From: Armatimonadota bacterium
Lineage (GTDB): Bacteria > Armatimonadota > Zipacnadia > Zipacnadales > JABUFB01
NCBI GenBank assembly: GCA_013314775.1
Contig: JABUFB010000003.1
Coordinates: forward strand, 106,622-170,621
DNA: 64,000 nt
Direction: 5' to 3'
Shown here: positions 1-64,000 of the stretch, piece after piece
Layout: each line of letters starts with the position of its first letter
Numbering within the stretch: position 1 is the first letter of the stretch
Program-made: the position numbers and the translations under genes
The notes under the pieces: generated by a model
What the model was told of the DNA's origin: nothing
Databases searched by the model: none
The model's input: only the letters and a program-made list of their open reading frames with translations

Positions 1-337
1 TTGTCGTCCACATGCATGAACCCGCCACGGGTGAGGTAGCGCCGAAGATTTGCCCGCTCCGGTTCGGTGAAACGGATCTGCCCGTGGCCGGTGACGAAAA
101 GGGCAGCGTAATCGAAGATGCGGTCGGATCCCGGCTCAACCGTGCCGGGGCTAGGCGCGATCCGGATGGTGGTGCGCTGGTTCACGGCACGAATCAGATT
201 GGGCAGGCCAGTGGGGTTCGCATACCAGTCACCGCCGCCCCCGTACTTCAAGCGGGCAACCTGAAGCTCCCCCGGCGCGGCTGCGAGGAGCGTCGTGAGC
301 GCGAGGAGGAAGATGGTTGTGAATGAGCGTGTCATGA
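1..337 (-). CDS. DUF4159-like secreted protein, N-terminal part only (C-terminus lies beyond the window start)
   Basis: Reverse-strand ATG at 335-337; translation MTRSFTTIFLLALTTLLAAAPGELQVARLKYGGGGDWYANPTGLPNLI... has a signal-peptide-like N-terminus and a KYGGGGDWYANP motif recalled from DUF4159 proteins. Not in the ORF track because the stop is outside the window. Confidence 0.45.
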
Positions 338-690
338 TGTGATCCAAGAGCGATTTCAGTCAACCTGGCACGGATCGGGTAGAGGCACCCGTTCCGGGTA
401 CCGCACGGGATCGGATGTAAATCCCCCAGTTGGTGATCGCCAACGTCGTCGGGGGCAAGCCCGCCCTGTAAGTCCGCCGGTTGTCCGTGGCGCTTGAGCA
501 TCCCCGTGCACGTGTGCCGGCTCTTTGCAGGCGACCAACAGCAGGGGAAGGCTCTGCGTCCGACGGGATTACTCTTCTCTACGGGCGGAGGGCTCCCCTG
601 CCGCACGAAGGCCGCCGGAATGCAACAGGGAGCCCGCGCCTGTCTCGGCGGAGCTCCCTGGAGATCCTTCCGCGTCTGGGGCGTTGCGGC

Positions 691-1650
691 TTACTGCATC
701 GCGCCGCCGCCGCCACAACCGCCAGCGGCACCCGCGCCACAACCCCTGGCAGCACCGGCTCCGCAGGGCTTGCCCGCGCAGCCAGGTCCGCCCTTGCAAT
801 CAGCGGCGCAACCGACGCCGGCCTTGCCAGGGCACTTGCAGGCGCCACCCTCAGCACAGCACGGGCACTTGCAGTCGGGGCCGCAGGTGCACTCGCCGCC
901 CACACAGCACTTGCAGCCCTTGGCGGCACACTCCGGGCATGTGCAAGACGCGCCCGCCATCGCCGCGACGCCGGCCTTGCCAGGGCACTTGCAGGCGCCA
1001 CCCTCAGCGCAGCACGGGCACTTGCAGTCGGGGCCGCAGGTGCACTCGCCGCCCACACAGCACTTGCAGCCCTCGGCACACTCCGGGCATGTGCAAGACG
1101 CGCCCGCCATCGCCGGGCAACCGGGACAGGCTGATGCCGCAGCCTCCGAGATGAACTTCGACAGCGCCTGGTGCTTGGCGATCATGTCCTGATTGAGCGT
1201 CCACAGCTCTTTCTGCTTGGCCTGCACGGCTGCGGCATCGACTTTGTCGGCGCCCAGGAGCCGGAACATATCCCACATCGCCCGGTGACGCTTGACCTGC
1301 AGTCGCTCCAGGTCCTTCCACAACTTCTGCGACTCGGGATTGACCTGGACCGGGCCGGCAACCATCATGCCCATTCCCATGCCCCGGCCACGTCCCTGAC
1401 CCATGCCCTTGCCACCCATGGGGCAGCCCTGCGTGGCGGCCATGCCACAGCCGGCACCCGCGCCCGCCCCCTGGGCCATCATGCCACACCCGGCTCCCTG
1501 CTGGCCGTGGGGGCCTTTGCCATCCTTGAGCATCTTCGGCTTGCCGTCACACGAGCCGCAATCGGCCGTGGCTGCCGTCTGTGCCAGAACCAGCGCCAGA
1601 ACGACAGTGATGAGTCCCAGCACGAACACGTACCTCTTCATACCACGCAC
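691..1650 (-). CDS. secreted Cys-rich metal-binding protein: signal peptide, Met/Gly-rich segment, CpxP/Spy/ZraP-like (LTXXQ-type) helical domain, two tandem metallothionein-like Cys repeats
   Basis: ORF track 691..1650 (-). N-terminus MKRYVFVLGLITVVLALVLAQTAATA; GMGQGRGRGMGMGMM tract; ELWTLNQ motif; two ~50-aa repeats CTCPECAEGCKCCVGGECTCGPDCKCPCCAEGGACKCPGKAG. Overlapping plus-strand ORFs are Pro/Arg-rich antisense shadows. Confidence 0.7.
   Translation of the reverse strand: MRGMKRYVFVLGLITVVLALVLAQTAATADCGSCDGKPKMLKDGKGPHGQQGAGCGMMAQGAGAGAGCGMAATQGCPMGGKGMGQGRGRGMGMGMMVAGPVQVNPESQKLWKDLERLQVKRHRAMWDMFRLLGADKVDAAAVQAKQKELWTLNQDMIAKHQALSKFISEAAASACPGCPAMAGASCTCPECAEGCKCCVGGECTCGPDCKCPCCAEGGACKCPGKAGVAAMAGASCTCPECAAKGCKCCVGGECTCGPDCKCPCCAEGGACKCPGKAGVGCAADCKGGPGCAGKPCGAGAARGCGAGAAGGCGGGGAMQ
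813..1114. repeat. two tandem copies of a ~153-bp unit inside the Cys-rich gene
   Basis: Near-identical DNA blocks starting at 813 and 966 (cgacgccggccttgccagggcacttgcagg...), encoding the duplicated Cys-rich module. Confidence 0.8.
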
Positions 1651-1745
1651 CTCCGGTGTTTGTTGAGCGCGAGCTCTATTTCCTATCTAACATGTAGACA
1701 GTTGCACATGTTCCCGGCACCTGCTAACAGGTGACCCGAAAGTGC

Positions 1746-1773
1746 GGCGCCCCGTGACAGACCACGGGGCGCC
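1746..1773 (-). terminator. putative stem-loop terminator downstream of the aldo/keto reductase gene
   Basis: Perfect 11-bp inverted repeat ggcgccccgtg / cacggggcgcc with a 6-nt loop, about 20 nt past the stop at 1796; no strong U-tract, so it may instead be an operator or processing site. Confidence 0.4.
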
Positions 1774-1795
1774 GTCACTACACCGCATAACCCAT

Positions 1796-2965
1796 TTATT
1801 CTTCGCCAAGTTCCGCTTTGTACGCATTTGACATTTCCACGAGCTTCTCCATACGCTCGGGGATAGGCAGGTTCTGCGGGCACTTCTCGACACAGACGCC
1901 ACAGGCGATGCACTTCGAGGGGTCCATGCGTTCGCTGCCCACCATCTTCGCCACCATCTTGCGGGCGCTGGGGACCTCGAACACAGCCGCAAGCTGGTAC
2001 ATGGGCATCATCATCCATACAGGCAAGTGCTCGGGGCAAGCGCCGGCGCAGTACCGGCAGCCGGTGCAGAGCGGCTCGCCTTTGGTGAAATCGCGGAAGG
2101 CCTGAATGAAGCGCTCGCGTTGCGCGGGGGTCATCGGGTCTTCGAGACTCGCCACGCGGGCGTTCTGGTCCATGTGCTCGATCTCATTCATGCCGGAGAT
2201 GAGCGTGGTGACGCCGGGGTTGCCCAGGAGGAAACGGATGGCGATCTCCTGCACAGGAAGGCCGGCGAATTCGGGCAGAGCGCGCTCGAATGCCGGAGAC
2301 TCACCCACAAGCAGCCCGCCGCGCAACGGGCCCATGATGCAGACGCCCACTCCGTGCTCATGGGCGTAATCGATGACCTTCTCGGGTGCGGTGTCGGTGA
2401 AGTTGTAATAGACGGTGATGAACTTGAAGTCGGGCACCTGGGCGAGCCACTCGATGACTTGATCACCGATGGGGTTGTGGGTGGTGAAGCCCAGGTGCTT
2501 CACGAGGCCCTGTTCTTTGGCTTCGCGCATGGCGGCCAGAGGGGTGTCCGCGCCGATGCAGGCAGTCTCGAAATGATCCGGCGCGCTCATGTCCCAGAGC
2601 TGGTAGAAGTCGAAGTATTCCACCCCCGCGCGCTTGAGAGAGTTTTCGATGCACTGCCACATCTGGTCCCGAGTGCTGATTCCCAGGCTACGCTCCACCT
2701 TGGGCTCGCCTGCCCGGGGCTGGGCCTTGCTGGAGAGCACCATAGTCTCGCGGGGCACTCCGGCGATGGCTTTGCCCACCCAGGACTCCGCATTGTCGTC
2801 GAATTCCTTGTACGAGTACGCCGGGCCGATGTCGAAGTAGTTCATGCCCAGGGACAGGCCGTGGTGGATCATCTCCGCCGCGTTTTCGGGACCCTTGTAG
2901 CGCATGGTCCCATGTCCGAGTGTTGAGATCATGATGCCCGTGTCGCCGACTTCACGGTACTGCAA
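1796..2965 (-). CDS. aldo/keto reductase fused to a C-terminal 2x[4Fe-4S] ferredoxin-like domain
   Basis: ORF track 1796..2965 (-). N-terminal AKR-type sequence MQYREVGDTGIMISTLGHGTMRY...; C-terminus has two Cys clusters CTGCRYCAGACP and CIACGVCVEKCP. Confidence 0.85.
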   Translation of the reverse strand: MQYREVGDTGIMISTLGHGTMRYKGPENAAEMIHHGLSLGMNYFDIGPAYSYKEFDDNAESWVGKAIAGVPRETMVLSSKAQPRAGEPKVERSLGISTRDQMWQCIENSLKRAGVEYFDFYQLWDMSAPDHFETACIGADTPLAAMREAKEQGLVKHLGFTTHNPIGDQVIEWLAQVPDFKFITVYYNFTDTAPEKVIDYAHEHGVGVCIMGPLRGGLLVGESPAFERALPEFAGLPVQEIAIRFLLGNPGVTTLISGMNEIEHMDQNARVASLEDPMTPAQRERFIQAFRDFTKGEPLCTGCRYCAGACPEHLPVWMMMPMYQLAAVFEVPSARKMVAKMVGSERMDPSKCIACGVCVEKCPQNLPIPERMEKLVEMSNAYKAELGEE

Positions 2966-3079
2966 GATGAACGCCTCCAGTCGAAGAGTGAGCCCGCCTC
3001 CAGAGCGTACGCCCGGACAGCGGGCCCGCCGGATCTGCCAAGCGGCTCACCGCCGCGGACGGGCCGGGATGACCCGGTA

Positions 3080-3108
3080 AGCTTAGGCCAACACGAAGGC
3101 GGCGTCAA
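3080..3108 (-). promoter_or_regulatory. sigma70-like promoter (TTGACG-17-TAAGCT) inside conserved element copy C, directed at the reductase gene
   Basis: Reverse strand reads ttgacg ccgccttcgtgttggcc taagct; -35 at 3103-3108, -10 at 3080-3085. The -10 is weak. Confidence 0.35.
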
Positions 3109-3304
3109 CCACGAGGAAGTTGGGGGGGCGTTCACCGAAAGCAAGTCGGTTCAGTCGAGCCGGGCCTGATGTCCTTCCTCGGGTGCACCGGTCAACGAAA
3201 AGAGACGCCGTCGTTACCTCAAAGCGCGCGAAGCAGGCCGCACAACCGCCCGGCTTCCTCATCCTTTCTGTCGCGGCCTTCGCGAGGTGTGAGGCAAAAG
3301 GCCC
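3080..3304 (-). repeat. conserved promoter-proximal element, copy C
   Basis: Reverse strand carries gggccttttgcctcacacctcgcgaaggccgcgacagaaaggATGAGGAAGCCGGGCGGTTGTG..., matching the cores of copies A (9995-10310) and B (48262-48562). Confidence 0.6.
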
Positions 3305-3654
3305 GTTAGCGAGTCTCCAGCACGTTCGGGCCGGCGATAGATGAGGCGCGGATGCCTGCCAAAGCGAAAGACCCCAGGTTGGAGGTGTCACAAATCGGTG
3401 GGTCGGTTCTGGGCTCAGGGCCCTGAAAGGGAGGATGCACGATGTGAATAAACTTGTTACAGATTTTTCAATGGAGAGGGAACCTTCCCACAGGATTCCA
3501 CGTCTATATTGATAGTACGAGAGGCGGGGCTCACCCCGATAAGGGGCTACACGCCACAACAAAGGAAGGCCACTCCCTCCCTCCTTCCCGAGCCGATGAC
3601 GCTGAGCCCCGCCTGTCCTAATGACCCTGACGCCAGAGCAAGAGGAAGGGGACT

Positions 3655-3972
3655 GTGATGATCAGGCTTCTACTGCTCTTTGCAATCTTGGCGATCTTTT
3701 CAGCCGCCGTGCCGGCATTTGCTCAGGCCGGAACCATGCGCAGTTATGTGGTCATCCCGATGAACCACATCAGTCCCGCGCTTATTGCCCAGATCATGGG
3801 TGGCGAGGTTATCTACGACCTCGGTCCTGGCGGCGGTGGCGGCAACATGGGCGGCTACGGTGGAATTGGCCCCGGCATGTACGGCGGATACGGCTATGGT
3901 GCAGGTTATGGGGGTTACCGTCCGGGGCAAGATGCAGGTTTCGGAACGCCGCCTGGCAGACGCAACTGGTAA
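3655..3972 (+). CDS. small secreted Gly/Tyr-rich protein
   Basis: ORF track 3655..3972. Signal peptide MMIRLLLLFAILAIFSAAVPAFA; C-terminal GGYGGIGPGMYGGYGYGAGYGGY tract; RBS-like GGAAGGGG upstream; AT-richer region 3430-3560 upstream. Confidence 0.5.
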   Translation: MMIRLLLLFAILAIFSAAVPAFAQAGTMRSYVVIPMNHISPALIAQIMGGEVIYDLGPGGGGGNMGGYGGIGPGMYGGYGYGAGYGGYRPGQDAGFGTPPGRRNW

Positions 3973-4039
3973 AACCTTCTCATGGCTACCCTCCCTCCCT
4001 AAGTCGCAGCCATGTGACACAGCAGCACAGCTGGGCGAG

Positions 4040-4080
4040 CCCGCCCGGTCCCTGCCCAAGGACCGGGCGGGTCCGCTTCT
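4040..4080 (+). terminator. putative intrinsic terminator after the small secreted protein gene
   Basis: 12-bp perfect stem cccgcccggtcc / ggaccgggcggg with 8-nt loop, followed by tccgcttct. Confidence 0.45.
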
Positions 4081-4154
4081 GCATGCAGGTAGATTGGGCT
4101 GTCTGGAGGAAAAGGATCAGGTCGTTCCAACAGCCGGGCAGGAGGCGCACCGAC

Positions 4155-5195
4155 ATGGCCATGACTGTGGGCGTCTGGGGCGTTGACCACCCCCATGGGG
4201 GCGGACACCTGAAGGCCCTCGAAAGCACCCCCGCCGTGGAGCGCCTGCTGTTCTTCGATGCCGACGACGCCAAAGCCCGGGCAGCCTGCGCGAACAGCGC
4301 GAAGGGTTTCATGGTGGACTCGCCTGACGCGCTGCTTGAACCCGGCGCGGTGGATGCGCTGGTGGTGCTCCTGACCGACCGCGAGGCCGGGCCGGCCACC
4401 TTGCGGGCGGTGGAGGCGGGCGTCTATGTCTATGGGGACAAGCCCGGAGCGCGCACTGCGGCGGAAATGGCCCGGATCGTCGAAGCCTGCAACCGCACTG
4501 GCGCCGCCTACTGCCCCTGCTACCCCTACCGCGTAGACCCAGTGGTGGTCGAGATCGGGCGGCTGATCGACGGGGGCGTGCTGGGCGATATCTGGTCTTT
4601 CGGCGCGCTGTGGCTCACGTCGCAAGTTGCATTGCGCGGGCCATCGTCCTGGCTTTTCCATCGGGAAACCGCAGCCGCGGGCATCCTGTCGTGGCTTGGT
4701 TGCCACTGGATCGACCTGATCTTCCACCTGCTTGGCCCTGGGCGCTCCGTCATGGCGCGCATCGCGACCCTCTCCGGCGAAAAGATCGATGTGGAAGACA
4801 CGGCGGTTGTAACCCTCGAGCTGCAGTCTGGGGCAATCGGCTGCCTGCGTGCGGGGTACGCGCACAAGCCTTTCCTGGGCTACGACGACAGTGACCTGTC
4901 AGTGAGTTTTGAGGGCAGTCTCGGGTCGCTCTACTGGCCGGTGAAGGGCGAGAACGGCTACCGGCTGCGCACCGGGCACCCGGACTACGACGGCCTTGCG
5001 CGGCGTTGGGTGCGGTTCGAGCGCACCAGCGACCCGCAGAGCCCCGGGTATTCTTACGCCTTCCTCAACGCGTTCCTCGAAGCCGCGTGCAAGCGCACCG
5101 CGCCGCCTGCTACCGCCCTGGATGCCCTGCGGGTACTGCAGGTGGTGGAGGCAGCCCGGCGGTCGTCGGACGAGGGCGTGCGGGTGGAACTCTGA
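4155..5195 (+). CDS. Gfo/Idh/MocA-family NAD(P)-dependent oxidoreductase
   Basis: Same frame as ORF 3621..5195 but start moved to ATG 4155 (RBS AGGAGG at 4138-4143); the upstream 178 codons are Arg/Trp-rich junk. MAMTVGVWGVDHPHGG... and GVYVYGDKPGA (EKP-type motif). Confidence 0.8.
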   Translation: MAMTVGVWGVDHPHGGGHLKALESTPAVERLLFFDADDAKARAACANSAKGFMVDSPDALLEPGAVDALVVLLTDREAGPATLRAVEAGVYVYGDKPGARTAAEMARIVEACNRTGAAYCPCYPYRVDPVVVEIGRLIDGGVLGDIWSFGALWLTSQVALRGPSSWLFHRETAAAGILSWLGCHWIDLIFHLLGPGRSVMARIATLSGEKIDVEDTAVVTLELQSGAIGCLRAGYAHKPFLGYDDSDLSVSFEGSLGSLYWPVKGENGYRLRTGHPDYDGLARRWVRFERTSDPQSPGYSYAFLNAFLEAACKRTAPPATALDALRVLQVVEAARRSSDEGVRVEL

Positions 5196-5459
5196 GCGGG
5201 CCAGGGCAGACGCGGAAAGGCCTCCATTCATGGTCGTCGGGTTCCCGGACCCGTTTGGCGTGCTTTACGGCCAGCTATGGTGCAACCTCGCCAGAAACCA
5301 CAGAACACGGCAATGCACTCGGCCGCAGTCAAGACACCTGCGCCACGCGCTTCAGCCCAGGGGCCGGCGCATACTCCCCCTTTGCCCTTGCGATTGGCCT
5401 GCCCCACTGGTATCATGGGCCGGTAAGATTGACACTCTCTGACAGGGAGCATCAGGATT

Positions 5460-6302
5460 GTGGCTGACAGACCACGGGTTGCGCTGATCCAGTTCCCCGG
5501 CTCAAACTGCGAGTGGGAAACCGTGCGGGCGGCCGAAGCCGGCGGCCTCGCTTGCGATGTATTCCGCTGGAATCGGGATGCCGCCTTGCTTGCCGAGTAT
5601 GACGGCTACATCATCGGCGGCGGGTTCTCTTATCAGGACCGGGTCCGCAGCGGCGCCATTGCCGCGAAGGAACCCATTGTCAATCGGGTTTTCCTCGAGG
5701 TCATGGATAAGGGCAAGCCCTGCCTGGGCATCTGTAATGGCGCGCAGGTGCTGGTGGAAGCGGGGATGATCCCCGGCATCACGCCGGGGGATGTGGAGAT
5801 GGCGCTGGCGCCGAACTTCCACGATCCGTCGGGCCGGATCGCTGGATTCTGCTGCCGGTGGGTATACCTGCGGCATTCCAGCGGTACGTGCAAGCTGACA
5901 TCCCGGATGCCCAGGGGGCAGGTCTGGCCGGTGCCCATTGCCCACGGTGAGGGGCGGTTCACCACGCGCATCGAGGGTCTGCTGGAGAAGCTGCGGGAGA
6001 ACGATCAGATCGTCTTCCAGTATTGCGATGCTGAAGGGGCACTGGATGAGAGCCGCGCTGTGAACCCCAACGGTGCGCTAGCCAATATCGCCGGCCTGTG
6101 CAACCCTGAGGGCAACGTCCTCGCGCTCATGCCTCACCCCGAGCGCGCCAGCTTCTTGCGACAGGTGCCGGGCGAATTGGGAGGGGAATGGGCCGCGGCG
6201 AAGAACCGGGCCTGGGGTAATGCGGCGGCGGCGGAAGCACCGGGCCCGGGTCTTGCAGTGTTCGAATCCATGCGCGACCTGCTTGCGGCGGTTCCTGCCT
6301 GA
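5460..6302 (+). CDS. purQ: phosphoribosylformylglycinamidine synthase glutaminase subunit PurQ, with ~50-aa C-terminal extension
   Basis: ORF track 5460..6302 (GTG start). Motifs LIQFPGSNCE, GGFSYQD, GICNGAQ, HGEGRF, MPHPER. Confidence 0.85.
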   Translation: MADRPRVALIQFPGSNCEWETVRAAEAGGLACDVFRWNRDAALLAEYDGYIIGGGFSYQDRVRSGAIAAKEPIVNRVFLEVMDKGKPCLGICNGAQVLVEAGMIPGITPGDVEMALAPNFHDPSGRIAGFCCRWVYLRHSSGTCKLTSRMPRGQVWPVPIAHGEGRFTTRIEGLLEKLRENDQIVFQYCDAEGALDESRAVNPNGALANIAGLCNPEGNVLALMPHPERASFLRQVPGELGGEWAAAKNRAWGNAAAAEAPGPGLAVFESMRDLLAAVPA

Positions 6303-6339
6303 CGCGGCGCGTTCACACCCAAGACGAGGTTTTCCCACC

Positions 6340-6864
6340 ATGGAGCATGTGGAGTTGCTGGTCAGGCTGAAGATCCCGGATGTCACTGCGCTCACGGCTG
6401 CCGGCGCATTACGACGGCGCATGGGCTACGGGGAGACGCTCAAGAGTTTGAAGCGCGCGGACTACTACAGGTTCGAAGTGGATGCGCCGGATGCCCAGTC
6501 GGCCATCGCGCTGGTGTCGGAAATCGCCGAGAAGACCAACCTGTTTGTGAACCCGAACAAGCATGTGTTCGAAGTGCGCGCGGGCGAACATGAGGCGGGG
6601 CAGTCCGCGGGCGCACAAGTGGCGCACGTGCTTGTGACCGACCCCGGTGACGGTTCGGCGGAGGGGGCGCTCGCGGCGCTGTCGGGACGGCTCGGATATG
6701 GCGACCGGGTGCGCGGGCTGCTCAAAGGGGTTCTGTGGACCCTGGAACTGGACGCGCCAGATGCCCAGGCAGCGCGAAAGATGGCGGAGGAGATTGCGAT
6801 TACCCGTCGCCGCGACCGGGGCCTTCTGATGAACCCGCATTTTCAGGAGTGCGAGGTCTGGTAG
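6340..6864 (+). CDS. purS: PurS-like protein with two tandem PurS domains
   Basis: In frame with ORF 6220..6864; start set at ATG 6340. Two ~80-aa halves (MEHVELLVRLKIPDVTALTAAGALRRRMGYGE... and AHVLVTDPGDGSAEGALAALSGRLGYGDRV...) each resemble PurS. Confidence 0.65.
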   Translation: MEHVELLVRLKIPDVTALTAAGALRRRMGYGETLKSLKRADYYRFEVDAPDAQSAIALVSEIAEKTNLFVNPNKHVFEVRAGEHEAGQSAGAQVAHVLVTDPGDGSAEGALAALSGRLGYGDRVRGLLKGVLWTLELDAPDAQAARKMAEEIAITRRRDRGLLMNPHFQECEVW

Positions 6865-7043
6865 CTAGGGAGACGGGCAGAGCTGTTGAGGGCGCAGCCC
6901 TGCTGATAGTGGGGCTGCGCCTGTCGCTTTCTGGGAGGAGTGACGGCGGCCTAACCCCCCTCGGTCTCCATCTCCTTCGCGGCGACGGCAGCCGGTCCCG
7001 GGCGTGACACCCGCGTACGCCTTTGCGTCCACAGGACGCGTGG

Positions 7044-7290
7044 CCGAAGGCCCCCAGCCCCGTGCTTCAGCGCGGGGCCAAAGGGCCAGCGCGACACCCG
7101 CGCTGTTTTCTCGTCCGAAGGCCCCCAGCCCCGTGCTTCAGCGCGGGGCCAAAGGGCCAGCGCGACACCCGCGCTGTTTTCTCGTCCGAAGGCCCCCAGC
7201 CCCGTGTTCAGCGCGGGGCCAAGGGGCCAGCGCGACACCCGCGCTCATTTCTCGTCCGAAGGCCCCCAGCCCCGTGCTTCAGCGCGGGAC
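7044..7290. repeat. tandem array of ~3.5 copies of a 71-bp hairpin-forming unit
   Basis: Unit ccgaaggcccccagccccgtgcttcagcgcggggccaaagggccagcgcgacacccgcgctgttttctcgt starts at 7044, 7115, 7186, 7256. Contains hairpin ccccgtgc-ttca-gcgcgggg. Confidence 0.85.
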
Positions 7291-7389
7291 GGCAAAGCTA
7301 TCAGCACGGGAGCCGAAGTTCCTCAAGCACTCCGTGCGTCATCCCGAAGTAACAGACACGGAAACCTTCCGAGAAGGTGGAGGCGCAAC

Positions 7390-9966
7390 GTGTCCCGGTT
7401 CTTCATTCTCCGCACCTCGTGGCCGCTAGTTATCTTTCTCCTCGCGACGGTCGAGCCGTCGGATGCCGCCGTGTCGTGCCTCATCACCACTCAACGGCCT
7501 GCACGCACCTTCTACGTGGGCGAACGACCGGTGCTCAATGTCCATGCGGATTGCGAATCCAGGGAAGTGCCGTACGAGGTGCGCGACTATGACGGCAGTG
7601 TTGTGGCGCGCGGCACCATGAGTCTCTCAGCGGACCGGCCGGAAGTGCTCGAACTGCGGCCCATGCAATGCGGGCTGTACTCGCTCGCGCTCCAATTCGG
7701 CGATGAGACGGTGACCGATGCCTTCTGCGTGATCCCGCGGCCCGGTCTCGCGAAAGGCGATCCGGGTCTTTGGGGTTTCCAGAACTCGCCCATGGAGGAG
7801 GAGCGGTACAGGCTCATCGCCCAGATGGGCGGCCGCTACCTGCGCTTCGACATCAGCTGGCCCGACTATGAGCGCAAGAAGGGTGTGTTTGTACGCACCC
7901 GCCCTGACTGGTTCGCCGCAGCGGGCCGCAAGTTCGGCCTGCAGATGATCCCGACCCTGGGCTACACCACAAGCTGGGCTTGCCTTCCCCCGGACGACAT
8001 GAGCCCGGTGCGCACCCACACCTTCGCCCCGAAAGAACTGGATCATTGGCGCATTTACGTGGAGGCGATGCGTGACATCCTCGCGCCTCAGACGGTGAAC
8101 TGGCCCTCGCCGGAGGTGGATCAGGGGGGCGTTGAGACCCTTCCCCTGGTGCGTAGTTGGGAGATCTGGAACGAGGCCGACCAGAATTACTACTATGGGC
8201 CGTGGGCGCGTTATGTGGACCTGTTGCGCATTGCTGCCTGCGCGCTGAAGCAGAAGAATCACCACGAGAAGGTTATCTACGGCGGTTCCTGCGCGCACTG
8301 GACGGAGATGGGCCGGACATACGCCATGAACGGGCAGTATTACTTCGACCAGATCGCGTGGCATTCGAACTTCGACATACAGACCCAGACCCTCGGCTAT
8401 TACTATGGCGTGCCACAGCTTGGGTACCGGCACTGGCTGCCGTGCCGGACGGTCCAGACGGAGTGTTACCCGTCGATACCCACCGGAGTGCCTCCCGGCG
8501 AGTACGTGTTGCGTCTGTATGCGACCCTGAAAGCCTGGCGCGAGGAGGGCTACTGCTACTCGCTGATCGGGCTGCCGCTTATCGGCAAGGAAGCGCCAAC
8601 TATCCCGGCTTTCACCTATCGCAACGCGACCGGGCAAATTGTCCCGAAGGCGATGTATGTGGGCTACGCGGCGACGGTGAACTTGCTGTCCGAAGCCGCC
8701 TACATCGGACCGTTGGAACTGGGCGAGGGCGTCACCGCTTACCTGTTCGCGAGCCGGGGCCGGCCTTTCGTCGTCATGTGGTCGCCCGATGGCACGCGCA
8801 CGGCCACGGTGGATCTGGAGCCCGGTGCGGTGCGCCTGGACGGACTAGGCAGGAGTTTCAAAGCCCGTGGACGCAGTGTGACCCTCAATGTGACGGGGAA
8901 ACCGGTGGTGTTCATGGGGGTCTCGGATGAATACGTCGCCCAGGCGATCCGCGCCCGCTTCGAGCTTTACCTGACCACCGAATACGGGTATGTCTACAAC
9001 GTGGATTCGCCCTACGTGCGCGCCCTTGCCACAGACATCAAGGTGGGCACGGAGGATCAGGCGGCGCGGATGCGGGCCACGCTGGCCGCGGCGCTGGAGC
9101 GGATGGGCACCAACTTCAGGCGGGACACCGCGGCCCTGGAGCCGGTGGCGCTGGACATCCGCGCATCCATGGTGAATCTCGCGAACGCGGCGGTCATGCG
9201 GGGCTCCCCCCAGGCCAATCACTGCACCGGGCTGTACCGCCTGCAACTCATGTCCGAATGGTTTGCCGATGTCATGGATGCCCTGTGCGCTCCCGTGGAA
9301 AACGCGACACGGGTGGCCGATCCGGACCCATGGGACTCTCTTGAGCAGGCGCGGGCACAGCTGGTCAGTGACCAGTTGGGCACGATGAAAGGACTGTCCG
9401 AGGCCATCGTCGACCGCGGTTTCCGCATGGCGGAGGCTTTCCGGAGACACGGCGGGCATGGGGCCTGGCTGGCGGCCATGACGGCCCGCGAAGCTGCGCT
9501 GACCTTTGCCCCGGTCGACCCGGCGAAGGTTGTGGACGTGTTCGTGATCGCCTACTTCCCCCAGGCGCGCATGATGACCAAGGCCACACTTCTACCCGCA
9601 GGAACGACGCATACCGTGGAGTTTGAGGTACATAATTTCACGCCTCAAGCCGTGTCGGGCACGGTGCGCCTGACGGTGCCGGACACGTGGACCACGAAGG
9701 AGATCACCGCCGACTTCTCTGTGGAAGCCAACAGTCTGACACCACGCATCCCGGTACAGTTCGAGATCCCCGGGTCGGATGACCCCTGGCAACTCAAGTG
9801 GGCGTACCGTCCGGGACACCCATACTGCGTCTCGATACCTCCGCAGCTTGGGACCACGGTGATCGTGACCGCCGGGGGCACGCTGTCGGACGGGCGGGAG
9901 CTGTTGCCGACACTCCAGGAGGTGAATGTTGGTACGTGGGTTCGCGACGGGACGCCGCCGTCGTGA
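7390..9966 (+). CDS. secreted glycoside hydrolase, TIM-barrel clan GH-A-like, with C-terminal beta-sandwich region
   Basis: In frame with ORF 7204..9966; start set at GTG 7390 after RBS AAGGTGGAGG, giving a signal-peptide-like N-terminus. WEIWNEAD is an NE(P)-type acid/base motif. The ORF's first 62 codons lie in the tandem repeat. Confidence 0.6.
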   Translation: MSRFFILRTSWPLVIFLLATVEPSDAAVSCLITTQRPARTFYVGERPVLNVHADCESREVPYEVRDYDGSVVARGTMSLSADRPEVLELRPMQCGLYSLALQFGDETVTDAFCVIPRPGLAKGDPGLWGFQNSPMEEERYRLIAQMGGRYLRFDISWPDYERKKGVFVRTRPDWFAAAGRKFGLQMIPTLGYTTSWACLPPDDMSPVRTHTFAPKELDHWRIYVEAMRDILAPQTVNWPSPEVDQGGVETLPLVRSWEIWNEADQNYYYGPWARYVDLLRIAACALKQKNHHEKVIYGGSCAHWTEMGRTYAMNGQYYFDQIAWHSNFDIQTQTLGYYYGVPQLGYRHWLPCRTVQTECYPSIPTGVPPGEYVLRLYATLKAWREEGYCYSLIGLPLIGKEAPTIPAFTYRNATGQIVPKAMYVGYAATVNLLSEAAYIGPLELGEGVTAYLFASRGRPFVVMWSPDGTRTATVDLEPGAVRLDGLGRSFKARGRSVTLNVTGKPVVFMGVSDEYVAQAIRARFELYLTTEYGYVYNVDSPYVRALATDIKVGTEDQAARMRATLAAALERMGTNFRRDTAALEPVALDIRASMVNLANAAVMRGSPQANHCTGLYRLQLMSEWFADVMDALCAPVENATRVADPDPWDSLEQARAQLVSDQLGTMKGLSEAIVDRGFRMAEAFRRHGGHGAWLAAMTAREAALTFAPVDPAKVVDVFVIAYFPQARMMTKATLLPAGTTHTVEFEVHNFTPQAVSGTVRLTVPDTWTTKEITADFSVEANSLTPRIPVQFEIPGSDDPWQLKWAYRPGHPYCVSIPPQLGTTVIVTAGGTLSDGRELLPTLQEVNVGTWVRDGTPPS

Positions 9967-9994
9967 TAGCGCTCCCTGATCTTCTGAGCGGACG

Positions 9995-10310
9995 CTGGTC
10001 TCACAGCCCGCGAAGGGGCTGGAACCGTAGTCAGCGGCCGAATCGCGTCTCCTGAGCTGCCGAAGAGGGCAACAGTGATGATGAGAACACCGGGCGGTTG
10101 TGCTGCCCTTCCAGGGGCTCCCGGGTGATTATCAAGCGCCGGCGTCCGAGGGCTTCCCGCCCCCGGCTACAGGGTGTGGGCGACGACCGAGGGCAAAGGG
10201 CACGCTGATCGCGCATTCGGCCTCAGCCGGCACGTATCTCACAGGAGCGAGGGTCCTGGGGCTTCGCGCCGTCCGCTTGACCTTTGCGGACGGCGCTTCG
10301 TATAATGCCA
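9995..10310 (+). repeat. conserved promoter-proximal element, copy A
   Basis: Shares tctcacagcccgcgaag and gATGATGAGAACaCCGGGCGGTTGTG cores, plus caaagggc and agccggcacg blocks, with copies B and C. Confidence 0.6.
10277..10306 (+). promoter_or_regulatory. sigma70-like promoter TTGACC-18-TATAAT, with a palindrome across the -35 box
   Basis: -35 at 10277-10282, -10 at 10301-10306; inverted repeat ccgtccgc / gcggacgg flanks the -35. Confidence 0.5.
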
Positions 10311-10407
10311 GCGCATTCCGGCCGCAACTTGCGGCGGCGCTCGATGTCGGATTACTTGGGCTGATGGGCCCGAACCGCAGATCAGTCGTCAAAGGAGCCT
10401 CCACGCG

Positions 10408-11376
10408 ATGACGGTTGCGAGGATGGCGGCTCTGGGGCTTGCCGCGTGCACCCTGGCGCTGCTTATTGGCTGCAGCAGCAGCGATGACAATTTTCTGTAC
10501 CTGAACATCAGCGAACGCGCCGCCTGGAGCAGCGGGAACCTGCTTTGCTACGCGTCCTTCGGGGCCGATGGGCAGCGTTATCTGTACCGCAGCAACAGCG
10601 AGGGCGGCAATAAGTTCCTGCTCACCCGGTCGGCGAACAAGCCGGACAGCTTCATCGACGAAGGTGGCTGGCATCCGGCCTTCAGCCCGGACGGGGGGAC
10701 AATCGTGTTCTCCGGCCGCCGCAACAAGGGCAGTGTGTCGCTGATGCTCATGAACACTATCCAAGGCGACCGTGCGGCGATCACGAACCTCACCGACGCC
10801 ACGGTGACCGGTACCGACCAACAGCCGTCTTACAGGCCGGACGGCGCAAAGATCATCTTCTCGACCACGAAGGTGATTGGCGGGCAGGGCACCGGCGGCC
10901 CGGATATCGCGACGATCAACCCAGACGGAACCGGGCTTGAATATGTCGTGGCCACCCCCGAGATCGAGCAGTGGCCCGTGTACAGCCCGGACGGCAGCAA
11001 GATCGCCTTCCAGCGCGGCCCGGCGAGCGGACCGACGGATATCATCGTCCGCGACATGGCCACTGGCGTGGAGACCAATATCACCGCGGCGCTGCGCCGG
11101 GGCGCGGGGGATGTCTCACGCTTCGAGGCTCCCTGCTGGGCCACCGTGGGCGGGGCAGAGTATATCTACCTGCACTCCAACCGCGACACATTCTTTGAGA
11201 TCTACCGGGTGGGCGTTGACGGCAGCAATCTGGAGCGCATCACGAACACGAGCAACTCCGAGGGGTTCCCGGTCATGAAACCCGACGGAACCCGCCTGCT
11301 GTTCACTCGGGATCGCGAACTCTGGAGCAGCGCGCCCAACGGCGGAACCGAAAAGCGCGTAACCCGCCGGTACTGA
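10408..11376 (+). CDS. TolB-like (PD40 beta-propeller) lipoprotein
   Basis: ORF track. Lipobox LLIGCSS after a signal peptide; repeated SPDG motifs (FSPDGGTIVF, YRPDGAKIIF, YSPDGSKIAF, MKPDGTRLLF). Confidence 0.75.
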   Translation: MTVARMAALGLAACTLALLIGCSSSDDNFLYLNISERAAWSSGNLLCYASFGADGQRYLYRSNSEGGNKFLLTRSANKPDSFIDEGGWHPAFSPDGGTIVFSGRRNKGSVSLMLMNTIQGDRAAITNLTDATVTGTDQQPSYRPDGAKIIFSTTKVIGGQGTGGPDIATINPDGTGLEYVVATPEIEQWPVYSPDGSKIAFQRGPASGPTDIIVRDMATGVETNITAALRRGAGDVSRFEAPCWATVGGAEYIYLHSNRDTFFEIYRVGVDGSNLERITNTSNSEGFPVMKPDGTRLLFTRDRELWSSAPNGGTEKRVTRRY

Positions 11377-11536
11377 TTTTCGCGCAACTTCATTGCTCCC
11401 CCGCGAGCCCGGGGAGCTGAGTATCCTGCGGCTCCGCTCGAACTCGGGCGGAGCCGCGTTGTATTTCGAGAAGCCTGCCCGAGCTTGTGCATCCGCAATC
11501 GCCGGCCGAATCCGCCAAACATTTCCAGGGTGACGC

Positions 11537-13201
11537 ATGAGTTCATCGTCCGAACAGCCGACTAGAGGGGCCGAGAAGCCGGTTCCCGCCGGGCAAGGCC
11601 TGGCCTCCGCCGCGATCCTGATGGTGGTGCTGACTTTCGCCGCACGCATCGCCGGAATGGTGCGGATGATGGTGGTGGGCAGCGCTTTTGGCGCGGGCGG
11701 AGACATCAACTCCTTCTTCGCCGCTTTCACCATTCCCGACCTGATCTACTTCCTCATCGCCGGCGGGGCGGCGCGCACCGCCTTTGTGCCTGTGTTCACC
11801 GAATACCTGGCTCACGGACGCCGGCGCGAAGCGTGGCGGATCTTCAGCACTATCTTCTGGCTCCTGTTGATCGTGGGGGGCCTGGTGGTCATCGGCGGCT
11901 CACTCTTCGCGCCCCAGGTTGCGCGCCTGTCAGCGCTGGGTTGGCTGGGTTCGGCGCCCGAACGTGTGGATGTGTGCGCCCGTATCATGCGTATCATTTT
12001 CCCGGCCCAGCTGTTCCTGGTGCTCGGCAGCCTCCTCATGGGTACGCTCAATGCCCACAAGCACTTCCTTTGGCCGGCGCTGGGGCCGCTGGTCTATGAC
12101 GTGGTGTTCATCATCGGCGCGGTGATCGGCGGCACACTCCCGGAGAGCGAAGGGCTTGTGGTGATGGCCTGGGGATCGGTGGTAGGGGCACTACTGGGCA
12201 GTGTGGTTATCCAGATTCCGCCCCTGGCAGCACGCGGTGCGAGACTGCTGCCCGTGTTCGATCTGAAGGACGAGGGGGTGCGCAGGACGATCCGTCTTGC
12301 CCTCCCGGTGATCCTGGGCCTCGCGGTGGCTGAGATCAACTGGGTCGTGGTGCGGGTCCTGGCCACCATGTGCCAGGAGAACGCCCCGGCGGTGCTGGAG
12401 TATGCGAACCGGCTCTGGAAGTTGCCGTCGGGGGTATTCGCGGCGGGTATCGCCATTGCTGTTTTCCCCTCTCTCTCGGAGCACTACGCGCGGGGCGATC
12501 TCAAGTCCTACCGCCGCGATTTCTCCTTCGCCATGCGCAATACGCTGTTCCTGGTGCTGCCGGTGACGGTGGTCTTCGCCACGCTCTCCACCCCCATCGT
12601 CCGCATGCTCTTCCAACGTGGGAGCTTCGATCCGTCCACTTCGCCGCTTGTGGGAACCGTGGTCTTGTGGTTGAGCCCCGGGATGATCTCCCTGGGCATA
12701 TCGTACATCGCTGCTCGTGCCTTCTACGCGCGCCAGAACACAGTCACTCCCGTGGTCTGTGGGATCATCTCGATCGTGGTCTGCCTCGGCCTTGGGTATT
12801 GGGCGACCCAGACCAACGGCGTGATTGGCCTGGCCATGGCCACCTCGGCCACGGCAGTACTCAACGCGGTGCTCCTGATCTTGTTGCTGAAACGCGAAGT
12901 CGGGCAGCTTGATGGGGGCAGGATCGCGCGGTCGCTGCTGCGTATACTGCCTGGAACCGTGGGGCTCGGGCTCATCTGCTGGACGGGATCGGCGTGGCTG
13001 ACTGGGAGACTTGGTACCGAGAGCGAACTGGCGAAGCTCCTCACGGTGATGGTGCCCGTCACCGTGAGCGCGGCCTTCTATGTGGTGAGTTGCGCGCTGC
13101 TGCATGCCGAGGAACTCAAGAGCGCGTGGCGGATTATTGCGCGGAAGCGGCCGGAGGGTCTGGCGAATGAAGGGGCCGGGCAAGCCCTGGACGACCAATA
13201 G
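11537..13201 (+). CDS. murJ: lipid II flippase MurJ (MviN family)
   Basis: ORF track; 554-aa polytopic membrane protein, N-terminal region AARIAGMVRMMVVGSAFGAGGDINSFFAAFTIPDLIYFLIAGGA typical of MurJ. Confidence 0.85.
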   Translation: MSSSSEQPTRGAEKPVPAGQGLASAAILMVVLTFAARIAGMVRMMVVGSAFGAGGDINSFFAAFTIPDLIYFLIAGGAARTAFVPVFTEYLAHGRRREAWRIFSTIFWLLLIVGGLVVIGGSLFAPQVARLSALGWLGSAPERVDVCARIMRIIFPAQLFLVLGSLLMGTLNAHKHFLWPALGPLVYDVVFIIGAVIGGTLPESEGLVVMAWGSVVGALLGSVVIQIPPLAARGARLLPVFDLKDEGVRRTIRLALPVILGLAVAEINWVVVRVLATMCQENAPAVLEYANRLWKLPSGVFAAGIAIAVFPSLSEHYARGDLKSYRRDFSFAMRNTLFLVLPVTVVFATLSTPIVRMLFQRGSFDPSTSPLVGTVVLWLSPGMISLGISYIAARAFYARQNTVTPVVCGIISIVVCLGLGYWATQTNGVIGLAMATSATAVLNAVLLILLLKREVGQLDGGRIARSLLRILPGTVGLGLICWTGSAWLTGRLGTESELAKLLTVMVPVTVSAAFYVVSCALLHAEELKSAWRIIARKRPEGLANEGAGQALDDQ

Positions 13202-13280
13202 AAACAAAATCGAGGCCTGCACGCGATTGCCGGCCCCGATCCGTCCTGCTTCAGTCACCCCTGATGACGCCGCACTGCCT

Positions 13281-14192
13281 CTACCCGATCTGAATCATCC
13301 GCTCCACCGACTGCCTGGCCTTGCGCGCCACCTCCGGATCGATGGTGATCTCCTCCGTGCGGGTAACCAGCGCGCGCTTCACACTCTCCAGCGTGGTCAG
13401 CTTCATGTTCGGGCATAGCGCCGAAGAGATCTGGTGGAAGACCTTGTCCGGGTTCTCCTTCTGCAGCGGGTGCACGATCCCGAACTCGGTGACCACGATG
13501 AACTCCTGTGCTTCGCTCTTGCGGGCGTAGTTGAGCATGCCGCCGGTGGAGAGCACCACGTCTGCCAGCGCGAGGGTCTCCTCGGGGCATTCGGGGTGGG
13601 CCATGACGACCGCCTGGGGGTGGTGGCGTTTTGCGTCGGCCACCATGTCCGGCGTGATGCTTTGGTGCACAGGGCAGAAGCCCCCGTAAAGGATGATCCG
13701 CTTCTCCGGGACATGCTTCGCAACCCAGCGTCCGAGATGCTGATCAGGGACGAAGAGGATGGTCTCGGCCTCCAACGAGCGCACGACGTCCACGGCATTG
13801 GAGGACGTGCAGCAGATGTCCGATTCTGCCTTCACCTCGGCTGTGGTATTCACGTAAGCCACCACCGGCGCGCCGGGGTGTTCTGCTTTGAACTCGCGCA
13901 GGGCCACGGGGTCGATCATATCCGCCATCGGGCACCCTGCCGCTTTCTCCGGCAGCAGCACGGTCTTGTCGGGGCTGAGCAGCTTGGCTGTCTGGGCCAT
14001 GAAATGCACGCCGCAGAAGACAATGACCTGCGCGTCTGTCTTCGCCGCCTCACGGCTGAGCCCGAGAGAATCGCCGGTGAAGTCGGCGACGTCCTGCACC
14101 TCGGCCCGTTGGTAATTGTGGGCGAGGATAACGGCATGCTTCTGGGTGCAAAGCTCCCGGATTTCCCTGGAGAGCTTCTCGTAGTCGCTCAC
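13281..14192 (-). CDS. nadA: quinolinate synthase NadA
   Basis: In frame with ORF 13281..14258; start moved to GTG 14190-14192 (RBS AGGAGGGG) to avoid overlap with the upstream gene. Core AVILAHNYQ and FCGVHFMAQTAK. Confidence 0.85.
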   Translation of the reverse strand: MSDYEKLSREIRELCTQKHAVILAHNYQRAEVQDVADFTGDSLGLSREAAKTDAQVIVFCGVHFMAQTAKLLSPDKTVLLPEKAAGCPMADMIDPVALREFKAEHPGAPVVAYVNTTAEVKAESDICCTSSNAVDVVRSLEAETILFVPDQHLGRWVAKHVPEKRIILYGGFCPVHQSITPDMVADAKRHHPQAVVMAHPECPEETLALADVVLSTGGMLNYARKSEAQEFIVVTEFGIVHPLQKENPDKVFHQISSALCPNMKLTTLESVKRALVTRTEEITIDPEVARKARQSVERMIQIG

Positions 14193-14224
14193 GGTGTTTC
14201 CCCTCCTGGCTGCCGCTGGACCGG

Positions 14225-15400
14225 CTACACGAGGCCCTTGCGCTTCGCATCCGCCCACATCGGCGACATCTCCCGCAGGCGCTCCACGAATCCCGGTAAC
14301 GCGTTCAGAAGTATGTCCACCTCGGCCCGGGTGTTGTTCCGCCCCAGGCTGATGCGAAGCGAGCCGTGGGCGACCTCGTGGACGCAGCCCGTGGCCAGCA
14401 GCACATGGGACGGGTCCAGGGAGCCCGAGGTGCAGGCCGAACCGCTGGACGCGCAGATGCCGTACAGGTCCAACGACAGCAGCATCCCCTCGCCCTCAAT
14501 GTAGTTGACAACGAAACTGGCGATGTTGGGCAGGCGCTTCTCGGGGTGCCCGGTGAGCTGGCACATGGGCACCCTCTCCAGCACGCCATCGATCACTCGC
14601 CGGCAGAGTTCGGCGATGCGGGCATTGTCGCTTTCCGCGCGGCTTGCCAGGAGCTCCACGGCTTTGCCCATACCCACGATCCCCGCCACGTTCTCGGTAC
14701 CCGCGCGCCGGCCCAGTTCCTGCCCCCCGCCGTCGATAAGTTTCACGAGTCTGGTTCCCCTGCGGATGTACAGGGCCCCCACACCTTTGGGACCGTAGAT
14801 CTTGTGGGCGGACATGGCCATGAGGTCCACGTTCAGCTCGTTCACATCCAGCGGAACCTTGCCCAGTGACTGCACGGCGTCGGTGTGAAACAGGACGCCG
14901 CGGCTTTTGCAAAGTGCGCCGATCTCCGCGATGGGCTGGATCGTGCCCACCTCGTTGTTGGAGTGCATGATACTGACGAGAATCGTGTCCTCTCGTATGG
15001 CTTCCGCGACCTGTTCCGTCGCGATGAGCCCATACTTGTCGGGATTGAGCACGGTGACCTCAAATCCGTCACGCTGCAGTGCGAGGCAGGCGTCCAGCAC
15101 GGCGTGGTGCTCGATTCCGGAGGTGATAATGTGCCGGCCTTTGTCCGCATTGGCCCAAGCCGCGCCCTTGATGGCGTAGTTGTCGGATTCTGAGCCGCAG
15201 CCGGTGAAAATGACCTCGCGCGGCGTAGCGCCGATGTAACCGGCCACAGTCTCGCGCGCCTTCTCAAGCGCCACGCGCGACCGCGCTGCCAACTGGTAGA
15301 CGCTGCTGGGATTGCCGAACTCGTCCTGCAGGAACGGGAGCATGGCCCCGAGGACTTCGGGGTCGATTCTCGTGGTTGCTGCATTATCGAAATAGATCAA
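14225..15400 (-). CDS. cysteine desulfurase (NifS/IscS class, PLP-dependent)
   Basis: In frame with ORF 14225..15439; likely TTG start at 15400 after RBS GGTGAGGAG. IYFDNAATT, SAHKIYGPKGVGALY (PLP lysine), active-site SSGSACTSG. Confidence 0.85.
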   Translation of the reverse strand: MIYFDNAATTRIDPEVLGAMLPFLQDEFGNPSSVYQLAARSRVALEKARETVAGYIGATPREVIFTGCGSESDNYAIKGAAWANADKGRHIITSGIEHHAVLDACLALQRDGFEVTVLNPDKYGLIATEQVAEAIREDTILVSIMHSNNEVGTIQPIAEIGALCKSRGVLFHTDAVQSLGKVPLDVNELNVDLMAMSAHKIYGPKGVGALYIRRGTRLVKLIDGGGQELGRRAGTENVAGIVGMGKAVELLASRAESDNARIAELCRRVIDGVLERVPMCQLTGHPEKRLPNIASFVVNYIEGEGMLLSLDLYGICASSGSACTSGSLDPSHVLLATGCVHEVAHGSLRISLGRNNTRAEVDILLNALPGFVERLREMSPMWADAKRKGLV

Positions 15401-15629
15401 TCTGGTCGACTCCTCACCATCGCGCAGGTGCTGGCGCACAGACTCGGGGGCAGAACGACGCCTGCCCTTGGATAAGAAGGTTATCCTTCCTCTCTATGAG
15501 AGTCAAGCATGGCAGCGCAGGTCGCAGGTGCATGGGTAGCTGCTCGGAAGGCGGCAAGTGGCCGACCACTCTGCGGCGCCGTGGGCGGTTGCAGCGATCA
15601 AAAATGCGCAACAAAGGTTTCACAAAGTC

Positions 15630-15658
15630 TTGACCTTGATTCAATCTTGCGCTAATAT
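15630..15658 (+). promoter_or_regulatory. sigma70-like promoter TTGACC-17-TAATAT upstream of the Flp pilin gene
   Basis: -35 at 15630-15635, -10 at 15653-15658, in an AT-richer stretch. Confidence 0.45.
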
Positions 15659-15718
15659 TGAGTAGTGGGTACAGACAATGTAGGGGCAACACGAACCACT
15701 CGCTAGGGGGCGAGAAAG

Positions 15719-15925
15719 GTGCTCGGCGAATTCTGGCGTACCATCGCAGTGTTCTTCGCCGACGAGGACGGGGTGACGACCCTCGAGTATGCCATCATGG
15801 TTGCCTTGGTCGCGCTGGGTTCCGTTGGCGCATGGACCCGGTTGATCGACCTCTCCGACACCATGGGCAAAGTGGCCGACGATACAGCCGACGCTTTCCA
15901 GCGGATGGCAAATCGCTCGCCGTGA
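15719..15925 (+). CDS. Flp-family type IVb pilin precursor
   Basis: ORF track (GTG start, RBS GAGAAAGG). 68 aa; Flp-type motif DEDGVTTLEYAIMVALVALGSVGAW. Confidence 0.6.
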   Translation: MLGEFWRTIAVFFADEDGVTTLEYAIMVALVALGSVGAWTRLIDLSDTMGKVADDTADAFQRMANRSP

Positions 15926-16045
15926 CCCGGCCACTGAGCGAGAGGCAGGTCTGGCCTTCAAAGGTTCCGCGAGGGCGTGACTGTCTTCATTGGCTCTCTC
16001 GTGGCGGTTGTTTTCATGCACGACCGCGGTTCGAGGATGGCCAGG

Positions 16046-16330
16046 CTACCCGCAGTCGCAGGGCGTCTTCCCGCATTTCGGGCATCCGCCACCGTAACGC
16101 TGTGCTGATGCCTGCTCCAAGTCTATCCCCTTCACGTTCGCCAGGGTCGTGAGCCACGCAAGCACATCGGCGAACTCTTCCGCCTGCTGTTCAGGAGTGC
16201 CTCTGCGCAGGGCTCTGGAAAGCTCTCCCACTTCCTCGACCAACCACATGAAGTTGCCGTCGATCCCACGGGCGCTGTCCTTCTCGAAGTAGATGTCCCG
16301 GATCAGGCTCTGGTAATGGCGTATGGTCAT
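16046..16330 (-). CDS. small MazG-like nucleotide pyrophosphohydrolase with C-terminal Cys cluster
   Basis: In frame with ORF 16046..16636; start set at ATG 16328-16330. 94 aa; EEVGELSRAL-type motif; ends GGGCPKCGKTPCDCG. Confidence 0.5.
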   Translation of the reverse strand: MTIRHYQSLIRDIYFEKDSARGIDGNFMWLVEEVGELSRALRRGTPEQQAEEFADVLAWLTTLANVKGIDLEQASAQRYGGGCPKCGKTPCDCG

Positions 16331-16580
16331 CAGTCTATCTCCACAATGACGGGCTGATTGGCGCTCATCGGATGAAGAGTACCACGTCTTTTCGGCTCGA
16401 GCCAGTCCCCCGGGGTTTCGCGGAAGCCGGGCTTGGATTGGACGGGCGAAAGGCTGGGCGACCTCGCGGGTGCTGGGATACCAGGCACTCGCGGTCCTCA
16501 GGTCCTCGGCATACCGGGAGTGCGGGAGCTTGTCGATTTCCCGCCTTCGCAAGTGGCTCTCCGCTGTCTCTGCATTGGCT

Positions 16581-16609
16581 TTGTCAGACGAGATGCAGCA
16601 TGGTATAAT
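16581..16609 (+). promoter_or_regulatory. near-consensus sigma70 promoter TTGTCA-17-TATAAT for the thi4 leader
   Basis: -35 at 16581-16586, -10 at 16604-16609, ~10 nt upstream of the riboswitch aptamer. Confidence 0.6.
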
Positions 16610-16617
16610 CGTCCAAG

Positions 16618-16710
16618 CGTCGCTAGGGGAGCCCACCCGGGCTGAGATAGCGGAGACCCCGCTGACCCTGGGAACCTGATCCGGTTAGTACCGGCGTAGG
16701 GAAGCGACAG
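16618..16710 (+). promoter_or_regulatory. TPP (THI-box) riboswitch
   Basis: Conserved THI-element blocks in order: GGGGAGCCC...GCTGAGA...ACCC...TGACCCTGGGAACCTGATCCGGTTAGTACCGGCGTAGGGAAG; followed by a GC-rich hairpin (ggcggccc / gggccgcc) and RBS AAAGGAG before thi4. Confidence 0.85.
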
Positions 16711-16803
16711 ACGAGCGCCTGATATGGGTCGCCGGCTGCATGCTTCCTCAAGATGCCGGCGGCCCTTTATTTTGGGGCCGCCGCACCGAAAGGAGCGGTC
16801 TCG

Positions 16804-17601
16804 ATGAGTCAGATCAAGGAAACACTGATTACCCGCCTCATCGTCGATGCCTTCGCGGAGGACTTTCGCGAATCTCTGGAACTGGATGTGGCCATCGCGG
16901 GAGCGGGGCCGTCCGGAATCCACGCCGCGAAACTCCTCGCTCGACGGGGATACAAGGTGGGCGTGTTCGAGCGCAACCTTCACGTCGGCGGCGGCATGTG
17001 GGGCGGCGGCATGCTCTTCCCGCGCATCGTTGTCCAGGAGGATGCTCGGGCCATCCTGGAGGAGGTGGGTGTGCGTCTGAATGAGCGCGAGACCGGCCTG
17101 TACACCGCCGATTCCGTAGAGACAGTGAGCAAGTGCGCGGCGGCAGCAATCGACGCGGGGGCGCGGATCTGGGTGGGCGTGTCGGTGGAGGATGTCATCA
17201 TCCGCGAGGCCGACCGGGTCTCGGGCATTGTCATCAACTGGGGTGCGGTGGAGATGGCCGGCCTGCACGTGGACCCGCTGGCGTTGGAGGCGAAGGTGGT
17301 CATCGACGCCACCGGGCATCCAGCTGAGGTTGCCCGGCGGGTGCTGGCGAAGATCCCCGGCGCGTGCCTGTGCGACGGCGCCACCTGCGTTCCCGGCGAG
17401 AAGCCGATGTGGGCCGAAGTGGGGGAAGGGTCGCTGGTGCCCAATACCCGCGAGATATACCCCGGTCTGATCGCCTGCGGGATGGCGGCCAACGCGGTGT
17501 TCGCAGGCCCCCGCATGGGTGCTATCTTCGGAGGGATGTTCCTGTCCGGGGAGAGAGCAGCGGAGATAGCGGTGGAGATGATGGGACACAGGGTATTATA
17601 A
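16804..17601 (+). CDS. thi4: thiazole synthase Thi4 family
   Basis: In frame with ORF 16753..17601; start set at ATG 16804. FAD motif AIAGAGPSGIHAA, GGGMWGGGMLF, DATGHPAEV. Confidence 0.8.
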   Translation: MSQIKETLITRLIVDAFAEDFRESLELDVAIAGAGPSGIHAAKLLARRGYKVGVFERNLHVGGGMWGGGMLFPRIVVQEDARAILEEVGVRLNERETGLYTADSVETVSKCAAAAIDAGARIWVGVSVEDVIIREADRVSGIVINWGAVEMAGLHVDPLALEAKVVIDATGHPAEVARRVLAKIPGACLCDGATCVPGEKPMWAEVGEGSLVPNTREIYPGLIACGMAANAVFAGPRMGAIFGGMFLSGERAAEIAVEMMGHRVL

Positions 17602-17674
17602 GGAGGAATCGGCCACTCGGGACGCGAAGTTGCCTCAATCATAGAGACGACTGGTCGGGGGAGGGGCATCGCCT

Positions 17675-18148
17675 TTGCGACCGTTGACGGAAGGCCCTTC
17701 GGCAAGGGACGCGGACGCACTGGTCGCCTTGCCGAAGTTCATCACGCGTGTGCCGCCGGTGAGAGAACGGGCGGGATCCCGACGCATCATCGCGACCAGC
17801 GTCTACGACTCGTCTGGGCGTCTGACGGGGCTCAAGGTGGACGCACACGTGTCTCTACCCAGACGAGGAAGGCATGGCGAGACGCCGCAGGTGGCCCTGG
17901 TATGGCGTGGCGTCTGTGTGAGGCGCATTGACTGGGAGGTCTGTCATGTGTTCGCAGACGGTCTCACAGTCCCAGGTTGGCATGAGCACCTGTGGGACGA
18001 CGTCCATGGCAGCGAGTGCGGCCGGACGTTCGAGCCCCCACTGGGCGTAGAGACAGACCTTCGAGAGATGTTCATCTGCGCCTGTCACCACTGGAACATC
18101 ACGGTGCGCACAAGGCAGGACCAGCACTTGAGAGAGGAGGACAGGTAA
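17675..18148 (+). CDS. hypothetical protein (His/Cys/Trp-containing C-terminal half)
   Basis: ORF track (TTG start); 157 aa; 1-nt gap to the next ORF. No family recognised. Confidence 0.4.
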   Translation: MRPLTEGPSARDADALVALPKFITRVPPVRERAGSRRIIATSVYDSSGRLTGLKVDAHVSLPRRGRHGETPQVALVWRGVCVRRIDWEVCHVFADGLTVPGWHEHLWDDVHGSECGRTFEPPLGVETDLREMFICACHHWNITVRTRQDQHLREEDR

Positions 18149-18149
18149 C

Positions 18150-18947
18150 GTGCTCACCAGCGCATCCGATTTGATCCAGCCGTATCTTCAGGCATTGGGG
18201 AGCGGTTTCCGCCTCGGCAAGGCACCCGATGGCACCACGGTCGTGAGTACTCCCTTCAGGTTCGCGACTGGCGATCCGCTTGAGATCGCGGTATGGGAAG
18301 AAGCTGACGGTCTTGTCCTGAGCGACCGCGGAGGGCTCATCCGCTCGCTTCTGGTAGCCGGAATTGATGCGTTCAAGCCCGGTAGAGCCCGGTCCCGCGT
18401 AGCGAGCACGCTGGCACCGCGCCGGGCCGAACTTGATGGGGCCACCGTTATCAGCCCGGTCGGGGAGGCGGGTGCTGGCAGGGCGGTACAGAACCTGGTT
18501 CAGTCACTCCTGGACGCGCAGGTTGCGGCCGAGTCAGTGATGAGGCCACATGGTCCGGCGATGGAGACCGAGACGTACTCGGTCATCCGCGAGGTATTGG
18601 ATGACGCGGACGCACGCTACCGGGAAGGCATGCGTATTGCCGGAGCCACCACTCGGCGTTACCAGGTGGACTTCCAGTTGGCCTTTGCCACGAGCGGGAT
18701 CATTCGCGCTGTTCTTGTCGTCGCCAGACATCAGCCTCTGGCATTCGCCGAGAGGTGGAACTTCCGGTTCCGCGACATCCGTGCTGCCCGCCCGCGCCTC
18801 CACCGCATAGTGGCGGTTGACGCAGCGACCAAATGGACTTCCGCTGCCCAGAAGACACTGGAATCGGAATGCGAAATGCTGGTCTCGCCCGGCGAGCCCG
18901 AGCAGCTATCGGAATACCTTCGAAATGCCGCTCCAATTGCGGCGTAG
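18150..18947 (+). CDS. hypothetical protein, possibly DUF1828/DUF1829-like
   Basis: ORF track; RBS GAGGAGGACAGG. 265 aa; the DUF assignment is from memory and uncertain. Confidence 0.5.
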   Translation: MLTSASDLIQPYLQALGSGFRLGKAPDGTTVVSTPFRFATGDPLEIAVWEEADGLVLSDRGGLIRSLLVAGIDAFKPGRARSRVASTLAPRRAELDGATVISPVGEAGAGRAVQNLVQSLLDAQVAAESVMRPHGPAMETETYSVIREVLDDADARYREGMRIAGATTRRYQVDFQLAFATSGIIRAVLVVARHQPLAFAERWNFRFRDIRAARPRLHRIVAVDAATKWTSAAQKTLESECEMLVSPGEPEQLSEYLRNAAPIAA

Positions 18948-18988
18948 GCATCAGAAACTGCCCAGTTCCCAACAGGAGAGGTACACAC

Positions 18989-20020
18989 ATGCCCACCGTC
19001 GTCACCTTCGGCGAAATCATGATGCGGCTCAAGCCCATGGAGTTCCTGCGCTTCACCCAGGCCGACACCTTTGAAGTCACCTACGGCGGCGGTGAAGCCA
19101 ATGTCGCCGTTTCGCTGGCCTGCTTCGGCATCGACGCCCGGTATGTCACGGCTCTGCCCGACAATGACATCGGCCAGGCATGTCTCAACTACGTCAGGCG
19201 TTTCGGCGTGGACACCAGCCACATCGTGCGCCAGGGCAAGCGCCTGGGCATCTACTTCCTGGAAGCCGGCGCGGTGCAGCGCCCGTCCAAGGTCATCTAC
19301 GATCGCGCGGGCGCATCCATCGCCGAGGTCAAGCGAGGCGACATCGACTGGTCTGCGGCTTTCGCAGGCGCTGACTGGTTCCACTGGACCGGCATCACCC
19401 CGGCCATCAGCGAGGGCGCGGCGGATGTGTGCCTCGAGGGCATCGAGGCCGCAAAGGCTGCCGGGCTCACCGTCTCGTGTGACCTGAACTTCCGGAAGAA
19501 CCTGTGGAAGTGGGGTAAGAGCGCCACCGAAGTCATGCCCGAACTGGTGAAGCACTGCGACCTTGCCATCGGCAATGAGGAGGATGCCGAGAAGGTGTTC
19601 GGCATCACCGCCGAAGGCATCGATGTGGACGCTGGGCAGGTGGATGCAGCGCTGTATGAGAGTGTCGCCGCACAGCTTATGGAGCGCTTCCCGAACCTGA
19701 GAAAGGTGTCGATCACCCTGCGCGAGAGCATCTCCGCCTCGAACAACGGCTGGAGCGCCGTGCTGTATGACGGCACCACGCTCTGCGTCGGTCCGCACTA
19801 TGAGATCGTGCCAATTGTGGACCGCGTGGGCGGGGGCGACAGCTTCGCGGCAGGCCTGATCTACTCCTTGCTGTCCGGCAAGAGCGATCAGGAGGCCCTC
19901 AATTTCGCCGTAACCGCCAGCGCCCTCAAGCACACCATCACCGGGGACTTCAACCTGGTGACGGTGGCCGAAGTGGAGGGCGTGCTCAAATCCGGTGGCG
20001 GCGGCCGGGTGCAGAGGTAG
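18989..20020 (+). CDS. PfkB-family sugar kinase, 2-dehydro-3-deoxygluconokinase-like
   Basis: In frame with ORF 18833..20020; start set at ATG 18989 (RBS AGGAGAG). MPTVVTFGEIMMRL; PfkB C-terminal signature DRVGGGDSFAAG. Confidence 0.8.
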   Translation: MPTVVTFGEIMMRLKPMEFLRFTQADTFEVTYGGGEANVAVSLACFGIDARYVTALPDNDIGQACLNYVRRFGVDTSHIVRQGKRLGIYFLEAGAVQRPSKVIYDRAGASIAEVKRGDIDWSAAFAGADWFHWTGITPAISEGAADVCLEGIEAAKAAGLTVSCDLNFRKNLWKWGKSATEVMPELVKHCDLAIGNEEDAEKVFGITAEGIDVDAGQVDAALYESVAAQLMERFPNLRKVSITLRESISASNNGWSAVLYDGTTLCVGPHYEIVPIVDRVGGGDSFAAGLIYSLLSGKSDQEALNFAVTASALKHTITGDFNLVTVAEVEGVLKSGGGGRVQR

Positions 20021-20049
20021 GATCGACCTACGCCAATACGAAAGGTTGG

Positions 20050-21003
20050 ATGAACGCCATGCAGTACCGCGAACTGGGCACCACCGGCGTGCAGGTTTCC
20101 GAGATCATCCTGGGGGCCTGGCAGTTCGGCGTCGCGAACTGGACCGACGTCGAAGACGATATGTCGATCAAGACCATACACGCGGCACTGGATGCGGGGA
20201 TCAACTGCATCGACACCGCGGTGGGGTACGGGTCCGGGCATTCCGAGGAGATCGTGGGCAAGGCCGTCCAGGGCCGGCGGGATGAGGTCATTCTGGCCAG
20301 CAAGATCGGCGCCAATCCCGACGGCATCCGCAAGGGCATCGACGCCTGTCTCGAGCGCATGGGCATCGACTTCATCGACCTGTACCAGGTGCATTACCCC
20401 AGCCCACAGATTCCCATTGCCGACACTATCGGTGCGATGGATGAGATCCGGCAGGCGGGCAAGGTGCGTCTCGTCGGCGTCTCCAACTTCTCTCTCGAAC
20501 AGATGCAGCAGGCCGTGGCCACCGCGAGGATCGATACCTGCCAGCCGCCTTTCAACGTGCTCTGGAGGCAGATCGATGCAGACGTGCTGCCTTTCTGCGT
20601 CGAAAACGGGATCGCCGTGATCCCGTACAGCCCGTTGGCACAGGGCCTGCTCACTGGCAAGTTCCGCAGCCGCGAGGACATTCCCGGCGACATCCGCGCC
20701 GCGAACAAGCTCTTCGCCGAGGGCATCTTCGAACAGTGCCTGGAAGTCGTGGATCTCATGCAGGGCATCGCCGATGCCCACGGCAAGACGCTGATTGAGA
20801 CCACCATCGCCTGGACACTGCAGTACCCGGGCATCACCGCGCCGATCTGCGGCGCGCGTAATCCCCGGCAGGTGGAGGGCATGCTGGGCGGCGTGGGTTG
20901 GCGGCTCTCGGAGGAGGAGTTCGAAGCGATCAGCCGGGCCGGCGCGAAAGTCAGCGAGCAGCTGGACTTCAGCAGCAACATGTGGGGCTACGCGCCCAAG
21001 TAG
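20050..21003 (+). CDS. aldo/keto reductase
   Basis: ORF track. MQYRELGTTGVQVSEIILGAWQFG, IDTAVGYGSGHSEEIVGKA, LYQVHYP. Confidence 0.85.
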   Translation: MNAMQYRELGTTGVQVSEIILGAWQFGVANWTDVEDDMSIKTIHAALDAGINCIDTAVGYGSGHSEEIVGKAVQGRRDEVILASKIGANPDGIRKGIDACLERMGIDFIDLYQVHYPSPQIPIADTIGAMDEIRQAGKVRLVGVSNFSLEQMQQAVATARIDTCQPPFNVLWRQIDADVLPFCVENGIAVIPYSPLAQGLLTGKFRSREDIPGDIRAANKLFAEGIFEQCLEVVDLMQGIADAHGKTLIETTIAWTLQYPGITAPICGARNPRQVEGMLGGVGWRLSEEEFEAISRAGAKVSEQLDFSSNMWGYAPK

Positions 21004-21171
21004 ACAACGCAAGAGCGGCCGGGCGGGACCCGTGTCAGGGTGCCGCCCGGTCTGTTCGCATTGCAGTCCCGGCCCGCGGCCGTTCCGCACGCCTCGCCTG
21101 TGTGCCTTGAGCCCTGGTGCGCGGTGTGGTACATTCCCCCCACCATAGCCTATCGACAGGAGCCGCTTGAC

Positions 21172-22134
21172 TTGCCGAAGATACGCCTGTTTCGTCCCCA
21201 GATTCGCCGGGCCATCAGGGGGGCCATTGGCCCGGCCGCCATCGGTTTTCTCGAGAACCTTGTGGCCCGGAAGTCCTGGCACGAGACCCAGGAACTCGGG
21301 CGCCGCATCGGCCGTCTCGGGTATCGCCACCACCGCCGCTACCGGTCGAAGTGTGAGGAGAATCTGCGCATCGCATATGGTGACGAACTCACCGGCGACC
21401 AGATCGACGACATCGTGTGCAGGTACTTCGAGCACGCGGTGATGATGTTTCTGGAGCTTCTGCGCTTGCCGTCGATGGACCACCAGGAACTCGCAGGGCT
21501 GTCCACGCTTCACGGGCTGGAGCACTACGAGAACGCCATTGCGCAGGGCAATGGTGTGGTGATACTCGCGGGCCACCTGGGAAATTGGGAAGTGGGCGCC
21601 CTGCACATGCTGCAGGAGGGCCTGCCTATTATCCCGCTATCTCGCACGCCCAAGAGTCCGCGGCTCGCCCGGTCCATTCTCCGGCTGCGGGAGAAGATGG
21701 GCTTCCCGATCATCCCCATCAGCGAGGGCGTGCGGGGGATCATGCGGGCACTGAAGAAGAATCAGTGTGTGCCGATCCTGCCTGACCAGTTCGCTTGGGG
21801 GAACGGGCTGACAGTGCCGTACTTCGGGCAGCCCACCCATGTCTGGCATACCCCGGCTCTCATGGCGCAGCGCACAGGTTGCCAGATCCTGCCGGTGCTC
21901 CCGATCCGCCAGGAGGACGGCACCATCTCCACGACGCTCTTGCCGCCGGTGGAGCAGATCGATACCGGCGACCGGGACTTCGACCTGTGGGTGAACACCG
22001 CGCGATGCATGGCGGCCATTGAGGCCTGCGTGCGCCAGTACCCCAGCCAGTATTTCTGGCATTACCACTTCTGGCGGCCGGGACACGAGTTCCCGCCGCC
22101 GTATCCCTTCGAGCGGCTTGAGGGTCTCTTGTGA
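21172..22134 (+). CDS. LpxL/HtrB-family lipid A (lysophospholipid) acyltransferase
   Basis: In frame with ORF 21040..22134; start set at TTG 21172 after RBS ACAGGAG. Catalytic HLGNWE motif. Confidence 0.75.
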   Translation: MPKIRLFRPQIRRAIRGAIGPAAIGFLENLVARKSWHETQELGRRIGRLGYRHHRRYRSKCEENLRIAYGDELTGDQIDDIVCRYFEHAVMMFLELLRLPSMDHQELAGLSTLHGLEHYENAIAQGNGVVILAGHLGNWEVGALHMLQEGLPIIPLSRTPKSPRLARSILRLREKMGFPIIPISEGVRGIMRALKKNQCVPILPDQFAWGNGLTVPYFGQPTHVWHTPALMAQRTGCQILPVLPIRQEDGTISTTLLPPVEQIDTGDRDFDLWVNTARCMAAIEACVRQYPSQYFWHYHFWRPGHEFPPPYPFERLEGLL

Positions 22135-22187
22135 ACGTGACTGCGGGCGCCCGGCCAACAGTGCCGTCTCCACGAGGAGTTGGGTAA

Positions 22188-23198
22188 GTGGCAACTGAGG
22201 GATACCTGGCGATTGTCCAGGTTGTGTTCGCGCTTGTCGGAGGCATCGCTCTCCTGGTGTGGAGCGCGACGCGTCTCATTGAGGGCGCGGCCGCCGCTGC
22301 CTGGCACCTGCGGGTGCCGGCTCTCCTGGTCGGTATGGTCATTATCGGCTTCGGAACATCCCTGCCCGAATTCGCTGTCTCGCTGCTGTCGGGCCTTCAA
22401 GGCGCGCCATCCCTTGCGCTCGGCAATGCCTACGGCTCGAATATCGCCAACATCGGCCTCGTTCTGGGTATGTCCGCGTTGGTGCGGCCAGTCCTGGTGC
22501 ATTCCCGGGTTCTGCGCGTGGAACTGCCGATCCTGTGCATGGTCACCGCCGTGAGCGTGGCCCTCATGTGGGACGGGAAGTTGTCCGTGCTGGACGGCGC
22601 GTCTCTGCTGGTGGTCTTCGGAATACTGGCGGCCTGGAGCGTGATCCAGGGGCGCCAGGATGGAGATGATGCGCTGGGCGCGGAGATGCAGCAGGAACTC
22701 AATGCCCACCCCATGACGCTGCAGCGGGCACTGATCTGGGTGGCAGTGGGTCTTGTGCTCCTATTGGTCAGTTCCCGGGCGCTGGTGTGGGGCGCGGTTG
22801 AGGCCGCAACGCTCCTTGGGGTGAGCGACCTGCTCATCGGGCTGACCGTGGTGGCGGTGGGGACCTCGCTGCCCGAACTGGCCGCCGCGCTGGCCGCCGT
22901 GCGCAAGGACGAGCCCGATCTGGCTCTGGGCAATGTGCTGGGCTCCAACCTGTTCAACACGCTGGGCGTGGTCGGTGCCGCCGTGGTCGCGGGACGCGGA
23001 ATGGATGTCCCTCCCGACCTGCTGCCCCGGGACATGGTGGCGGTGGGCATCCTCACGGTATCCCTGTACGTCCTGGGTTACCGGTTCCGCAAACCTCGCG
23101 GGCGCATCAACCGGCACGAGGGCGCCGCGTTGCTGCTTGTCTACATGGCATACACTGCCGTGCTCATCGTCACGGCCCGAGGCGGCCCGGCGAACTGA
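22188..23198 (+). CDS. Ca2+/cation antiporter (CaCA family)
   Basis: ORF track. Two alpha-repeat motifs GNAYGSNIANIGLVLG and GNVLGSNLFNTLGVVG in a polytopic membrane protein. Confidence 0.8.
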   Translation: MATEGYLAIVQVVFALVGGIALLVWSATRLIEGAAAAAWHLRVPALLVGMVIIGFGTSLPEFAVSLLSGLQGAPSLALGNAYGSNIANIGLVLGMSALVRPVLVHSRVLRVELPILCMVTAVSVALMWDGKLSVLDGASLLVVFGILAAWSVIQGRQDGDDALGAEMQQELNAHPMTLQRALIWVAVGLVLLLVSSRALVWGAVEAATLLGVSDLLIGLTVVAVGTSLPELAAALAAVRKDEPDLALGNVLGSNLFNTLGVVGAAVVAGRGMDVPPDLLPRDMVAVGILTVSLYVLGYRFRKPRGRINRHEGAALLLVYMAYTAVLIVTARGGPAN

Positions 23199-23216
23199 CC
23201 GCCCCGGCCCTCACCC

Positions 23217-23966
23217 TTACTCCAGCTTGTACGTCGCCGTGATCATCACCGACATCGACGCCTCGCCCACGGTCGGCTTGGAGCTGAACATCTGCATGAT
23301 CGTGGCCATGGTGCCCAGGGACTGATCGATGACTGATACGCTCACCAACGGCCCCAGTTTCTTGCCGGCGTTGGCGGCTGCGGATGCCGCGGCTGCCTGC
23401 GCGTTCTTCAGGGCGTCCGCCATCGCCTGGTCGCGCAGTGCGGTCGAGTCGTTCACTCCGAATTCGAACAGGTTGTCGGCCACCATCGCCTGGACCATGG
23501 CATTGCTTCCCTGAGGGTTGACCTTGGCCACGCCGGCCACCAGGTCCACGATACGCCCTGCGTCCTCATACATTGTTCCCGGGTCGAGTCTGGTCATTCT
23601 GACCGTGATGGTGCTGTTGGCGAACCACTGGCGCTCCGCGTCCTGCCGCGCCATGGCATAAACCCCGCCACCGGACAGGGAGGGTGGCGAGGACGTGATG
23701 CTCTCCTCGGCGATACCTGAGGCAACAAGCTTGTCGTAGGCCCGCTGGTCATCGTCGCGGTTCATGGTCAACGCCGTCTCCGCCGAAGGCGCTGAAGACT
23801 GGATGAAAATGTGGACGTCCAACCAGTCGGCAGGCTGTTTTGCCGAGCCCCCTGCCATTACGGAGATGCAGTTGTCCGCCACCGGTGGGGTCAAGAACTG
23901 GGCCTGAGCGCCTGCGCAAAGCGCGAGCATCAGCCCGAGGCACATCACGACGGCGTACGCTTTCAT
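23217..23966 (-). CDS. secreted SIMPL-domain (DUF541-like) protein
   Basis: ORF track; signal peptide MKAYAVVMCLGLMLALCAGAQA; overall resemblance to SIMPL proteins, from memory. Confidence 0.5.
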   Translation of the reverse strand: MKAYAVVMCLGLMLALCAGAQAQFLTPPVADNCISVMAGGSAKQPADWLDVHIFIQSSAPSAETALTMNRDDDQRAYDKLVASGIAEESITSSPPSLSGGGVYAMARQDAERQWFANSTITVRMTRLDPGTMYEDAGRIVDLVAGVAKVNPQGSNAMVQAMVADNLFEFGVNDSTALRDQAMADALKNAQAAAASAAANAGKKLGPLVSVSVIDQSLGTMATIMQMFSSKPTVGEASMSVMITATYKLE

Positions 23967-24117
23967 TGTTCAACATCTCCTTTGGGGTCTCTTCCCGCCG
24001 AGGCGGGCCTTGCGGCTCGGCTCACCATACCTTCGCTATGCGGCGTCCAGTCCCCTGCAAAGGGTTGCGGGGCATCGGCAGGGAATGAGCTATGAACTCG
24101 TGGTGGAGGTACCACTC

Positions 24118-27100
24118 ATGACATTGCGCTCCATTCTTCTCCTCACTTTATGTGCGGCATGTCTGGCCGACGGCGACCTGCGCACCTACGGGCTGCCCAA
24201 TGTCGCCGCTGGCGCGCAAATCACCGCCAGCGGCTCGGCCGGCGCTCCAGGCCGGAAGTACTCCGCTGAAACCGCCGTAGACGGCGACCTCAACACCTGG
24301 TGGGCATCCAGCACCTTTCCGAAGTACCCGGTGGAACTGACGCTGGACTTCCCGAAGTCTATCCGGCTGGATACCCTCGCTGTGGTCCAGGCGGACAACC
24401 CTCAGCTGTACAGCCCCTGGAAGCGGTTGCGCATCGAGTTCTCGGATGGCTCCAGTGTGGAAGAGCAATGGCCGGATGATACACTCCCCCGGGTGGTGCG
24501 CTTTGATGCCAGGGACGCGGACTGGGTGAAGGTGCTGGTGTTGGAGGCGCATCACCCGGAGCGGCATTACGTGACGGCGCGCGAGATCATGGCTTTTCTC
24601 GACCCCGAGCGCAAGGTGAAGCCGAACATGCCCCCGACTCACGACTGGAAACAGAAGGACCTCACGCCGCAGGGAATGCCGGTGCACCCGTGTGTGTACC
24701 TGACGCCGGAAGACGTCACCCGAGCGCGTGAGACGCTGAAGAACTCGCCCTGGGCGCAGGAGTGGTTCCAGGCGGTCAAGAGCCAGGCCGACCAGTGGCT
24801 GGACAAGAGCGAAGAGTGGCTGGTTTCGGTGATTCCAGAGGAAGGCGCGTGTTTCGCATACGGATTCAGCGGCTGTCCCATCTGCAGCGCAAGCTGGGGC
24901 ACCTGGGGAGGGGCACGGTGCAGTTGGGACAAGCCCGGCAAGGTGACCTGCGCCAACGGCCACGTGCTGCCGGATGAGGATCACCCGGACCCGGGAACCG
25001 GTTACGTTGGCCCCGACGGCCGTATCCACTACTTCGTGGGTTCGTACAATGCCTGGGTAGTTGAGACACTCGAGGCCAAGGCAGTCGCCAATCTGGCTCT
25101 CGCCTACACCCTCACCGGGGAGGACAAGTACGCCGACCGCGCGGGCTTTATCCTGGATCTGCTGGCCGACATATATCCATCCTGCGACGCAGGTTCGTGG
25201 GACTACCCCAGCTCCCCTCCCAGCGGCCGGTTCTGCAGGCCCTGGTACCAGGTGGCACGGGTGCTGGTGCGCTACGTGGACGAGTACGACCAGATCTTCC
25301 CCAGCGCCTCGCTGAACAAGCCCTCAATCCGCGAGGGCCTGACCCGGCGCGAGAACATCGAACTGAACCTCCTGCGCAATGGCGCGGAATACTGCTACGA
25401 ACAGTCCCTCAAGGGCCGCCTGCATAACGGCGAAGCGGACTATGTCCGTGGCGCACTGGCGGTGGGCTGCTGCCTGGGAATCCCGTGGTACATCGACTGG
25501 GCCTACGACGGCCCCTATGGAATACTCAGCTTCGTGCGCAACAACGTGGACCGCGACGGCCGGTACTTCGAAACTTCCGCCATGTACGCCGATCACACGC
25601 GGAACCTGTACCTCACCTTTGCTGAACCCCTGTTCAACTACCGCAGCGAGAAGTATCCCTCGGGCATCAATCTGTACGATGATCGCCAGTTTCAGAGCTT
25701 CTACGTCCTGCCGCAACTGAGTTTCAACTGCATCGGCAAGACCCCGCGTTTCGGCGATTCCGGCCCGGACACGGCGCAGTCATACCTGCCGAAGCGCCCC
25801 ACCAACCAGTTCGACTACAGGCTCGCGGAGCGGCTGTACGCCCGGGTCTCGGACCCGGCTGACCGGGCAAAGTTCGGAAGGCTGCTCAACTGGCTGTCGG
25901 CCGGCGACCCGGATGCGATGCGTGACTCCGACGGCGAGATGCCCTGGCTGCTGTTCCACGGCAGAGCGCTGGCGCCCGATCCCGACGCCCAAATCGACCC
26001 TCAACTCGATCGGAAGATCAGTCGGTGCGAATTGTTCGGGCAGAAAGGCTTCGCATTCCTGCGCGACGGCGATGGCCCGTCCGCTCAGGCACTGCTCCTG
26101 CGCTACGGTCCGAGCCTCAACCACGGGCACCTGGACGACCTGAACATCAACTACTACGCACGGGGGTTCGAGGTCACCTATGATCTCGGCTACGGTCTGG
26201 GCAGCACTCACACCCAGGTGGGGTGGGGCAAGCAGACCGCGAGCCACAATCTGGTGCTTGTGGACGAAAAGCCCCAGCGTTCCGAGGGTAGCGGCACCGG
26301 CGGCAGCCTGCACCAGTTCGCGGACGTGCCGGGCCTGAAGCTCGTGGAAGCTTCCAGCGAAAACAGCTACGTGAACCAGGGCGTGAGCGTGTACCGTCGC
26401 CTGCTTGCCATGGCGGGCGAGGGAGACCGCAGGTACCTGGTTGATCTGTTTCGGGTCAAAGGCGGCAGGCAGCACGATTACCTTCTGCACTCATTCGGAG
26501 AGCAGGCAACCTTCGAGGGCGTTGAGCTGCCAGAGCCGGCCGACGGCTCTCTGGCCGGACCGGACATTCGCTGGGGAGACTTGCAGCTCAATGACGGTGA
26601 TATGAAGGGCTTCCCCGGTAAGCCATACTGGAATCCGCCGCCGGGCAACGGGCTGGGCTTCCTGATGGCCCCGCAGGCGGCGGAATGTGAGGAGAACTGG
26701 TCGGCGACATGGTCCCTGCCGGGCGAACAGGACTTCCTGAAAGCTACGATCCTGGGCCAGCCCGGAACGGAAGTCATCACCGCGCGGGCTCCTGGAATCT
26801 ATCCGAACCTTCCGAAGACCCGCTACGCAATCGCCCGCCGCAAGTCGGACAGCGACCTGTCCAGCGACTTCGTTGCGGTACTGGAACCTTACGGCGTGCG
26901 TCACCCGGGGGAGACCATTGATGCGGCCGAACTCGCCCAGTCCGCGCAGGTCTCGGCGGGGACCAGCAAGATGATCACCGCCATCGGCGTGCTCTTGTTC
27001 CAGGCGGAGAAGAGTGGGGACGAGATGACGGTGCCGTTTTCGGTTGAGCGATCAGGCCAGTATGTGATCACCCTCGGGCACTACAAGTCGCCTTCGTATG

Positions 27101-28185
27101 GATCGGTGCAAGTGCTGGTGGATGGGCAGCCGCTGGGTGAGCCGGTGACTGGAACCGCGGGATCGGTGGGTCCGGCTGCGCCCGCAAGGCTCGGAGAAGT
27201 GGCCCTTGACGCCGGGGAACACGCCCTGGCCCTGCGGCTGACGAAGGACGATAACGCCGGACATTTCTGGTTCGGGCTGACCAGCGTCACACTCACGCCC
27301 TCGGGTCAGGAAGAGCCCACGGAGCCGCGGCCCTTCATCAAGTCGGTGCGGCGGCTGCCCGTGGATTCGTCGGGCGACAAGATCACGCCCGTGGGTATTC
27401 TGGTGGAACTGGAGGACGGCGCGACCGACGTGTTCCTCTCGGCAGGCGATGCGGACAAAGCCCGGGAGTTCGGCGGACTTGACACATCCCTGCGATTCCA
27501 GGGCTGCTTCGCCTATCTGCGAGTCCGTGGCGGACGGGTGGAGCAGGCGGCCCTGTCCGGAGCGCGTGAGCTGCGGTTCGGCGACCTGACCATCGCCTGC
27601 GCGCAGGATCAGTACTCGGGCAAGGTGACTGCGGTGGACGAGGCGGCGTCGGTCGTGGATGTGGACGCACAACTGCCTGCCGATGGCCGTCTGAACGGGC
27701 AGGTGATCCTGTTCGATAACCCACTGTACAGCCGCAATACGGCACACCGGATCGTCCGGGTCGAGAACATCCCCACAGGCTCGCGGATTCACCTGGAGAG
27801 CGCGACTCTGGTGCTGGGGACCGGGATTCTCGAGGATGATCCAGCGAATGCGCAAGAGTTCGTGAGCCTCCTCGCCCACGAATACGCCACTTGCGACAGC
27901 CCCGACGGCACGCAGTTCATGAGCGGTAAGCTGCTCAAGGCGAGAGACGCTCAGACCCGGGTGATCCGTACCAGACTGGGGCAACTCATGCGCTACACTG
28001 TAGAGAGCACCGAGGGGTTCCGCGCGGGAACGGAGTTCGCTATCTGCGACGTCCAGATGGACGACAGCTTCTCGATACCCGCGGTCGCTCACGTGACGGC
28101 CGGCGCGCGCAGTGGCTATCGTGCCACCGGGAACGTTGCGGTGACGGTCTCAGGGGCTGGAAGGCCTGAGGCGCTGGCCCCTTGA
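24118..28185 (+). CDS. giant secreted protein: N-terminal F5/8 type C (discoidin) domain plus heparinase II/III-like polysaccharide lyase region and C-terminal beta-sandwich domains
   Basis: In frame with ORF 24010..28185; start set at ATG 24118 (RBS GGTGGAGGT). YGPSLNHGHLDDLNINYYARGFE matches the heparinase II/III signature; discoidin-like AETAVDGDLNTWWASS. Confidence 0.65.
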   Translation: MTLRSILLLTLCAACLADGDLRTYGLPNVAAGAQITASGSAGAPGRKYSAETAVDGDLNTWWASSTFPKYPVELTLDFPKSIRLDTLAVVQADNPQLYSPWKRLRIEFSDGSSVEEQWPDDTLPRVVRFDARDADWVKVLVLEAHHPERHYVTAREIMAFLDPERKVKPNMPPTHDWKQKDLTPQGMPVHPCVYLTPEDVTRARETLKNSPWAQEWFQAVKSQADQWLDKSEEWLVSVIPEEGACFAYGFSGCPICSASWGTWGGARCSWDKPGKVTCANGHVLPDEDHPDPGTGYVGPDGRIHYFVGSYNAWVVETLEAKAVANLALAYTLTGEDKYADRAGFILDLLADIYPSCDAGSWDYPSSPPSGRFCRPWYQVARVLVRYVDEYDQIFPSASLNKPSIREGLTRRENIELNLLRNGAEYCYEQSLKGRLHNGEADYVRGALAVGCCLGIPWYIDWAYDGPYGILSFVRNNVDRDGRYFETSAMYADHTRNLYLTFAEPLFNYRSEKYPSGINLYDDRQFQSFYVLPQLSFNCIGKTPRFGDSGPDTAQSYLPKRPTNQFDYRLAERLYARVSDPADRAKFGRLLNWLSAGDPDAMRDSDGEMPWLLFHGRALAPDPDAQIDPQLDRKISRCELFGQKGFAFLRDGDGPSAQALLLRYGPSLNHGHLDDLNINYYARGFEVTYDLGYGLGSTHTQVGWGKQTASHNLVLVDEKPQRSEGSGTGGSLHQFADVPGLKLVEASSENSYVNQGVSVYRRLLAMAGEGDRRYLVDLFRVKGGRQHDYLLHSFGEQATFEGVELPEPADGSLAGPDIRWGDLQLNDGDMKGFPGKPYWNPPPGNGLGFLMAPQAAECEENWSATWSLPGEQDFLKATILGQPGTEVITARAPGIYPNLPKTRYAIARRKSDSDLSSDFVAVLEPYGVRHPGETIDAAELAQSAQVSAGTSKMITAIGVLLFQAEKSGDEMTVPFSVERSGQYVITLGHYKSPSYGSVQVLVDGQPLGEPVTGTAGSVGPAAPARLGEVALDAGEHALALRLTKDDNAGHFWFGLTSVTLTPSGQEEPTEPRPFIKSVRRLPVDSSGDKITPVGILVELEDGATDVFLSAGDADKAREFGGLDTSLRFQGCFAYLRVRGGRVEQAALSGARELRFGDLTIACAQDQYSGKVTAVDEAASVVDVDAQLPADGRLNGQVILFDNPLYSRNTAHRIVRVENIPTGSRIHLESATLVLGTGILEDDPANAQEFVSLLAHEYATCDSPDGTQFMSGKLLKARDAQTRVIRTRLGQLMRYTVESTEGFRAGTEFAICDVQMDDSFSIPAVAHVTAGARSGYRATGNVAVTVSGAGRPEALAP

Positions 28186-28272
28186 CATCTGCGCGGGTGG
28201 CAGAGCTGGAGATGCAACGAGAGCCGGGCGGATGCCCGGCTCTCGTTCATTGTTGGAGTATGATGGCTTGGG

Positions 28273-28701
28273 CTAGACTGCGGAGCGATGGGAGAGAAGT
28301 ACGCTCTCGATCAGAGATTGCAGGCCACGGGGTTCGAAAGGCTTTGTCAGGAAAGCCAGCCCGTCGCCGGGAAGATCATCGATCGTCTCTTCGGTGGTCA
28401 GGACGACCATCGGGATCTCGCACGTCGCCTGATCTGTTCTCAACTGGTCCAGAAGACTGCCCCCGCCCGGAGCCAGCATCATAGAATCAAGCACAATCAG
28501 ATCTGGATGTTCGTCCTTTGCAAGCTCGATCGCCTGCTGTCCACTGCCTGCGATATCTGTCCGAAAGCCCTTCTGCCGGATCAGCAGGTCAAGAAGCCTT
28601 GCAAGACCTGGCTGCTCCTCGGCGATAAGGATTTTCGGGCGCGTCAATACATCGCCACCTCCTTTCGCCTCGCGACTGTTACCGCTGAATTTACTGGTCA
28701 T
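28273..28701 (-). CDS. stand-alone response regulator receiver domain (CheY-like)
   Basis: In frame with ORF 28273..28743 (TTG at 28743 or ATG at 28701). PKILIAEE, phospho-acceptor region DLIVLD, conserved Lys in FLTKPF. Confidence 0.65.
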   Translation of the reverse strand: MTSKFSGNSREAKGGGDVLTRPKILIAEEQPGLARLLDLLIRQKGFRTDIAGSGQQAIELAKDEHPDLIVLDSMMLAPGGGSLLDQLRTDQATCEIPMVVLTTEETIDDLPGDGLAFLTKPFEPRGLQSLIESVLLSHRSAV

Positions 28702-28871
28702 GGGTCCCCGCCCCTTTATCTTACCCACCAGTCTGTCGAACAAACGACGCCGCTAATGATAGCACAGACTGCAAGGCAGTGCCACCAGGGAATCCGGAAG
28801 CAGAGGCCTTTCCATGGCGCCCAGCGCCGGCAGGTCATCGGCATTCGGGGTGCGAATACTGCCTGCAAGAC

Positions 28872-29726
28872 ATGACCGTAAAATCCCCCACCGGACGATT
28901 GGTTGCCTACCTGCTCCTGGTCCTCGGATCGGTCGCCTTTCTGTTCCCTCTGGTTTGGATGATCTCCACCTCCCTCAAGCCCATCGAGGAGACCATGCGG
29001 GTGCCACCGGTCTGGATCCCCTCCACGATCCAGTGGCGCAACTACGCCGACGCTGTAACCTACGGCAGCGACAAGCTCGGCTACATCCCCTTCCTGCGCT
29101 ATGCCGTGAACACCCTGTATCTCGCGGTTCTGGGGGTCATCGGCACTGTGCTTTCCAATGCCCTCGTGGCCTACGGGTTCGCGCGCATCAACTGGAAGGG
29201 CCGGGACATCGTCTTTGCCATCGCACTCGCGACCATGATGGTGCCCTTCCCTGTGACCATGGTCGCGGTCTTTGCGATCTTCCGCGAACTGGGGTGGATC
29301 GGGACATTCCGGCCGCTCTGGGTCCCCGCATTCCTGGGCAGCGCCTTCAATATCTTTCTCCTGCGCCAGTTCTTCTTGAGCATCCCTCGGGAGCTTTCCG
29401 ACGCCGCGCGCATCGACGGCTGCTCGGAACTGGGGATCTTCCGCCATGTAGTTCTGCCTTTGTCGAAACCCGCGCTGGCGGTGGTTGCGCTGTTCCACTT
29501 CCTTTATGTCTGGAACGACTTCCTGGGCCCGCTGATCTACCTGACGGACCAGAAGATGTTTACCTTGTCATTGGGCCTGCAGTTCTACCAGAGCCAGCAC
29601 GGCGGCACGGAATGGCACATGCTGATGGCCGCCTCTTCGATCGTGGTCCTGCCGCTGATTGTCCTGTTCTTTTTTACCCAGCGGCAGTTCATCCAAGGGA
29701 TCACGATGACGGGACTGAAGGGGTAG
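28872..29726 (+). CDS. carbohydrate ABC transporter permease (MalG/UgpE-like)
   Basis: In frame with ORF 28779..29726; start set at ATG 28872. EAA-loop region LSDAARIDGCSELGIFRHVVLPLSKPAL; six predicted TM segments. No ATPase or binding protein adjacent. Confidence 0.8.
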   Translation: MTVKSPTGRLVAYLLLVLGSVAFLFPLVWMISTSLKPIEETMRVPPVWIPSTIQWRNYADAVTYGSDKLGYIPFLRYAVNTLYLAVLGVIGTVLSNALVAYGFARINWKGRDIVFAIALATMMVPFPVTMVAVFAIFRELGWIGTFRPLWVPAFLGSAFNIFLLRQFFLSIPRELSDAARIDGCSELGIFRHVVLPLSKPALAVVALFHFLYVWNDFLGPLIYLTDQKMFTLSLGLQFYQSQHGGTEWHMLMAASSIVVLPLIVLFFFTQRQFIQGITMTGLKG

Positions 29727-29730
29727 AGAG

Positions 29731-30356
29731 GCTGGCGTCCCGCGCTGGCGCCCCGGGTTGACGCCCCGGGTTGAAACCCGGGGCTAGGGGCCTTCGGCCG
29801 GGCGTCCTGCGGACGGGCTTTCCTGTCCCGCGCTGGCGCCCCGCGCTGAAGCACGGGGCTGTGGGCCTTCGGCCGTGCGTCCTACGGACGGGCTTTCCCG
29901 TCCCGCGCTGACGCCCCGCGCTGAAGCACGGGGCTGTGGGCCTTCGGCCGGGCGTCCTGAGGGACGCGAAGATTGACGCCCCGGGTTGACGCCCCGGGTT
30001 GAAACCCGGGGCTAGGGGCCTTCGGCCGGGCGTCCTGAGGGACGCGAAGGCTGAGCGTCCCGCTCGACAGGCCGTTCGCCGTTGCCGTCCAGCCCCGAAG
30101 GGGCGTCAGTCTCTTGCCACCAGCGTAAGCTGGTGGAATCAGGCCCCCATCGAGATTATAAGAGCCCCCGAAGGGGGCGGCAGAAACCCGAGCTCCGCCT
30201 GCGGGGGCGTCGATGCCCCGCGCTGACGCCCCGCGCTGAAGCACGGGGCTGTGGGCCTTCGGCCGTGCGTCCTGCGGACGGGCTTTCCTGTCCCACGCTG
30301 GCGCCCCGCGCTGAAGCACGGGGCTGTGGGCCTTCGGCCGGGCGTGCTGCGGACGG
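29731..30356. repeat. GC-rich multi-hairpin repeat array, locus 2
   Basis: Shuffled modules: gccccgcgctgaagcacggggc, ggccttcggcc (UUCG loop), ccccgggttgaaacccgggg, ccaccagcgtaagctggtgg (GNRA loop), gagcccccgaagggggc. Lies between convergent gene ends. Confidence 0.8.
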
Positions 30357-30437
30357 TATGGCGGACACGAGTGCCAGATCAGGCCCACAGACATACGATC
30401 ACGGCCATTGTGCGTCTGGCTGAGCCGGTCACCCCCC

Positions 30438-31787
30438 TCACATTCCCGGGTACAGCGTGTTGTTGTAGTGCGTCGGGATTGCCAGCGGTCTCGCGTTGGC
30501 GTAGATGCACGCGCCCCGGGAGCCGAACAGAATCACCTCGTCGCGGCTGTCGCCCCACACATCGGCCCGGGTGCAGTAGAAATGGGCGCGGCGGTCTTCC
30601 TCGCTGCGGTCCGGGGTACACTGCATCGGCAGCGTGTCCATGATCTGTCCCTGGCCGTCGTAGATCGCCACGCTCTCCCCCGGCCCGCGGGCATACACCA
30701 GCACCCCGTCGGTCCCGTCGCCCATCCAGTTCACCGCGATGCAGGCCGCGTACCAGCCCCCGGCCGGCTGCTCTCGACGCCAGATCTCGGCGCCCTGCGG
30801 GTCATAGAGGTAGAGGGTGGCCGAATCACGCTGTCCATCGGCGCGGGGCTGCCCGCGGTCGATCACCGCATACTGGAGTTCGGAGTCGTGCCGGAAGCGT
30901 CCTGCCACCACATGCTGGGCTTCGGCGAGAGGGTGGCCCCACAGTTCGGACCCGTCCGGGCGCAGGCAGTGGATGCCGTGGTTGCCGAAAAGCAGGTTCC
31001 AGCTTCCATCGGCGCGCCGGACCGAATACGCGGCGTCCTGGTGAGCGCCTCGTGGGTCGTGGCTGAAGAGCACCGTCCCGTCGTGGTCGATAAGCGCGAA
31101 GCCCACGAACACCTCGTCGCGGCCATCATTGTCCGTATCGCACAGGGCCGGGAAATGCCCGGTGGACCCCGCCCATTCCCAGAGCACCTCGCCCTCGTGA
31201 GACACGCCCCACATGGTCCAATAGCGGTCTTTCACCACGAGGTCCGCGCGACGTCCGCGCCCTGTCAGGTCGGCGAAGAGGAAGCAGTCGTCCGCCGGTG
31301 CGGGCAGGTCGAAGCCGCCCTTCTCCTCGCCTGTCTGCGCGTCGAGGACCATCATGCGCGCCTTGCCCTCGTACCGCGTGGCGCGCTCCCGGGCCCAGCT
31401 TGCGTTCGTGTCCCATTCCGCGTACGTGGCCTGGCGGACATAGAGGACCTCATTGCGCCCGTCGGCGTCCCAGTCGTAGACCTGCACCGGGAGATCGGCG
31501 TAGATTTCGCCATTATCGGCGGAGTGGACGCCCTTCTGCCAGAGTATCTCGCCGGAGATCGTGGTCGCGGTGAGGCAGGTGATCTCCCGGGTGGCGCGGA
31601 TGCTCTGGACGAACAGCAGGTCCGGCGCACCGTCGCCGTTGAGATCACCCACGCGCACGGTCTCCGCGCCGAAATCCCGGACGTCGATGAGGCTGACGAG
31701 GTGGTGGGTCATGGGGTTCTTCTCCTGGGCACGGGCGAGTGTGCACGCAAGGGTGCAGGTGAGCAGGAGACAGGTTGCGCGGGTCAT
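30438..31787 (-). CDS. secreted FG-GAP/VCBS-like beta-propeller protein
   Basis: In frame with ORF 30438..31931; start set at ATG 31787 giving signal peptide MTRATCLLLTCTLACTLARA. Repeated DxDGDG-type motifs (DLNGDGAPDL, DWDADGRNEV, DTDNDGRDEV). Confidence 0.6.
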   Translation of the reverse strand: MTRATCLLLTCTLACTLARAQEKNPMTHHLVSLIDVRDFGAETVRVGDLNGDGAPDLLFVQSIRATREITCLTATTISGEILWQKGVHSADNGEIYADLPVQVYDWDADGRNEVLYVRQATYAEWDTNASWARERATRYEGKARMMVLDAQTGEEKGGFDLPAPADDCFLFADLTGRGRRADLVVKDRYWTMWGVSHEGEVLWEWAGSTGHFPALCDTDNDGRDEVFVGFALIDHDGTVLFSHDPRGAHQDAAYSVRRADGSWNLLFGNHGIHCLRPDGSELWGHPLAEAQHVVAGRFRHDSELQYAVIDRGQPRADGQRDSATLYLYDPQGAEIWRREQPAGGWYAACIAVNWMGDGTDGVLVYARGPGESVAIYDGQGQIMDTLPMQCTPDRSEEDRRAHFYCTRADVWGDSRDEVILFGSRGACIYANARPLAIPTHYNNTLYPGM

Positions 31788-31825
31788 GTTGTCTGTCCTT
31801 TCAGCGTCCTGAGAAACCTCGACCC

Positions 31826-34800
31826 TTACCTCCCCTGCAATTCGCGCCGCATCTGCACGTTCGTTGGCCTGCCCGCGGGAACCGGGCGCTGGAAGCCCTC
31901 GGGGAGCACGTACAACTCGTGTACAGACCACCAGTAGTAGCTGTCCCAGCCGGTCTGGATGATGAGCACGAAGCGCGCGTCCACGGGGGCGAACTCGCAG
32001 CGCCAGATGCCATGCCGCACGCTGCGCCGGGACGCGCCCTCTTCAGCCCGGGCCACGGTCTCCCAGGTCTCCCCATCCGGGGAAACCCGCACTTCGTAGC
32101 CGCGAGGGTAGTCCAGCTTCGACCGCGCGATGTCCAGCCAGATGCCCTGAACGCGTCGGCTCTCTCCGAGATCGACCTGAAGCCAGTCGCCGGGTCGCAT
32201 TGCACGGCCTGTAGTCCAGCGGGTCCCGGTTTCGCGGTCAATTGCGGCGGCGGTGTCGGTCTCGGATGCCTGACGATTGCCGGGCACCCCGGCTGTAAGG
32301 GTCCAGCCGTCGGGTTTGAGGCCCGGGTGGATGTCGGGTGAAGGAGCGGCGACCCATCGCACCTGTTTCGAGACGGGATACGGTGCAAGGACCCTGATGT
32401 AGCGGGAGAGGTCCAGCACCTGCCCCGCCTCGACGCGGAATTCGGAGGCAAGGCGGATCGGCCGGGTCTTGCCGTCTCGCGCGATCTGGCGGATGGTGAC
32501 GTCGCAGTCCTCGAAGGTCTTCAGGATGGACAGTGTGAGCTTGCCGGACCGAGGCGAATAGTCCACCTGTCCCCAGAATCCCGGGAGGAATACGGGGCAG
32601 TGCAGTTCGGTCTCGGCTGAGAATGTGCGGGGCGAAATGAAGAGCGTCCGGCCGGGCGCATCCAGGGAGAGGCCTGTGAGGGCATTCAGCACATGCCAGG
32701 AGGTGGGGCAGGTCATGTAGCTGCGCAGTCCGCCCTGTCTGCCGCCAGGGGCGTCGTAGACGAGGGACTGGTCCCACGGGCTCTTGTTTTGCTCCCAGGC
32801 GCAGTGGTACACCCGGCGCAGAACCTCCAGCCCGTCGTCCACATAGCCCCGGTAGATGCTCTCGCAGCCCAGGTAGGGCTCATGCTGCAGGAGGAAGCAT
32901 GCGCTGGTAGCACTTTGGCCTTCCGCGGTAACTTCCATGGGCGGCACCGGGAAGAAGGGCTTGAGATGCCGAGCGATGAGCTGGTGTACCTCGCGCTCGG
33001 CGATGCCCGGGGGAAGGGTGTCACCCAGCCCGCAGATATGCGCCAGCCAGTCCCCTGCGAGAGCAGCCACGAAGCTGTTGGGGTTCTTGGCATCGCTTCG
33101 AGCCGACCGCCACTTGATGAAGTACTCGCCATTCCACAGGCGTTCCATCACCGCCGCCTGGAGTGCAGTGAACCTGGACCGGTACTCGTCCGCGAGGGCT
33201 GGTTCGGCCTGCACGCGGGCCACCTCCTCCGCCGCCAGGAGCGCGCCCAGAGTGCAGCTTGCGGAGTAGATAAATGCCCCGCGCGGAAGTTGCTCGTAGT
33301 CGTAGGTGCTGCCGCCTTCGGGGATGAGATCACCGTCTTCATCGGCACTCTGCAGCCAGTCGATGGCTTCCCGCACGTGTGGCCACATGTGGTCCAGGAA
33401 GGTTCGGTCGCCGGTCCAGCGGTAGAGCTTGAGCACCTGCATGATCCAGGAGGCCGACAGGTCCGGCCAGTCCGTGATGCCGTAGCCCACCCGCGGGTCG
33501 CCGATGACCTCGTGGAAGTTGCCGTTGAAGTGGGTGATGCGCCCGTCTTCCTGCTGGCAGTCGGCGAACAGCCGCAGTTCGCTCTCATCCAGTTCGGGGA
33601 ACATCTGCACATAGAAGGCATGAGCGGCCATGCGCTGGTCCATGGTGCCCAGCGCGCCACCCATGTCGATGGGGCTCTCCAGGACCGCGAAGCGCCCGTC
33701 CCGGGTGAGCACCGTGGCCGAGTACATGGTGAAAGCGCAGTTGATGAGCTTCAGCTTGAGCCAGAAGGGCAGGTTGGACTCGAGCACCACGTCCTGCCAT
33801 TCCCGGGTCTGTTCCAGGAGGCGCTCGCGCCGCGCCACCGCGTAGTTCACCAGGGAATCGATCTCCGGGAACTGCTCCAGGAAGTAGTGGCCGACGTCGG
33901 TCTTGCGCACCAGCTCCCGCGCCTCCTGCAGGCGCGCGGATGAGGAAGCGCGGGAGAGGTCCACCTTGCCGCCGGGGGTGTGCACCGTCAGCTCGTGGAT
34001 GGACCAAAACCAGAACTCCTGGCTTTCGAGGTTGGTAATGCGGATATACCGCGCCGGCGTAGGCTCGAAGGCGATGTCCAGGATCGCCTTGACCTGCTGC
34101 TTCCCGGCTTCCGCGCAGGTGGCCTCGGCCGCAATCGCCCACTGCTCCGGGGTCTCGGCCAGTTCGACGCGGTAGCCCAGGGGATAGTCGGAAGGGGATG
34201 GGCTCGAGTCCAGGGTCAGGCCGGACACGGTCTCCACGCGCCCAAGGTCCACGGTGAACTGGTCGCCCGCGCGCTTCTCGCGACCGGTAGACCAGCGTGA
34301 AGATAAGTCGCGGTCGAAGGCCGCGCGTCCCGCGTCTTTCGCAGGGGCGAGTTCGCCCGAGTATTCCCGCACCCTGTGCTCCATGCGGAAGGTGGGCATG
34401 TGCCAGGCAATCAGGAAATGCAGTCGCCGCGCCTCACCGGGCTCAAGGGTGACTGAGGCCGAGACCACCGCGGCAGAACTGTGGACCCGAGACCTTTGGG
34501 GCTCGCATTCCGGCCTGCCCGTCTCCACGAAACTGTCCCACCAGGGGATAGATGACCTATCGGCATCCCACTCGCTGCAGGTGGCCACGGTCACACCCTC
34601 GCCCAGTTGTACGCCTGCGAAGTGGGTGCCGATGGTATTCTGGCGCATGTCGTCGAAGCTCTCGGTGCTGGTGAACAGGATGCCCGCGCAATCGTCCCCC
34701 GTCCAAGGCGTCTGCTCGCGGCCGGAAGCGAAATCCCAGGGGACGTCCTTGCGCCCGCCGAAACCCACGAGGTTTTCCCATGAGAGCGCGAGGGACACTT

Positions 34801-35305
34801 GGGCAACCTGGGCACCGGGATTGGTCACAGTGAAGTCCAGGAAGGCCACGGGGAGTGAGGAGTCCCGCACATTGCGAGGGATCAGGGGAGAGTGGGCGTG
34901 GAGGCTTACGGTTACCGGGAGACCATCGTCTTGGAAGGCCAGTTCGGCGCGGGGGTACAGGCCGAGATAGCGGGTGTGGGCGATGTTGGTGACCGTTTCG
35001 TACTCGCGGTCCCAGGTGCCCCGCAGGATTCTCGCAGCTTTCATGCCGTTGGTCTCGCAGCGCACCGCGGCGAAGCTGCCACGGAGGACCCCGGTGGGCC
35101 GGTCCCAGTTGTGGTTCGTGGTCGCGTTGCCGAAAGCGCCGTCGGTGAGGAGTTCGATTGCGCCGCAGCCGATTCCCCCCAGTGGCACGCCGGACCGCCA
35201 CCGCGCATCGCGGATCTGGCCGGTTGAGGAGTCGAACTCCGCCTGGGCCTGCAGTATGACGGTCAACGCGAGGGCAAGGGCAAGGGCTGCACTGAGCCTG
35301 TTCAT
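31826..35305 (-). CDS. GH116-like six-hairpin glycoside hydrolase with two F5/8 type C (discoidin) domains
   Basis: In frame with ORF 31826..36544, trimmed to ATG 35305 (signal peptide MNRLSAALALALALTVILQA); upstream codons are antisense to the beta-helix gene. PLGGIGCGAIEL resembles the GH116 N-terminal motif. Confidence 0.65.
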   Translation of the reverse strand: MNRLSAALALALALTVILQAQAEFDSSTGQIRDARWRSGVPLGGIGCGAIELLTDGAFGNATTNHNWDRPTGVLRGSFAAVRCETNGMKAARILRGTWDREYETVTNIAHTRYLGLYPRAELAFQDDGLPVTVSLHAHSPLIPRNVRDSSLPVAFLDFTVTNPGAQVAQVSLALSWENLVGFGGRKDVPWDFASGREQTPWTGDDCAGILFTSTESFDDMRQNTIGTHFAGVQLGEGVTVATCSEWDADRSSIPWWDSFVETGRPECEPQRSRVHSSAAVVSASVTLEPGEARRLHFLIAWHMPTFRMEHRVREYSGELAPAKDAGRAAFDRDLSSRWSTGREKRAGDQFTVDLGRVETVSGLTLDSSPSPSDYPLGYRVELAETPEQWAIAAEATCAEAGKQQVKAILDIAFEPTPARYIRITNLESQEFWFWSIHELTVHTPGGKVDLSRASSSARLQEARELVRKTDVGHYFLEQFPEIDSLVNYAVARRERLLEQTREWQDVVLESNLPFWLKLKLINCAFTMYSATVLTRDGRFAVLESPIDMGGALGTMDQRMAAHAFYVQMFPELDESELRLFADCQQEDGRITHFNGNFHEVIGDPRVGYGITDWPDLSASWIMQVLKLYRWTGDRTFLDHMWPHVREAIDWLQSADEDGDLIPEGGSTYDYEQLPRGAFIYSASCTLGALLAAEEVARVQAEPALADEYRSRFTALQAAVMERLWNGEYFIKWRSARSDAKNPNSFVAALAGDWLAHICGLGDTLPPGIAEREVHQLIARHLKPFFPVPPMEVTAEGQSATSACFLLQHEPYLGCESIYRGYVDDGLEVLRRVYHCAWEQNKSPWDQSLVYDAPGGRQGGLRSYMTCPTSWHVLNALTGLSLDAPGRTLFISPRTFSAETELHCPVFLPGFWGQVDYSPRSGKLTLSILKTFEDCDVTIRQIARDGKTRPIRLASEFRVEAGQVLDLSRYIRVLAPYPVSKQVRWVAAPSPDIHPGLKPDGWTLTAGVPGNRQASETDTAAAIDRETGTRWTTGRAMRPGDWLQVDLGESRRVQGIWLDIARSKLDYPRGYEVRVSPDGETWETVARAEEGASRRSVRHGIWRCEFAPVDARFVLIIQTGWDSYYWWSVHELYVLPEGFQRPVPAGRPTNVQMRRELQGR

Positions 35306-35494
35306 CGCGGACCCCCTGGACCCGAAATCGCGCACGAGCGGCTCGGCGCCCTCACTGCCTTCGGGAGGTGCCGGGCCGGCAGTCGCGGCATATTCTCCAC
35401 AGGAATGCGGTTCGCAGTTGCAGGGCAGAGTTCCTTCCCTGCGGCTCACGCTGGAGACCTGACGGATGCCGTTCCGATGCAGGGGAGCCCTTTG

Positions 35495-37354
35495 ATGATC
35501 ACGCCACCAATGGCCGGGCTGTGCATAGTGCTGGCCCTGACTACTATTGCGGCCGTGGCCGATCCAGCCGCGGAGGACACCGCCGTGCGCCGATTCCACG
35601 CGCGTGACTACGGAGCCTTGCCGGGTGCTTATGCCGATGCGGGACCAGGGATCGGCGCCGCTATCGCGGCTGCGATTGACTGCGGGCAGCCCGCCGAAGT
35701 CGTGCTCGAAGCGGGCACATATCGCCTGGGGAGGCCCCCTGCCGGCGACCATGCCGTCAGGATTGCGAACGCCCGGGACCTCACCATCCGGGGCAGCGAT
35801 CCGGGCACTGAACTCATCATCACGGACCCGGAGACTGGCGGCTTCAGCCTGTCCGGCTGCCTGCGCACGACAGTGCGAAACCTCACCCTCGACTATGACC
35901 CGCCGCCTTTCGCCCAGGGGACGATCACGGCGGTTGACCTGGACGCGCAGACCTACGACCTGCAGGTGGACGAAGGTTTCATCGAGCCTGACCACGCGGC
36001 TTTCCAGAATGCGAAGGCGGTCTGGGGGCTGGTGGTGCGGCCCTTGGAGGGCACCGGCGATACGCGCTTCGGGCCCACGGCGATCCCGGCGGTCATCGAC
36101 AGCAAGATCGGGCCGCGGCACTGGCGCATGAAGATCGGCGGCCCTCCCACCGGATACCCTGAACCCCTGCGCAATTCGGGCATGAAGCCCGGAGACCGCT
36201 TCGTCCACGCCGCGCGGAACTACACGGCAGCTTTCGGGGCCAGCCATTGCGATGACCTGATCTTCGAGAACCTGACACTCCACAGTTCGCCCGGACTGGC
36301 ATTCCTGCCATACCTTTGCGGCAAGGTGACCATCCGCAATTGCCACGTCCTGCGTCGCGAGGGCTCCGGGAGGATGCTGTCCACCAATGCTGACGGGGTC
36401 CACTGCCGGGGTTGCCGGAAGGGCATCACCATTGACGGCTGCAGCTTCGAGGGCATGGCCGACGACGGCATCAACATCCACAGTTCCGCGATCCCGGTGC
36501 TGGAGGTCATTTCGCCCGCGGAACTGGTGCTGCAGCGGTCTCATTACACGCTGCTCGTGGGGGACCTTCTGGAGGGCATGGACGTGGATACCGCCAGCGT
36601 GCTGGGGCAGGCAAGGGTGCTTTCGGTTGCGGAGTTACCCGACCGCTGGGCTTACCGTGTTGCTCTCGACGCCCCGATTGATGGCCTGCGCGCGGGAGCG
36701 AGTGTGGAGGATGCCGATTGCCTGTACAATCTGTCTGAAAGCGGCACAGGTTCGGTCATCACCGACTGCCATTTCCGCTGCTTCCGGGGGAGAGGGATAC
36801 TGCTCAGCGCCACCGGGGTGAGGGTCTCCGGGAACCTGTTCGAGGTGATGGAGGGCTGGGGCATCTCGCTCAACCACGAGAGCACCCGCTGGGCCGAAGG
36901 CCCCCTGGCGCGGGATATTGAGATCATCGGGAACACCTTCAACGGCAAAGGTGGCTACATGCCCGCGATCTTCCTGTACTCGCAGCAGCGCGACGGGAAG
37001 CTCTCCAGCGCCCGCGCGATCCACAACCTGCTCATCCAGGGCAATCTTTTCCGGGACCTGGGCACTCCGGCCATTGAGCTGCGAGCCTGCCGTGGAGTGC
37101 GGATCATCGACAACCGCATCGAGACTGGCGAGGACACGCGGCGGCCCCGGGCGAAATATGATTCCATTCTCGTGGACAATTGCGCAGAGGTGGCGATACG
37201 GGGGCTGAAGGTGCGTGACCTCGACCCGCGCCATCTTTCGGCGATCGCGATAACCGCAGCCACGGACCCGGGCGATGCGGGCGTGGTGATAGAGGGCCTG
37301 GACACCGAGATCGCGCTGTCATCGACCCCGGTTAGGGACCAGCGCGGCGAGTGA
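35495..37354 (+). CDS. secreted right-handed parallel beta-helix protein (pectin-lyase fold; hydrolase or lyase)
   Basis: In frame with ORF 35405..37354; start set at ATG 35495 before the hydrophobic segment. Periodic beta-helix rungs (ITIDGCSFEG, VITDCHFRCF, LIQGNLFRDL, RIIDNRIETG). Confidence 0.65.
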   Translation: MITPPMAGLCIVLALTTIAAVADPAAEDTAVRRFHARDYGALPGAYADAGPGIGAAIAAAIDCGQPAEVVLEAGTYRLGRPPAGDHAVRIANARDLTIRGSDPGTELIITDPETGGFSLSGCLRTTVRNLTLDYDPPPFAQGTITAVDLDAQTYDLQVDEGFIEPDHAAFQNAKAVWGLVVRPLEGTGDTRFGPTAIPAVIDSKIGPRHWRMKIGGPPTGYPEPLRNSGMKPGDRFVHAARNYTAAFGASHCDDLIFENLTLHSSPGLAFLPYLCGKVTIRNCHVLRREGSGRMLSTNADGVHCRGCRKGITIDGCSFEGMADDGINIHSSAIPVLEVISPAELVLQRSHYTLLVGDLLEGMDVDTASVLGQARVLSVAELPDRWAYRVALDAPIDGLRAGASVEDADCLYNLSESGTGSVITDCHFRCFRGRGILLSATGVRVSGNLFEVMEGWGISLNHESTRWAEGPLARDIEIIGNTFNGKGGYMPAIFLYSQQRDGKLSSARAIHNLLIQGNLFRDLGTPAIELRACRGVRIIDNRIETGEDTRRPRAKYDSILVDNCAEVAIRGLKVRDLDPRHLSAIAITAATDPGDAGVVIEGLDTEIALSSTPVRDQRGE

Positions 37355-37381
37355 CAGCCCCGCGCAACCAGGAGGTTCGCC

Positions 37382-38194
37382 GTGTTCGAGTCATTCAGCG
37401 AGTGGCATCCGGTTGTACAGGCGCTCCTCGCGGGGCTGCTTACCTGGGGCCTTACCGCCTTTGGCGCCTCCGGAGTCTTCCTGGCGAAGCAGCCGAGTCG
37501 CAAGCTGCTGGACGGCATGCTGGCTTTCGCGGCGGGGGTGATGATTGCGGCAAGCTACTGGTCGCTGCTGTCGCCTGCCATCGAGATGGCCGCGGCCGGG
37601 CCACTGCCCTCGTGGCTTCCGCCTGCCGTCGGCTTCCTGCTTGGAGGCGCTGTACTGTACGGTGTAGACAAGCTCCTGCCCCACGTGCACCCAGGGCTCG
37701 CGACACAGGACGCTGAGGGCATACACACGACCTGGCGGCGCACGACGCTGCTCATCCTCGCCATCACCCTGCATAACATTCCCGAAGGCCTCGCAGTCGG
37801 CGTTGCCTTCGGAGCAGCGGCGGCAGGGCTTCCCGAAGCCAGCCTCACCGGCGCTACGGCTCTTGCTCTCGGTATCGGCATCCAGAACTGCCCCGAGGGC
37901 CTTGCGGTGTCCATGCCGCTGCGTCGCGAGGGCATCTCACGCCGACTCAGTTTCTTCTATGGACAGCTCTCCGCGGTTGTGGAGCCGGTCTCAGCGGTCA
38001 TCGGTGCGGCCATCGTGCTTGTGGCCCAGGCGATCCTGCCCTACGCACTGGCCTTCGCGGCCGGGGCGATGATCTTCGTGGTCGTGGAGGAGCTGATCCC
38101 GGAGTCCCAGAACGGTGGGTATCGAGACGTGGCCACCGGCGGCGTGATGATCGGATTCGTGGTGATGATGATCCTGGACGTGGCGCTGGGGTAG
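37382..38194 (+). CDS. zupT: ZIP-family zinc transporter ZupT
   Basis: ORF track (GTG start, RBS AGGAGG). [10 protein letters not shown] and [10 protein letters not shown] metal-binding motifs. Confidence 0.85.
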
Positions 38195-38230
38195 GGAAGG
38201 CAAACTCCGGGGGACGGGAGAGAGTGAGCC

Positions 38231-39319
38231 ATGAGGATTCAGCGGATCGAGACCTATACAAGCGGAGCCATCAGCGTGGTCCGCGTGGTTACGGAGGACG
38301 GCTCTGAAGGCTTCGGGCAAATGGCGCCCTTCAACGCGGACATATCTGCACTGGTGTTCCACCGGCAGGTCGCTCCCGTCGCGCTGGGAGCGAATGCCCT
38401 CGAGATCGACGCCCTTGCAGCGCGGGTCATGGAGGCGAACTACAAGTTCCCGGGCAGCTACGTGCGCCGCTCCTTCTCGGGCCTGGACACGGCCCTGTGG
38501 GACCTGCGTGGAAAGCTGGAAGACAAGCCTGTCTGCGAGCTGCTCGGGGGAACTCCCGGGCCGGTGCCCGTGTACGGGTCCAGCATGCGCCGGGATATTT
38601 CGCCGGAACACGAAGCCGCGCGCATGGCGCGGTTACGCGACGACCAGGGCTTCCGCGCCTTCAAGCTGCGCATCGGCAAGGTCAATGGGCACAATCAGGA
38701 CGAGTGGCCGGGCCGGACCGAAGCCCTGGTTCCCACCGTGCGCAGGGTCGTTGGCGACCGCGTTGCGCTGCTCGTGGACGCCAATGGCTGCTACACCGCG
38801 CAGAGAGCCATCGAAGTCGGGTACATGCTGGAGGCGAACGGGGTCGTGCACTTCGAGGAGCCTTGCCCTTACTGGGAGTACGAGTGGACGGCACAGGTCG
38901 CCGAGTCCCTGCAGGTTCCCGTGGCGGGTGGCGAGCAAGACTGTTTCCTGCACCAGTGGCGGCGGATGATCGCCATGCGCGCGGTGGACATCGCCCAGCC
39001 GGACGTGTGCTATGTGGGCGGCGTCGCGCGGCTCATGCAGGTGGCGCGTATGGCGGCTGACGCCGGGCTGGTGTGCGTGCCCCATGCGGCGAACCGTTCC
39101 ATGCTGCAGGTCTTCACCATGCACTGCTTGCGGGCGATGCCCAATGCCGGCCCATTTATGGAATACTCCATCGAGCCGCAGGACTCGATGACGGGCATCT
39201 ATGACCCCATGCCCCGGGCGTACGGCGGCGAAGCAGAGTTCCCGGAGGGACCGGGCTGGGGCATCACGGTTCGGCCGGAATGGCTGGAGGCGGCTGACCG
39301 GCAGGTGTCGGAGGCGTGA
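38231..39319 (+). CDS. enolase-superfamily enzyme (mandelate racemase / muconate lactonizing family; sugar-acid dehydratase-like)
   Basis: ORF track. N-terminal capping domain then barrel with FKLRIGK, LLVDANGCY, FEEPC, AGGEQD. Confidence 0.8.
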   Translation: MRIQRIETYTSGAISVVRVVTEDGSEGFGQMAPFNADISALVFHRQVAPVALGANALEIDALAARVMEANYKFPGSYVRRSFSGLDTALWDLRGKLEDKPVCELLGGTPGPVPVYGSSMRRDISPEHEAARMARLRDDQGFRAFKLRIGKVNGHNQDEWPGRTEALVPTVRRVVGDRVALLVDANGCYTAQRAIEVGYMLEANGVVHFEEPCPYWEYEWTAQVAESLQVPVAGGEQDCFLHQWRRMIAMRAVDIAQPDVCYVGGVARLMQVARMAADAGLVCVPHAANRSMLQVFTMHCLRAMPNAGPFMEYSIEPQDSMTGIYDPMPRAYGGEAEFPEGPGWGITVRPEWLEAADRQVSEA

Positions 39320-39334
39320 CCGCCACCCTCCCGC

Positions 39335-40082
39335 GGCGGGCTCGCGTAAGCCGACCGTCCCGGTCGGCGGGTGTCATTGGAGTCGAGCGGGACGCTCGAC
39401 CTTCGCGTCCCTAAGGACGCCTGGCCGAAGGCCCCTAGCCCCGTGCTTCAGCGCGGGGCATCAATTCGGGGCACCGACTCAACCCGGGGCATCAACCCGG
39501 GGCGTCTGCCGCCCCCTTCGGGGGCTCTTATGATCTCGAAGGAGGGGCCTGATTCCACCAGCTTACGCTGGTGGCAAGAGGCTGACGCCCCTGCGGGGCT
39601 GGACGGCGAACGGCGAACGGCCTGTCGAGCGGGACGCTCGACCTTCGCGTCCCTCAGGACGCCTGGCCGCAGGCCCCTAGCCCCGGGTTTCAGCGCGGGG
39701 CGTCGATCCGGGGCATCGACGTCGCGTCCGGCAGGACGCCCGGCCGAAGGCCCCTAGCCCCGTGCTTCAGCGCGGGGCGTCGATCCGGGGCGCCTGCCGC
39801 CTCCTTCGGGGGCTCTTATGATCTCGAAGGAGGGGCCTGATTCCACCAGCTCACGCTGGTGGCAAAGGGCTTCCGCCCCTTCGGGGCTGGACGGCGAACG
39901 GCGAACGGCCTGTCGAGCGGGACGCTCCGCCTTCGCGTCCCTCAGGACGCCTGGCCGCAGGCCCCTAGCCCCGGGTTTCAACCCGGGGCGTCAACCCGGG
40001 GCATCGACGTCGCGTCCGGCAGGACGCCCGGCCGCAGGCCCCTAGCCCCGGGTTTCAGCCCGGGGGCATCCCGGTCGGCGGC
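39335..40082. repeat. GC-rich multi-hairpin repeat array, locus 3 (inverted relative to locus 2)
   Basis: Same modules as locus 2 in reverse-complement orientation, e.g. ctgccgcccccttcgggggctcttatgatctcgaaggaggggcctgattccaccagcttacgctggtggcaagag; a ~230-bp block is internally duplicated. Confidence 0.8.
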
Positions 40083-40086
40083 TGCG

Positions 40087-43000
40087 CTACGGCACCAACC
40101 GCACCGTTCCGTGCAGCCGGCCCTGAAGGTCCAGGCTCACCACCGGGCCGTCCACGGTCGCCGAGTTGGTCTCCCGCGACTGCTCCAGCAGGTTGCACGA
40201 CTCCGCCCGGCTGAAGGGCAGGTTGCAGGTGATCCGCGCCGTTCCTCCCACCCCTGCCGAGTTGTAGACTCGCGCGATGAACCCGTTCCCGTCTTCAGCG
40301 AGCTTGAAGGCTGACAGGATCATCTCCGCCGGCTCCACCCGGACGAAGGAGTAGGCAGACGGGAGCGTCCCGGGATGGGAGTCCACCACCCGCGCGATGG
40401 GCGGCTGGTTGAACTCCAGGGCGCGCCGGGGGACTTCCCCGTGACGCCAGTCGCCCTGGTGGGGCATGATCGCGAAGCGGATGCGATGGGTCCCCAGGTC
40501 AGGCATGGGGTCCGGGTCATACGAGGCGCGCAAAAGGGACATGCGCATGACATTGCCCTTGACGTCGAACCCATACTTGCAGTCATTGAGCAGCGCCAGG
40601 CCCCAGTTGGTCTCGTAAGTCACGCTCTCGGTGAAGGCGAAGCCGAAAAGGTGGAGGTTTGGCTCTTTGGGCAGGACAATGCCCTTGACCGGTCTTGAGG
40701 GGTCCAAAGGAATGCGCTGGAGCCAGATGTGAACGGGGGGTTCGGCCCTGCGACCGTCCGCGTAGCGGTGGTCGAGCCGGAAGGCCGTGGTCTCCCGTGA
40801 GCCGGGCCCGAAGCACCAGTCGCTGAACTCCAGCACTGCCGGCGCGCGGGTCCCGTCCTCGTACAGGAGCGTTGCCGGGCCACCGTGCCGGCCGTTGGAG
40901 CTTGCCCCGAACACTCCCAGCGCGGGCGCGGATTCCGCGGGCCACTCGATAGTCTGCCCCTCTGCGCGGATGGAGTTGAGCGCGCCCTTCTCAACCGGCG
41001 GCACAATCAATGGGACGCCGTCCGCCCGGGCATCTCCGGTGGGGAGGATCTCCGCCGGGTATGAGCGGTTCCCGTTGTCGAAGTCCCCGTCATTGGTGTC
41101 ATCGGTCCCGGCGAACACGTCCTCATTGAAGAACCGGGACACATCGATGGCCTTTGCGTCGCGCCCGCCTTCGGGGACCACGCGCCTTGCCTGCGCGAGG
41201 TCGATCCACTTCTGTGCGGGGACCTCGTGGCCGTCTGCGGCGCGCTCGATGCTGCCCCAGGGGATTTCGAAAGTTGCCCGGGGACTGTCCACGCTGGTCT
41301 TGAAGGCGGCTTTCAGGAAGGGTCCGCCATCCCGGGCATTGCCAAGTTCCCGCCAGTCCGCAAGCATGTCGAACTCCACGCGCTGCAGAGATTCGTACAT
41401 CGAGACCTGCACGTCGAAGGTGGACTGACCGTAGGCGTAGGATGCGACGAAGCGAGTGCACACATCCCCCTTTGACTCCAGCCGCACGTCCTTGAGCTCC
41501 AGCGTCTCAGTCTTCGTGATCGGCCCTATATTCCACGCCGACATACCGTGCGGGGCCTCATGGAGCATCTCCAGGAGGAATCGGGCGCTGATGTCGGGGC
41601 TGTGTCGGTGCTCCCAATTCATGGGGATTCCCTGAGCCTTCATGCTCGCCACTTGCTCGTCCGTGATGCTTTGTGTGCTCGGGTCGCTCCAGGGCTCCCG
41701 GACAGGCCCGGACGTGATGTGGAACACCGCGTAGCCCAGCGCCGGCAGGTCGGCGATGAACTCTACGGTGGTCGCGAAAGCCTCGCCGTCGGGTTTGGAG
41801 TTGATCACCTGCGCCGGAAGCGCCTTGCCTTCGGTGTCCGTCACGATGGCGCCGGGCCAGGGGCCCGGCGTGCGAAGCACCACCGCCACCCGGTCCTTGC
41901 GATCCCAGGCCACCGGGTTCCAGACCACCACCGCCTGCCCCTCTCCCCGGGTGTCGATCTGCGCGCAGAGGGCTTCCAGCGACTGGTCAATGGCGCTGTC
42001 CGCGACTTCACGCGTCTGCTCATACAGCTCTTTCGAATACTCATAGGACCCGTGTATAGCGCTGCCGGGGAGGATGTCGTGGAACTGGTTGAAGCACGTG
42101 TTGCGCCAGGCCCGGGTGAGACCCTCCCGCGGGTACTCCGGGCCCCATTTGGCGGCAATCGCTGACAGGGCTTCGGCAATGGGCAAAATGTTCTCGCTAT
42201 CCCGGTTCCAGCGCTTCACGTCCGAGTGGGTGGTGTAACAGCCCTCGAAGGTGAAGTTCAGTTCGTCCTTCACAATGGGCAAGTCACCCTTTGAGTGTTC
42301 CAGGGCCGCGGTGAAGTAGTCCTCGGTGGCCGCGAACTGGATGTTGGGAAAGAGCGGGTCCGCTTGCAGAGCCTTGGCGGCCTCAATGTCCTGGCGCGTG
42401 GGGCCGCCGCCGTGGTCGCCCACGCCGTAGACAATCATGCAGGCCGGGATGCCGACGCGGTCCTCAATCTCCAGGGGCACCACGCCCCGGTCGCGCCGGA
42501 ACTCCTCGTTGTACCAGCGGTGGTTGTATGCCAGGAGCCTGCCGCCGTCGGGGCCTTCCCACCAGAAGGTGGGCAGGCCCTTGCCCGCGCGGCAGAAGTA
42601 GAAGTGCTCATAGCCCGCGTCCGAGAAGATGCTGGGGACGGTCCAGGCGTGGCCGAAGTTGTCGGGCAGCCAAACCAGTCTGCTCTGCTGGCCGAAGCGG
42701 GATGTGTAGTAATGGTGAACGAGAAGACACTGACGCGCCAGGGCCTCCCCGGACGCCATGTTGGTGTCGCCCTCCACCCAGCTTGCCCCGGCGGGTTCCC
42801 ACTGCCCCCGCGCCACCGCCTCCTGGATGCGCGCGAAAAGCTCGGGGCATTCCTCCTCGATGGCAATGTATGCGCCCGGCTGGCTCTGTGTGAAACGGAA
42901 CTCGGGGTATTCGTCCATGAACTTCAGCGCCTGATCCCAGGTCAGACGGCAGACCGTCTTGGTCTCGGGCCACAGCCAGAGCCAGTTCATGTCGATGTGC

Positions 43001-43758
43001 GCGTGGCCCACGAGGAAAATGGTGTACTGCTTTGCCAGCTGCGAGAACGGCGTCAGTGCGGCGAGGCATTTGTCCAGGGACGCCTCGAAGGCCTTCGGAT
43101 CGCGCCGTGAGATGGCGTCGAAGTCGATCATGCCCGCAGCGGCGTCAAGGGTTCGCAGGTACTCGGCGCGCTTGTCGACCATGCGTTTGGAGTCGAGAAG
43201 GCGCTTGCAGAACTGAAGCCGCGCCGCCCACTCTCCGGCAGGTTCGCGGAAACTCTCCAGGGCCTCGTAGTCCAGCCGCGCCCAAAGGAGCCTGCCCGGA
43301 CCGCCCTGGTTGATGGCCCGGATCGCTACCACGATCTCCTGACCGGGCTGGGCGTCTTCCGTGAGCACCGCCCTGCCCTGGTCCCAGTGAAATCGACCCA
43401 CGTTCCTGCCGTTGACATAAAGGTCCATGTCGTCATCCACGGCGCAGGTGAGGACCAGTCGGGACCCCTCAACCGACACGCCGCCCACGGTCTGTGGGAT
43501 TACGACGCGCTTGCGGTACCAGGCGGACGTGTTCGGGAACTCCCACCCGTGCTCGGGGCGCACGACCTGCCAGGCGCTGTCGTCGAGATCGGGCGCTTCG
43601 CCGCCGGGCTGTGCGGGATGCGCGAATCGCCAGTCTCCTGCGTCGGTGACGCTGATGGCCTGCAAATTGGCCAGTACGCGATCCACGGACTGCTGCGCGA
43701 TACAGAGCGAAGCCGGCAAGGCGAAGCAGACAGCGAGCAGGGCGGCCAGGCGATGCAT
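40087..43758 (-). CDS. GH38 alpha-mannosidase
   Basis: In frame with ORF 40087..45051, trimmed to ATG 43758 (RBS GGAGGAG; signal peptide MHRLAALLAVCFALPASLCIA). GH38 motifs HAHIDMNWLW, LPDNFGH, NQFHDILPGS. Confidence 0.85.
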   Translation of the reverse strand: MHRLAALLAVCFALPASLCIAQQSVDRVLANLQAISVTDAGDWRFAHPAQPGGEAPDLDDSAWQVVRPEHGWEFPNTSAWYRKRVVIPQTVGGVSVEGSRLVLTCAVDDDMDLYVNGRNVGRFHWDQGRAVLTEDAQPGQEIVVAIRAINQGGPGRLLWARLDYEALESFREPAGEWAARLQFCKRLLDSKRMVDKRAEYLRTLDAAAGMIDFDAISRRDPKAFEASLDKCLAALTPFSQLAKQYTIFLVGHAHIDMNWLWLWPETKTVCRLTWDQALKFMDEYPEFRFTQSQPGAYIAIEEECPELFARIQEAVARGQWEPAGASWVEGDTNMASGEALARQCLLVHHYYTSRFGQQSRLVWLPDNFGHAWTVPSIFSDAGYEHFYFCRAGKGLPTFWWEGPDGGRLLAYNHRWYNEEFRRDRGVVPLEIEDRVGIPACMIVYGVGDHGGGPTRQDIEAAKALQADPLFPNIQFAATEDYFTAALEHSKGDLPIVKDELNFTFEGCYTTHSDVKRWNRDSENILPIAEALSAIAAKWGPEYPREGLTRAWRNTCFNQFHDILPGSAIHGSYEYSKELYEQTREVADSAIDQSLEALCAQIDTRGEGQAVVVWNPVAWDRKDRVAVVLRTPGPWPGAIVTDTEGKALPAQVINSKPDGEAFATTVEFIADLPALGYAVFHITSGPVREPWSDPSTQSITDEQVASMKAQGIPMNWEHRHSPDISARFLLEMLHEAPHGMSAWNIGPITKTETLELKDVRLESKGDVCTRFVASYAYGQSTFDVQVSMYESLQRVEFDMLADWRELGNARDGGPFLKAAFKTSVDSPRATFEIPWGSIERAADGHEVPAQKWIDLAQARRVVPEGGRDAKAIDVSRFFNEDVFAGTDDTNDGDFDNGNRSYPAEILPTGDARADGVPLIVPPVEKGALNSIRAEGQTIEWPAESAPALGVFGASSNGRHGGPATLLYEDGTRAPAVLEFSDWCFGPGSRETTAFRLDHRYADGRRAEPPVHIWLQRIPLDPSRPVKGIVLPKEPNLHLFGFAFTESVTYETNWGLALLNDCKYGFDVKGNVMRMSLLRASYDPDPMPDLGTHRIRFAIMPHQGDWRHGEVPRRALEFNQPPIARVVDSHPGTLPSAYSFVRVEPAEMILSAFKLAEDGNGFIARVYNSAGVGGTARITCNLPFSRAESCNLLEQSRETNSATVDGPVVSLDLQGRLHGTVRLVP

Positions 43759-44008
43759 GGGAGCTCCTCCGGGTTGCGCGGGTTCAATGGCGCACAGAGT
43801 TGGATTCGGCACCCATCGCGGCTTTCCTGCGTGGTGGATCTTTGTGGCTCGGGCCGATCTTGCGCACATGCTGTGGGAATCGTTCCGTCGATGGGGTATG
43901 ATGGCCGGGTGACGATGGGTGGCGGTGCCGGCACCACGGCACACCAGGCGGAGTTTGGTGTGGCACCCACCCGTTGGCCAGCCAGGAGCATAGCAGGAGG
44001 CCCGTGCC

Positions 44009-44647
44009 TTGACCACTGACAGCCAGAACCGTTTCGACCGTGCCGCCGCAACCTGGGACCTCAATCCGCAACGTATCCAGCTTGCGATGACCACTGCGGA
44101 CGCCATCCGCGAGGCCGTGCCCGTCGGGCCGCATATGACCGCGCTTGAGATCGGCTGCGGTACCGGACTGGTGACGTATCCCCTCAGTGCGCATCTGAAG
44201 TCGATCCTCGCTGTGGACACGTCCGAGGAGATGCTGAAGATTCTCGGGGAGAAGATGGCCCAGCTGGGCGTCAGGAATGTGACGCCTCTCAAGGCGGATC
44301 TGACCCGAGACGACCTGCCCGACAGCGACTTCGACCTGATCTTCAGCGCCATGGCAATGCACCACATCCCGGACCCGGCCGGGATGATCCGGCGCGTAGC
44401 GGGACTGCTGAGACCTGGCGGCGCCCTTTGCATTGTGGACCTGGACTCCGAGGACGGAACCTTCCACGGGGACTCGGAGGCGGTGTACCACCATGGCTTC
44501 GGCGCTGAGGAGATGCAGGGGTTCTTCGCACAGGCGGGGCTGGTGGAGTTGAGGTCAGAGACGGTGCATGTCTTCGAACGCCCGGGCGCAGACGGTGTGT
44601 TACGGGAATACGGTGTGTTGATGACTGTGGGGAGAAAGGCGGGGTAG
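44009..44647 (+). CDS. class I SAM-dependent methyltransferase
   Basis: ORF track (TTG start, RBS AGGAGG). Motif I LEIGCGTGL; ALCIVDLD. Confidence 0.75.
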   Translation: MTTDSQNRFDRAAATWDLNPQRIQLAMTTADAIREAVPVGPHMTALEIGCGTGLVTYPLSAHLKSILAVDTSEEMLKILGEKMAQLGVRNVTPLKADLTRDDLPDSDFDLIFSAMAMHHIPDPAGMIRRVAGLLRPGGALCIVDLDSEDGTFHGDSEAVYHHGFGAEEMQGFFAQAGLVELRSETVHVFERPGADGVLREYGVLMTVGRKAG

Positions 44648-44794
44648 AGGAGCAATTGCAGGCAACGCCTGCGGATCCCGCCCGGAGCTTGGCCTTCGCC
44701 AAGACCGGTGGCGCCCCGGCCCCTGGAAGGTCTCGCGACCTGTGCCCGGAATATCCTGCCACCTGCACCTCGCCGTCCCCCGGAGGAAACTGCC

Positions 44795-46246
44795 TTGCGC
44801 GAAAAGTGGTGCATCATCCTCGTGCTCGCCTGTTTGACCTGCTCACGGGCCGCTGCTCCGGTGTATTTCGTGGATGCGGTCTCCGGCGATGACTCCAACT
44901 CCGGGCGTTCGCCGGCGGGGGCCTGGAAGACTCTCGCCCCGGTGAACGCGCTGCAACTGGAACCCGGCAGCCGGATACTCCTGCGCGCAGGCGGCGAATA
45001 CGAGGGCCCGCTGAACCTGACGGGTTCTGGCGCACTCGGCAGCCCGAACACCGTGGGGAGCTATGGCGAGGGACCGAAGCCCCATATCCTGCGGGGGCCG
45101 GGATCAGGGCCGGTGGTCTCGCTCTACAATGGCTCGCACTGGGAGATCGCCGACCTGGAGATCAGTGGCGGAACCATCGGCGTGTTCGCGTACATGAAGG
45201 AGTTCGGCATCGCCAGAAGCCTACACTTCCGGCGGCTGGACATCCACGACGTGCGCGGGAGCCTCACCGGTGATGACGGCGGGTTCCTGCTGAAGCGCGA
45301 GGGCGAGGAGACGTGGTTCGACGACCTGCTCATCGAGAACTGCACCATCGAACGCGTCGACAGAAACGGGATTCTGCTCACCGACTACCCCACCGCGAAG
45401 GATACCCATCACAGCACGGGGGTTGTGATCCGGGGCAATCACCTGCGGGACATCGGCGGCGACGGCATATTCATACTCGGCTGCGACGGCGCGGTGATCG
45501 AGCACAATGTGCTGCGCTACGCCCACCAGAGAGTTGGGCGCAGGCCGGGCGAGCGTGCCTGCGCAGGGATCTGGCCCCACCGCTGCAATGACACGCTGAT
45601 CCAGTTCAACGAGGTCAGCCACACTGCGGTCGGTGGCGTGACGGTCTGGGATAGCGAGGCCTTCGACGACGATGTGAGCTGTCGCGGCACGGTCTTTCAG
45701 TACAATTACAGCCACCACAACGCCGGGGGGTTCCTGCTCATGTGCGCGGGCTCCAGGGGCACCATTGTGCGTTACAATGTGAGCGAGAACGATGCGGTGG
45801 CCACCTTCACACTGGAGAGCGACGGGACCGGCGGGGCCACCATCCATAACAATACCATCTACGTGGGCCCGGAACTGTCGGTGACCCTCTTCCGCAACAC
45901 CTCCGGCGCCCCGGATACCCTGCGGTTTGTGAACAATATCGTCCACGCAGACGGCCAGATGGTGCACAGTCCGCGGGGCATCACCGGGATTACCTGCAGC
46001 AACAATGCGTGGTTCGGGAACATACGGAACCGGCCAGAGGACCCCGCGGCGATCCTGTCCGAGCCAGGGCTGATCGCGCCGGGCACAGGCGGCGAGGGTT
46101 TTGGGACCATCGGCGGGTACCGGCTTGTCCCGGACTCTCCTTGCCGGGGAGCAGGCACTGCTGTGCCGGGTGATCCGGGCATTGACCTGTTTGGCAATGC
46201 CCGACCCGACGGCGGAGGGCCTTGGGTCGGCGCATGTCACGGCTGA
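44795..46246 (+). CDS. secreted right-handed beta-helix repeat protein
   Basis: In frame with ORF 44708..46246; start set at TTG 44795 after RBS GGAGG. Repeated rungs (IENCTIERVD, VIRGNHLRDIGGDGIF, IEHNVLRYA, IHNNTIYVG). Confidence 0.65.
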   Translation: MREKWCIILVLACLTCSRAAAPVYFVDAVSGDDSNSGRSPAGAWKTLAPVNALQLEPGSRILLRAGGEYEGPLNLTGSGALGSPNTVGSYGEGPKPHILRGPGSGPVVSLYNGSHWEIADLEISGGTIGVFAYMKEFGIARSLHFRRLDIHDVRGSLTGDDGGFLLKREGEETWFDDLLIENCTIERVDRNGILLTDYPTAKDTHHSTGVVIRGNHLRDIGGDGIFILGCDGAVIEHNVLRYAHQRVGRRPGERACAGIWPHRCNDTLIQFNEVSHTAVGGVTVWDSEAFDDDVSCRGTVFQYNYSHHNAGGFLLMCAGSRGTIVRYNVSENDAVATFTLESDGTGGATIHNNTIYVGPELSVTLFRNTSGAPDTLRFVNNIVHADGQMVHSPRGITGITCSNNAWFGNIRNRPEDPAAILSEPGLIAPGTGGEGFGTIGGYRLVPDSPCRGAGTAVPGDPGIDLFGNARPDGGGPWVGACHG

Positions 46247-46284
46247 GGCTCCATCGACAATAGCGGCAAAGGGCGCGCCCGGGC

Positions 46285-47127
46285 ATGGAACCGAGAATTG
46301 CAGACAAGGAAGCCTTCTCGGTCATGGGCGTCGGGGTGCGTGGGAATCCGATGCAGCTTGACTACCAGGACATCTGGGGGCGGCAGTTCGCTCGGGTCGC
46401 GCCTGCACTGGAAGCCCTGAGCACGGAACCGGGGTACCATGGGGTGTACTTCGGCACGGACGGAGAGGGTACCGTCGATGTAATCGCGGGAGCTGCGGTG
46501 GCGGCCGATGCGCAACCGGTTGAGGGCGCAATAAAGCGCCGGGTCCCGGCGTCGACGTACGCGGTGTTCGAGTGCACCCTGGCGACAGTCGGGCAGACGC
46601 GGGGATACATCGAGGGCCAGTGGAAGCATGAGGCGGGGTACGAGGGCAATCCAGGCTGCGGGTGCGTCGAGCACTTCGCGCCAGGCTGCCAGGGCCCGGA
46701 TGCCCCTGTGGTCATCTTACACGGCAGTGCGGAAGAACGGTTGAGAGAAAAGCGCGACGGCCGTACAGGGAGACGCAGCAGATGGGATACCAGCTTACGC
46801 CGCACCCGATGGCGATTGGTGTCGATGACCTCTGTGTCCTGGAATCGCCCCGGAACACTCCGGTTCGCCTCCAGGCCGATGTGCTGGTCTGTGGCGCCGG
46901 GCCTGCCGGGGTCTCGGCCGCAATCGCCGCCGCGCGCGAGGGTGCCCGCACGGTGCTGCTGGAACGCTACGGCATGGCCGGCGGCATGTGGACCGCTGGT
47001 CTCGTCAACCCGTTTTTCGAAGCCACCCGCAATGGTTGGCTGGTGCGCGAGCTCATCCAGCGACTGGAAGCTGCGGGGGCTTGGAAGCGCTGGAAGTTCG
47101 CCCACACCTTCTGCCCGGAGACGATGA
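46285..47127 (+). CDS. GyrI-like small-molecule-binding domain protein (3' end uncertain)
   Basis: ORF track. First ~160 aa look GyrI-like; the remaining ~115 codons are Arg/Ser/Pro-rich and overlap the next gene in another frame. Confidence 0.4.
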   Translation: MEPRIADKEAFSVMGVGVRGNPMQLDYQDIWGRQFARVAPALEALSTEPGYHGVYFGTDGEGTVDVIAGAAVAADAQPVEGAIKRRVPASTYAVFECTLATVGQTRGYIEGQWKHEAGYEGNPGCGCVEHFAPGCQGPDAPVVILHGSAEERLREKRDGRTGRRSRWDTSLRRTRWRLVSMTSVSWNRPGTLRFASRPMCWSVAPGLPGSRPQSPPRARVPARCCWNATAWPAACGPLVSSTRFSKPPAMVGWCASSSSDWKLRGLGSAGSSPTPSARRR

Positions 47128-48107
47128 AACTCGAACTGGAACGGATGCTGGCCGAGGCCGGCGTGGAACTGCTATACCATACATACTGTGTGGACAGCAT
47201 CGTGCAGGACGGACGGCTGAGGGGGGTAATCACCGAAAGCAAGGCCGGGCGAGAGGCTGTCCTGGCGAAAGTGACCGTGGACTGCACGGGAGATGGGGAC
47301 ATCGCGGCGCGGGCCGGTTGCGAGTATGAGATGGGCAGGGATGCCGATGGCGTCGTGCAGCCGATGACCCTCATGTTCGAAGTCCGTGGTATCGGGAGCT
47401 TTGACTGCGACTCGGCTCTCGAATTGTTCGACCTCATGTCGGATGCGCTGGAGCGCGCCGGTCTGCCGCACCGCCTGCCTTTCGAGCGGGTAAACTACGC
47501 CCCGTGGCTCATCACTCTGCCGGCTGCGGGTGAGGCGGCGATCCAGGCCACGCATGTGTACCGACTGAACCCGCTGGACCCGGCGGACCTGACAAAGGGC
47601 ACGGTGGATGCCCGGCGGCAGGCTCACGAGATGGTGGAGGTCCTGCGTCATGTGCCGGGGCTCGAGGGCGTGCGGCTGGCGGCTACCGCACCGCAGATGG
47701 GGATCCGTGAAACCCGGCGCGTGACAGGCCTGTACAGGCTGACGCTGGCTGACCTGACGGCCCCGCGGGCGTTCGAGGACGGGATCGCGTCCTGCGGTTT
47801 CGGTGTAGATATCCACGATCCGGACCCGGATTCGGGCGTTGACAGCGGACACGGGGTGAAGACGGGGGTGTACGACATCCCCTACCGCTGCCTGGTTCCC
47901 GCGGGTGTGGGCGGCCTCCTGGTCGCCGGACGGTGCATCTCGGGGAGCCACGAGGCCCACGCATCGTACCGAGTGACCGGGACGTGCATGGCGATGGGGC
48001 AGGCGGCGGGCCTCGCGGCGGCGTGGTGTGTCAGGGACGGGATGGAGCCGGCGGAAGTGGACGGAGGAGAACTGCGAAGGGTGATTGCGTCTCGCAAGGG
48101 AGAGTAG
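46782..48107 (+). CDS. FAD-dependent oxidoreductase
   Basis: In frame with ORF 46662..48107; start set at ATG 46782. Dinucleotide motif VLVCGAGPAGVSAAIAAAREGA; TVDCTGDGDIAARAG. Confidence 0.75.
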   Translation: MGYQLTPHPMAIGVDDLCVLESPRNTPVRLQADVLVCGAGPAGVSAAIAAAREGARTVLLERYGMAGGMWTAGLVNPFFEATRNGWLVRELIQRLEAAGAWKRWKFAHTFCPETMKLELERMLAEAGVELLYHTYCVDSIVQDGRLRGVITESKAGREAVLAKVTVDCTGDGDIAARAGCEYEMGRDADGVVQPMTLMFEVRGIGSFDCDSALELFDLMSDALERAGLPHRLPFERVNYAPWLITLPAAGEAAIQATHVYRLNPLDPADLTKGTVDARRQAHEMVEVLRHVPGLEGVRLAATAPQMGIRETRRVTGLYRLTLADLTAPRAFEDGIASCGFGVDIHDPDPDSGVDSGHGVKTGVYDIPYRCLVPAGVGGLLVAGRCISGSHEAHASYRVTGTCMAMGQAAGLAAAWCVRDGMEPAEVDGGELRRVIASRKGE

Positions 48108-48261
48108 GCTGACAGCGGAAAGACTGAGAGCATCTTGGCTTACAGGCATCAGCGCGTTATCTTAGCAGCGGCCAGAGCGTGCCTGGACCTATCGAAGTCA
48201 GACGCTCTCTCTGTCCGGAATGAGTTCCGCCGGCCCTGGAGAGTTGGCATCTCGTTGGTGG

Positions 48262-48562
48262 GCCCTTTGCCTCACAGCCCGCGAAGCGGGCGACAGCTCA
48301 TAGCCGCGGGTGGAGTGGAGCGAAGCGGAACGGAGCCCGTGGAATCGGGGCACTTCAGGTCGCTTGAGCCCCCGGGGGGGGCGACAGAAATGATGAGAAC
48401 GCCGGGCGGTTGTGACGCCGGCTTCGCGGGCTGTTGTGGAAAGGCTCAAGGCAAAGGGCTGGCTGAACGCGGATTTGGGATTAGCCGGCACGCATCCAGG
48501 AGGACCGATGCTCTTTCGACGGCCTGTGAGTCTTGACACGCCCTGCACCTTGGCAATATACT
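48262..48562 (+). repeat. conserved promoter-proximal element, copy B
   Basis: cctcacagcccgcgaagcgggcgacag ... aATGATGAGAACgCCGGGCGGTTGTG ... caaagggc ... agccggcacg, as in copies A and C. Confidence 0.6.
48533..48562 (+). promoter_or_regulatory. sigma70-like promoter TTGACA-18-TATACT upstream of yceD
   Basis: -35 at 48533-48538, -10 at 48557-48562, ~60 nt before yceD. Confidence 0.5.
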
Positions 48563-48620
48563 CGCCTTCTGCAAATAGGCTCACAGGCCACCTATCGCGG
48601 CGAAAGCCGCGTTCTGCATT

Positions 48621-49130
48621 ATGCAATACCGGATTCTCGCGACGCTATCCAAGCCGCAGGGGCGAGTCCGGTGCGAAATTGACGCACCGGCACCCTATGG
48701 CGCGGGCGGGGAGTTCGTGGGTCCGGTGATCGGATATGTGGAACTTGAGAATGCCGATTCCCTCGTGACCGCGCGGGGCCGGTTGCATGCGACTGCGGTC
48801 TTGCCGTGCAGCCGTTGCCTTGCCGATCACGTCGTGGAGCTGGACGCTGAGGTCTATGAGCAGTGCTCGTTGACCCAGATTGACGAGCCTTCGATGTGGG
48901 AAGCCGGCACGGAGGAGCCTATCCCGCTTCTGAGTGGCGACCTGGTGGACCTGAGTGAACTGGTCCGGCAGGTGTTGGTCCTCAATGTGCCGTCGCGTTC
49001 CTTATGCCGGCCCGACTGTGCGGGCTTGTGCCCCCGATGTGGCAGGAACCTGAGCGACGGACCATGCGGCTGCGGCGAGGACGACGTGGATCCGCGCTGG
49101 GCCGGGCTTCGCGATCTCATCGACGACTGA
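48621..49130 (+). CDS. yceD: YceD/DUF177 family protein
   Basis: ORF track. C-terminal Cys motifs CSRCL and CAGLCPRCGRNLSDGPCGC; followed by rpmF. Confidence 0.8.
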   Translation: MQYRILATLSKPQGRVRCEIDAPAPYGAGGEFVGPVIGYVELENADSLVTARGRLHATAVLPCSRCLADHVVELDAEVYEQCSLTQIDEPSMWEAGTEEPIPLLSGDLVDLSELVRQVLVLNVPSRSLCRPDCAGLCPRCGRNLSDGPCGCGEDDVDPRWAGLRDLIDD

Positions 49131-49278
49131 CGGCATGCCGCTGGGCAGGCAGCGCTGCCTGAACCTGAGCGACAAGCCGGCTTGTTGAGTACTGACAGTC
49201 GGCCATTGGGGCCCGCATCGGGGTTGGCCGTGTTCAGACCTGTGTGCGGACGGCTGACAATGAACGGGAGACAGGAAA

Positions 49279-49488
49279 ATGGCGCTGCCGAAGAGGAAAC
49301 ATTCGAACACCCGGACAAGGAAGCGGCGGACGCATCAGAAGATCGCCCTTCCGAACCTCACCCAGTGCAGGAACTGCAAGACCATGATTCTTCCGCACAA
49401 TGCGTGCTACAAGTGCGGCTACTACAAGGGCCGGAAGGTCGACCACACGGTCGCGGAGGACGACAAGCGCAAGGAAGAGAAGAAGTAG
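49279..49488 (+). CDS. rpmF: 50S ribosomal protein L32
   Basis: ORF track. MALPKRKHSNTRTRKRRTHQKI...CRNCKTMILPHNACYKCGYYKGRKV. Confidence 0.9.
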   Translation: MALPKRKHSNTRTRKRRTHQKIALPNLTQCRNCKTMILPHNACYKCGYYKGRKVDHTVAEDDKRKEEKK

Positions 49489-49559
49489 GCTCTTTGCGCG
49501 GTCGATCGCCCGGACCTGAAGGCACTGGCTAGCGTCCGGGTATACCACAGGAGCCCCGA

Positions 49560-50573
49560 ATGCTCATAGCTCTGGATGCCATGGGCGGGGACTTGGCCCC
49601 CGACGAGGTTGTGCGCGGCGCCTTGCTGGCTGCGGACTGCCTTGAATCACAGGTGGCGCTCTGCGGCCAGGAAGACAGGATTCGCGCGCTTATCGCCGGT
49701 CACGCGGGAGCCGATCGGATGATCATCCGCCCGGCCACCGAGATCGTCGAGATGGAAGACAGCCCGCGCGTCGCTCTGCGCGGCAAGCCGGATTCCTCGG
49801 TTGCCCGCACCGTTGAGATGGTTCTCTCCGGTGAAGCCCAGGCGTGCGTCTCCGCCGGCAACAGCGGCGGGTTCATGGCCCTGTGCCACACGCGGTTGAA
49901 AACGATCCCTGGCATTGCCCGGCCGGCCATCGCGCTTTTCCTGCCCACGAAGCACGGCCCGCGGATCTTGCTGGATGCCGGCGCCAATGCGGACTGCAAA
50001 CCGGAATACCTGGTGCAGTTTGGCCTCATGGGCAGCATCTACGCCGAGTTCGCGCTGGGCATGAAGGCGCCGCGGGTGGGTTTGCTGAGCATCGGCACCG
50101 AGGCGCACAAGGGCAACGAACTGACCCAGGCCGCCATGCCGCTCATGGAGAAGGCCCCGATCAACTTCATCGGGAATGTAGAGGGCGACCAGGTTTTCGC
50201 AGACGATGACGTGGATGTCATCGTCTGCGACGGTTTCGTTGGCAATGTGGTACTGAAGGTTGCTGAGGGTGTCGCGGGTACGCTGGTTGACGTCCTTCGC
50301 ACCGGCATCAAACGCAGCGCGTGGGCGAGGATGGGCATGCTGTTCATGCGCGGCCCGTTCAAGGCGCTGCGAGATCTCTTCGACTATGGCACGTACGGCG
50401 GGGCGCTCTTACTGGGTGTCAACGGCATCTGCGTCGTCAGCCACGGTAAGTCTGACGCCTTCGCCATCAAGAACGCCTTGCTTGTTGCGGAGCGCGCGGT
50501 GAAGGGCCGGGTGGTGGAGCACGTCCGCGATACCTGCCGGGAGCTGTTCCCCGAGGCGTCTGTCCCTGCCTGA
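49560..50573 (+). CDS. plsX: phosphate acyltransferase PlsX
   Basis: ORF track. MLIALDAMGGD..., SAGNSGGFMA, ILLDAGANADCKPE. Confidence 0.9.
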   Translation: MLIALDAMGGDLAPDEVVRGALLAADCLESQVALCGQEDRIRALIAGHAGADRMIIRPATEIVEMEDSPRVALRGKPDSSVARTVEMVLSGEAQACVSAGNSGGFMALCHTRLKTIPGIARPAIALFLPTKHGPRILLDAGANADCKPEYLVQFGLMGSIYAEFALGMKAPRVGLLSIGTEAHKGNELTQAAMPLMEKAPINFIGNVEGDQVFADDDVDVIVCDGFVGNVVLKVAEGVAGTLVDVLRTGIKRSAWARMGMLFMRGPFKALRDLFDYGTYGGALLLGVNGICVVSHGKSDAFAIKNALLVAERAVKGRVVEHVRDTCRELFPEASVPA

Positions 50574-50725
50574 AGGCAGTACGCGCACGCCCCCAGATCC
50601 GCGGGATCTTTCGTGCCCATGCGAGGGCGGCGTTCAGGGACAATGGCCCGGCACCTGCGGGGCACCCGATCACATTGGCCGCTGCGCGCGAACTTGCCCG
50701 CCGCGGCGGCGAGGGACTCAAGACC

Positions 50726-51715
50726 ATGGAAGTTCGAGGCGCTTGTATCAAAGGTCTTGGCGCGTACGTGCCTGAGCGCGTGCTCACAAACCAGGACCTG
50801 TGCGACATCGTTGACACCAGCGACGAGTGGATCGTCGAGCATACGGGCATCCGTGAGAGGCGCATCCTCGCCGATGATCAAGCCAGTTCCGACCTGGCCT
50901 TCGAGGCAGCCCGCAAGGCCCTGGAGAACGCGGGCATCAGCGTCGATGATCTGGACATGATCATCGTTGCAACGATCACTCCGGACATGCCTTTCCCCGC
51001 AACTGCCAGCATCGTCCAGGACATGCTGGGCGCCAAAGGTGTCGGCACCTTCGACGTTGTGACCGGCTGCACCGGTTGGGTGCAGGCGCTGGTGACCGGC
51101 TCGCAGTATATCCAGACCGGGGCGGCTGATCACGTCCTGGTGATCGCTGCCGAATCCCTGACGCGCATCACCAACTGGACCGATCGCTCGACCTGCGTGC
51201 TCTTCGGTGATGGGGCCTGTGCCGCTGTTCTCGGGCCATGTGCGCCCGGGCAGGGGCTCTTGGCCTTCGCCATGGACACCCAGGGCGACTCTGCCGAACT
51301 CCTGATGATCCCCGCGGGCGGCAGCCGCACCCGCCTCACCCCCGAAGCTCTCGCGGACTACCAGCACCTGCTGCAGATGGACGGCCACGAAGTCTTCAAG
51401 CTCGCAGTGCGCGGCGTGCCGGAGATCGCGCGGCGCTGCATGGAGAAGGCCGGCCTGGAGATGTCGCAGGTTGACGTCTGCGTTCTGCATCAGGCGAATC
51501 TGCGGATCATCGATGCCGCGGCGAAGCGGCTGGACATCCCGTACGAGCGCATGGTCATCAACCTGGATAAGTACGGGAACACATCGGCGGCTTCAGTGGG
51601 TATCGCGCTGGATGAGTACGCGCGGGAGACAGGTCTCAAGCCCGGGGACGTCGTCCTGCTGGTTGCCTTCGGGGCCGGCTTCAGCCTCGCTTCCGCTGTC
51701 TTCCGGTGGACTTGA
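50726..51715 (+). CDS. fabH: beta-ketoacyl-ACP synthase III FabH
   Basis: In frame with ORF 50675..51715; start set at ATG 50726. Active-site region VVTGCTGWVQAL, HQANLRII, YGNTSAAS. Confidence 0.9.
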   Translation: MEVRGACIKGLGAYVPERVLTNQDLCDIVDTSDEWIVEHTGIRERRILADDQASSDLAFEAARKALENAGISVDDLDMIIVATITPDMPFPATASIVQDMLGAKGVGTFDVVTGCTGWVQALVTGSQYIQTGAADHVLVIAAESLTRITNWTDRSTCVLFGDGACAAVLGPCAPGQGLLAFAMDTQGDSAELLMIPAGGSRTRLTPEALADYQHLLQMDGHEVFKLAVRGVPEIARRCMEKAGLEMSQVDVCVLHQANLRIIDAAAKRLDIPYERMVINLDKYGNTSAASVGIALDEYARETGLKPGDVVLLVAFGAGFSLASAVFRWT

Positions 51716-51864
51716 TCGCGACGATCATCAGCTGTATCGACCGCCCGGGCCAGCATTACATGCGCCGGCCCCGGCGTTGAGAAAACCCTGCGCTTTGGCG
51801 TCTCGCGCCGCGCAGCCCAATCCCCGGCCCAGGGTCGGTTCACAGTTCCAGGGAGGTCCGCACA

Positions 51865-53013
51865 ATGGATTTCAGCTTCACCGAGGAACAGCAGGAGATC
51901 TTCGACGCCGTTGACGAGATCTGCGCCGACTTCAAGGCGACCGCTTGTGAGGTCGATGAGGCTGGCGAGTACCCTTGGGACAACATCAAGGTCATGGCCG
52001 AGTGTGACCTGTTCGGTGTGCCGGTTCCCGAGGAATGGGGCGGCATGGGCATGGGCTTCCTGGAATGGGGAGTCATCGGCGAGAAGCTGAGCGCTGCCTG
52101 CACCACCACCGGGGCCGTCTACGCTGCCCACATGCTGTGCATGTACCCGATCATGGCCTTCGGCACTGACGAGCAGAAGGACAAGTATCTGCGCGACCTG
52201 GCCAGCGGCAAGAAGATCGGCGCCATGGGTCTCACTGAGCCCAACGTGGGTTCCGATGCCGGCTCCGTCCAGACGCGTGCCGAAAAGCGCGGCGACAAGT
52301 ACATTCTCAACGGCACAAAGATTTTCATCACCAATGGCGGGGACGCGGAGACCTACGTGGTCGTAGCCAACAGCGCGCCTGATCGCGGGACCCGTGGTCT
52401 GACGGCTTTCATCCTCGAGAAGGGCATGCCCGGTTTCTCCTTCGGCAAGGATGAGAAGAAGATGGCGTACAACTCTCTGTCCAACCGCGAACTGATCTTC
52501 GAGGACTGCGAAGTTCCCGCGGAGAACGTGCTGTACAAGGAAGGCCGGGGCTTCCGCGTGGCCATGGATCTGCTGGACATCGGCCGCATCGGTATGGCTG
52601 TGGGCGCGGTTGGTCTTGCCCAGGCGGCGTACGATTGCGCCGTGCAGTATTCGCTGGTGCGCGAGCAGTTCGGGAAGAAGATCAGCGAATTCCAGGCCAT
52701 CCAGTTCCACCTCGCGGACATGGCCACCGACATCGAATGTGCCCGGTTGCTCGCCTACCAGGCCGCATGGATGAAGGATCAGGGCCTCCCCTTCAGCAAG
52801 CAGGCCGCGATGGCCAAGCTGTACGGTTCCGAAGCGGTCTCTCGCGTGTGCTCCAAGGCTGTACAGATTCACGGCGGACACGGCTACACCTGCGAATACC
52901 CGGTGGAGCGGTACATGCGCGAAGCCAAGCTGTTTGAGATCGTGGAGGGCACGTCCGAGATCCAGCGCGGCGTCATCGCCCTCGCCCTTCTGCGCGAAGC
53001 CATCAGCAAGTAA
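51865..53013 (+). CDS. acyl-CoA dehydrogenase (short-chain / butyryl-CoA dehydrogenase-like)
   Basis: ORF track. [16 protein letters not shown]..., [48 protein letters not shown]. Confidence 0.9.
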
Positions 53014-53087
53014 ATGCCGAACAACAGCGGGTCAGGCGTCGGGGGAGACGATCTCACGGCGCCGGGTCCTTGACGAGGGCTTACAGC

Positions 53088-53870
53088 ATGAAGATCATCG
53101 TCTCGATCAAGCAGGTGCCGGACACCACCGAAGTGCGCATCAACCCGGAAACGGGCACCCTCATGCGCGACGGCGTCCCCAGCATCATCAACCCCTTCGA
53201 CGAGAATGCCATCGAGGCCGCGCTCCAGCTCAAGGAGGAGCATGGCGGTGAGGTAACCGTCATCACCATGGGGCCGCCGCAGGCCGAGGAAGCCCTGCGT
53301 CAGGCAATCGCGATGGGCGCCGACAACGCGCTGCTCTTGTGCGACCGCGCCTTCGCTGGAAGCGACACCCTCGCCACCGGCTATGCCCTCTCCCAGGCCG
53401 TACGCAAGATCGGGGATTTCGATTTGATTCTCTGCGGCAAGCAAGCTTTCGACGGAGACACCGCGCAGGTACCGCCCGGCCTTGCCGAACAGCTTGGCAT
53501 CCCTCAGGTCACCTACGCCATCGAAATCAAGGTGGACGGTAAGAAGGTCCGGGTCAAGCGGCTGCTGGACGACCGGTTCGAGGTGGTGGAGGCGCCGATG
53601 CCCTGTTTGATCACGGTGGTCAAGCAGATCAACGAGCCGCGCCATGCGGGGCTCAAGGGTGTCATGAAAGCACGCAAGGTCGAGATCCCGTGTCTCACAG
53701 CGGAAGACGTCGGTGCGGACCTTGAGCGCTGCGGTCTGTCGGGTTCGCCCACAAACGTCATGCGGGTGTTCGCCCCCAGCCACGACCACAAGGCCGAGAG
53801 GCTGGAGGGCGATGTGCCCGACGTGGCGCGCCAACTGGTGAGCCGGCTGCGGGATGCCAAGGTTCTCTGA
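53088..53870 (+). CDS. etfB: electron transfer flavoprotein beta subunit
   Basis: In frame with ORF 53070..53870; start set at ATG 53088. MKIIVSIKQVPDTTEV..., NPFDENAIEAAL, LILCGKQAFDGDTAQV. Confidence 0.85.
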   Translation: MKIIVSIKQVPDTTEVRINPETGTLMRDGVPSIINPFDENAIEAALQLKEEHGGEVTVITMGPPQAEEALRQAIAMGADNALLLCDRAFAGSDTLATGYALSQAVRKIGDFDLILCGKQAFDGDTAQVPPGLAEQLGIPQVTYAIEIKVDGKKVRVKRLLDDRFEVVEAPMPCLITVVKQINEPRHAGLKGVMKARKVEIPCLTAEDVGADLERCGLSGSPTNVMRVFAPSHDHKAERLEGDVPDVARQLVSRLRDAKVL

Positions 53871-53931
53871 ACAGGGAGCCGCAAGCCGGCCCCGACCCGT
53901 GGGGCGGCAAATCCACGCTACAGGGATCACA

Positions 53932-55128
53932 ATGTCTATACACATCGATGTCGATAAGTGCGTCGGCTGCAAGGTCTGCATCAGCGCCTGCCCGTACGGG
54001 GCGATCGTGGTTGAGGACGGCAAGGCTCGCTTCACCGAAGATTGCACGGGTTGCGGCGCCTGCGCATCCTCCTGCAAGTTCGGCGCAATCATCCTCGAAG
54101 TACCGAAGATGGCCGACGTGGACACCAGCGCCTACAAGGGCATTTGGGTCATCGCCGAACTGCATGACGGCAAGCTGGCCGACGTGTCGCTGGAACTCCT
54201 GGGCGAGGCATCCCGCCTTGCAGCAGACCTGGGTACGGATGTGTCTGTCGCGATCGTGGGCGAGTCCGTGGAGGCTCTCGTTCCCACGGCCGCTGCCCAT
54301 GGAGCCGACCGGGCGTACATCGTGGAGCACGAGGTGCTCTCGCAGTACCGCACCGGGCCCTTCAGCGACGTGCTCACCGGGCTGATCAACACCCACAAGC
54401 CCGAAATTGTCCTGTTCGGCGCAACGCCCATGGGCCGGGACCTTGCCAGCCGTATCGCCGCGCGCATCGGAGCGGGCCTCACCGCGGACTGCACCGGGCT
54501 GGATATCGACCCGGAGACCAAACTCCTGCGCCAGACCCGCCCGGCGTTCGGCGGCAATATCATGGCGACGATCCTGTGCAAGCAGGCTCGCCCACAGATG
54601 TCCACTGTGCGCCCACGCGTCATGAAGAAGATCCCGCCGCGCGAGAACGCCCAATGTGAGATCGTGCGCACCCAAGTGAATCTCAACGAGAAGGCAGTCC
54701 TCACCAAGATCATCGAGGTCATTCAGGAAGAGGGCGGCTCGAAGGTGAACCTGCAGGACGCCGAGATCATCGTCTCCGGCGGCCGCGGGATCAAGAAGGC
54801 TGAGAACTTCGCGCTGATTCGCGAGCTGGCCGATGCCCTGGGCGGCGTTGTGGGCGCGTCCCGCGCAACGGTGGATGCCGGCTGGATCCCCGCTTATCAC
54901 CAGGTCGGTCAGACCGGAAAGACCGTCCAGCCCAAGCTCTACGTGGCCTGCGGCATCTCCGGCGCAGTCCAGCACCTCGCGGGCATGTCCTCCTCCGACA
55001 CCATCGTGGCCATCAACACCGACCCGGACGCGCCGATCTTCAAGGTGGCGCATTACGGGATCGTTGGCGACCTGTTCGAGGTCATTCCGGAACTCGTGAA
55101 GGCGCTCAAGGAGGAATTCGGCAACTAG
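53932..55128 (+). CDS. etfA: electron transfer flavoprotein alpha subunit with N-terminal 2x[4Fe-4S] ferredoxin domain
   Basis: In frame with ORF 53854..55128; start set at ATG 53932. [12 protein letters not shown] and [12 protein letters not shown], then a standard EtfA body ([21 protein letters not shown]). Confidence 0.85.
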
Positions 55129-55155
55129 CCCGCGGGCGGTGCGCCGAGCACTCGC

Positions 55156-56082
55156 ATGATCGCTTACGTCTTCCCCGGCCAGGGCTCGCAGTTCGCGGGC
55201 ATGGGCAAGCAGATCGCGGGCGAATCCGCCATCGCGGAGGAAGTGTTGCGCGTGGTGGATGACGCCCTGGGCTTCTCCCTCACCGAGATCATGTTCGGCG
55301 AGGACGCCGACGCGCTCACACCCACCGAGATCCAGCAGCCCGCTATTTTCGCACACAGCGTGGCAACCTTCGCGGCGCTGCGCAAACGGCACGCGGAGGG
55401 GCCCGCGCTGGTGGCCGGCCACAGCCTGGGAGAGTACTCGGCAGTGGTCGCGGCAGGGTGTCTGGAGCTTGAGGAGGCAGCGCGCCTGGTGCGTAAGCGG
55501 GGCGAGCTGATGGCCGCCGCCGCAAGCCAGGTAGGCGGGGCAATGGCCGCGATCCTGAAGATGGAAACCGCGGACGTCGAGCAACTCGTTCAGGATGCGG
55601 CCGGCGAGGGCGTCCTGAGTGTTGCGAATTTCAACAGCCCGGGTCAGGTGGTTATCTCCGGCGAAAAGGCCGCGGTAGACGCCGCCTGTGCGCTGGCCAA
55701 GGAGCGCGGGGGACGGAGCATCCCGCTCAAGGTCAGCGGCGCCTTTCACTCCCCGCTCATGGCCCCTGCCGCAGAGATGCTCAGGCCGGAGCTCGAGGCC
55801 GTGCACCTGTCCGACGCGACAGTCCCGATAGTCTCCAACGTGGACGCCACGGCGCGCACTGAGGCAGACGGGATTCGCCAGGCGCTGATCCATCAGGTGA
55901 CGGGGAGCGTGCGGTGGGAGGACTCAGTCCGGACGATGATTGCTCAGGGTGTGGACTGCTTTGTAGAAGTCGGGCCGGGTAATGTGCTGGCGAAGCTGAT
56001 CGAGCGCATCGACAGCAACGTGCGCGTGGCCAGTGTCGGCACGCTGGCGGAGATCAATGCGTTCGTGGAATCACTGGGCTAA
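55156..56082 (+). CDS. fabD: malonyl-CoA:ACP transacylase FabD
   Basis: ORF track. MIAYVFPGQGSQFAGMG, active-site GHSLGEYSA. Confidence 0.9.
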   Translation: MIAYVFPGQGSQFAGMGKQIAGESAIAEEVLRVVDDALGFSLTEIMFGEDADALTPTEIQQPAIFAHSVATFAALRKRHAEGPALVAGHSLGEYSAVVAAGCLELEEAARLVRKRGELMAAAASQVGGAMAAILKMETADVEQLVQDAAGEGVLSVANFNSPGQVVISGEKAAVDAACALAKERGGRSIPLKVSGAFHSPLMAPAAEMLRPELEAVHLSDATVPIVSNVDATARTEADGIRQALIHQVTGSVRWEDSVRTMIAQGVDCFVEVGPGNVLAKLIERIDSNVRVASVGTLAEINAFVESLG

Positions 56083-56120
56083 ACAGGGCGCAGTTGCCCG
56101 TTGACACCGGAGGTCGCAGC

Positions 56121-56861
56121 ATGGATCTTGACGGAAAAATCGCAGTCGTAACCGGAGCCGGCGGACTGATCGGCCGCGCAATTGCCCTGACGCTCGCGGG
56201 CGATGGAGCGGATATTGTGGTGAATGATCTGGTGGAGGAGACCGCGAAGGAAACCGCCGCGATGGTGGAAAACCTGGGGCGCAAAGCACTGGTCACCGTT
56301 GGCAGCGCTGCGAAGGTGGAAGACGTTGAGAGCATGGTGGAGCAGACGCTGGACCGGTTTGGCCGGCTTGACATCATGATCAACAATGCGGGGATTACCC
56401 GCGACGGCCTGCTGGTGCGCATGAAGGATGAGCAGTGGGACCTGGTGCTCGACGTCAACCTCAAGAGCGCATTCCTGTGTACCCGTGCGGTTGCCCGGCC
56501 GATGATGAAGCAAAAGAGCGGGCGCATCGTGAACATCGCGTCGGTCGTGGGTGTTATCGGGAACGCGGGGCAGGCCAACTACTCCGCTTCGAAGGGCGGC
56601 TTGATCGCCTTGACGAAGACCACCGCGAAGGAGCTTGCCAGCCGCAACATCCTGTGTAATGCGGTGGCGCCCGGCTTTATCGAGACCCCGATGACCCACC
56701 AGCTCAGTGAGGAGGCCCGCAGCGAATGGCTGAAGGGGATTCCGCTGGGCCGGCCGGGAACGGCCCAGGATGTGGCCGACGTGGTGGCCTTCCTGTGCGG
56801 CCCCAGGTCGTCCTACCTGACCGGGCAGGTAATCAGCATCTGCGGTGGAATGGTTATGTAG
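56121..56861 (+). CDS. fabG: 3-oxoacyl-ACP reductase FabG
   Basis: In frame with ORF 56094..56861; start set at ATG 56121 (RBS GGAGGT). VTGAGGLIGRA, NNAGI, YSASKGG. Confidence 0.9.
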   Translation: MDLDGKIAVVTGAGGLIGRAIALTLAGDGADIVVNDLVEETAKETAAMVENLGRKALVTVGSAAKVEDVESMVEQTLDRFGRLDIMINNAGITRDGLLVRMKDEQWDLVLDVNLKSAFLCTRAVARPMMKQKSGRIVNIASVVGVIGNAGQANYSASKGGLIALTKTTAKELASRNILCNAVAPGFIETPMTHQLSEEARSEWLKGIPLGRPGTAQDVADVVAFLCGPRSSYLTGQVISICGGMVM

Positions 56862-56961
56862 TTGTGCGCCGCCGGCCTGTACGCTGAGGATTCTTTTTGA
56901 CCTGCACCAAGGGAGCGCAGTGCTCCCAACTTATGCATACCCTTGAAGGGAGAACCGCAAA

Positions 56962-57204
56962 ATGGCACTGTTCGAGAAGGTCAAGGAAGTCATCGTGCGC
57001 GAGCTTTCCGTGCCCGAAAGCAAGGTCACCGAGAACGCCTCGTTTGATGGCGACCTGAGCGCCGACTCGCTGGACGTTGTTGAGCTCGTCATGGCTCTCG
57101 AGGACGAGTTCGACGTGGAGATTCCGGAAGAAGACGCCGAGAAGATTCAGACCGTGGGCGACGCCGTGCGCTATCTCGAGGCCAAACTTGGCGGCGAGGC
57201 ATAG
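56962..57204 (+). CDS. acpP: acyl carrier protein
   Basis: ORF track. 80 aa; phosphopantetheine site [20 protein letters not shown]. Confidence 0.95.
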
Positions 57205-57332
57205 TATCGACAGGTATGCGGTCCATAGGGGGATTCGGGCCACGGTAAGCGAGCCGCTAGAGGCTGCCGGACGGCCGGGGTCCCCCTGCTTCGTTACGTG
57301 CGAACGGATCGGCGGCGAGAGGGGGCGGTCCT

Positions 57333-58145
57333 GTGAAGGGCCCCTGTCAGGTCTGTGGCTCGACCGACATCCGTGACTACGTGAAGCATGAGGAGGGTCA
57401 CTACCTGCGCTGCGCCGGCTGCGGGCTGGTCGTAAACGCAGATGCTGACGAGTTGGCGGCCCGGTCCGTCGAGCACTACGACGACGAGGCCTACTTCCAG
57501 AACTATCAGCTCCGCACGGCCAGGAAAACCCGCTCCGCGGCTCGTCGGATCAGGATCATCCGCAGGTACGTGCCGTCAGGGCGTCTGCTGGATATCGGCT
57601 GTGGTGTCGGAGAGACACTGATCGCCGCCCGCGATGCGGGCTTTGAGCCCGTGGGCCTCGACGTCGGCAAGTACCCGGTCGAGCACTGTCGGGGCCTGGG
57701 GTTCGAAGTTCACCGGGCTTCAATCACCCGGACCGGCCTGCCCGACGATAGCTTCGACGTAGTGACCATGTGGGATGTGATCGAGCATATCCCGCGCACC
57801 AGCGAGGGGCTGCGGGAAGTTCGGCGGATACTCAAGCCGGGCGGTCTTGCCGCCATCATCACTCCATCGTGCGAGTATCTGCGCGCCCACCTCTGGCGTC
57901 AGACGTATCGGGGTTACCGCGGGAACTGGGCAAAGACTCATCTTGTGTACCATCACTCCCGCACGCTGGACCGGGTCCTGCGGGAGTGTGGTCTTGTGCC
58001 GGTGCCAGGGGCTGCGCTCTATGCGACTACCCTTCCGGGCTTCCTTTTCGAAAGCGCGCGGTCGGCATTGCGGCTGACCAAGAATCTGTTTGTGTTGGCC
58101 CGAAAGGAAGCCGGGCCGGCGGGACGCGAAAACGTTGAGGAATAG
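57333..58145 (+). CDS. class I SAM-dependent methyltransferase with N-terminal CxxC...CxxC zinc ribbon
   Basis: ORF track (GTG start). CQVCGS...CAGCG; motif I LDIGCGVGE; LKPGG. Confidence 0.7.
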   Translation: MKGPCQVCGSTDIRDYVKHEEGHYLRCAGCGLVVNADADELAARSVEHYDDEAYFQNYQLRTARKTRSAARRIRIIRRYVPSGRLLDIGCGVGETLIAARDAGFEPVGLDVGKYPVEHCRGLGFEVHRASITRTGLPDDSFDVVTMWDVIEHIPRTSEGLREVRRILKPGGLAAIITPSCEYLRAHLWRQTYRGYRGNWAKTHLVYHHSRTLDRVLRECGLVPVPGAALYATTLPGFLFESARSALRLTKNLFVLARKEAGPAGRENVEE

Positions 58146-58155
58146 GAGAGTAAGC

Positions 58156-59397
58156 ATGTCCCACCGAGTCGTCGTGACAGGTATCGGTTGTGTGTCGTCG
58201 GTTGGGCATTCTCTGGAGGATGCCTGGTCCGCGGCCCTTGAGGGACGCACAGGCATCAAGACCATCTCCATCTTCGACACTACCGACTACGACGTGCACA
58301 TCGGCGCGGACATTCCAGACTGGGACCCCACCCAGTACATGGATGGCAAGGAAGCCAAGCGCTGCGACCGCTTCACGCAGTTCGCCATTGTGGCTGCCGA
58401 CCAGGCGATAGCCCAGGCCGGGCTCAAGATCACCCCCGAGAACCAGTATGACGTGGGCGTCATTTGCGGTTGCGGAATCGGCGGCATGTGGACCTGGGAG
58501 GAGCAGTACACGAAGCTCATCACCAAAGGTCCGGGCCGAGTATCGCCCTTCCTGGTCCCGGTGATGATCGTGGACATGGCTGCCGGGATGATCTCCATGC
58601 GCACGGGCGCCAAGGGCCCGAACTACGCGACTGTGAGCGCCTGCGCCAGTGCAACCCATGCCATTGGGAACGCATTCGAGACCATTAAGCACGGGACTGC
58701 GAGAGCCATCATCACCGGCGGCACTGAAGGCGCGATCTCTCCCACCGGACTCGGCGGATTCTGCGCTGCGAAGGCCCTGTCCACCCGCAATGACGAGCCT
58801 GCCACAGCGTGCCGTCCCTTCGACAAGACCCGGGACGGTTTCGTCATGGGCGAGGGCGCCTGCATCATCATTCTGGAGGAACTGGAGTTCGCCCGTGCAC
58901 GGGGAGCCAATATCCTCGCGGAGATCGTTGGCTACGGGATGACCGCGGACGCATACAATATGGTGGCCCCGGATCCATGCGGGGAAGCCGCCGCCAGGGC
59001 GATGCTGACCGCCATCGATGAGGCCGGACTGTCCGTCACCGACATCGACTACGTGAACGCCCACGCCCCGGGAACGCCGGGCGGAGATGATATGGAGGCC
59101 CGAGCCCTGCAGTTGCTGTATGAGGGCAAGAACTACTCCCCCATGGTCAGCTCGACCAAATCCGTCCATGGGCACATGCTGGGCGCGACGGGTGCGATGG
59201 AGCTGGCACTGTCCATCAAGATGATGCAAGAGGGCATTGTGCCCTTGACCCTCAACTGCCACGAGCCGGATGATGACATCTGGATTGATGTTGTCCGGGA
59301 GGAGCACCGCTCAGCCCGGATCGACACCCTCATGAGCAATTCCTTCGGCTTCGGTGGGCACAACGCGGTCGTCGTCGCGCGGCGTTACGAGGAATAG
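58156..59397 (+). CDS. fabF: beta-ketoacyl-ACP synthase II FabF
   Basis: In frame with ORF 58090..59397; start set at ATG 58156 (RBS AGGAGAG). Catalytic Cys in ATVSACAS; His motifs NAHAPGT and HGHMLGATG. Confidence 0.9.
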   Translation: MSHRVVVTGIGCVSSVGHSLEDAWSAALEGRTGIKTISIFDTTDYDVHIGADIPDWDPTQYMDGKEAKRCDRFTQFAIVAADQAIAQAGLKITPENQYDVGVICGCGIGGMWTWEEQYTKLITKGPGRVSPFLVPVMIVDMAAGMISMRTGAKGPNYATVSACASATHAIGNAFETIKHGTARAIITGGTEGAISPTGLGGFCAAKALSTRNDEPATACRPFDKTRDGFVMGEGACIIILEELEFARARGANILAEIVGYGMTADAYNMVAPDPCGEAAARAMLTAIDEAGLSVTDIDYVNAHAPGTPGGDDMEARALQLLYEGKNYSPMVSSTKSVHGHMLGATGAMELALSIKMMQEGIVPLTLNCHEPDDDIWIDVVREEHRSARIDTLMSNSFGFGGHNAVVVARRYEE

Positions 59398-59431
59398 CGC
59401 CGCGCACGGAGGCCCCTGCGAGGTCTACTTC

Positions 59432-60196
59432 TTGGCTTCAGACCGGCCGGACCAAGGGCAGCGGGCCGACCCGCTGCACGATGAAGCGCGCTGGCAGGCG
59501 GTGCGAGAGAAACTCGGCCTGCCCGAAACCGTTTCGCTGCAGACCCTCGCGGCCGCCTTCACGCACACCTCCTTCGCCCGCGAAGCAGGCTTGGGGCCCT
59601 GGGTGGCCAACCAGCGCCTGGAGTTCCTGGGTGACGCCGTTCTTGATCTGATCCTGGTCGAACACCTCTACCGCGCCTACCCCACTGCTCCCGAGGGCAA
59701 TCTCACGAAGATGAAAGCGTACGCGGTTCGCGCCAGCACGCTGGCCCGGGTCGCGCGTCAGCTGGGGCTGGGTGACTACATGCTCCTGGGCAAGGGTGAG
59801 GAGGATACCGGCGGCCGCGGCAAGACATCACTTCTGGAGGACTGCATGGAGGCCGTGGTGGGTGCGGTCTATCTGTCCACTGACCTTGAGACTACCCGCA
59901 GATTCGTGATGACCGTGTTCGAGCCTGTGCTCGAGGCGATGACCAGCAGCGAGCTGGTCTACGACCACAAGACAGAACTCCAGGAGCTTCTGCAAGAGCG
60001 GACGAAGCAGACGCCTTCTTACGTGACCGTGGACACCATCGGGCCGGCCCATGAACGGACCTTCGTGGTGGAGGTTCGCTTCCGTGGAATGACCATTGGA
60101 TCCGGTGAAGGGCCAAGCAAACAAGCCGCCCAGCAACAGGCGGCCCGGGAGGCTCTCGATAACCGCGACTGCTGGCTGCCCGAGCTTCCGACCTGA
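59432..60196 (+). CDS. rnc: ribonuclease III
   Basis: In frame with ORF 59354..60196; probable TTG start at 59432. Signature ERLEFLGDAVL; C-terminal dsRBD. Confidence 0.85.
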   Translation: MASDRPDQGQRADPLHDEARWQAVREKLGLPETVSLQTLAAAFTHTSFAREAGLGPWVANQRLEFLGDAVLDLILVEHLYRAYPTAPEGNLTKMKAYAVRASTLARVARQLGLGDYMLLGKGEEDTGGRGKTSLLEDCMEAVVGAVYLSTDLETTRRFVMTVFEPVLEAMTSSELVYDHKTELQELLQERTKQTPSYVTVDTIGPAHERTFVVEVRFRGMTIGSGEGPSKQAAQQQAAREALDNRDCWLPELPT

Positions 60197-60217
60197 CCCT
60201 TCAACAGCGAGCCCGCC

Positions 60218-61687
60218 TCAGTCAGGGCGAGCTCCCATCCGCGCGGTTGGCAGCATACCATCCAGGTCCACCAACACCAGCCTCACTGCGCCTGCCACCC
60301 TCCGCGCCAGATAGACACTCCCGCTTGGTCTCGCGCTCAGTGATACAGCGCCCAGGTCCGGCACGTCCACGGAGACCCCTTGCGTCGGGCCGTCAGCAGC
60401 CCACGCCACCAGGAGCCACTCCGGCCGCTCCCTGTGCTTCCGCGCAAGCACCCGCACCTGATTCGAGCCCGTGGGCAGCTCGTACGCCGGCAGGTCCTTT
60501 GACCACACGTGCCGGTTAGGTCCGGGCAGGAGTTCACTCTCCCGAACGAACTGCTCCAGGTGCGAGAACAGCGCCTGCACATGCCCCAGGCACATGAGTT
60601 GCCAGATCCAGTTGTCCACCGGATCATAAGCGAAGTACCCGGCCACACCACCAATCATCCCCGCCGTGTAGTAGCATTTCAGATAGCCCATGTACCGTTC
60701 CGCATCAGACATCGGCGGGTTGGGTCTGCCGGTGTCCGGCCAGCCCGGGTTCATCCAGTTGTACGAGAGCGGCTGGCCTGCGGCGATGTGCTGGGCGGTG
60801 GCGTTGAGGGCTTGGGTGAGAGCGTCATTGTCCCCCGACCAGCCGGAGTTGAAATGCTTCCAGTAGATCGAGCTGCTGGGCAGGTCCGACACGGGCTTCA
60901 TGAAAGCATAGTCCCACGTCCACTGCCACCAGTTCGCATAGCGGTCCCGGTGGGGGCAGCCCTCGGTGGGGTAGTAGACGTACGTGAGCCGGTCGGGGAC
61001 CAGTTCGCGGATGCGCTCGGTGATGATCATCTCCTGGTGGGCCTTGCGCTCGGAGATGTATTCGAACCAGTCGCGGTCTCCCCGCGCTGCGACGACCTTC
61101 GGGTCCTTCTCCCAGTACTTCAGGTGATGCCCGACGGTGCTCAGACCGTACTCGCCGCCGTTGGTGATGACCGCGACGGGCGCCAATGCCAGCACCTGCT
61201 TGAGCATGTTCGCCTCGTAGTCGGCGATCATGTCGAAGGTACTGTCCGGCGCCTCGGGGCTGAAAATGCGCTGGCCGTCAGGAAGCCGGCCGTTCTCGTC
61301 AGTGCACCAGGTCTCGGCCGGAAGTTGATCGGTGAAGTCGCGGATCGAGAACGCTGGGGCGATGGTGACATGCAGCGGGTAGCGCTCGGGGTTCTCGGCC
61401 GCAAGCGCGCAGACCTTCGCTTCGACGCTTGCAGGATCACTCAGGCGCGCCAGCATGTCAGGGCGAATGCGCCCGAACTGGAGAGCATATCCCCAGTTCT
61501 CGCACAGCTCCCGGCGGATCTCCAGGCTGAACTCGGGTCCCCAGGTGGTGAGAGGGATGAGGGTGTGGCCTTCGCGAAAGACGGGCTTCGGGCCAACGCG
61601 AAGTTGCTCGAGCGCGGTGGCGGTGAAGGCTGCTGGAAGCCACACGAGCAAGACGAGCAGGACAATGGCAGGACGGCGCATCTTCAT
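60218..61687 (-). CDS. secreted hypothetical protein
   Basis: In frame with ORF 60218..61702; start at ATG 61687 or 61681 (RBS AAGGAG); signal peptide MKMRRPAIVLLVLLVWLPAAFTA. Trp/Tyr-rich; no family recognised. Confidence 0.5.
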   Translation of the reverse strand: MKMRRPAIVLLVLLVWLPAAFTATALEQLRVGPKPVFREGHTLIPLTTWGPEFSLEIRRELCENWGYALQFGRIRPDMLARLSDPASVEAKVCALAAENPERYPLHVTIAPAFSIRDFTDQLPAETWCTDENGRLPDGQRIFSPEAPDSTFDMIADYEANMLKQVLALAPVAVITNGGEYGLSTVGHHLKYWEKDPKVVAARGDRDWFEYISERKAHQEMIITERIRELVPDRLTYVYYPTEGCPHRDRYANWWQWTWDYAFMKPVSDLPSSSIYWKHFNSGWSGDNDALTQALNATAQHIAAGQPLSYNWMNPGWPDTGRPNPPMSDAERYMGYLKCYYTAGMIGGVAGYFAYDPVDNWIWQLMCLGHVQALFSHLEQFVRESELLPGPNRHVWSKDLPAYELPTGSNQVRVLARKHRERPEWLLVAWAADGPTQGVSVDVPDLGAVSLSARPSGSVYLARRVAGAVRLVLVDLDGMLPTARMGARPD

Positions 61688-61725
61688 CACGCTCCTTGAC
61701 ATCGAGAGTTAGATTCGCGCACCGT

Positions 61726-62583
61726 TCACGCGTCCTGGAAGGCGCCAGGGACGGCCCAGGCGGCTCGCTCGGCCTGTGTGAACGCCGGGAAGGCGTAGTA
61801 GAACCAGACCAGTGCGAACAGAGCGGTCGCGGCAGCGGTCATGGCGAGAATTGCGTTCAGGTAAGCCTCTGGATCAGTCTCCTGAAGCCCTCGGAACAAG
61901 TCCTCGATGATGAGGGTGGGGACAAGTACCCCCACCAGCGCCATGAGCGGGGGCGCGATCCGGGCCCGTGTCGCCCTCTGGATGCGGCTGCGTCCACGGT
62001 TCATGGCACCGGACAGAGCCTTGCCCTCCACTGTTACCACCTCGCCGCCATGCATGCGCACCAGGGTCTGCAGCGCCTCCAGCACGGGAGCCTTCACGGC
62101 GCGCTCTGACCATACCGCGCACGTGATCCCGTCACGGTCCTCCCACTCCAGCCAGAACCGGCGGCCATGCACCAGAAGCCGGCGCAGTTGGGCCGGCGGG
62201 ATGGTGAACGCGTCCGAGACCCCGGCGAGACTCACTCCACCCGGCCCCACCGCAATCCAGCGCAGACCCCTCGGGCCGCTGCGCGCCAGGAACGAGTCGT
62301 CGCTGGTCCCTACATGCTCGCGCGCGATGCGGCGCAGGTCGTTGGTCATGCCGGAGAGCATCAGGAAGGGAAGCAGGAAGACGACGGCCACGATCACCAA
62401 CACCGCGGCCACGACACCACCAGGGATGTCCCCGCCCCACTGTCTCTGAAGCAGCCACGCGATGAGTAAGCGCAATGAGGCGACCCAGAGGAATGCCAGG
62501 GCAACCACAACGAGGGTGATCTTGCCGGCGCGGTCGAAATGAGTGGTCAGCTTCGCCCTCAGCGGGTCAAGGGTTGCGTTCAT
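61726..62583 (-). CDS. hypothetical membrane protein
   Basis: ORF track; several hydrophobic segments; no family recognised. Confidence 0.45.
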   Translation of the reverse strand: MNATLDPLRAKLTTHFDRAGKITLVVVALAFLWVASLRLLIAWLLQRQWGGDIPGGVVAAVLVIVAVVFLLPFLMLSGMTNDLRRIAREHVGTSDDSFLARSGPRGLRWIAVGPGGVSLAGVSDAFTIPPAQLRRLLVHGRRFWLEWEDRDGITCAVWSERAVKAPVLEALQTLVRMHGGEVVTVEGKALSGAMNRGRSRIQRATRARIAPPLMALVGVLVPTLIIEDLFRGLQETDPEAYLNAILAMTAAATALFALVWFYYAFPAFTQAERAAWAVPGAFQDA

Positions 62584-62607
62584 TGGTATCGCCCCCAGTG
62601 CCTGCGA

Positions 62608-64000
62608 TCACTCCCGCACGAGCTCATACCACACAGTCCGGCAGTCGGCCCCGAGGACCAGGGCGCCGTTGGCTGCCTCGACGCGGCGGCCCCTCGTTCC
62701 CGAACCATCCAGCGCGTAGGCAACCAGGCCGCCGTCTGCGAAACGCAGCGTCGCGGGGACTGGCTCGGCAACAGTCGGCCCTTTGCCCCAGTTGCGGCCC
62801 ACGGTGCGGCGCGCTTCGTCCCACACCATGCCCTGGTTCTCCACGCGGCTCATGAGCACCAGCAGCATGCGGCCGGACTCTGCAAGCGACTTGCCGTCCA
62901 TACTGGTCAGGCCCACCGCCGCCCAGCCGTTTGATGTGTCCCCCAGGGCGATCTCCACGCCCGGCCTGAGATTGAGCGTGGTCCCGGCCACTGAGCCTAT
63001 GATTGCGCAGGTCCGTTCCGTCTCGACCCGGAAGGGAATGTCTTCCCGGGGTTCCGACGCCCAGGTGATCTCGCCGGTATCCGACTGGATGCTTGCGGTG
63101 TCCTGTGGGAGGCTCACCTTTGGGGCCGAGACCTCGCCATCGGGGACGAACTCCACGGCAAGACGATGGCGGATGGATGCGATCCTTGGCACCCCTGCTG
63201 CGTCCCAAACGGAACCCGCGCTGTTGCCGTGCTTCGCAAGCAGCGTCACGATCTGATTTTCCGGCACCCGCAGCCGGATCTCCTCGCGGGCCGCACTGAC
63301 ATCCCCGCGCCTGAAGAGATTGGCAGCGATGGGGAACCAGGCGAGCTTCGCGGGGTCGGTGACCATCTGGAAATAGCCGTTGATCCTCGCATCTTCCCAC
63401 TGGGTCGGAGTCCTGCCGTAGTCGAACTCGAAGATGCCGTCCCAGTCCTGCAGGCCCGCGAAGGCCGCGAGCATTGGCATGCATTCGGCCCGGTAGTCGC
63501 CGGGCGCCGGGTGGTTGTACTCGCTCACCGTGAAAGGCAGGCCTGCCACACGGTGCCGGGCGAGAGCGGTCAGCGTATCCCTGCCCGCCGCCGCGGCCAT
63601 GGATGTATTGCCGATGCTCCAGTTGCCCGGGTCCCAGGGCCGCCCTGGAAAGCTGGGATGCTGCCAGTAGGAGTGCGTGTCCACGTAGTCCAGGCGAGAT
63701 TCGCGCCAGACGCCACCGATGCCGCCGTAGGATGCCTGGGTATCCACCACCAGCGCCTTCAGGCCCAGTTCGTCCTTGAGCATCCGGTGAAATGGCCGGG
63801 TGTAATCCTGCTCGAGCTTGACGAAGAACGCCAGCCAGTCTTCCCAGGCTCGGGCGGTGCTGCTGCGGCTGGAGAAGGCGACGTTGCCCGCTTCAAGCGA
63901 CTGGTCCTCGCCCAGGCCCCGGATTCCACCGGGACGCAGGCTGATATCCGCCAGCCAGACACTGCCCAGGCTGTTCTGGCAGTTGAAGCTGAAGCGGCTG
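62608..64000 (-). CDS. hypothetical protein, possibly a TIM-barrel glycoside hydrolase; N-terminus lies beyond the window end
   Basis: ORF track shows 62608..63783, but the same reverse frame stays open with protein-like sequence to position 64000, so the gene is probably 5'-truncated by the window edge. Confidence 0.45.
   Translation of the reverse strand, partial: SRFSFNCQNSLGSVWLADISLRPGGIRGLGEDQSLEAGNVAFSSRSSTARAWEDWLAFFVKLEQDYTRPFHRMLKDELGLKALVVDTQASYGGIGGVWRESRLDYVDTHSYWQHPSFPGRPWDPGNWSIGNTSMAAAAGRDTLTALARHRVAGLPFTVSEYNHPAPGDYRAECMPMLAAFAGLQDWDGIFEFDYGRTPTQWEDARINGYFQMVTDPAKLAWFPIAANLFRRGDVSAAREEIRLRVPENQIVTLLAKHGNSAGSVWDAAGVPRIASIRHRLAVEFVPDGEVSAPKVSLPQDTASIQSDTGEITWASEPREDIPFRVETERTCAIIGSVAGTTLNLRPGVEIALGDTSNGWAAVGLTSMDGKSLAESGRMLLVLMSRVENQGMVWDEARRTVGRNWGKGPTVAEPVPATLRFADGGLVAYALDGSGTRGRRVEAANGALVLGADCRTVWYELVRE

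Follow-up and report, generated by a model that had tools for sequence, protein, structure and literature searches.

A zinc-ribbon methyltransferase gene inserted between acpP and fabF in a subgroup of uncultured Armatimonadota

Results

A methyltransferase gene within the fatty-acid-synthesis cluster

A class I SAM-dependent methyltransferase with a zinc ribbon (hereafter MT) is encoded between acpP and fabF in a 64,000-nucleotide stretch of Armatimonadota DNA (the window; GC content 64.5%). The present analysis shows that, in one subgroup of uncultured Armatimonadota, the gene is a lineage-specific insertion into what was ancestrally a plain spacer between acpP and fabF. It also shows that MT originated from a large zinc-ribbon methyltransferase family whose genes normally lie in glycosyltransferase clusters. 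The protein is identical to NCBI NSW55052.1 from an Armatimonadetes metagenome-assembled genome, which is annotated as a "class I SAM-dependent methyltransferase". The positions of the gene, of its sequence motifs and of the surrounding cluster are given in Table 1.

Table 1. Features of the fatty-acid-synthesis cluster and of the MT gene (positions in the window)
Feature	Position	Strand	Remarks
yceD	48621..49130	+	rpmF/yceD side, upstream in the same-strand cluster
plsX	49560..50573	+	
fabH	50675..51715	+	
acyl-CoA dehydrogenase	51865..53013	+	
etfB	53070..53870	+	
Fer4-etfA	53854..55128	+	ferredoxin-fused etfA
fabD	55156..56082	+	
fabG	56094..56861	+	
acpP	56962..57204	+	acyl carrier protein, 80 aa; orthologues with PP-binding Pfam domains
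Long GC-rich hairpin	57226..57288	+	directly after acpP
Putative ribosome-binding site of MT, GAGAGGGGG	57317..57325	+	read from the sequence
MT open reading frame	57333..58145	+	270 aa; GTG start, no earlier in-frame start
Zinc ribbon, C5-x2-C8...C27-x2-C30	57345..57422	+	conserved Cys and modelled beta-hairpins
SAM-binding motif I, LLDIGCGVG	57585..57611	+	residues 85-93; within the Pfam methyltransferase matches
Post-beta4 motif, EHIPR	57783..57797	+	residues 151-155
HLVYH	57939..57953	+	residues 203-207
Shine-Dalgarno of fabF, AGGAG	58144..58148	+	overlaps the MT stop codon; read from the sequence
fabF	58156..59397	+	beta-ketoacyl-ACP synthase II, 413 aa; TIGR03150 562.5 bits (cut-off 493.75)
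rnc	59354..60196	+	RNase III, open reading frame as listed; Pfam Ribonucleas_3_3, Ribonuclease_3 and dsrm

The GC contents of the MT gene at the three codon positions (0.67/0.48/0.76) match those of the adjoining genes, with GC3 of the coding type. The spacer between acpP and the MT gene (57205..57332) is 128 nt, so that the 129 bp given in an earlier note on this DNA was correct to within one base. The 10-nt gap to fabF reported in the same note is exact, the TAG stop codon (58143..58145) being followed by the fabF ATG at 58156, which was chosen as the in-frame start in agreement with the N-termini of the orthologues. Both the N- and C-terminal ketoacyl-synt domains of Pfam were found in FabF, and the true start of rnc is probably slightly downstream of 59354. 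Neither a sigma-70-like promoter nor a canonical T-tract terminator was predicted in or beside the MT gene. We infer that the MT gene is cotranscribed with fabF and that, in the window, it is translationally coupled to fabF.

The hairpin that follows acpP may act as an attenuator or as an mRNA stabiliser. The folding energy of 57205-57300 was -46.8 kcal/mol (z = -2.8), and a longer fold comprising the spacer and the start of the MT gene was no better than shuffled sequences (z -1.05). No Rfam match was found in the acpP-fabF spacers. The hairpin sequence is kept in two related loci described below (L007 and L171), and analogous but different hairpins follow acpP in L170 and L004 and also in L174, a locus with no MT gene. 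The hairpin is therefore an older element, belonging to the 3' end of acpP. The MT gene lies downstream of the hairpin, on the fabF side; that a strong hairpin stands between acpP and the MT gene is an observation against the explanation preferred below.

Protein family, fold and motifs

The earlier note had described a class I SAM-dependent methyltransferase with an N-terminal CxxC...CxxC ribbon, and Pfam matches and four conserved Cys residues confirmed this description. Methyltransf_23 scored 77.2 bits against a cut-off of 27, and Methyltransf_11, _12, _25 and _31 also passed (67.7, 54.3, 53.0 and 45.7 bits; all of these Pfam cut-offs are 21-30). No NCBIfam model came near its cut-off: the best was DVU_1556 with 50 bits against 155, and the UbiG, MetW and UbiE models gave 26-33 bits. 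Both the Rossmann-like alternating beta/alpha fold and the GxGxG motif I were found. The AlphaFold2 model, made from an alignment of 70 sequences, had a mean pLDDT of 93.3 and a pTM of 0.91, and consisted of a ribbon of beta-hairpins (pLDDT 93-97), a lid of three helices and a methyltransferase core of the standard type. C5, C8, C27, and C30 were all invariant in an alignment of 18 relatives; in the 70-sequence alignment C27 and C30 were invariant, and C5 and C8 were at least 90% conserved. The zinc-ribbon models of Pfam and NCBIfam matched weakly, below their cut-offs (E 0.002-0.003). The lid helices contain conserved Tyr and many Arg residues, and the protein is basic overall (pI 8.9).

L86, G89, and G93 of motif I are invariant or nearly so across the family. 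H152 of the post-beta4 motif is invariant and H203 is family-wide (98%), whereas R155 and H207 are specific to the clade of MT, these positions being occupied by Asp in 70% and by Phe in 81% of the wider family, respectively. In the fab-embedded clade, fixed substitutions have turned EHVPD of the parent family after beta4 into EHIPR (D155R), and the linker between beta5 and beta6 carries S182Y, R186H, G189R, W192Y, F207H, and others. The clade-specific substitutions cluster in these two regions, with a gain of positive charge, His and Tyr. No characterised orthologue of MT was found, nor did MT prove clearly orthologous to any enzyme with an unrelated function. MT represents a narrowly distributed subfamily of a well-known enzyme class, and its sole oddity is its genomic position.

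Distribution and conserved synteny

The homologues fell into two groups, a tight clade (P0001-P0017) with 41-100% identity to MT and, beyond a sharp drop, a large family with at most 38% identity. When 1.84 billion representative proteins were searched exhaustively with a profile, 409 had E ≤1e-30, and only six of these exceeded 240 bits, indicating that the clade is very small. One close orthologue only, that of L007, was found by scanning species-representative genomes. The matches listed in a metagenome scan with the clade profile were only distant relatives (24-38% identity), and these were added to the set behind the neighbourhood statistics given below.

The order acpP-MT-fabF was present in eight distinct loci, namely the window, L007, L171, L176, L001, L004, L170, and L167, and L002 and L003 have the same MT protein and the same gene order as L001. 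Two copies of the MT gene stand in tandem between acpP and fabF in L167. Identity to the window across the eight loci was 55-83% for MT, 63-92% for FabF and 92-99% for ACP. In the window, L007, and L171, the MT gene is separated from fabF by 10 nt; the distance is 32-53 nt for L004, L170, L176, and L167, and 195 nt for L001. fabF is followed by rnc in all full-length related loci, whether or not the MT gene is present. These gene contexts were read from metagenomic contigs, some of which are short. A neighbour-joining tree without support values placed the fab-embedded MTs in a monophyletic group, with P0015/P0016 and then P0017 branching outside it; P0015 and P0017 have the EHIPR/HxVYH signature, yet their genes lie outside fab clusters. 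Neither acpP nor fabF was beside the methyltransferase gene in any of 159 loci of distant relatives (at most 41% identity), which indicates that the association with acpP and fabF is specific to the clade and is not a habit of the family.

Loci without the MT gene were found by anchoring on FabF homologues. Among close relatives, acpP is directly followed by fabF in four Armatimonadota loci, in agreement with the claim of the earlier note that this position is normally empty. These are L172, L173, L174, and L175, the FabF proteins of which are 66%, 60%, 59%, and 67% identical to that of the window, respectively. L172 and L173 show the canonical order rpmF-plsX-fabH-fabD-fabG-acpP-fabF-rnc and also lack the insertion of the dehydrogenase and Etf genes, which is present in L174 and L175. 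Here acpP and fabF are separated by spacers of 128-483 nt, and a tblastn search with 17 clade proteins detected no MT remnant in them (chance matches, E at least 0.16). As these related loci lack it, the MT gene is dispensable and accessory. FabF of L172 and L175 (66-67%) is as close to that of the window as FabF in some MT-bearing loci, and these two proteins were placed among or next to the MT-bearing loci in a FabF neighbour-joining tree without bootstrap. This patchy pattern can be explained either by one gain and later loss or by an unreliable FabF tree.

The dN/dS of the MT gene was 0.19 against L007 and 0.18 against L171, whereas that of plsX, fabH, fabD, fabG, acpP, and fabF was 0.02-0.09 and that of rnc was 0.11. 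The MT gene is therefore under purifying selection that is more relaxed than that on the fatty-acid-synthesis genes. Because the fold is confident, GC3 is of the coding type and dN/dS is at this level, the MT gene is real and selected; it is an intact, conserved and functional lineage-specific accessory gene.

The parent family and the sugar methyltransferases

The large family comprises zinc-ribbon Methyltransf_23 proteins of glycan clusters in Chloroflexota, Planctomycetota, Armatimonadota, and others, and is uncharacterised. MT shares with it the four-Cys ribbon, motif I, the His of the EH motif, H203, the length and the fold. Identity was 25-38% over ~80% of the protein (E 1e-36 to 1e-23), and the signature positions (the four Cys, EH after beta4, and H203) were 94-100% conserved. 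The neighbours of the distant relatives, counted in 154 loci, included glycosyltransferases of the GT2 (44), GT4 (35) and PMT_2 GT-C (10) types, a second methyltransferase (29), FAD amine-oxidase/GLF-like oxidoreductases (14), NAD epimerases/dehydratases (13) and B12 radical-SAM enzymes (10). Some members of the family form part of giant GT2/GT4/TPR fusion proteins, and some are joined to a second methyltransferase. These glycosyltransferase-rich neighbourhoods and fusions tie the parent family to the synthesis of glycans or envelope glycoconjugates. In contrast, no glycosyltransferase or sugar-modifying gene stands beside the MT gene in the eight fab-embedded loci. As judged from the sequences, the pocket of the fab-embedded clade may also have been remodelled relative to the glycan-cluster family (R155, H207, Y182, H186, and R189).

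The best full-length structure matches of MT were zinc-ribbon NDP-sugar C-methyltransferases. The NDP-hexose C3-methyltransferases of the TylC3 type (TcaB9, KijD1, and MtmC) are 14-18% identical to MT in sequence, and TylC3/TcaB9/KijD1 have in common with MT an N-terminal four-Cys zinc-binding domain; the superposition on 3NDI took in the ribbon, with 224 residues aligned. However, TcaB9, KijD1, and MtmC are ~400-420 aa long with a C-terminal domain, whereas MT ends at residue 270 and lacks that domain. The C-terminal domain of NDP-hexose C3-methyltransferases binds the sugar nucleotide. Neither Methyltransf_13 nor Methyltransf_14 matched MT at E ≤0.01, and no sugar-nucleotide genes were found near the MT gene.

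Discussion

A possible anionic substrate from the lipid pathway

The explanation that we tentatively prefer is that MT is an accessory methyltransferase, co-expressed with FabF, which methylates an anionic molecule derived from fatty acid synthesis, either an acyl-ACP or a membrane lipid. The four-Cys zinc ribbon is packed on the Rossmann-type class I core, and the transcriptional and translational coupling would ensure that MT is made whenever FabF is made. The basic, His and Tyr residues added to the pocket (D155R, G189R, F207H, S182Y, and others) would accommodate an anionic substrate, which may be supplied by the encoded pathway as an ACP thioester, a fatty acid, or the head group of a phospholipid or glycolipid in a PmtA-like reaction. 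MT would then tune the lipid composition rather than serve core fatty acid synthesis.

An anionic substrate of the pathway is suggested by the substitutions in the pocket, by H152 and the lid residues, and by the position in the operon, where plsX, fabH, fabD, fabG, acpP, and fabF surround the MT gene on the same strand. The placement is conserved and tightly coupled to fabF, and it is compatible with a role in fatty acid or lipid synthesis. That MT acts on an acyl-ACP or a lipid is, however, what we infer from a single insertion event, and since that event was inherited vertically, the synteny is weak evidence of a functional link. Fab clusters elsewhere adjoin unrelated housekeeping genes, as this one does rnc.

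With respect to a lipid head group, the core of MT aligns with that of Rt-PmtA (8YS9, E 3.6e-7). Rt-PmtA has a catalytic Tyr in its N-terminal helix and membrane-binding Arg residues, and its His117 and a Ser after beta4 contact the lipid phosphate (PMC11446283). According to the alignment coordinates, H152 of MT would correspond to His117, and Tyr49/54/58 and Arg-rich helices are present in MT. The top matches, by structure and by sequence, included phosphoethanolamine and PE N-methyltransferases; these matches are generic, as is that to PmtA, covering the core only and being no better than those to dozens of other methyltransferases. In addition, PmtA lacks a zinc ribbon, and no PmtA-type family model matched MT.

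It is rather unlikely that MT is a free-standing part of the type II fatty acid synthase, acting on its ACP-tethered intermediates. The reaction could, for example, be C-methylation of malonyl- or 3-oxoacyl-ACP or O-methylation of 3-hydroxyacyl-ACP, after which the ordinary FabF/FabG/FabZ cycle would yield methyl-branched or methoxy fatty acids. The C-methyltransferase domains of PKS enzymes and the AprA-type malonyl-ACP methyltransferases would be conceptually the nearest mechanism. In PKS enzymes, a class I methyltransferase works on the activated carbon or the carboxyl group of an ACP thioester. The likeness is by concept alone, the ACP-acting methyltransferases of PKS being domains of megasynthases and not free-standing genes of type II operons. 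Such a reaction by MT would be a route to modified bacterial lipids that is not known to have been described for type II systems outside biotin synthesis.

If MT acts on an acyl-ACP or a lipid, it would represent a modification of lipids that is peculiar to one lineage of a mostly uncultured phylum about which little is known. It would also provide a compact free-standing methyltransferase for type II synthesis, perhaps useful in engineering branched or methylated lipids. Our literature search returned nothing pertinent on a methyltransferase between acpP and fabF or on the lipids of Armatimonadota.

A possible substrate unrelated to fatty acids

Nearly as likely as a substrate from the lipid pathway is one that has nothing to do with fatty acids and that MT, like its parent family, has retained; examples would be a glycan, the sugar of a glycolipid, a small molecule or a macromolecule. 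The gene would then be a passenger that landed in a long and permissive acpP-fabF spacer and was kept because the cluster is rarely rearranged. This explanation is almost as likely because there was only one insertion event, the parent family has its pedigree in glycan synthesis, relatives that share the signature (P0015 and P0017) are encoded elsewhere than in fab clusters, and the sister loci L172-L175 lack the gene. The richness of the parent-family neighbourhoods and fusions in glycosyltransferases agrees with it, as does the dN/dS of the MT gene, which is two to ten times above that of the fatty-acid-synthesis genes, and the unrelated rnc also rides in the cluster. On the other hand, the insertion lies in an essential operon with the ribosome-binding site of fabF overlapping its stop codon, has been kept down to 55% identity, and was duplicated in place. 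In none of the 8 loci does a glycosyltransferase or sugar-nucleotide gene stand alongside, MT lacks the C-terminal domain by which the sugar C-methyltransferases bind NDP-sugars, and its putative pocket residues are unlike those of the glycan-cluster family. If MT is a passenger, it illustrates how an accessory gene can become caught within an operon that ranks among the most conserved in bacteria.

Improbable analogies with BioC and with RNA or protein methyltransferases

The earlier note was right about a zinc-ribbon methyltransferase in an unusual place, which is kept in eight loci, but its analogy with BioC finds no support. BioC belongs to the same class of SAM methyltransferases and is about as large as MT; its substrate is carried by ACP, and FabF-type enzymes elongate the product. 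An analogue of BioC would O-methylate the free carboxyl group of malonyl-ACP, from which fatty acid synthesis would build the methyl ester of pimeloyl-ACP for biotin. In favour of such an analogue, MT has the right class and size and its gene lies beside acpP and fabF, and the pI of 8.9 and the additional Arg residues could serve for docking to the acidic ACP, as AbBioC docks ACP by a K/R patch (PMC11661456). Nevertheless, the BioC models scored far below their cut-offs (TIGR02072, 21.9 bits against 184.95; PRK10258, 19.5 against 342) and were outscored on MT by the UbiG, MetW, and DVU_1556 models. No specific structural similarity to the solved BioC (8X8I/8X8J) was seen, 8X8I being absent among the listed structure and sequence matches of MT, and BioC has no counterpart of the zinc ribbon of MT. 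The usual place of bioC is in bio operons. The search for bio genes suggested in the earlier note detected neither bioF/A/D/B nor a pimeloyl-ester esterase in the 64-kb window, nor any conserved in the flanks of the related loci, and the MT gene is missing from sister lineages. Since over-production of BioC is toxic, draining malonyl-ACP and stopping growth (PMC11661456), a slot coupled to fabF is an unlikely home for a BioC-type enzyme. MT is thus not BioC, a BioC analogue being highly improbable; as a lead it lacks support and deserves no priority.

Equally improbable is a role of MT as an RNA or protein methyltransferase tied to rnc or to translation, like RlmA or the Trm112-activated methyltransferases, for which there is no specific support. 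The architecture of MT (zinc ribbon and class I core, ~270 aa) presumably resembles that of the zinc-ribbon rRNA methyltransferase RlmA, Trm112-partnered methyltransferases were among the structure matches (6f5z and 5cm2), and rnc lies two genes downstream and yceD/rpmF upstream; but no RlmA, Trm or RNA-methyltransferase model of Pfam or NCBIfam passes or approaches its cut-off, RlmA structures are absent among the listed PDB matches, and the adjacency of rnc and yceD is ancestral to the cluster and present without the MT gene.

Other observations

A role of MT in methylating brGDGTs at C5/C6 was considered and dropped, since evidence for it was not found in the literature and the carbon to be methylated is unactivated, which makes catalysis by a class I methyltransferase unlikely. 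The literature search likewise yielded nothing pertinent on genes for brGDGT methylation or on Etf-dependent enoyl-ACP reduction. The insertion of the acyl-CoA dehydrogenase and EtfAB genes into the fab operon is also carried by the same clade, and it may be a more rewarding target than MT.

An acyl-CoA dehydrogenase/Etf insertion in the fab cluster

In the window, the interval between fabH and fabD is occupied by inserted genes for an acyl-CoA dehydrogenase, EtfB and EtfA, the last of which carries an N-terminal 2x[4Fe-4S] ferredoxin domain. The same insertion was detected at the related Armatimonadota loci L001, L004, L007, L170, L174, L175 and L176. It occurs independently of the methyltransferase that the window carries between acpP and fabF: L174 and L175 have the insertion but no methyltransferase, and L172 and L173 have neither. 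The top family matches for the dehydrogenase and Etf proteins were the clostridial acryloyl-CoA reductase subunits AcrC/B/A, all of which scored below the cut-off. The set could act as an Etf-dependent enoyl-thioester reductase replacing FabI/FabK; a literature search on Etf-dependent enoyl-ACP reduction returned nothing pertinent. The insertion may be of greater interest than the methyltransferase that had originally been flagged.

The acpP–fabF interval

A strong GC-rich hairpin follows acpP both in methyltransferase-bearing loci (the window, L007, L171, L170 and L004) and in the methyltransferase-free L174. Its sequence is kept among the closest relatives, and other hairpins substitute for it in more distant loci. 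An Rfam search with this hairpin gave no match. It is likely that the hairpin works as an attenuator or stabiliser and so determines the ratio at which acpP and fabF are expressed. The acpP–fabF spacer of L175 (7518..8000) is unusually long at 483 nt, and neither a called gene nor a detectable methyltransferase remnant was found in it.

At L167, the interval holds tandem methyltransferase paralogues, which show 43% and 59% identity to the window protein; the first copy begins just 35 nt past acpP and the two are separated by 2 nt. P0002, a cluster representative from the homologue search, is 83% identical to the window methyltransferase. One member of its cluster, MDI9587157.1, is assigned to Acidobacteriota in NCBI and the remaining members to Armatimonadota; the odd label probably reflects a mismatch in binning or labelling.

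Other features of the window

The acyltransferase homologue hints that the organism has an acylated envelope lipid of LPS or related type. The TPP riboswitch lies immediately upstream of the Thi4-family gene. Gene content downstream of rnc varies among the related loci.

Features in the window and at L167
Feature	Location	Strand	Remarks
Acyl-CoA dehydrogenase	51865..53013		Part of insertion 51865..55128
etfB	53070..53870		Same insertion
Ferredoxin-fused etfA	53854..55128		Same insertion
Strong GC-rich hairpin	57226..57288		Directly 3' of acpP
Two tandem methyltransferase paralogues	L167 344..2016		Between acpP and fabF
Lipid A biosynthesis-type lauroyl/myristoyl acyltransferase homologue	21040..22134	+	Lip_A_acyltrans, E 4e-43
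GH116 glycoside hydrolase with F5/8 type C domains	31826..36544	-	1572 aa, very large
GH38 alpha-mannosidase	40087..45051	-	1654 aa, very large
Heparinase II/III-like protein	24010..28185		1391 aa
TPP riboswitch (RF00059)	16615..16719	+	76.8 bits
Thi4-family thiazole synthase gene	16753..17601		
Long ORF	60218..61702	-	Coding-type GC3, no Pfam match
Long ORF	61726..62583	-	Coding-type GC3, no Pfam match
Long ORF	62608..63783	-	Coding-type GC3, no Pfam match
Long ORF	7204..9966	+	Coding-type GC3, no Pfam match
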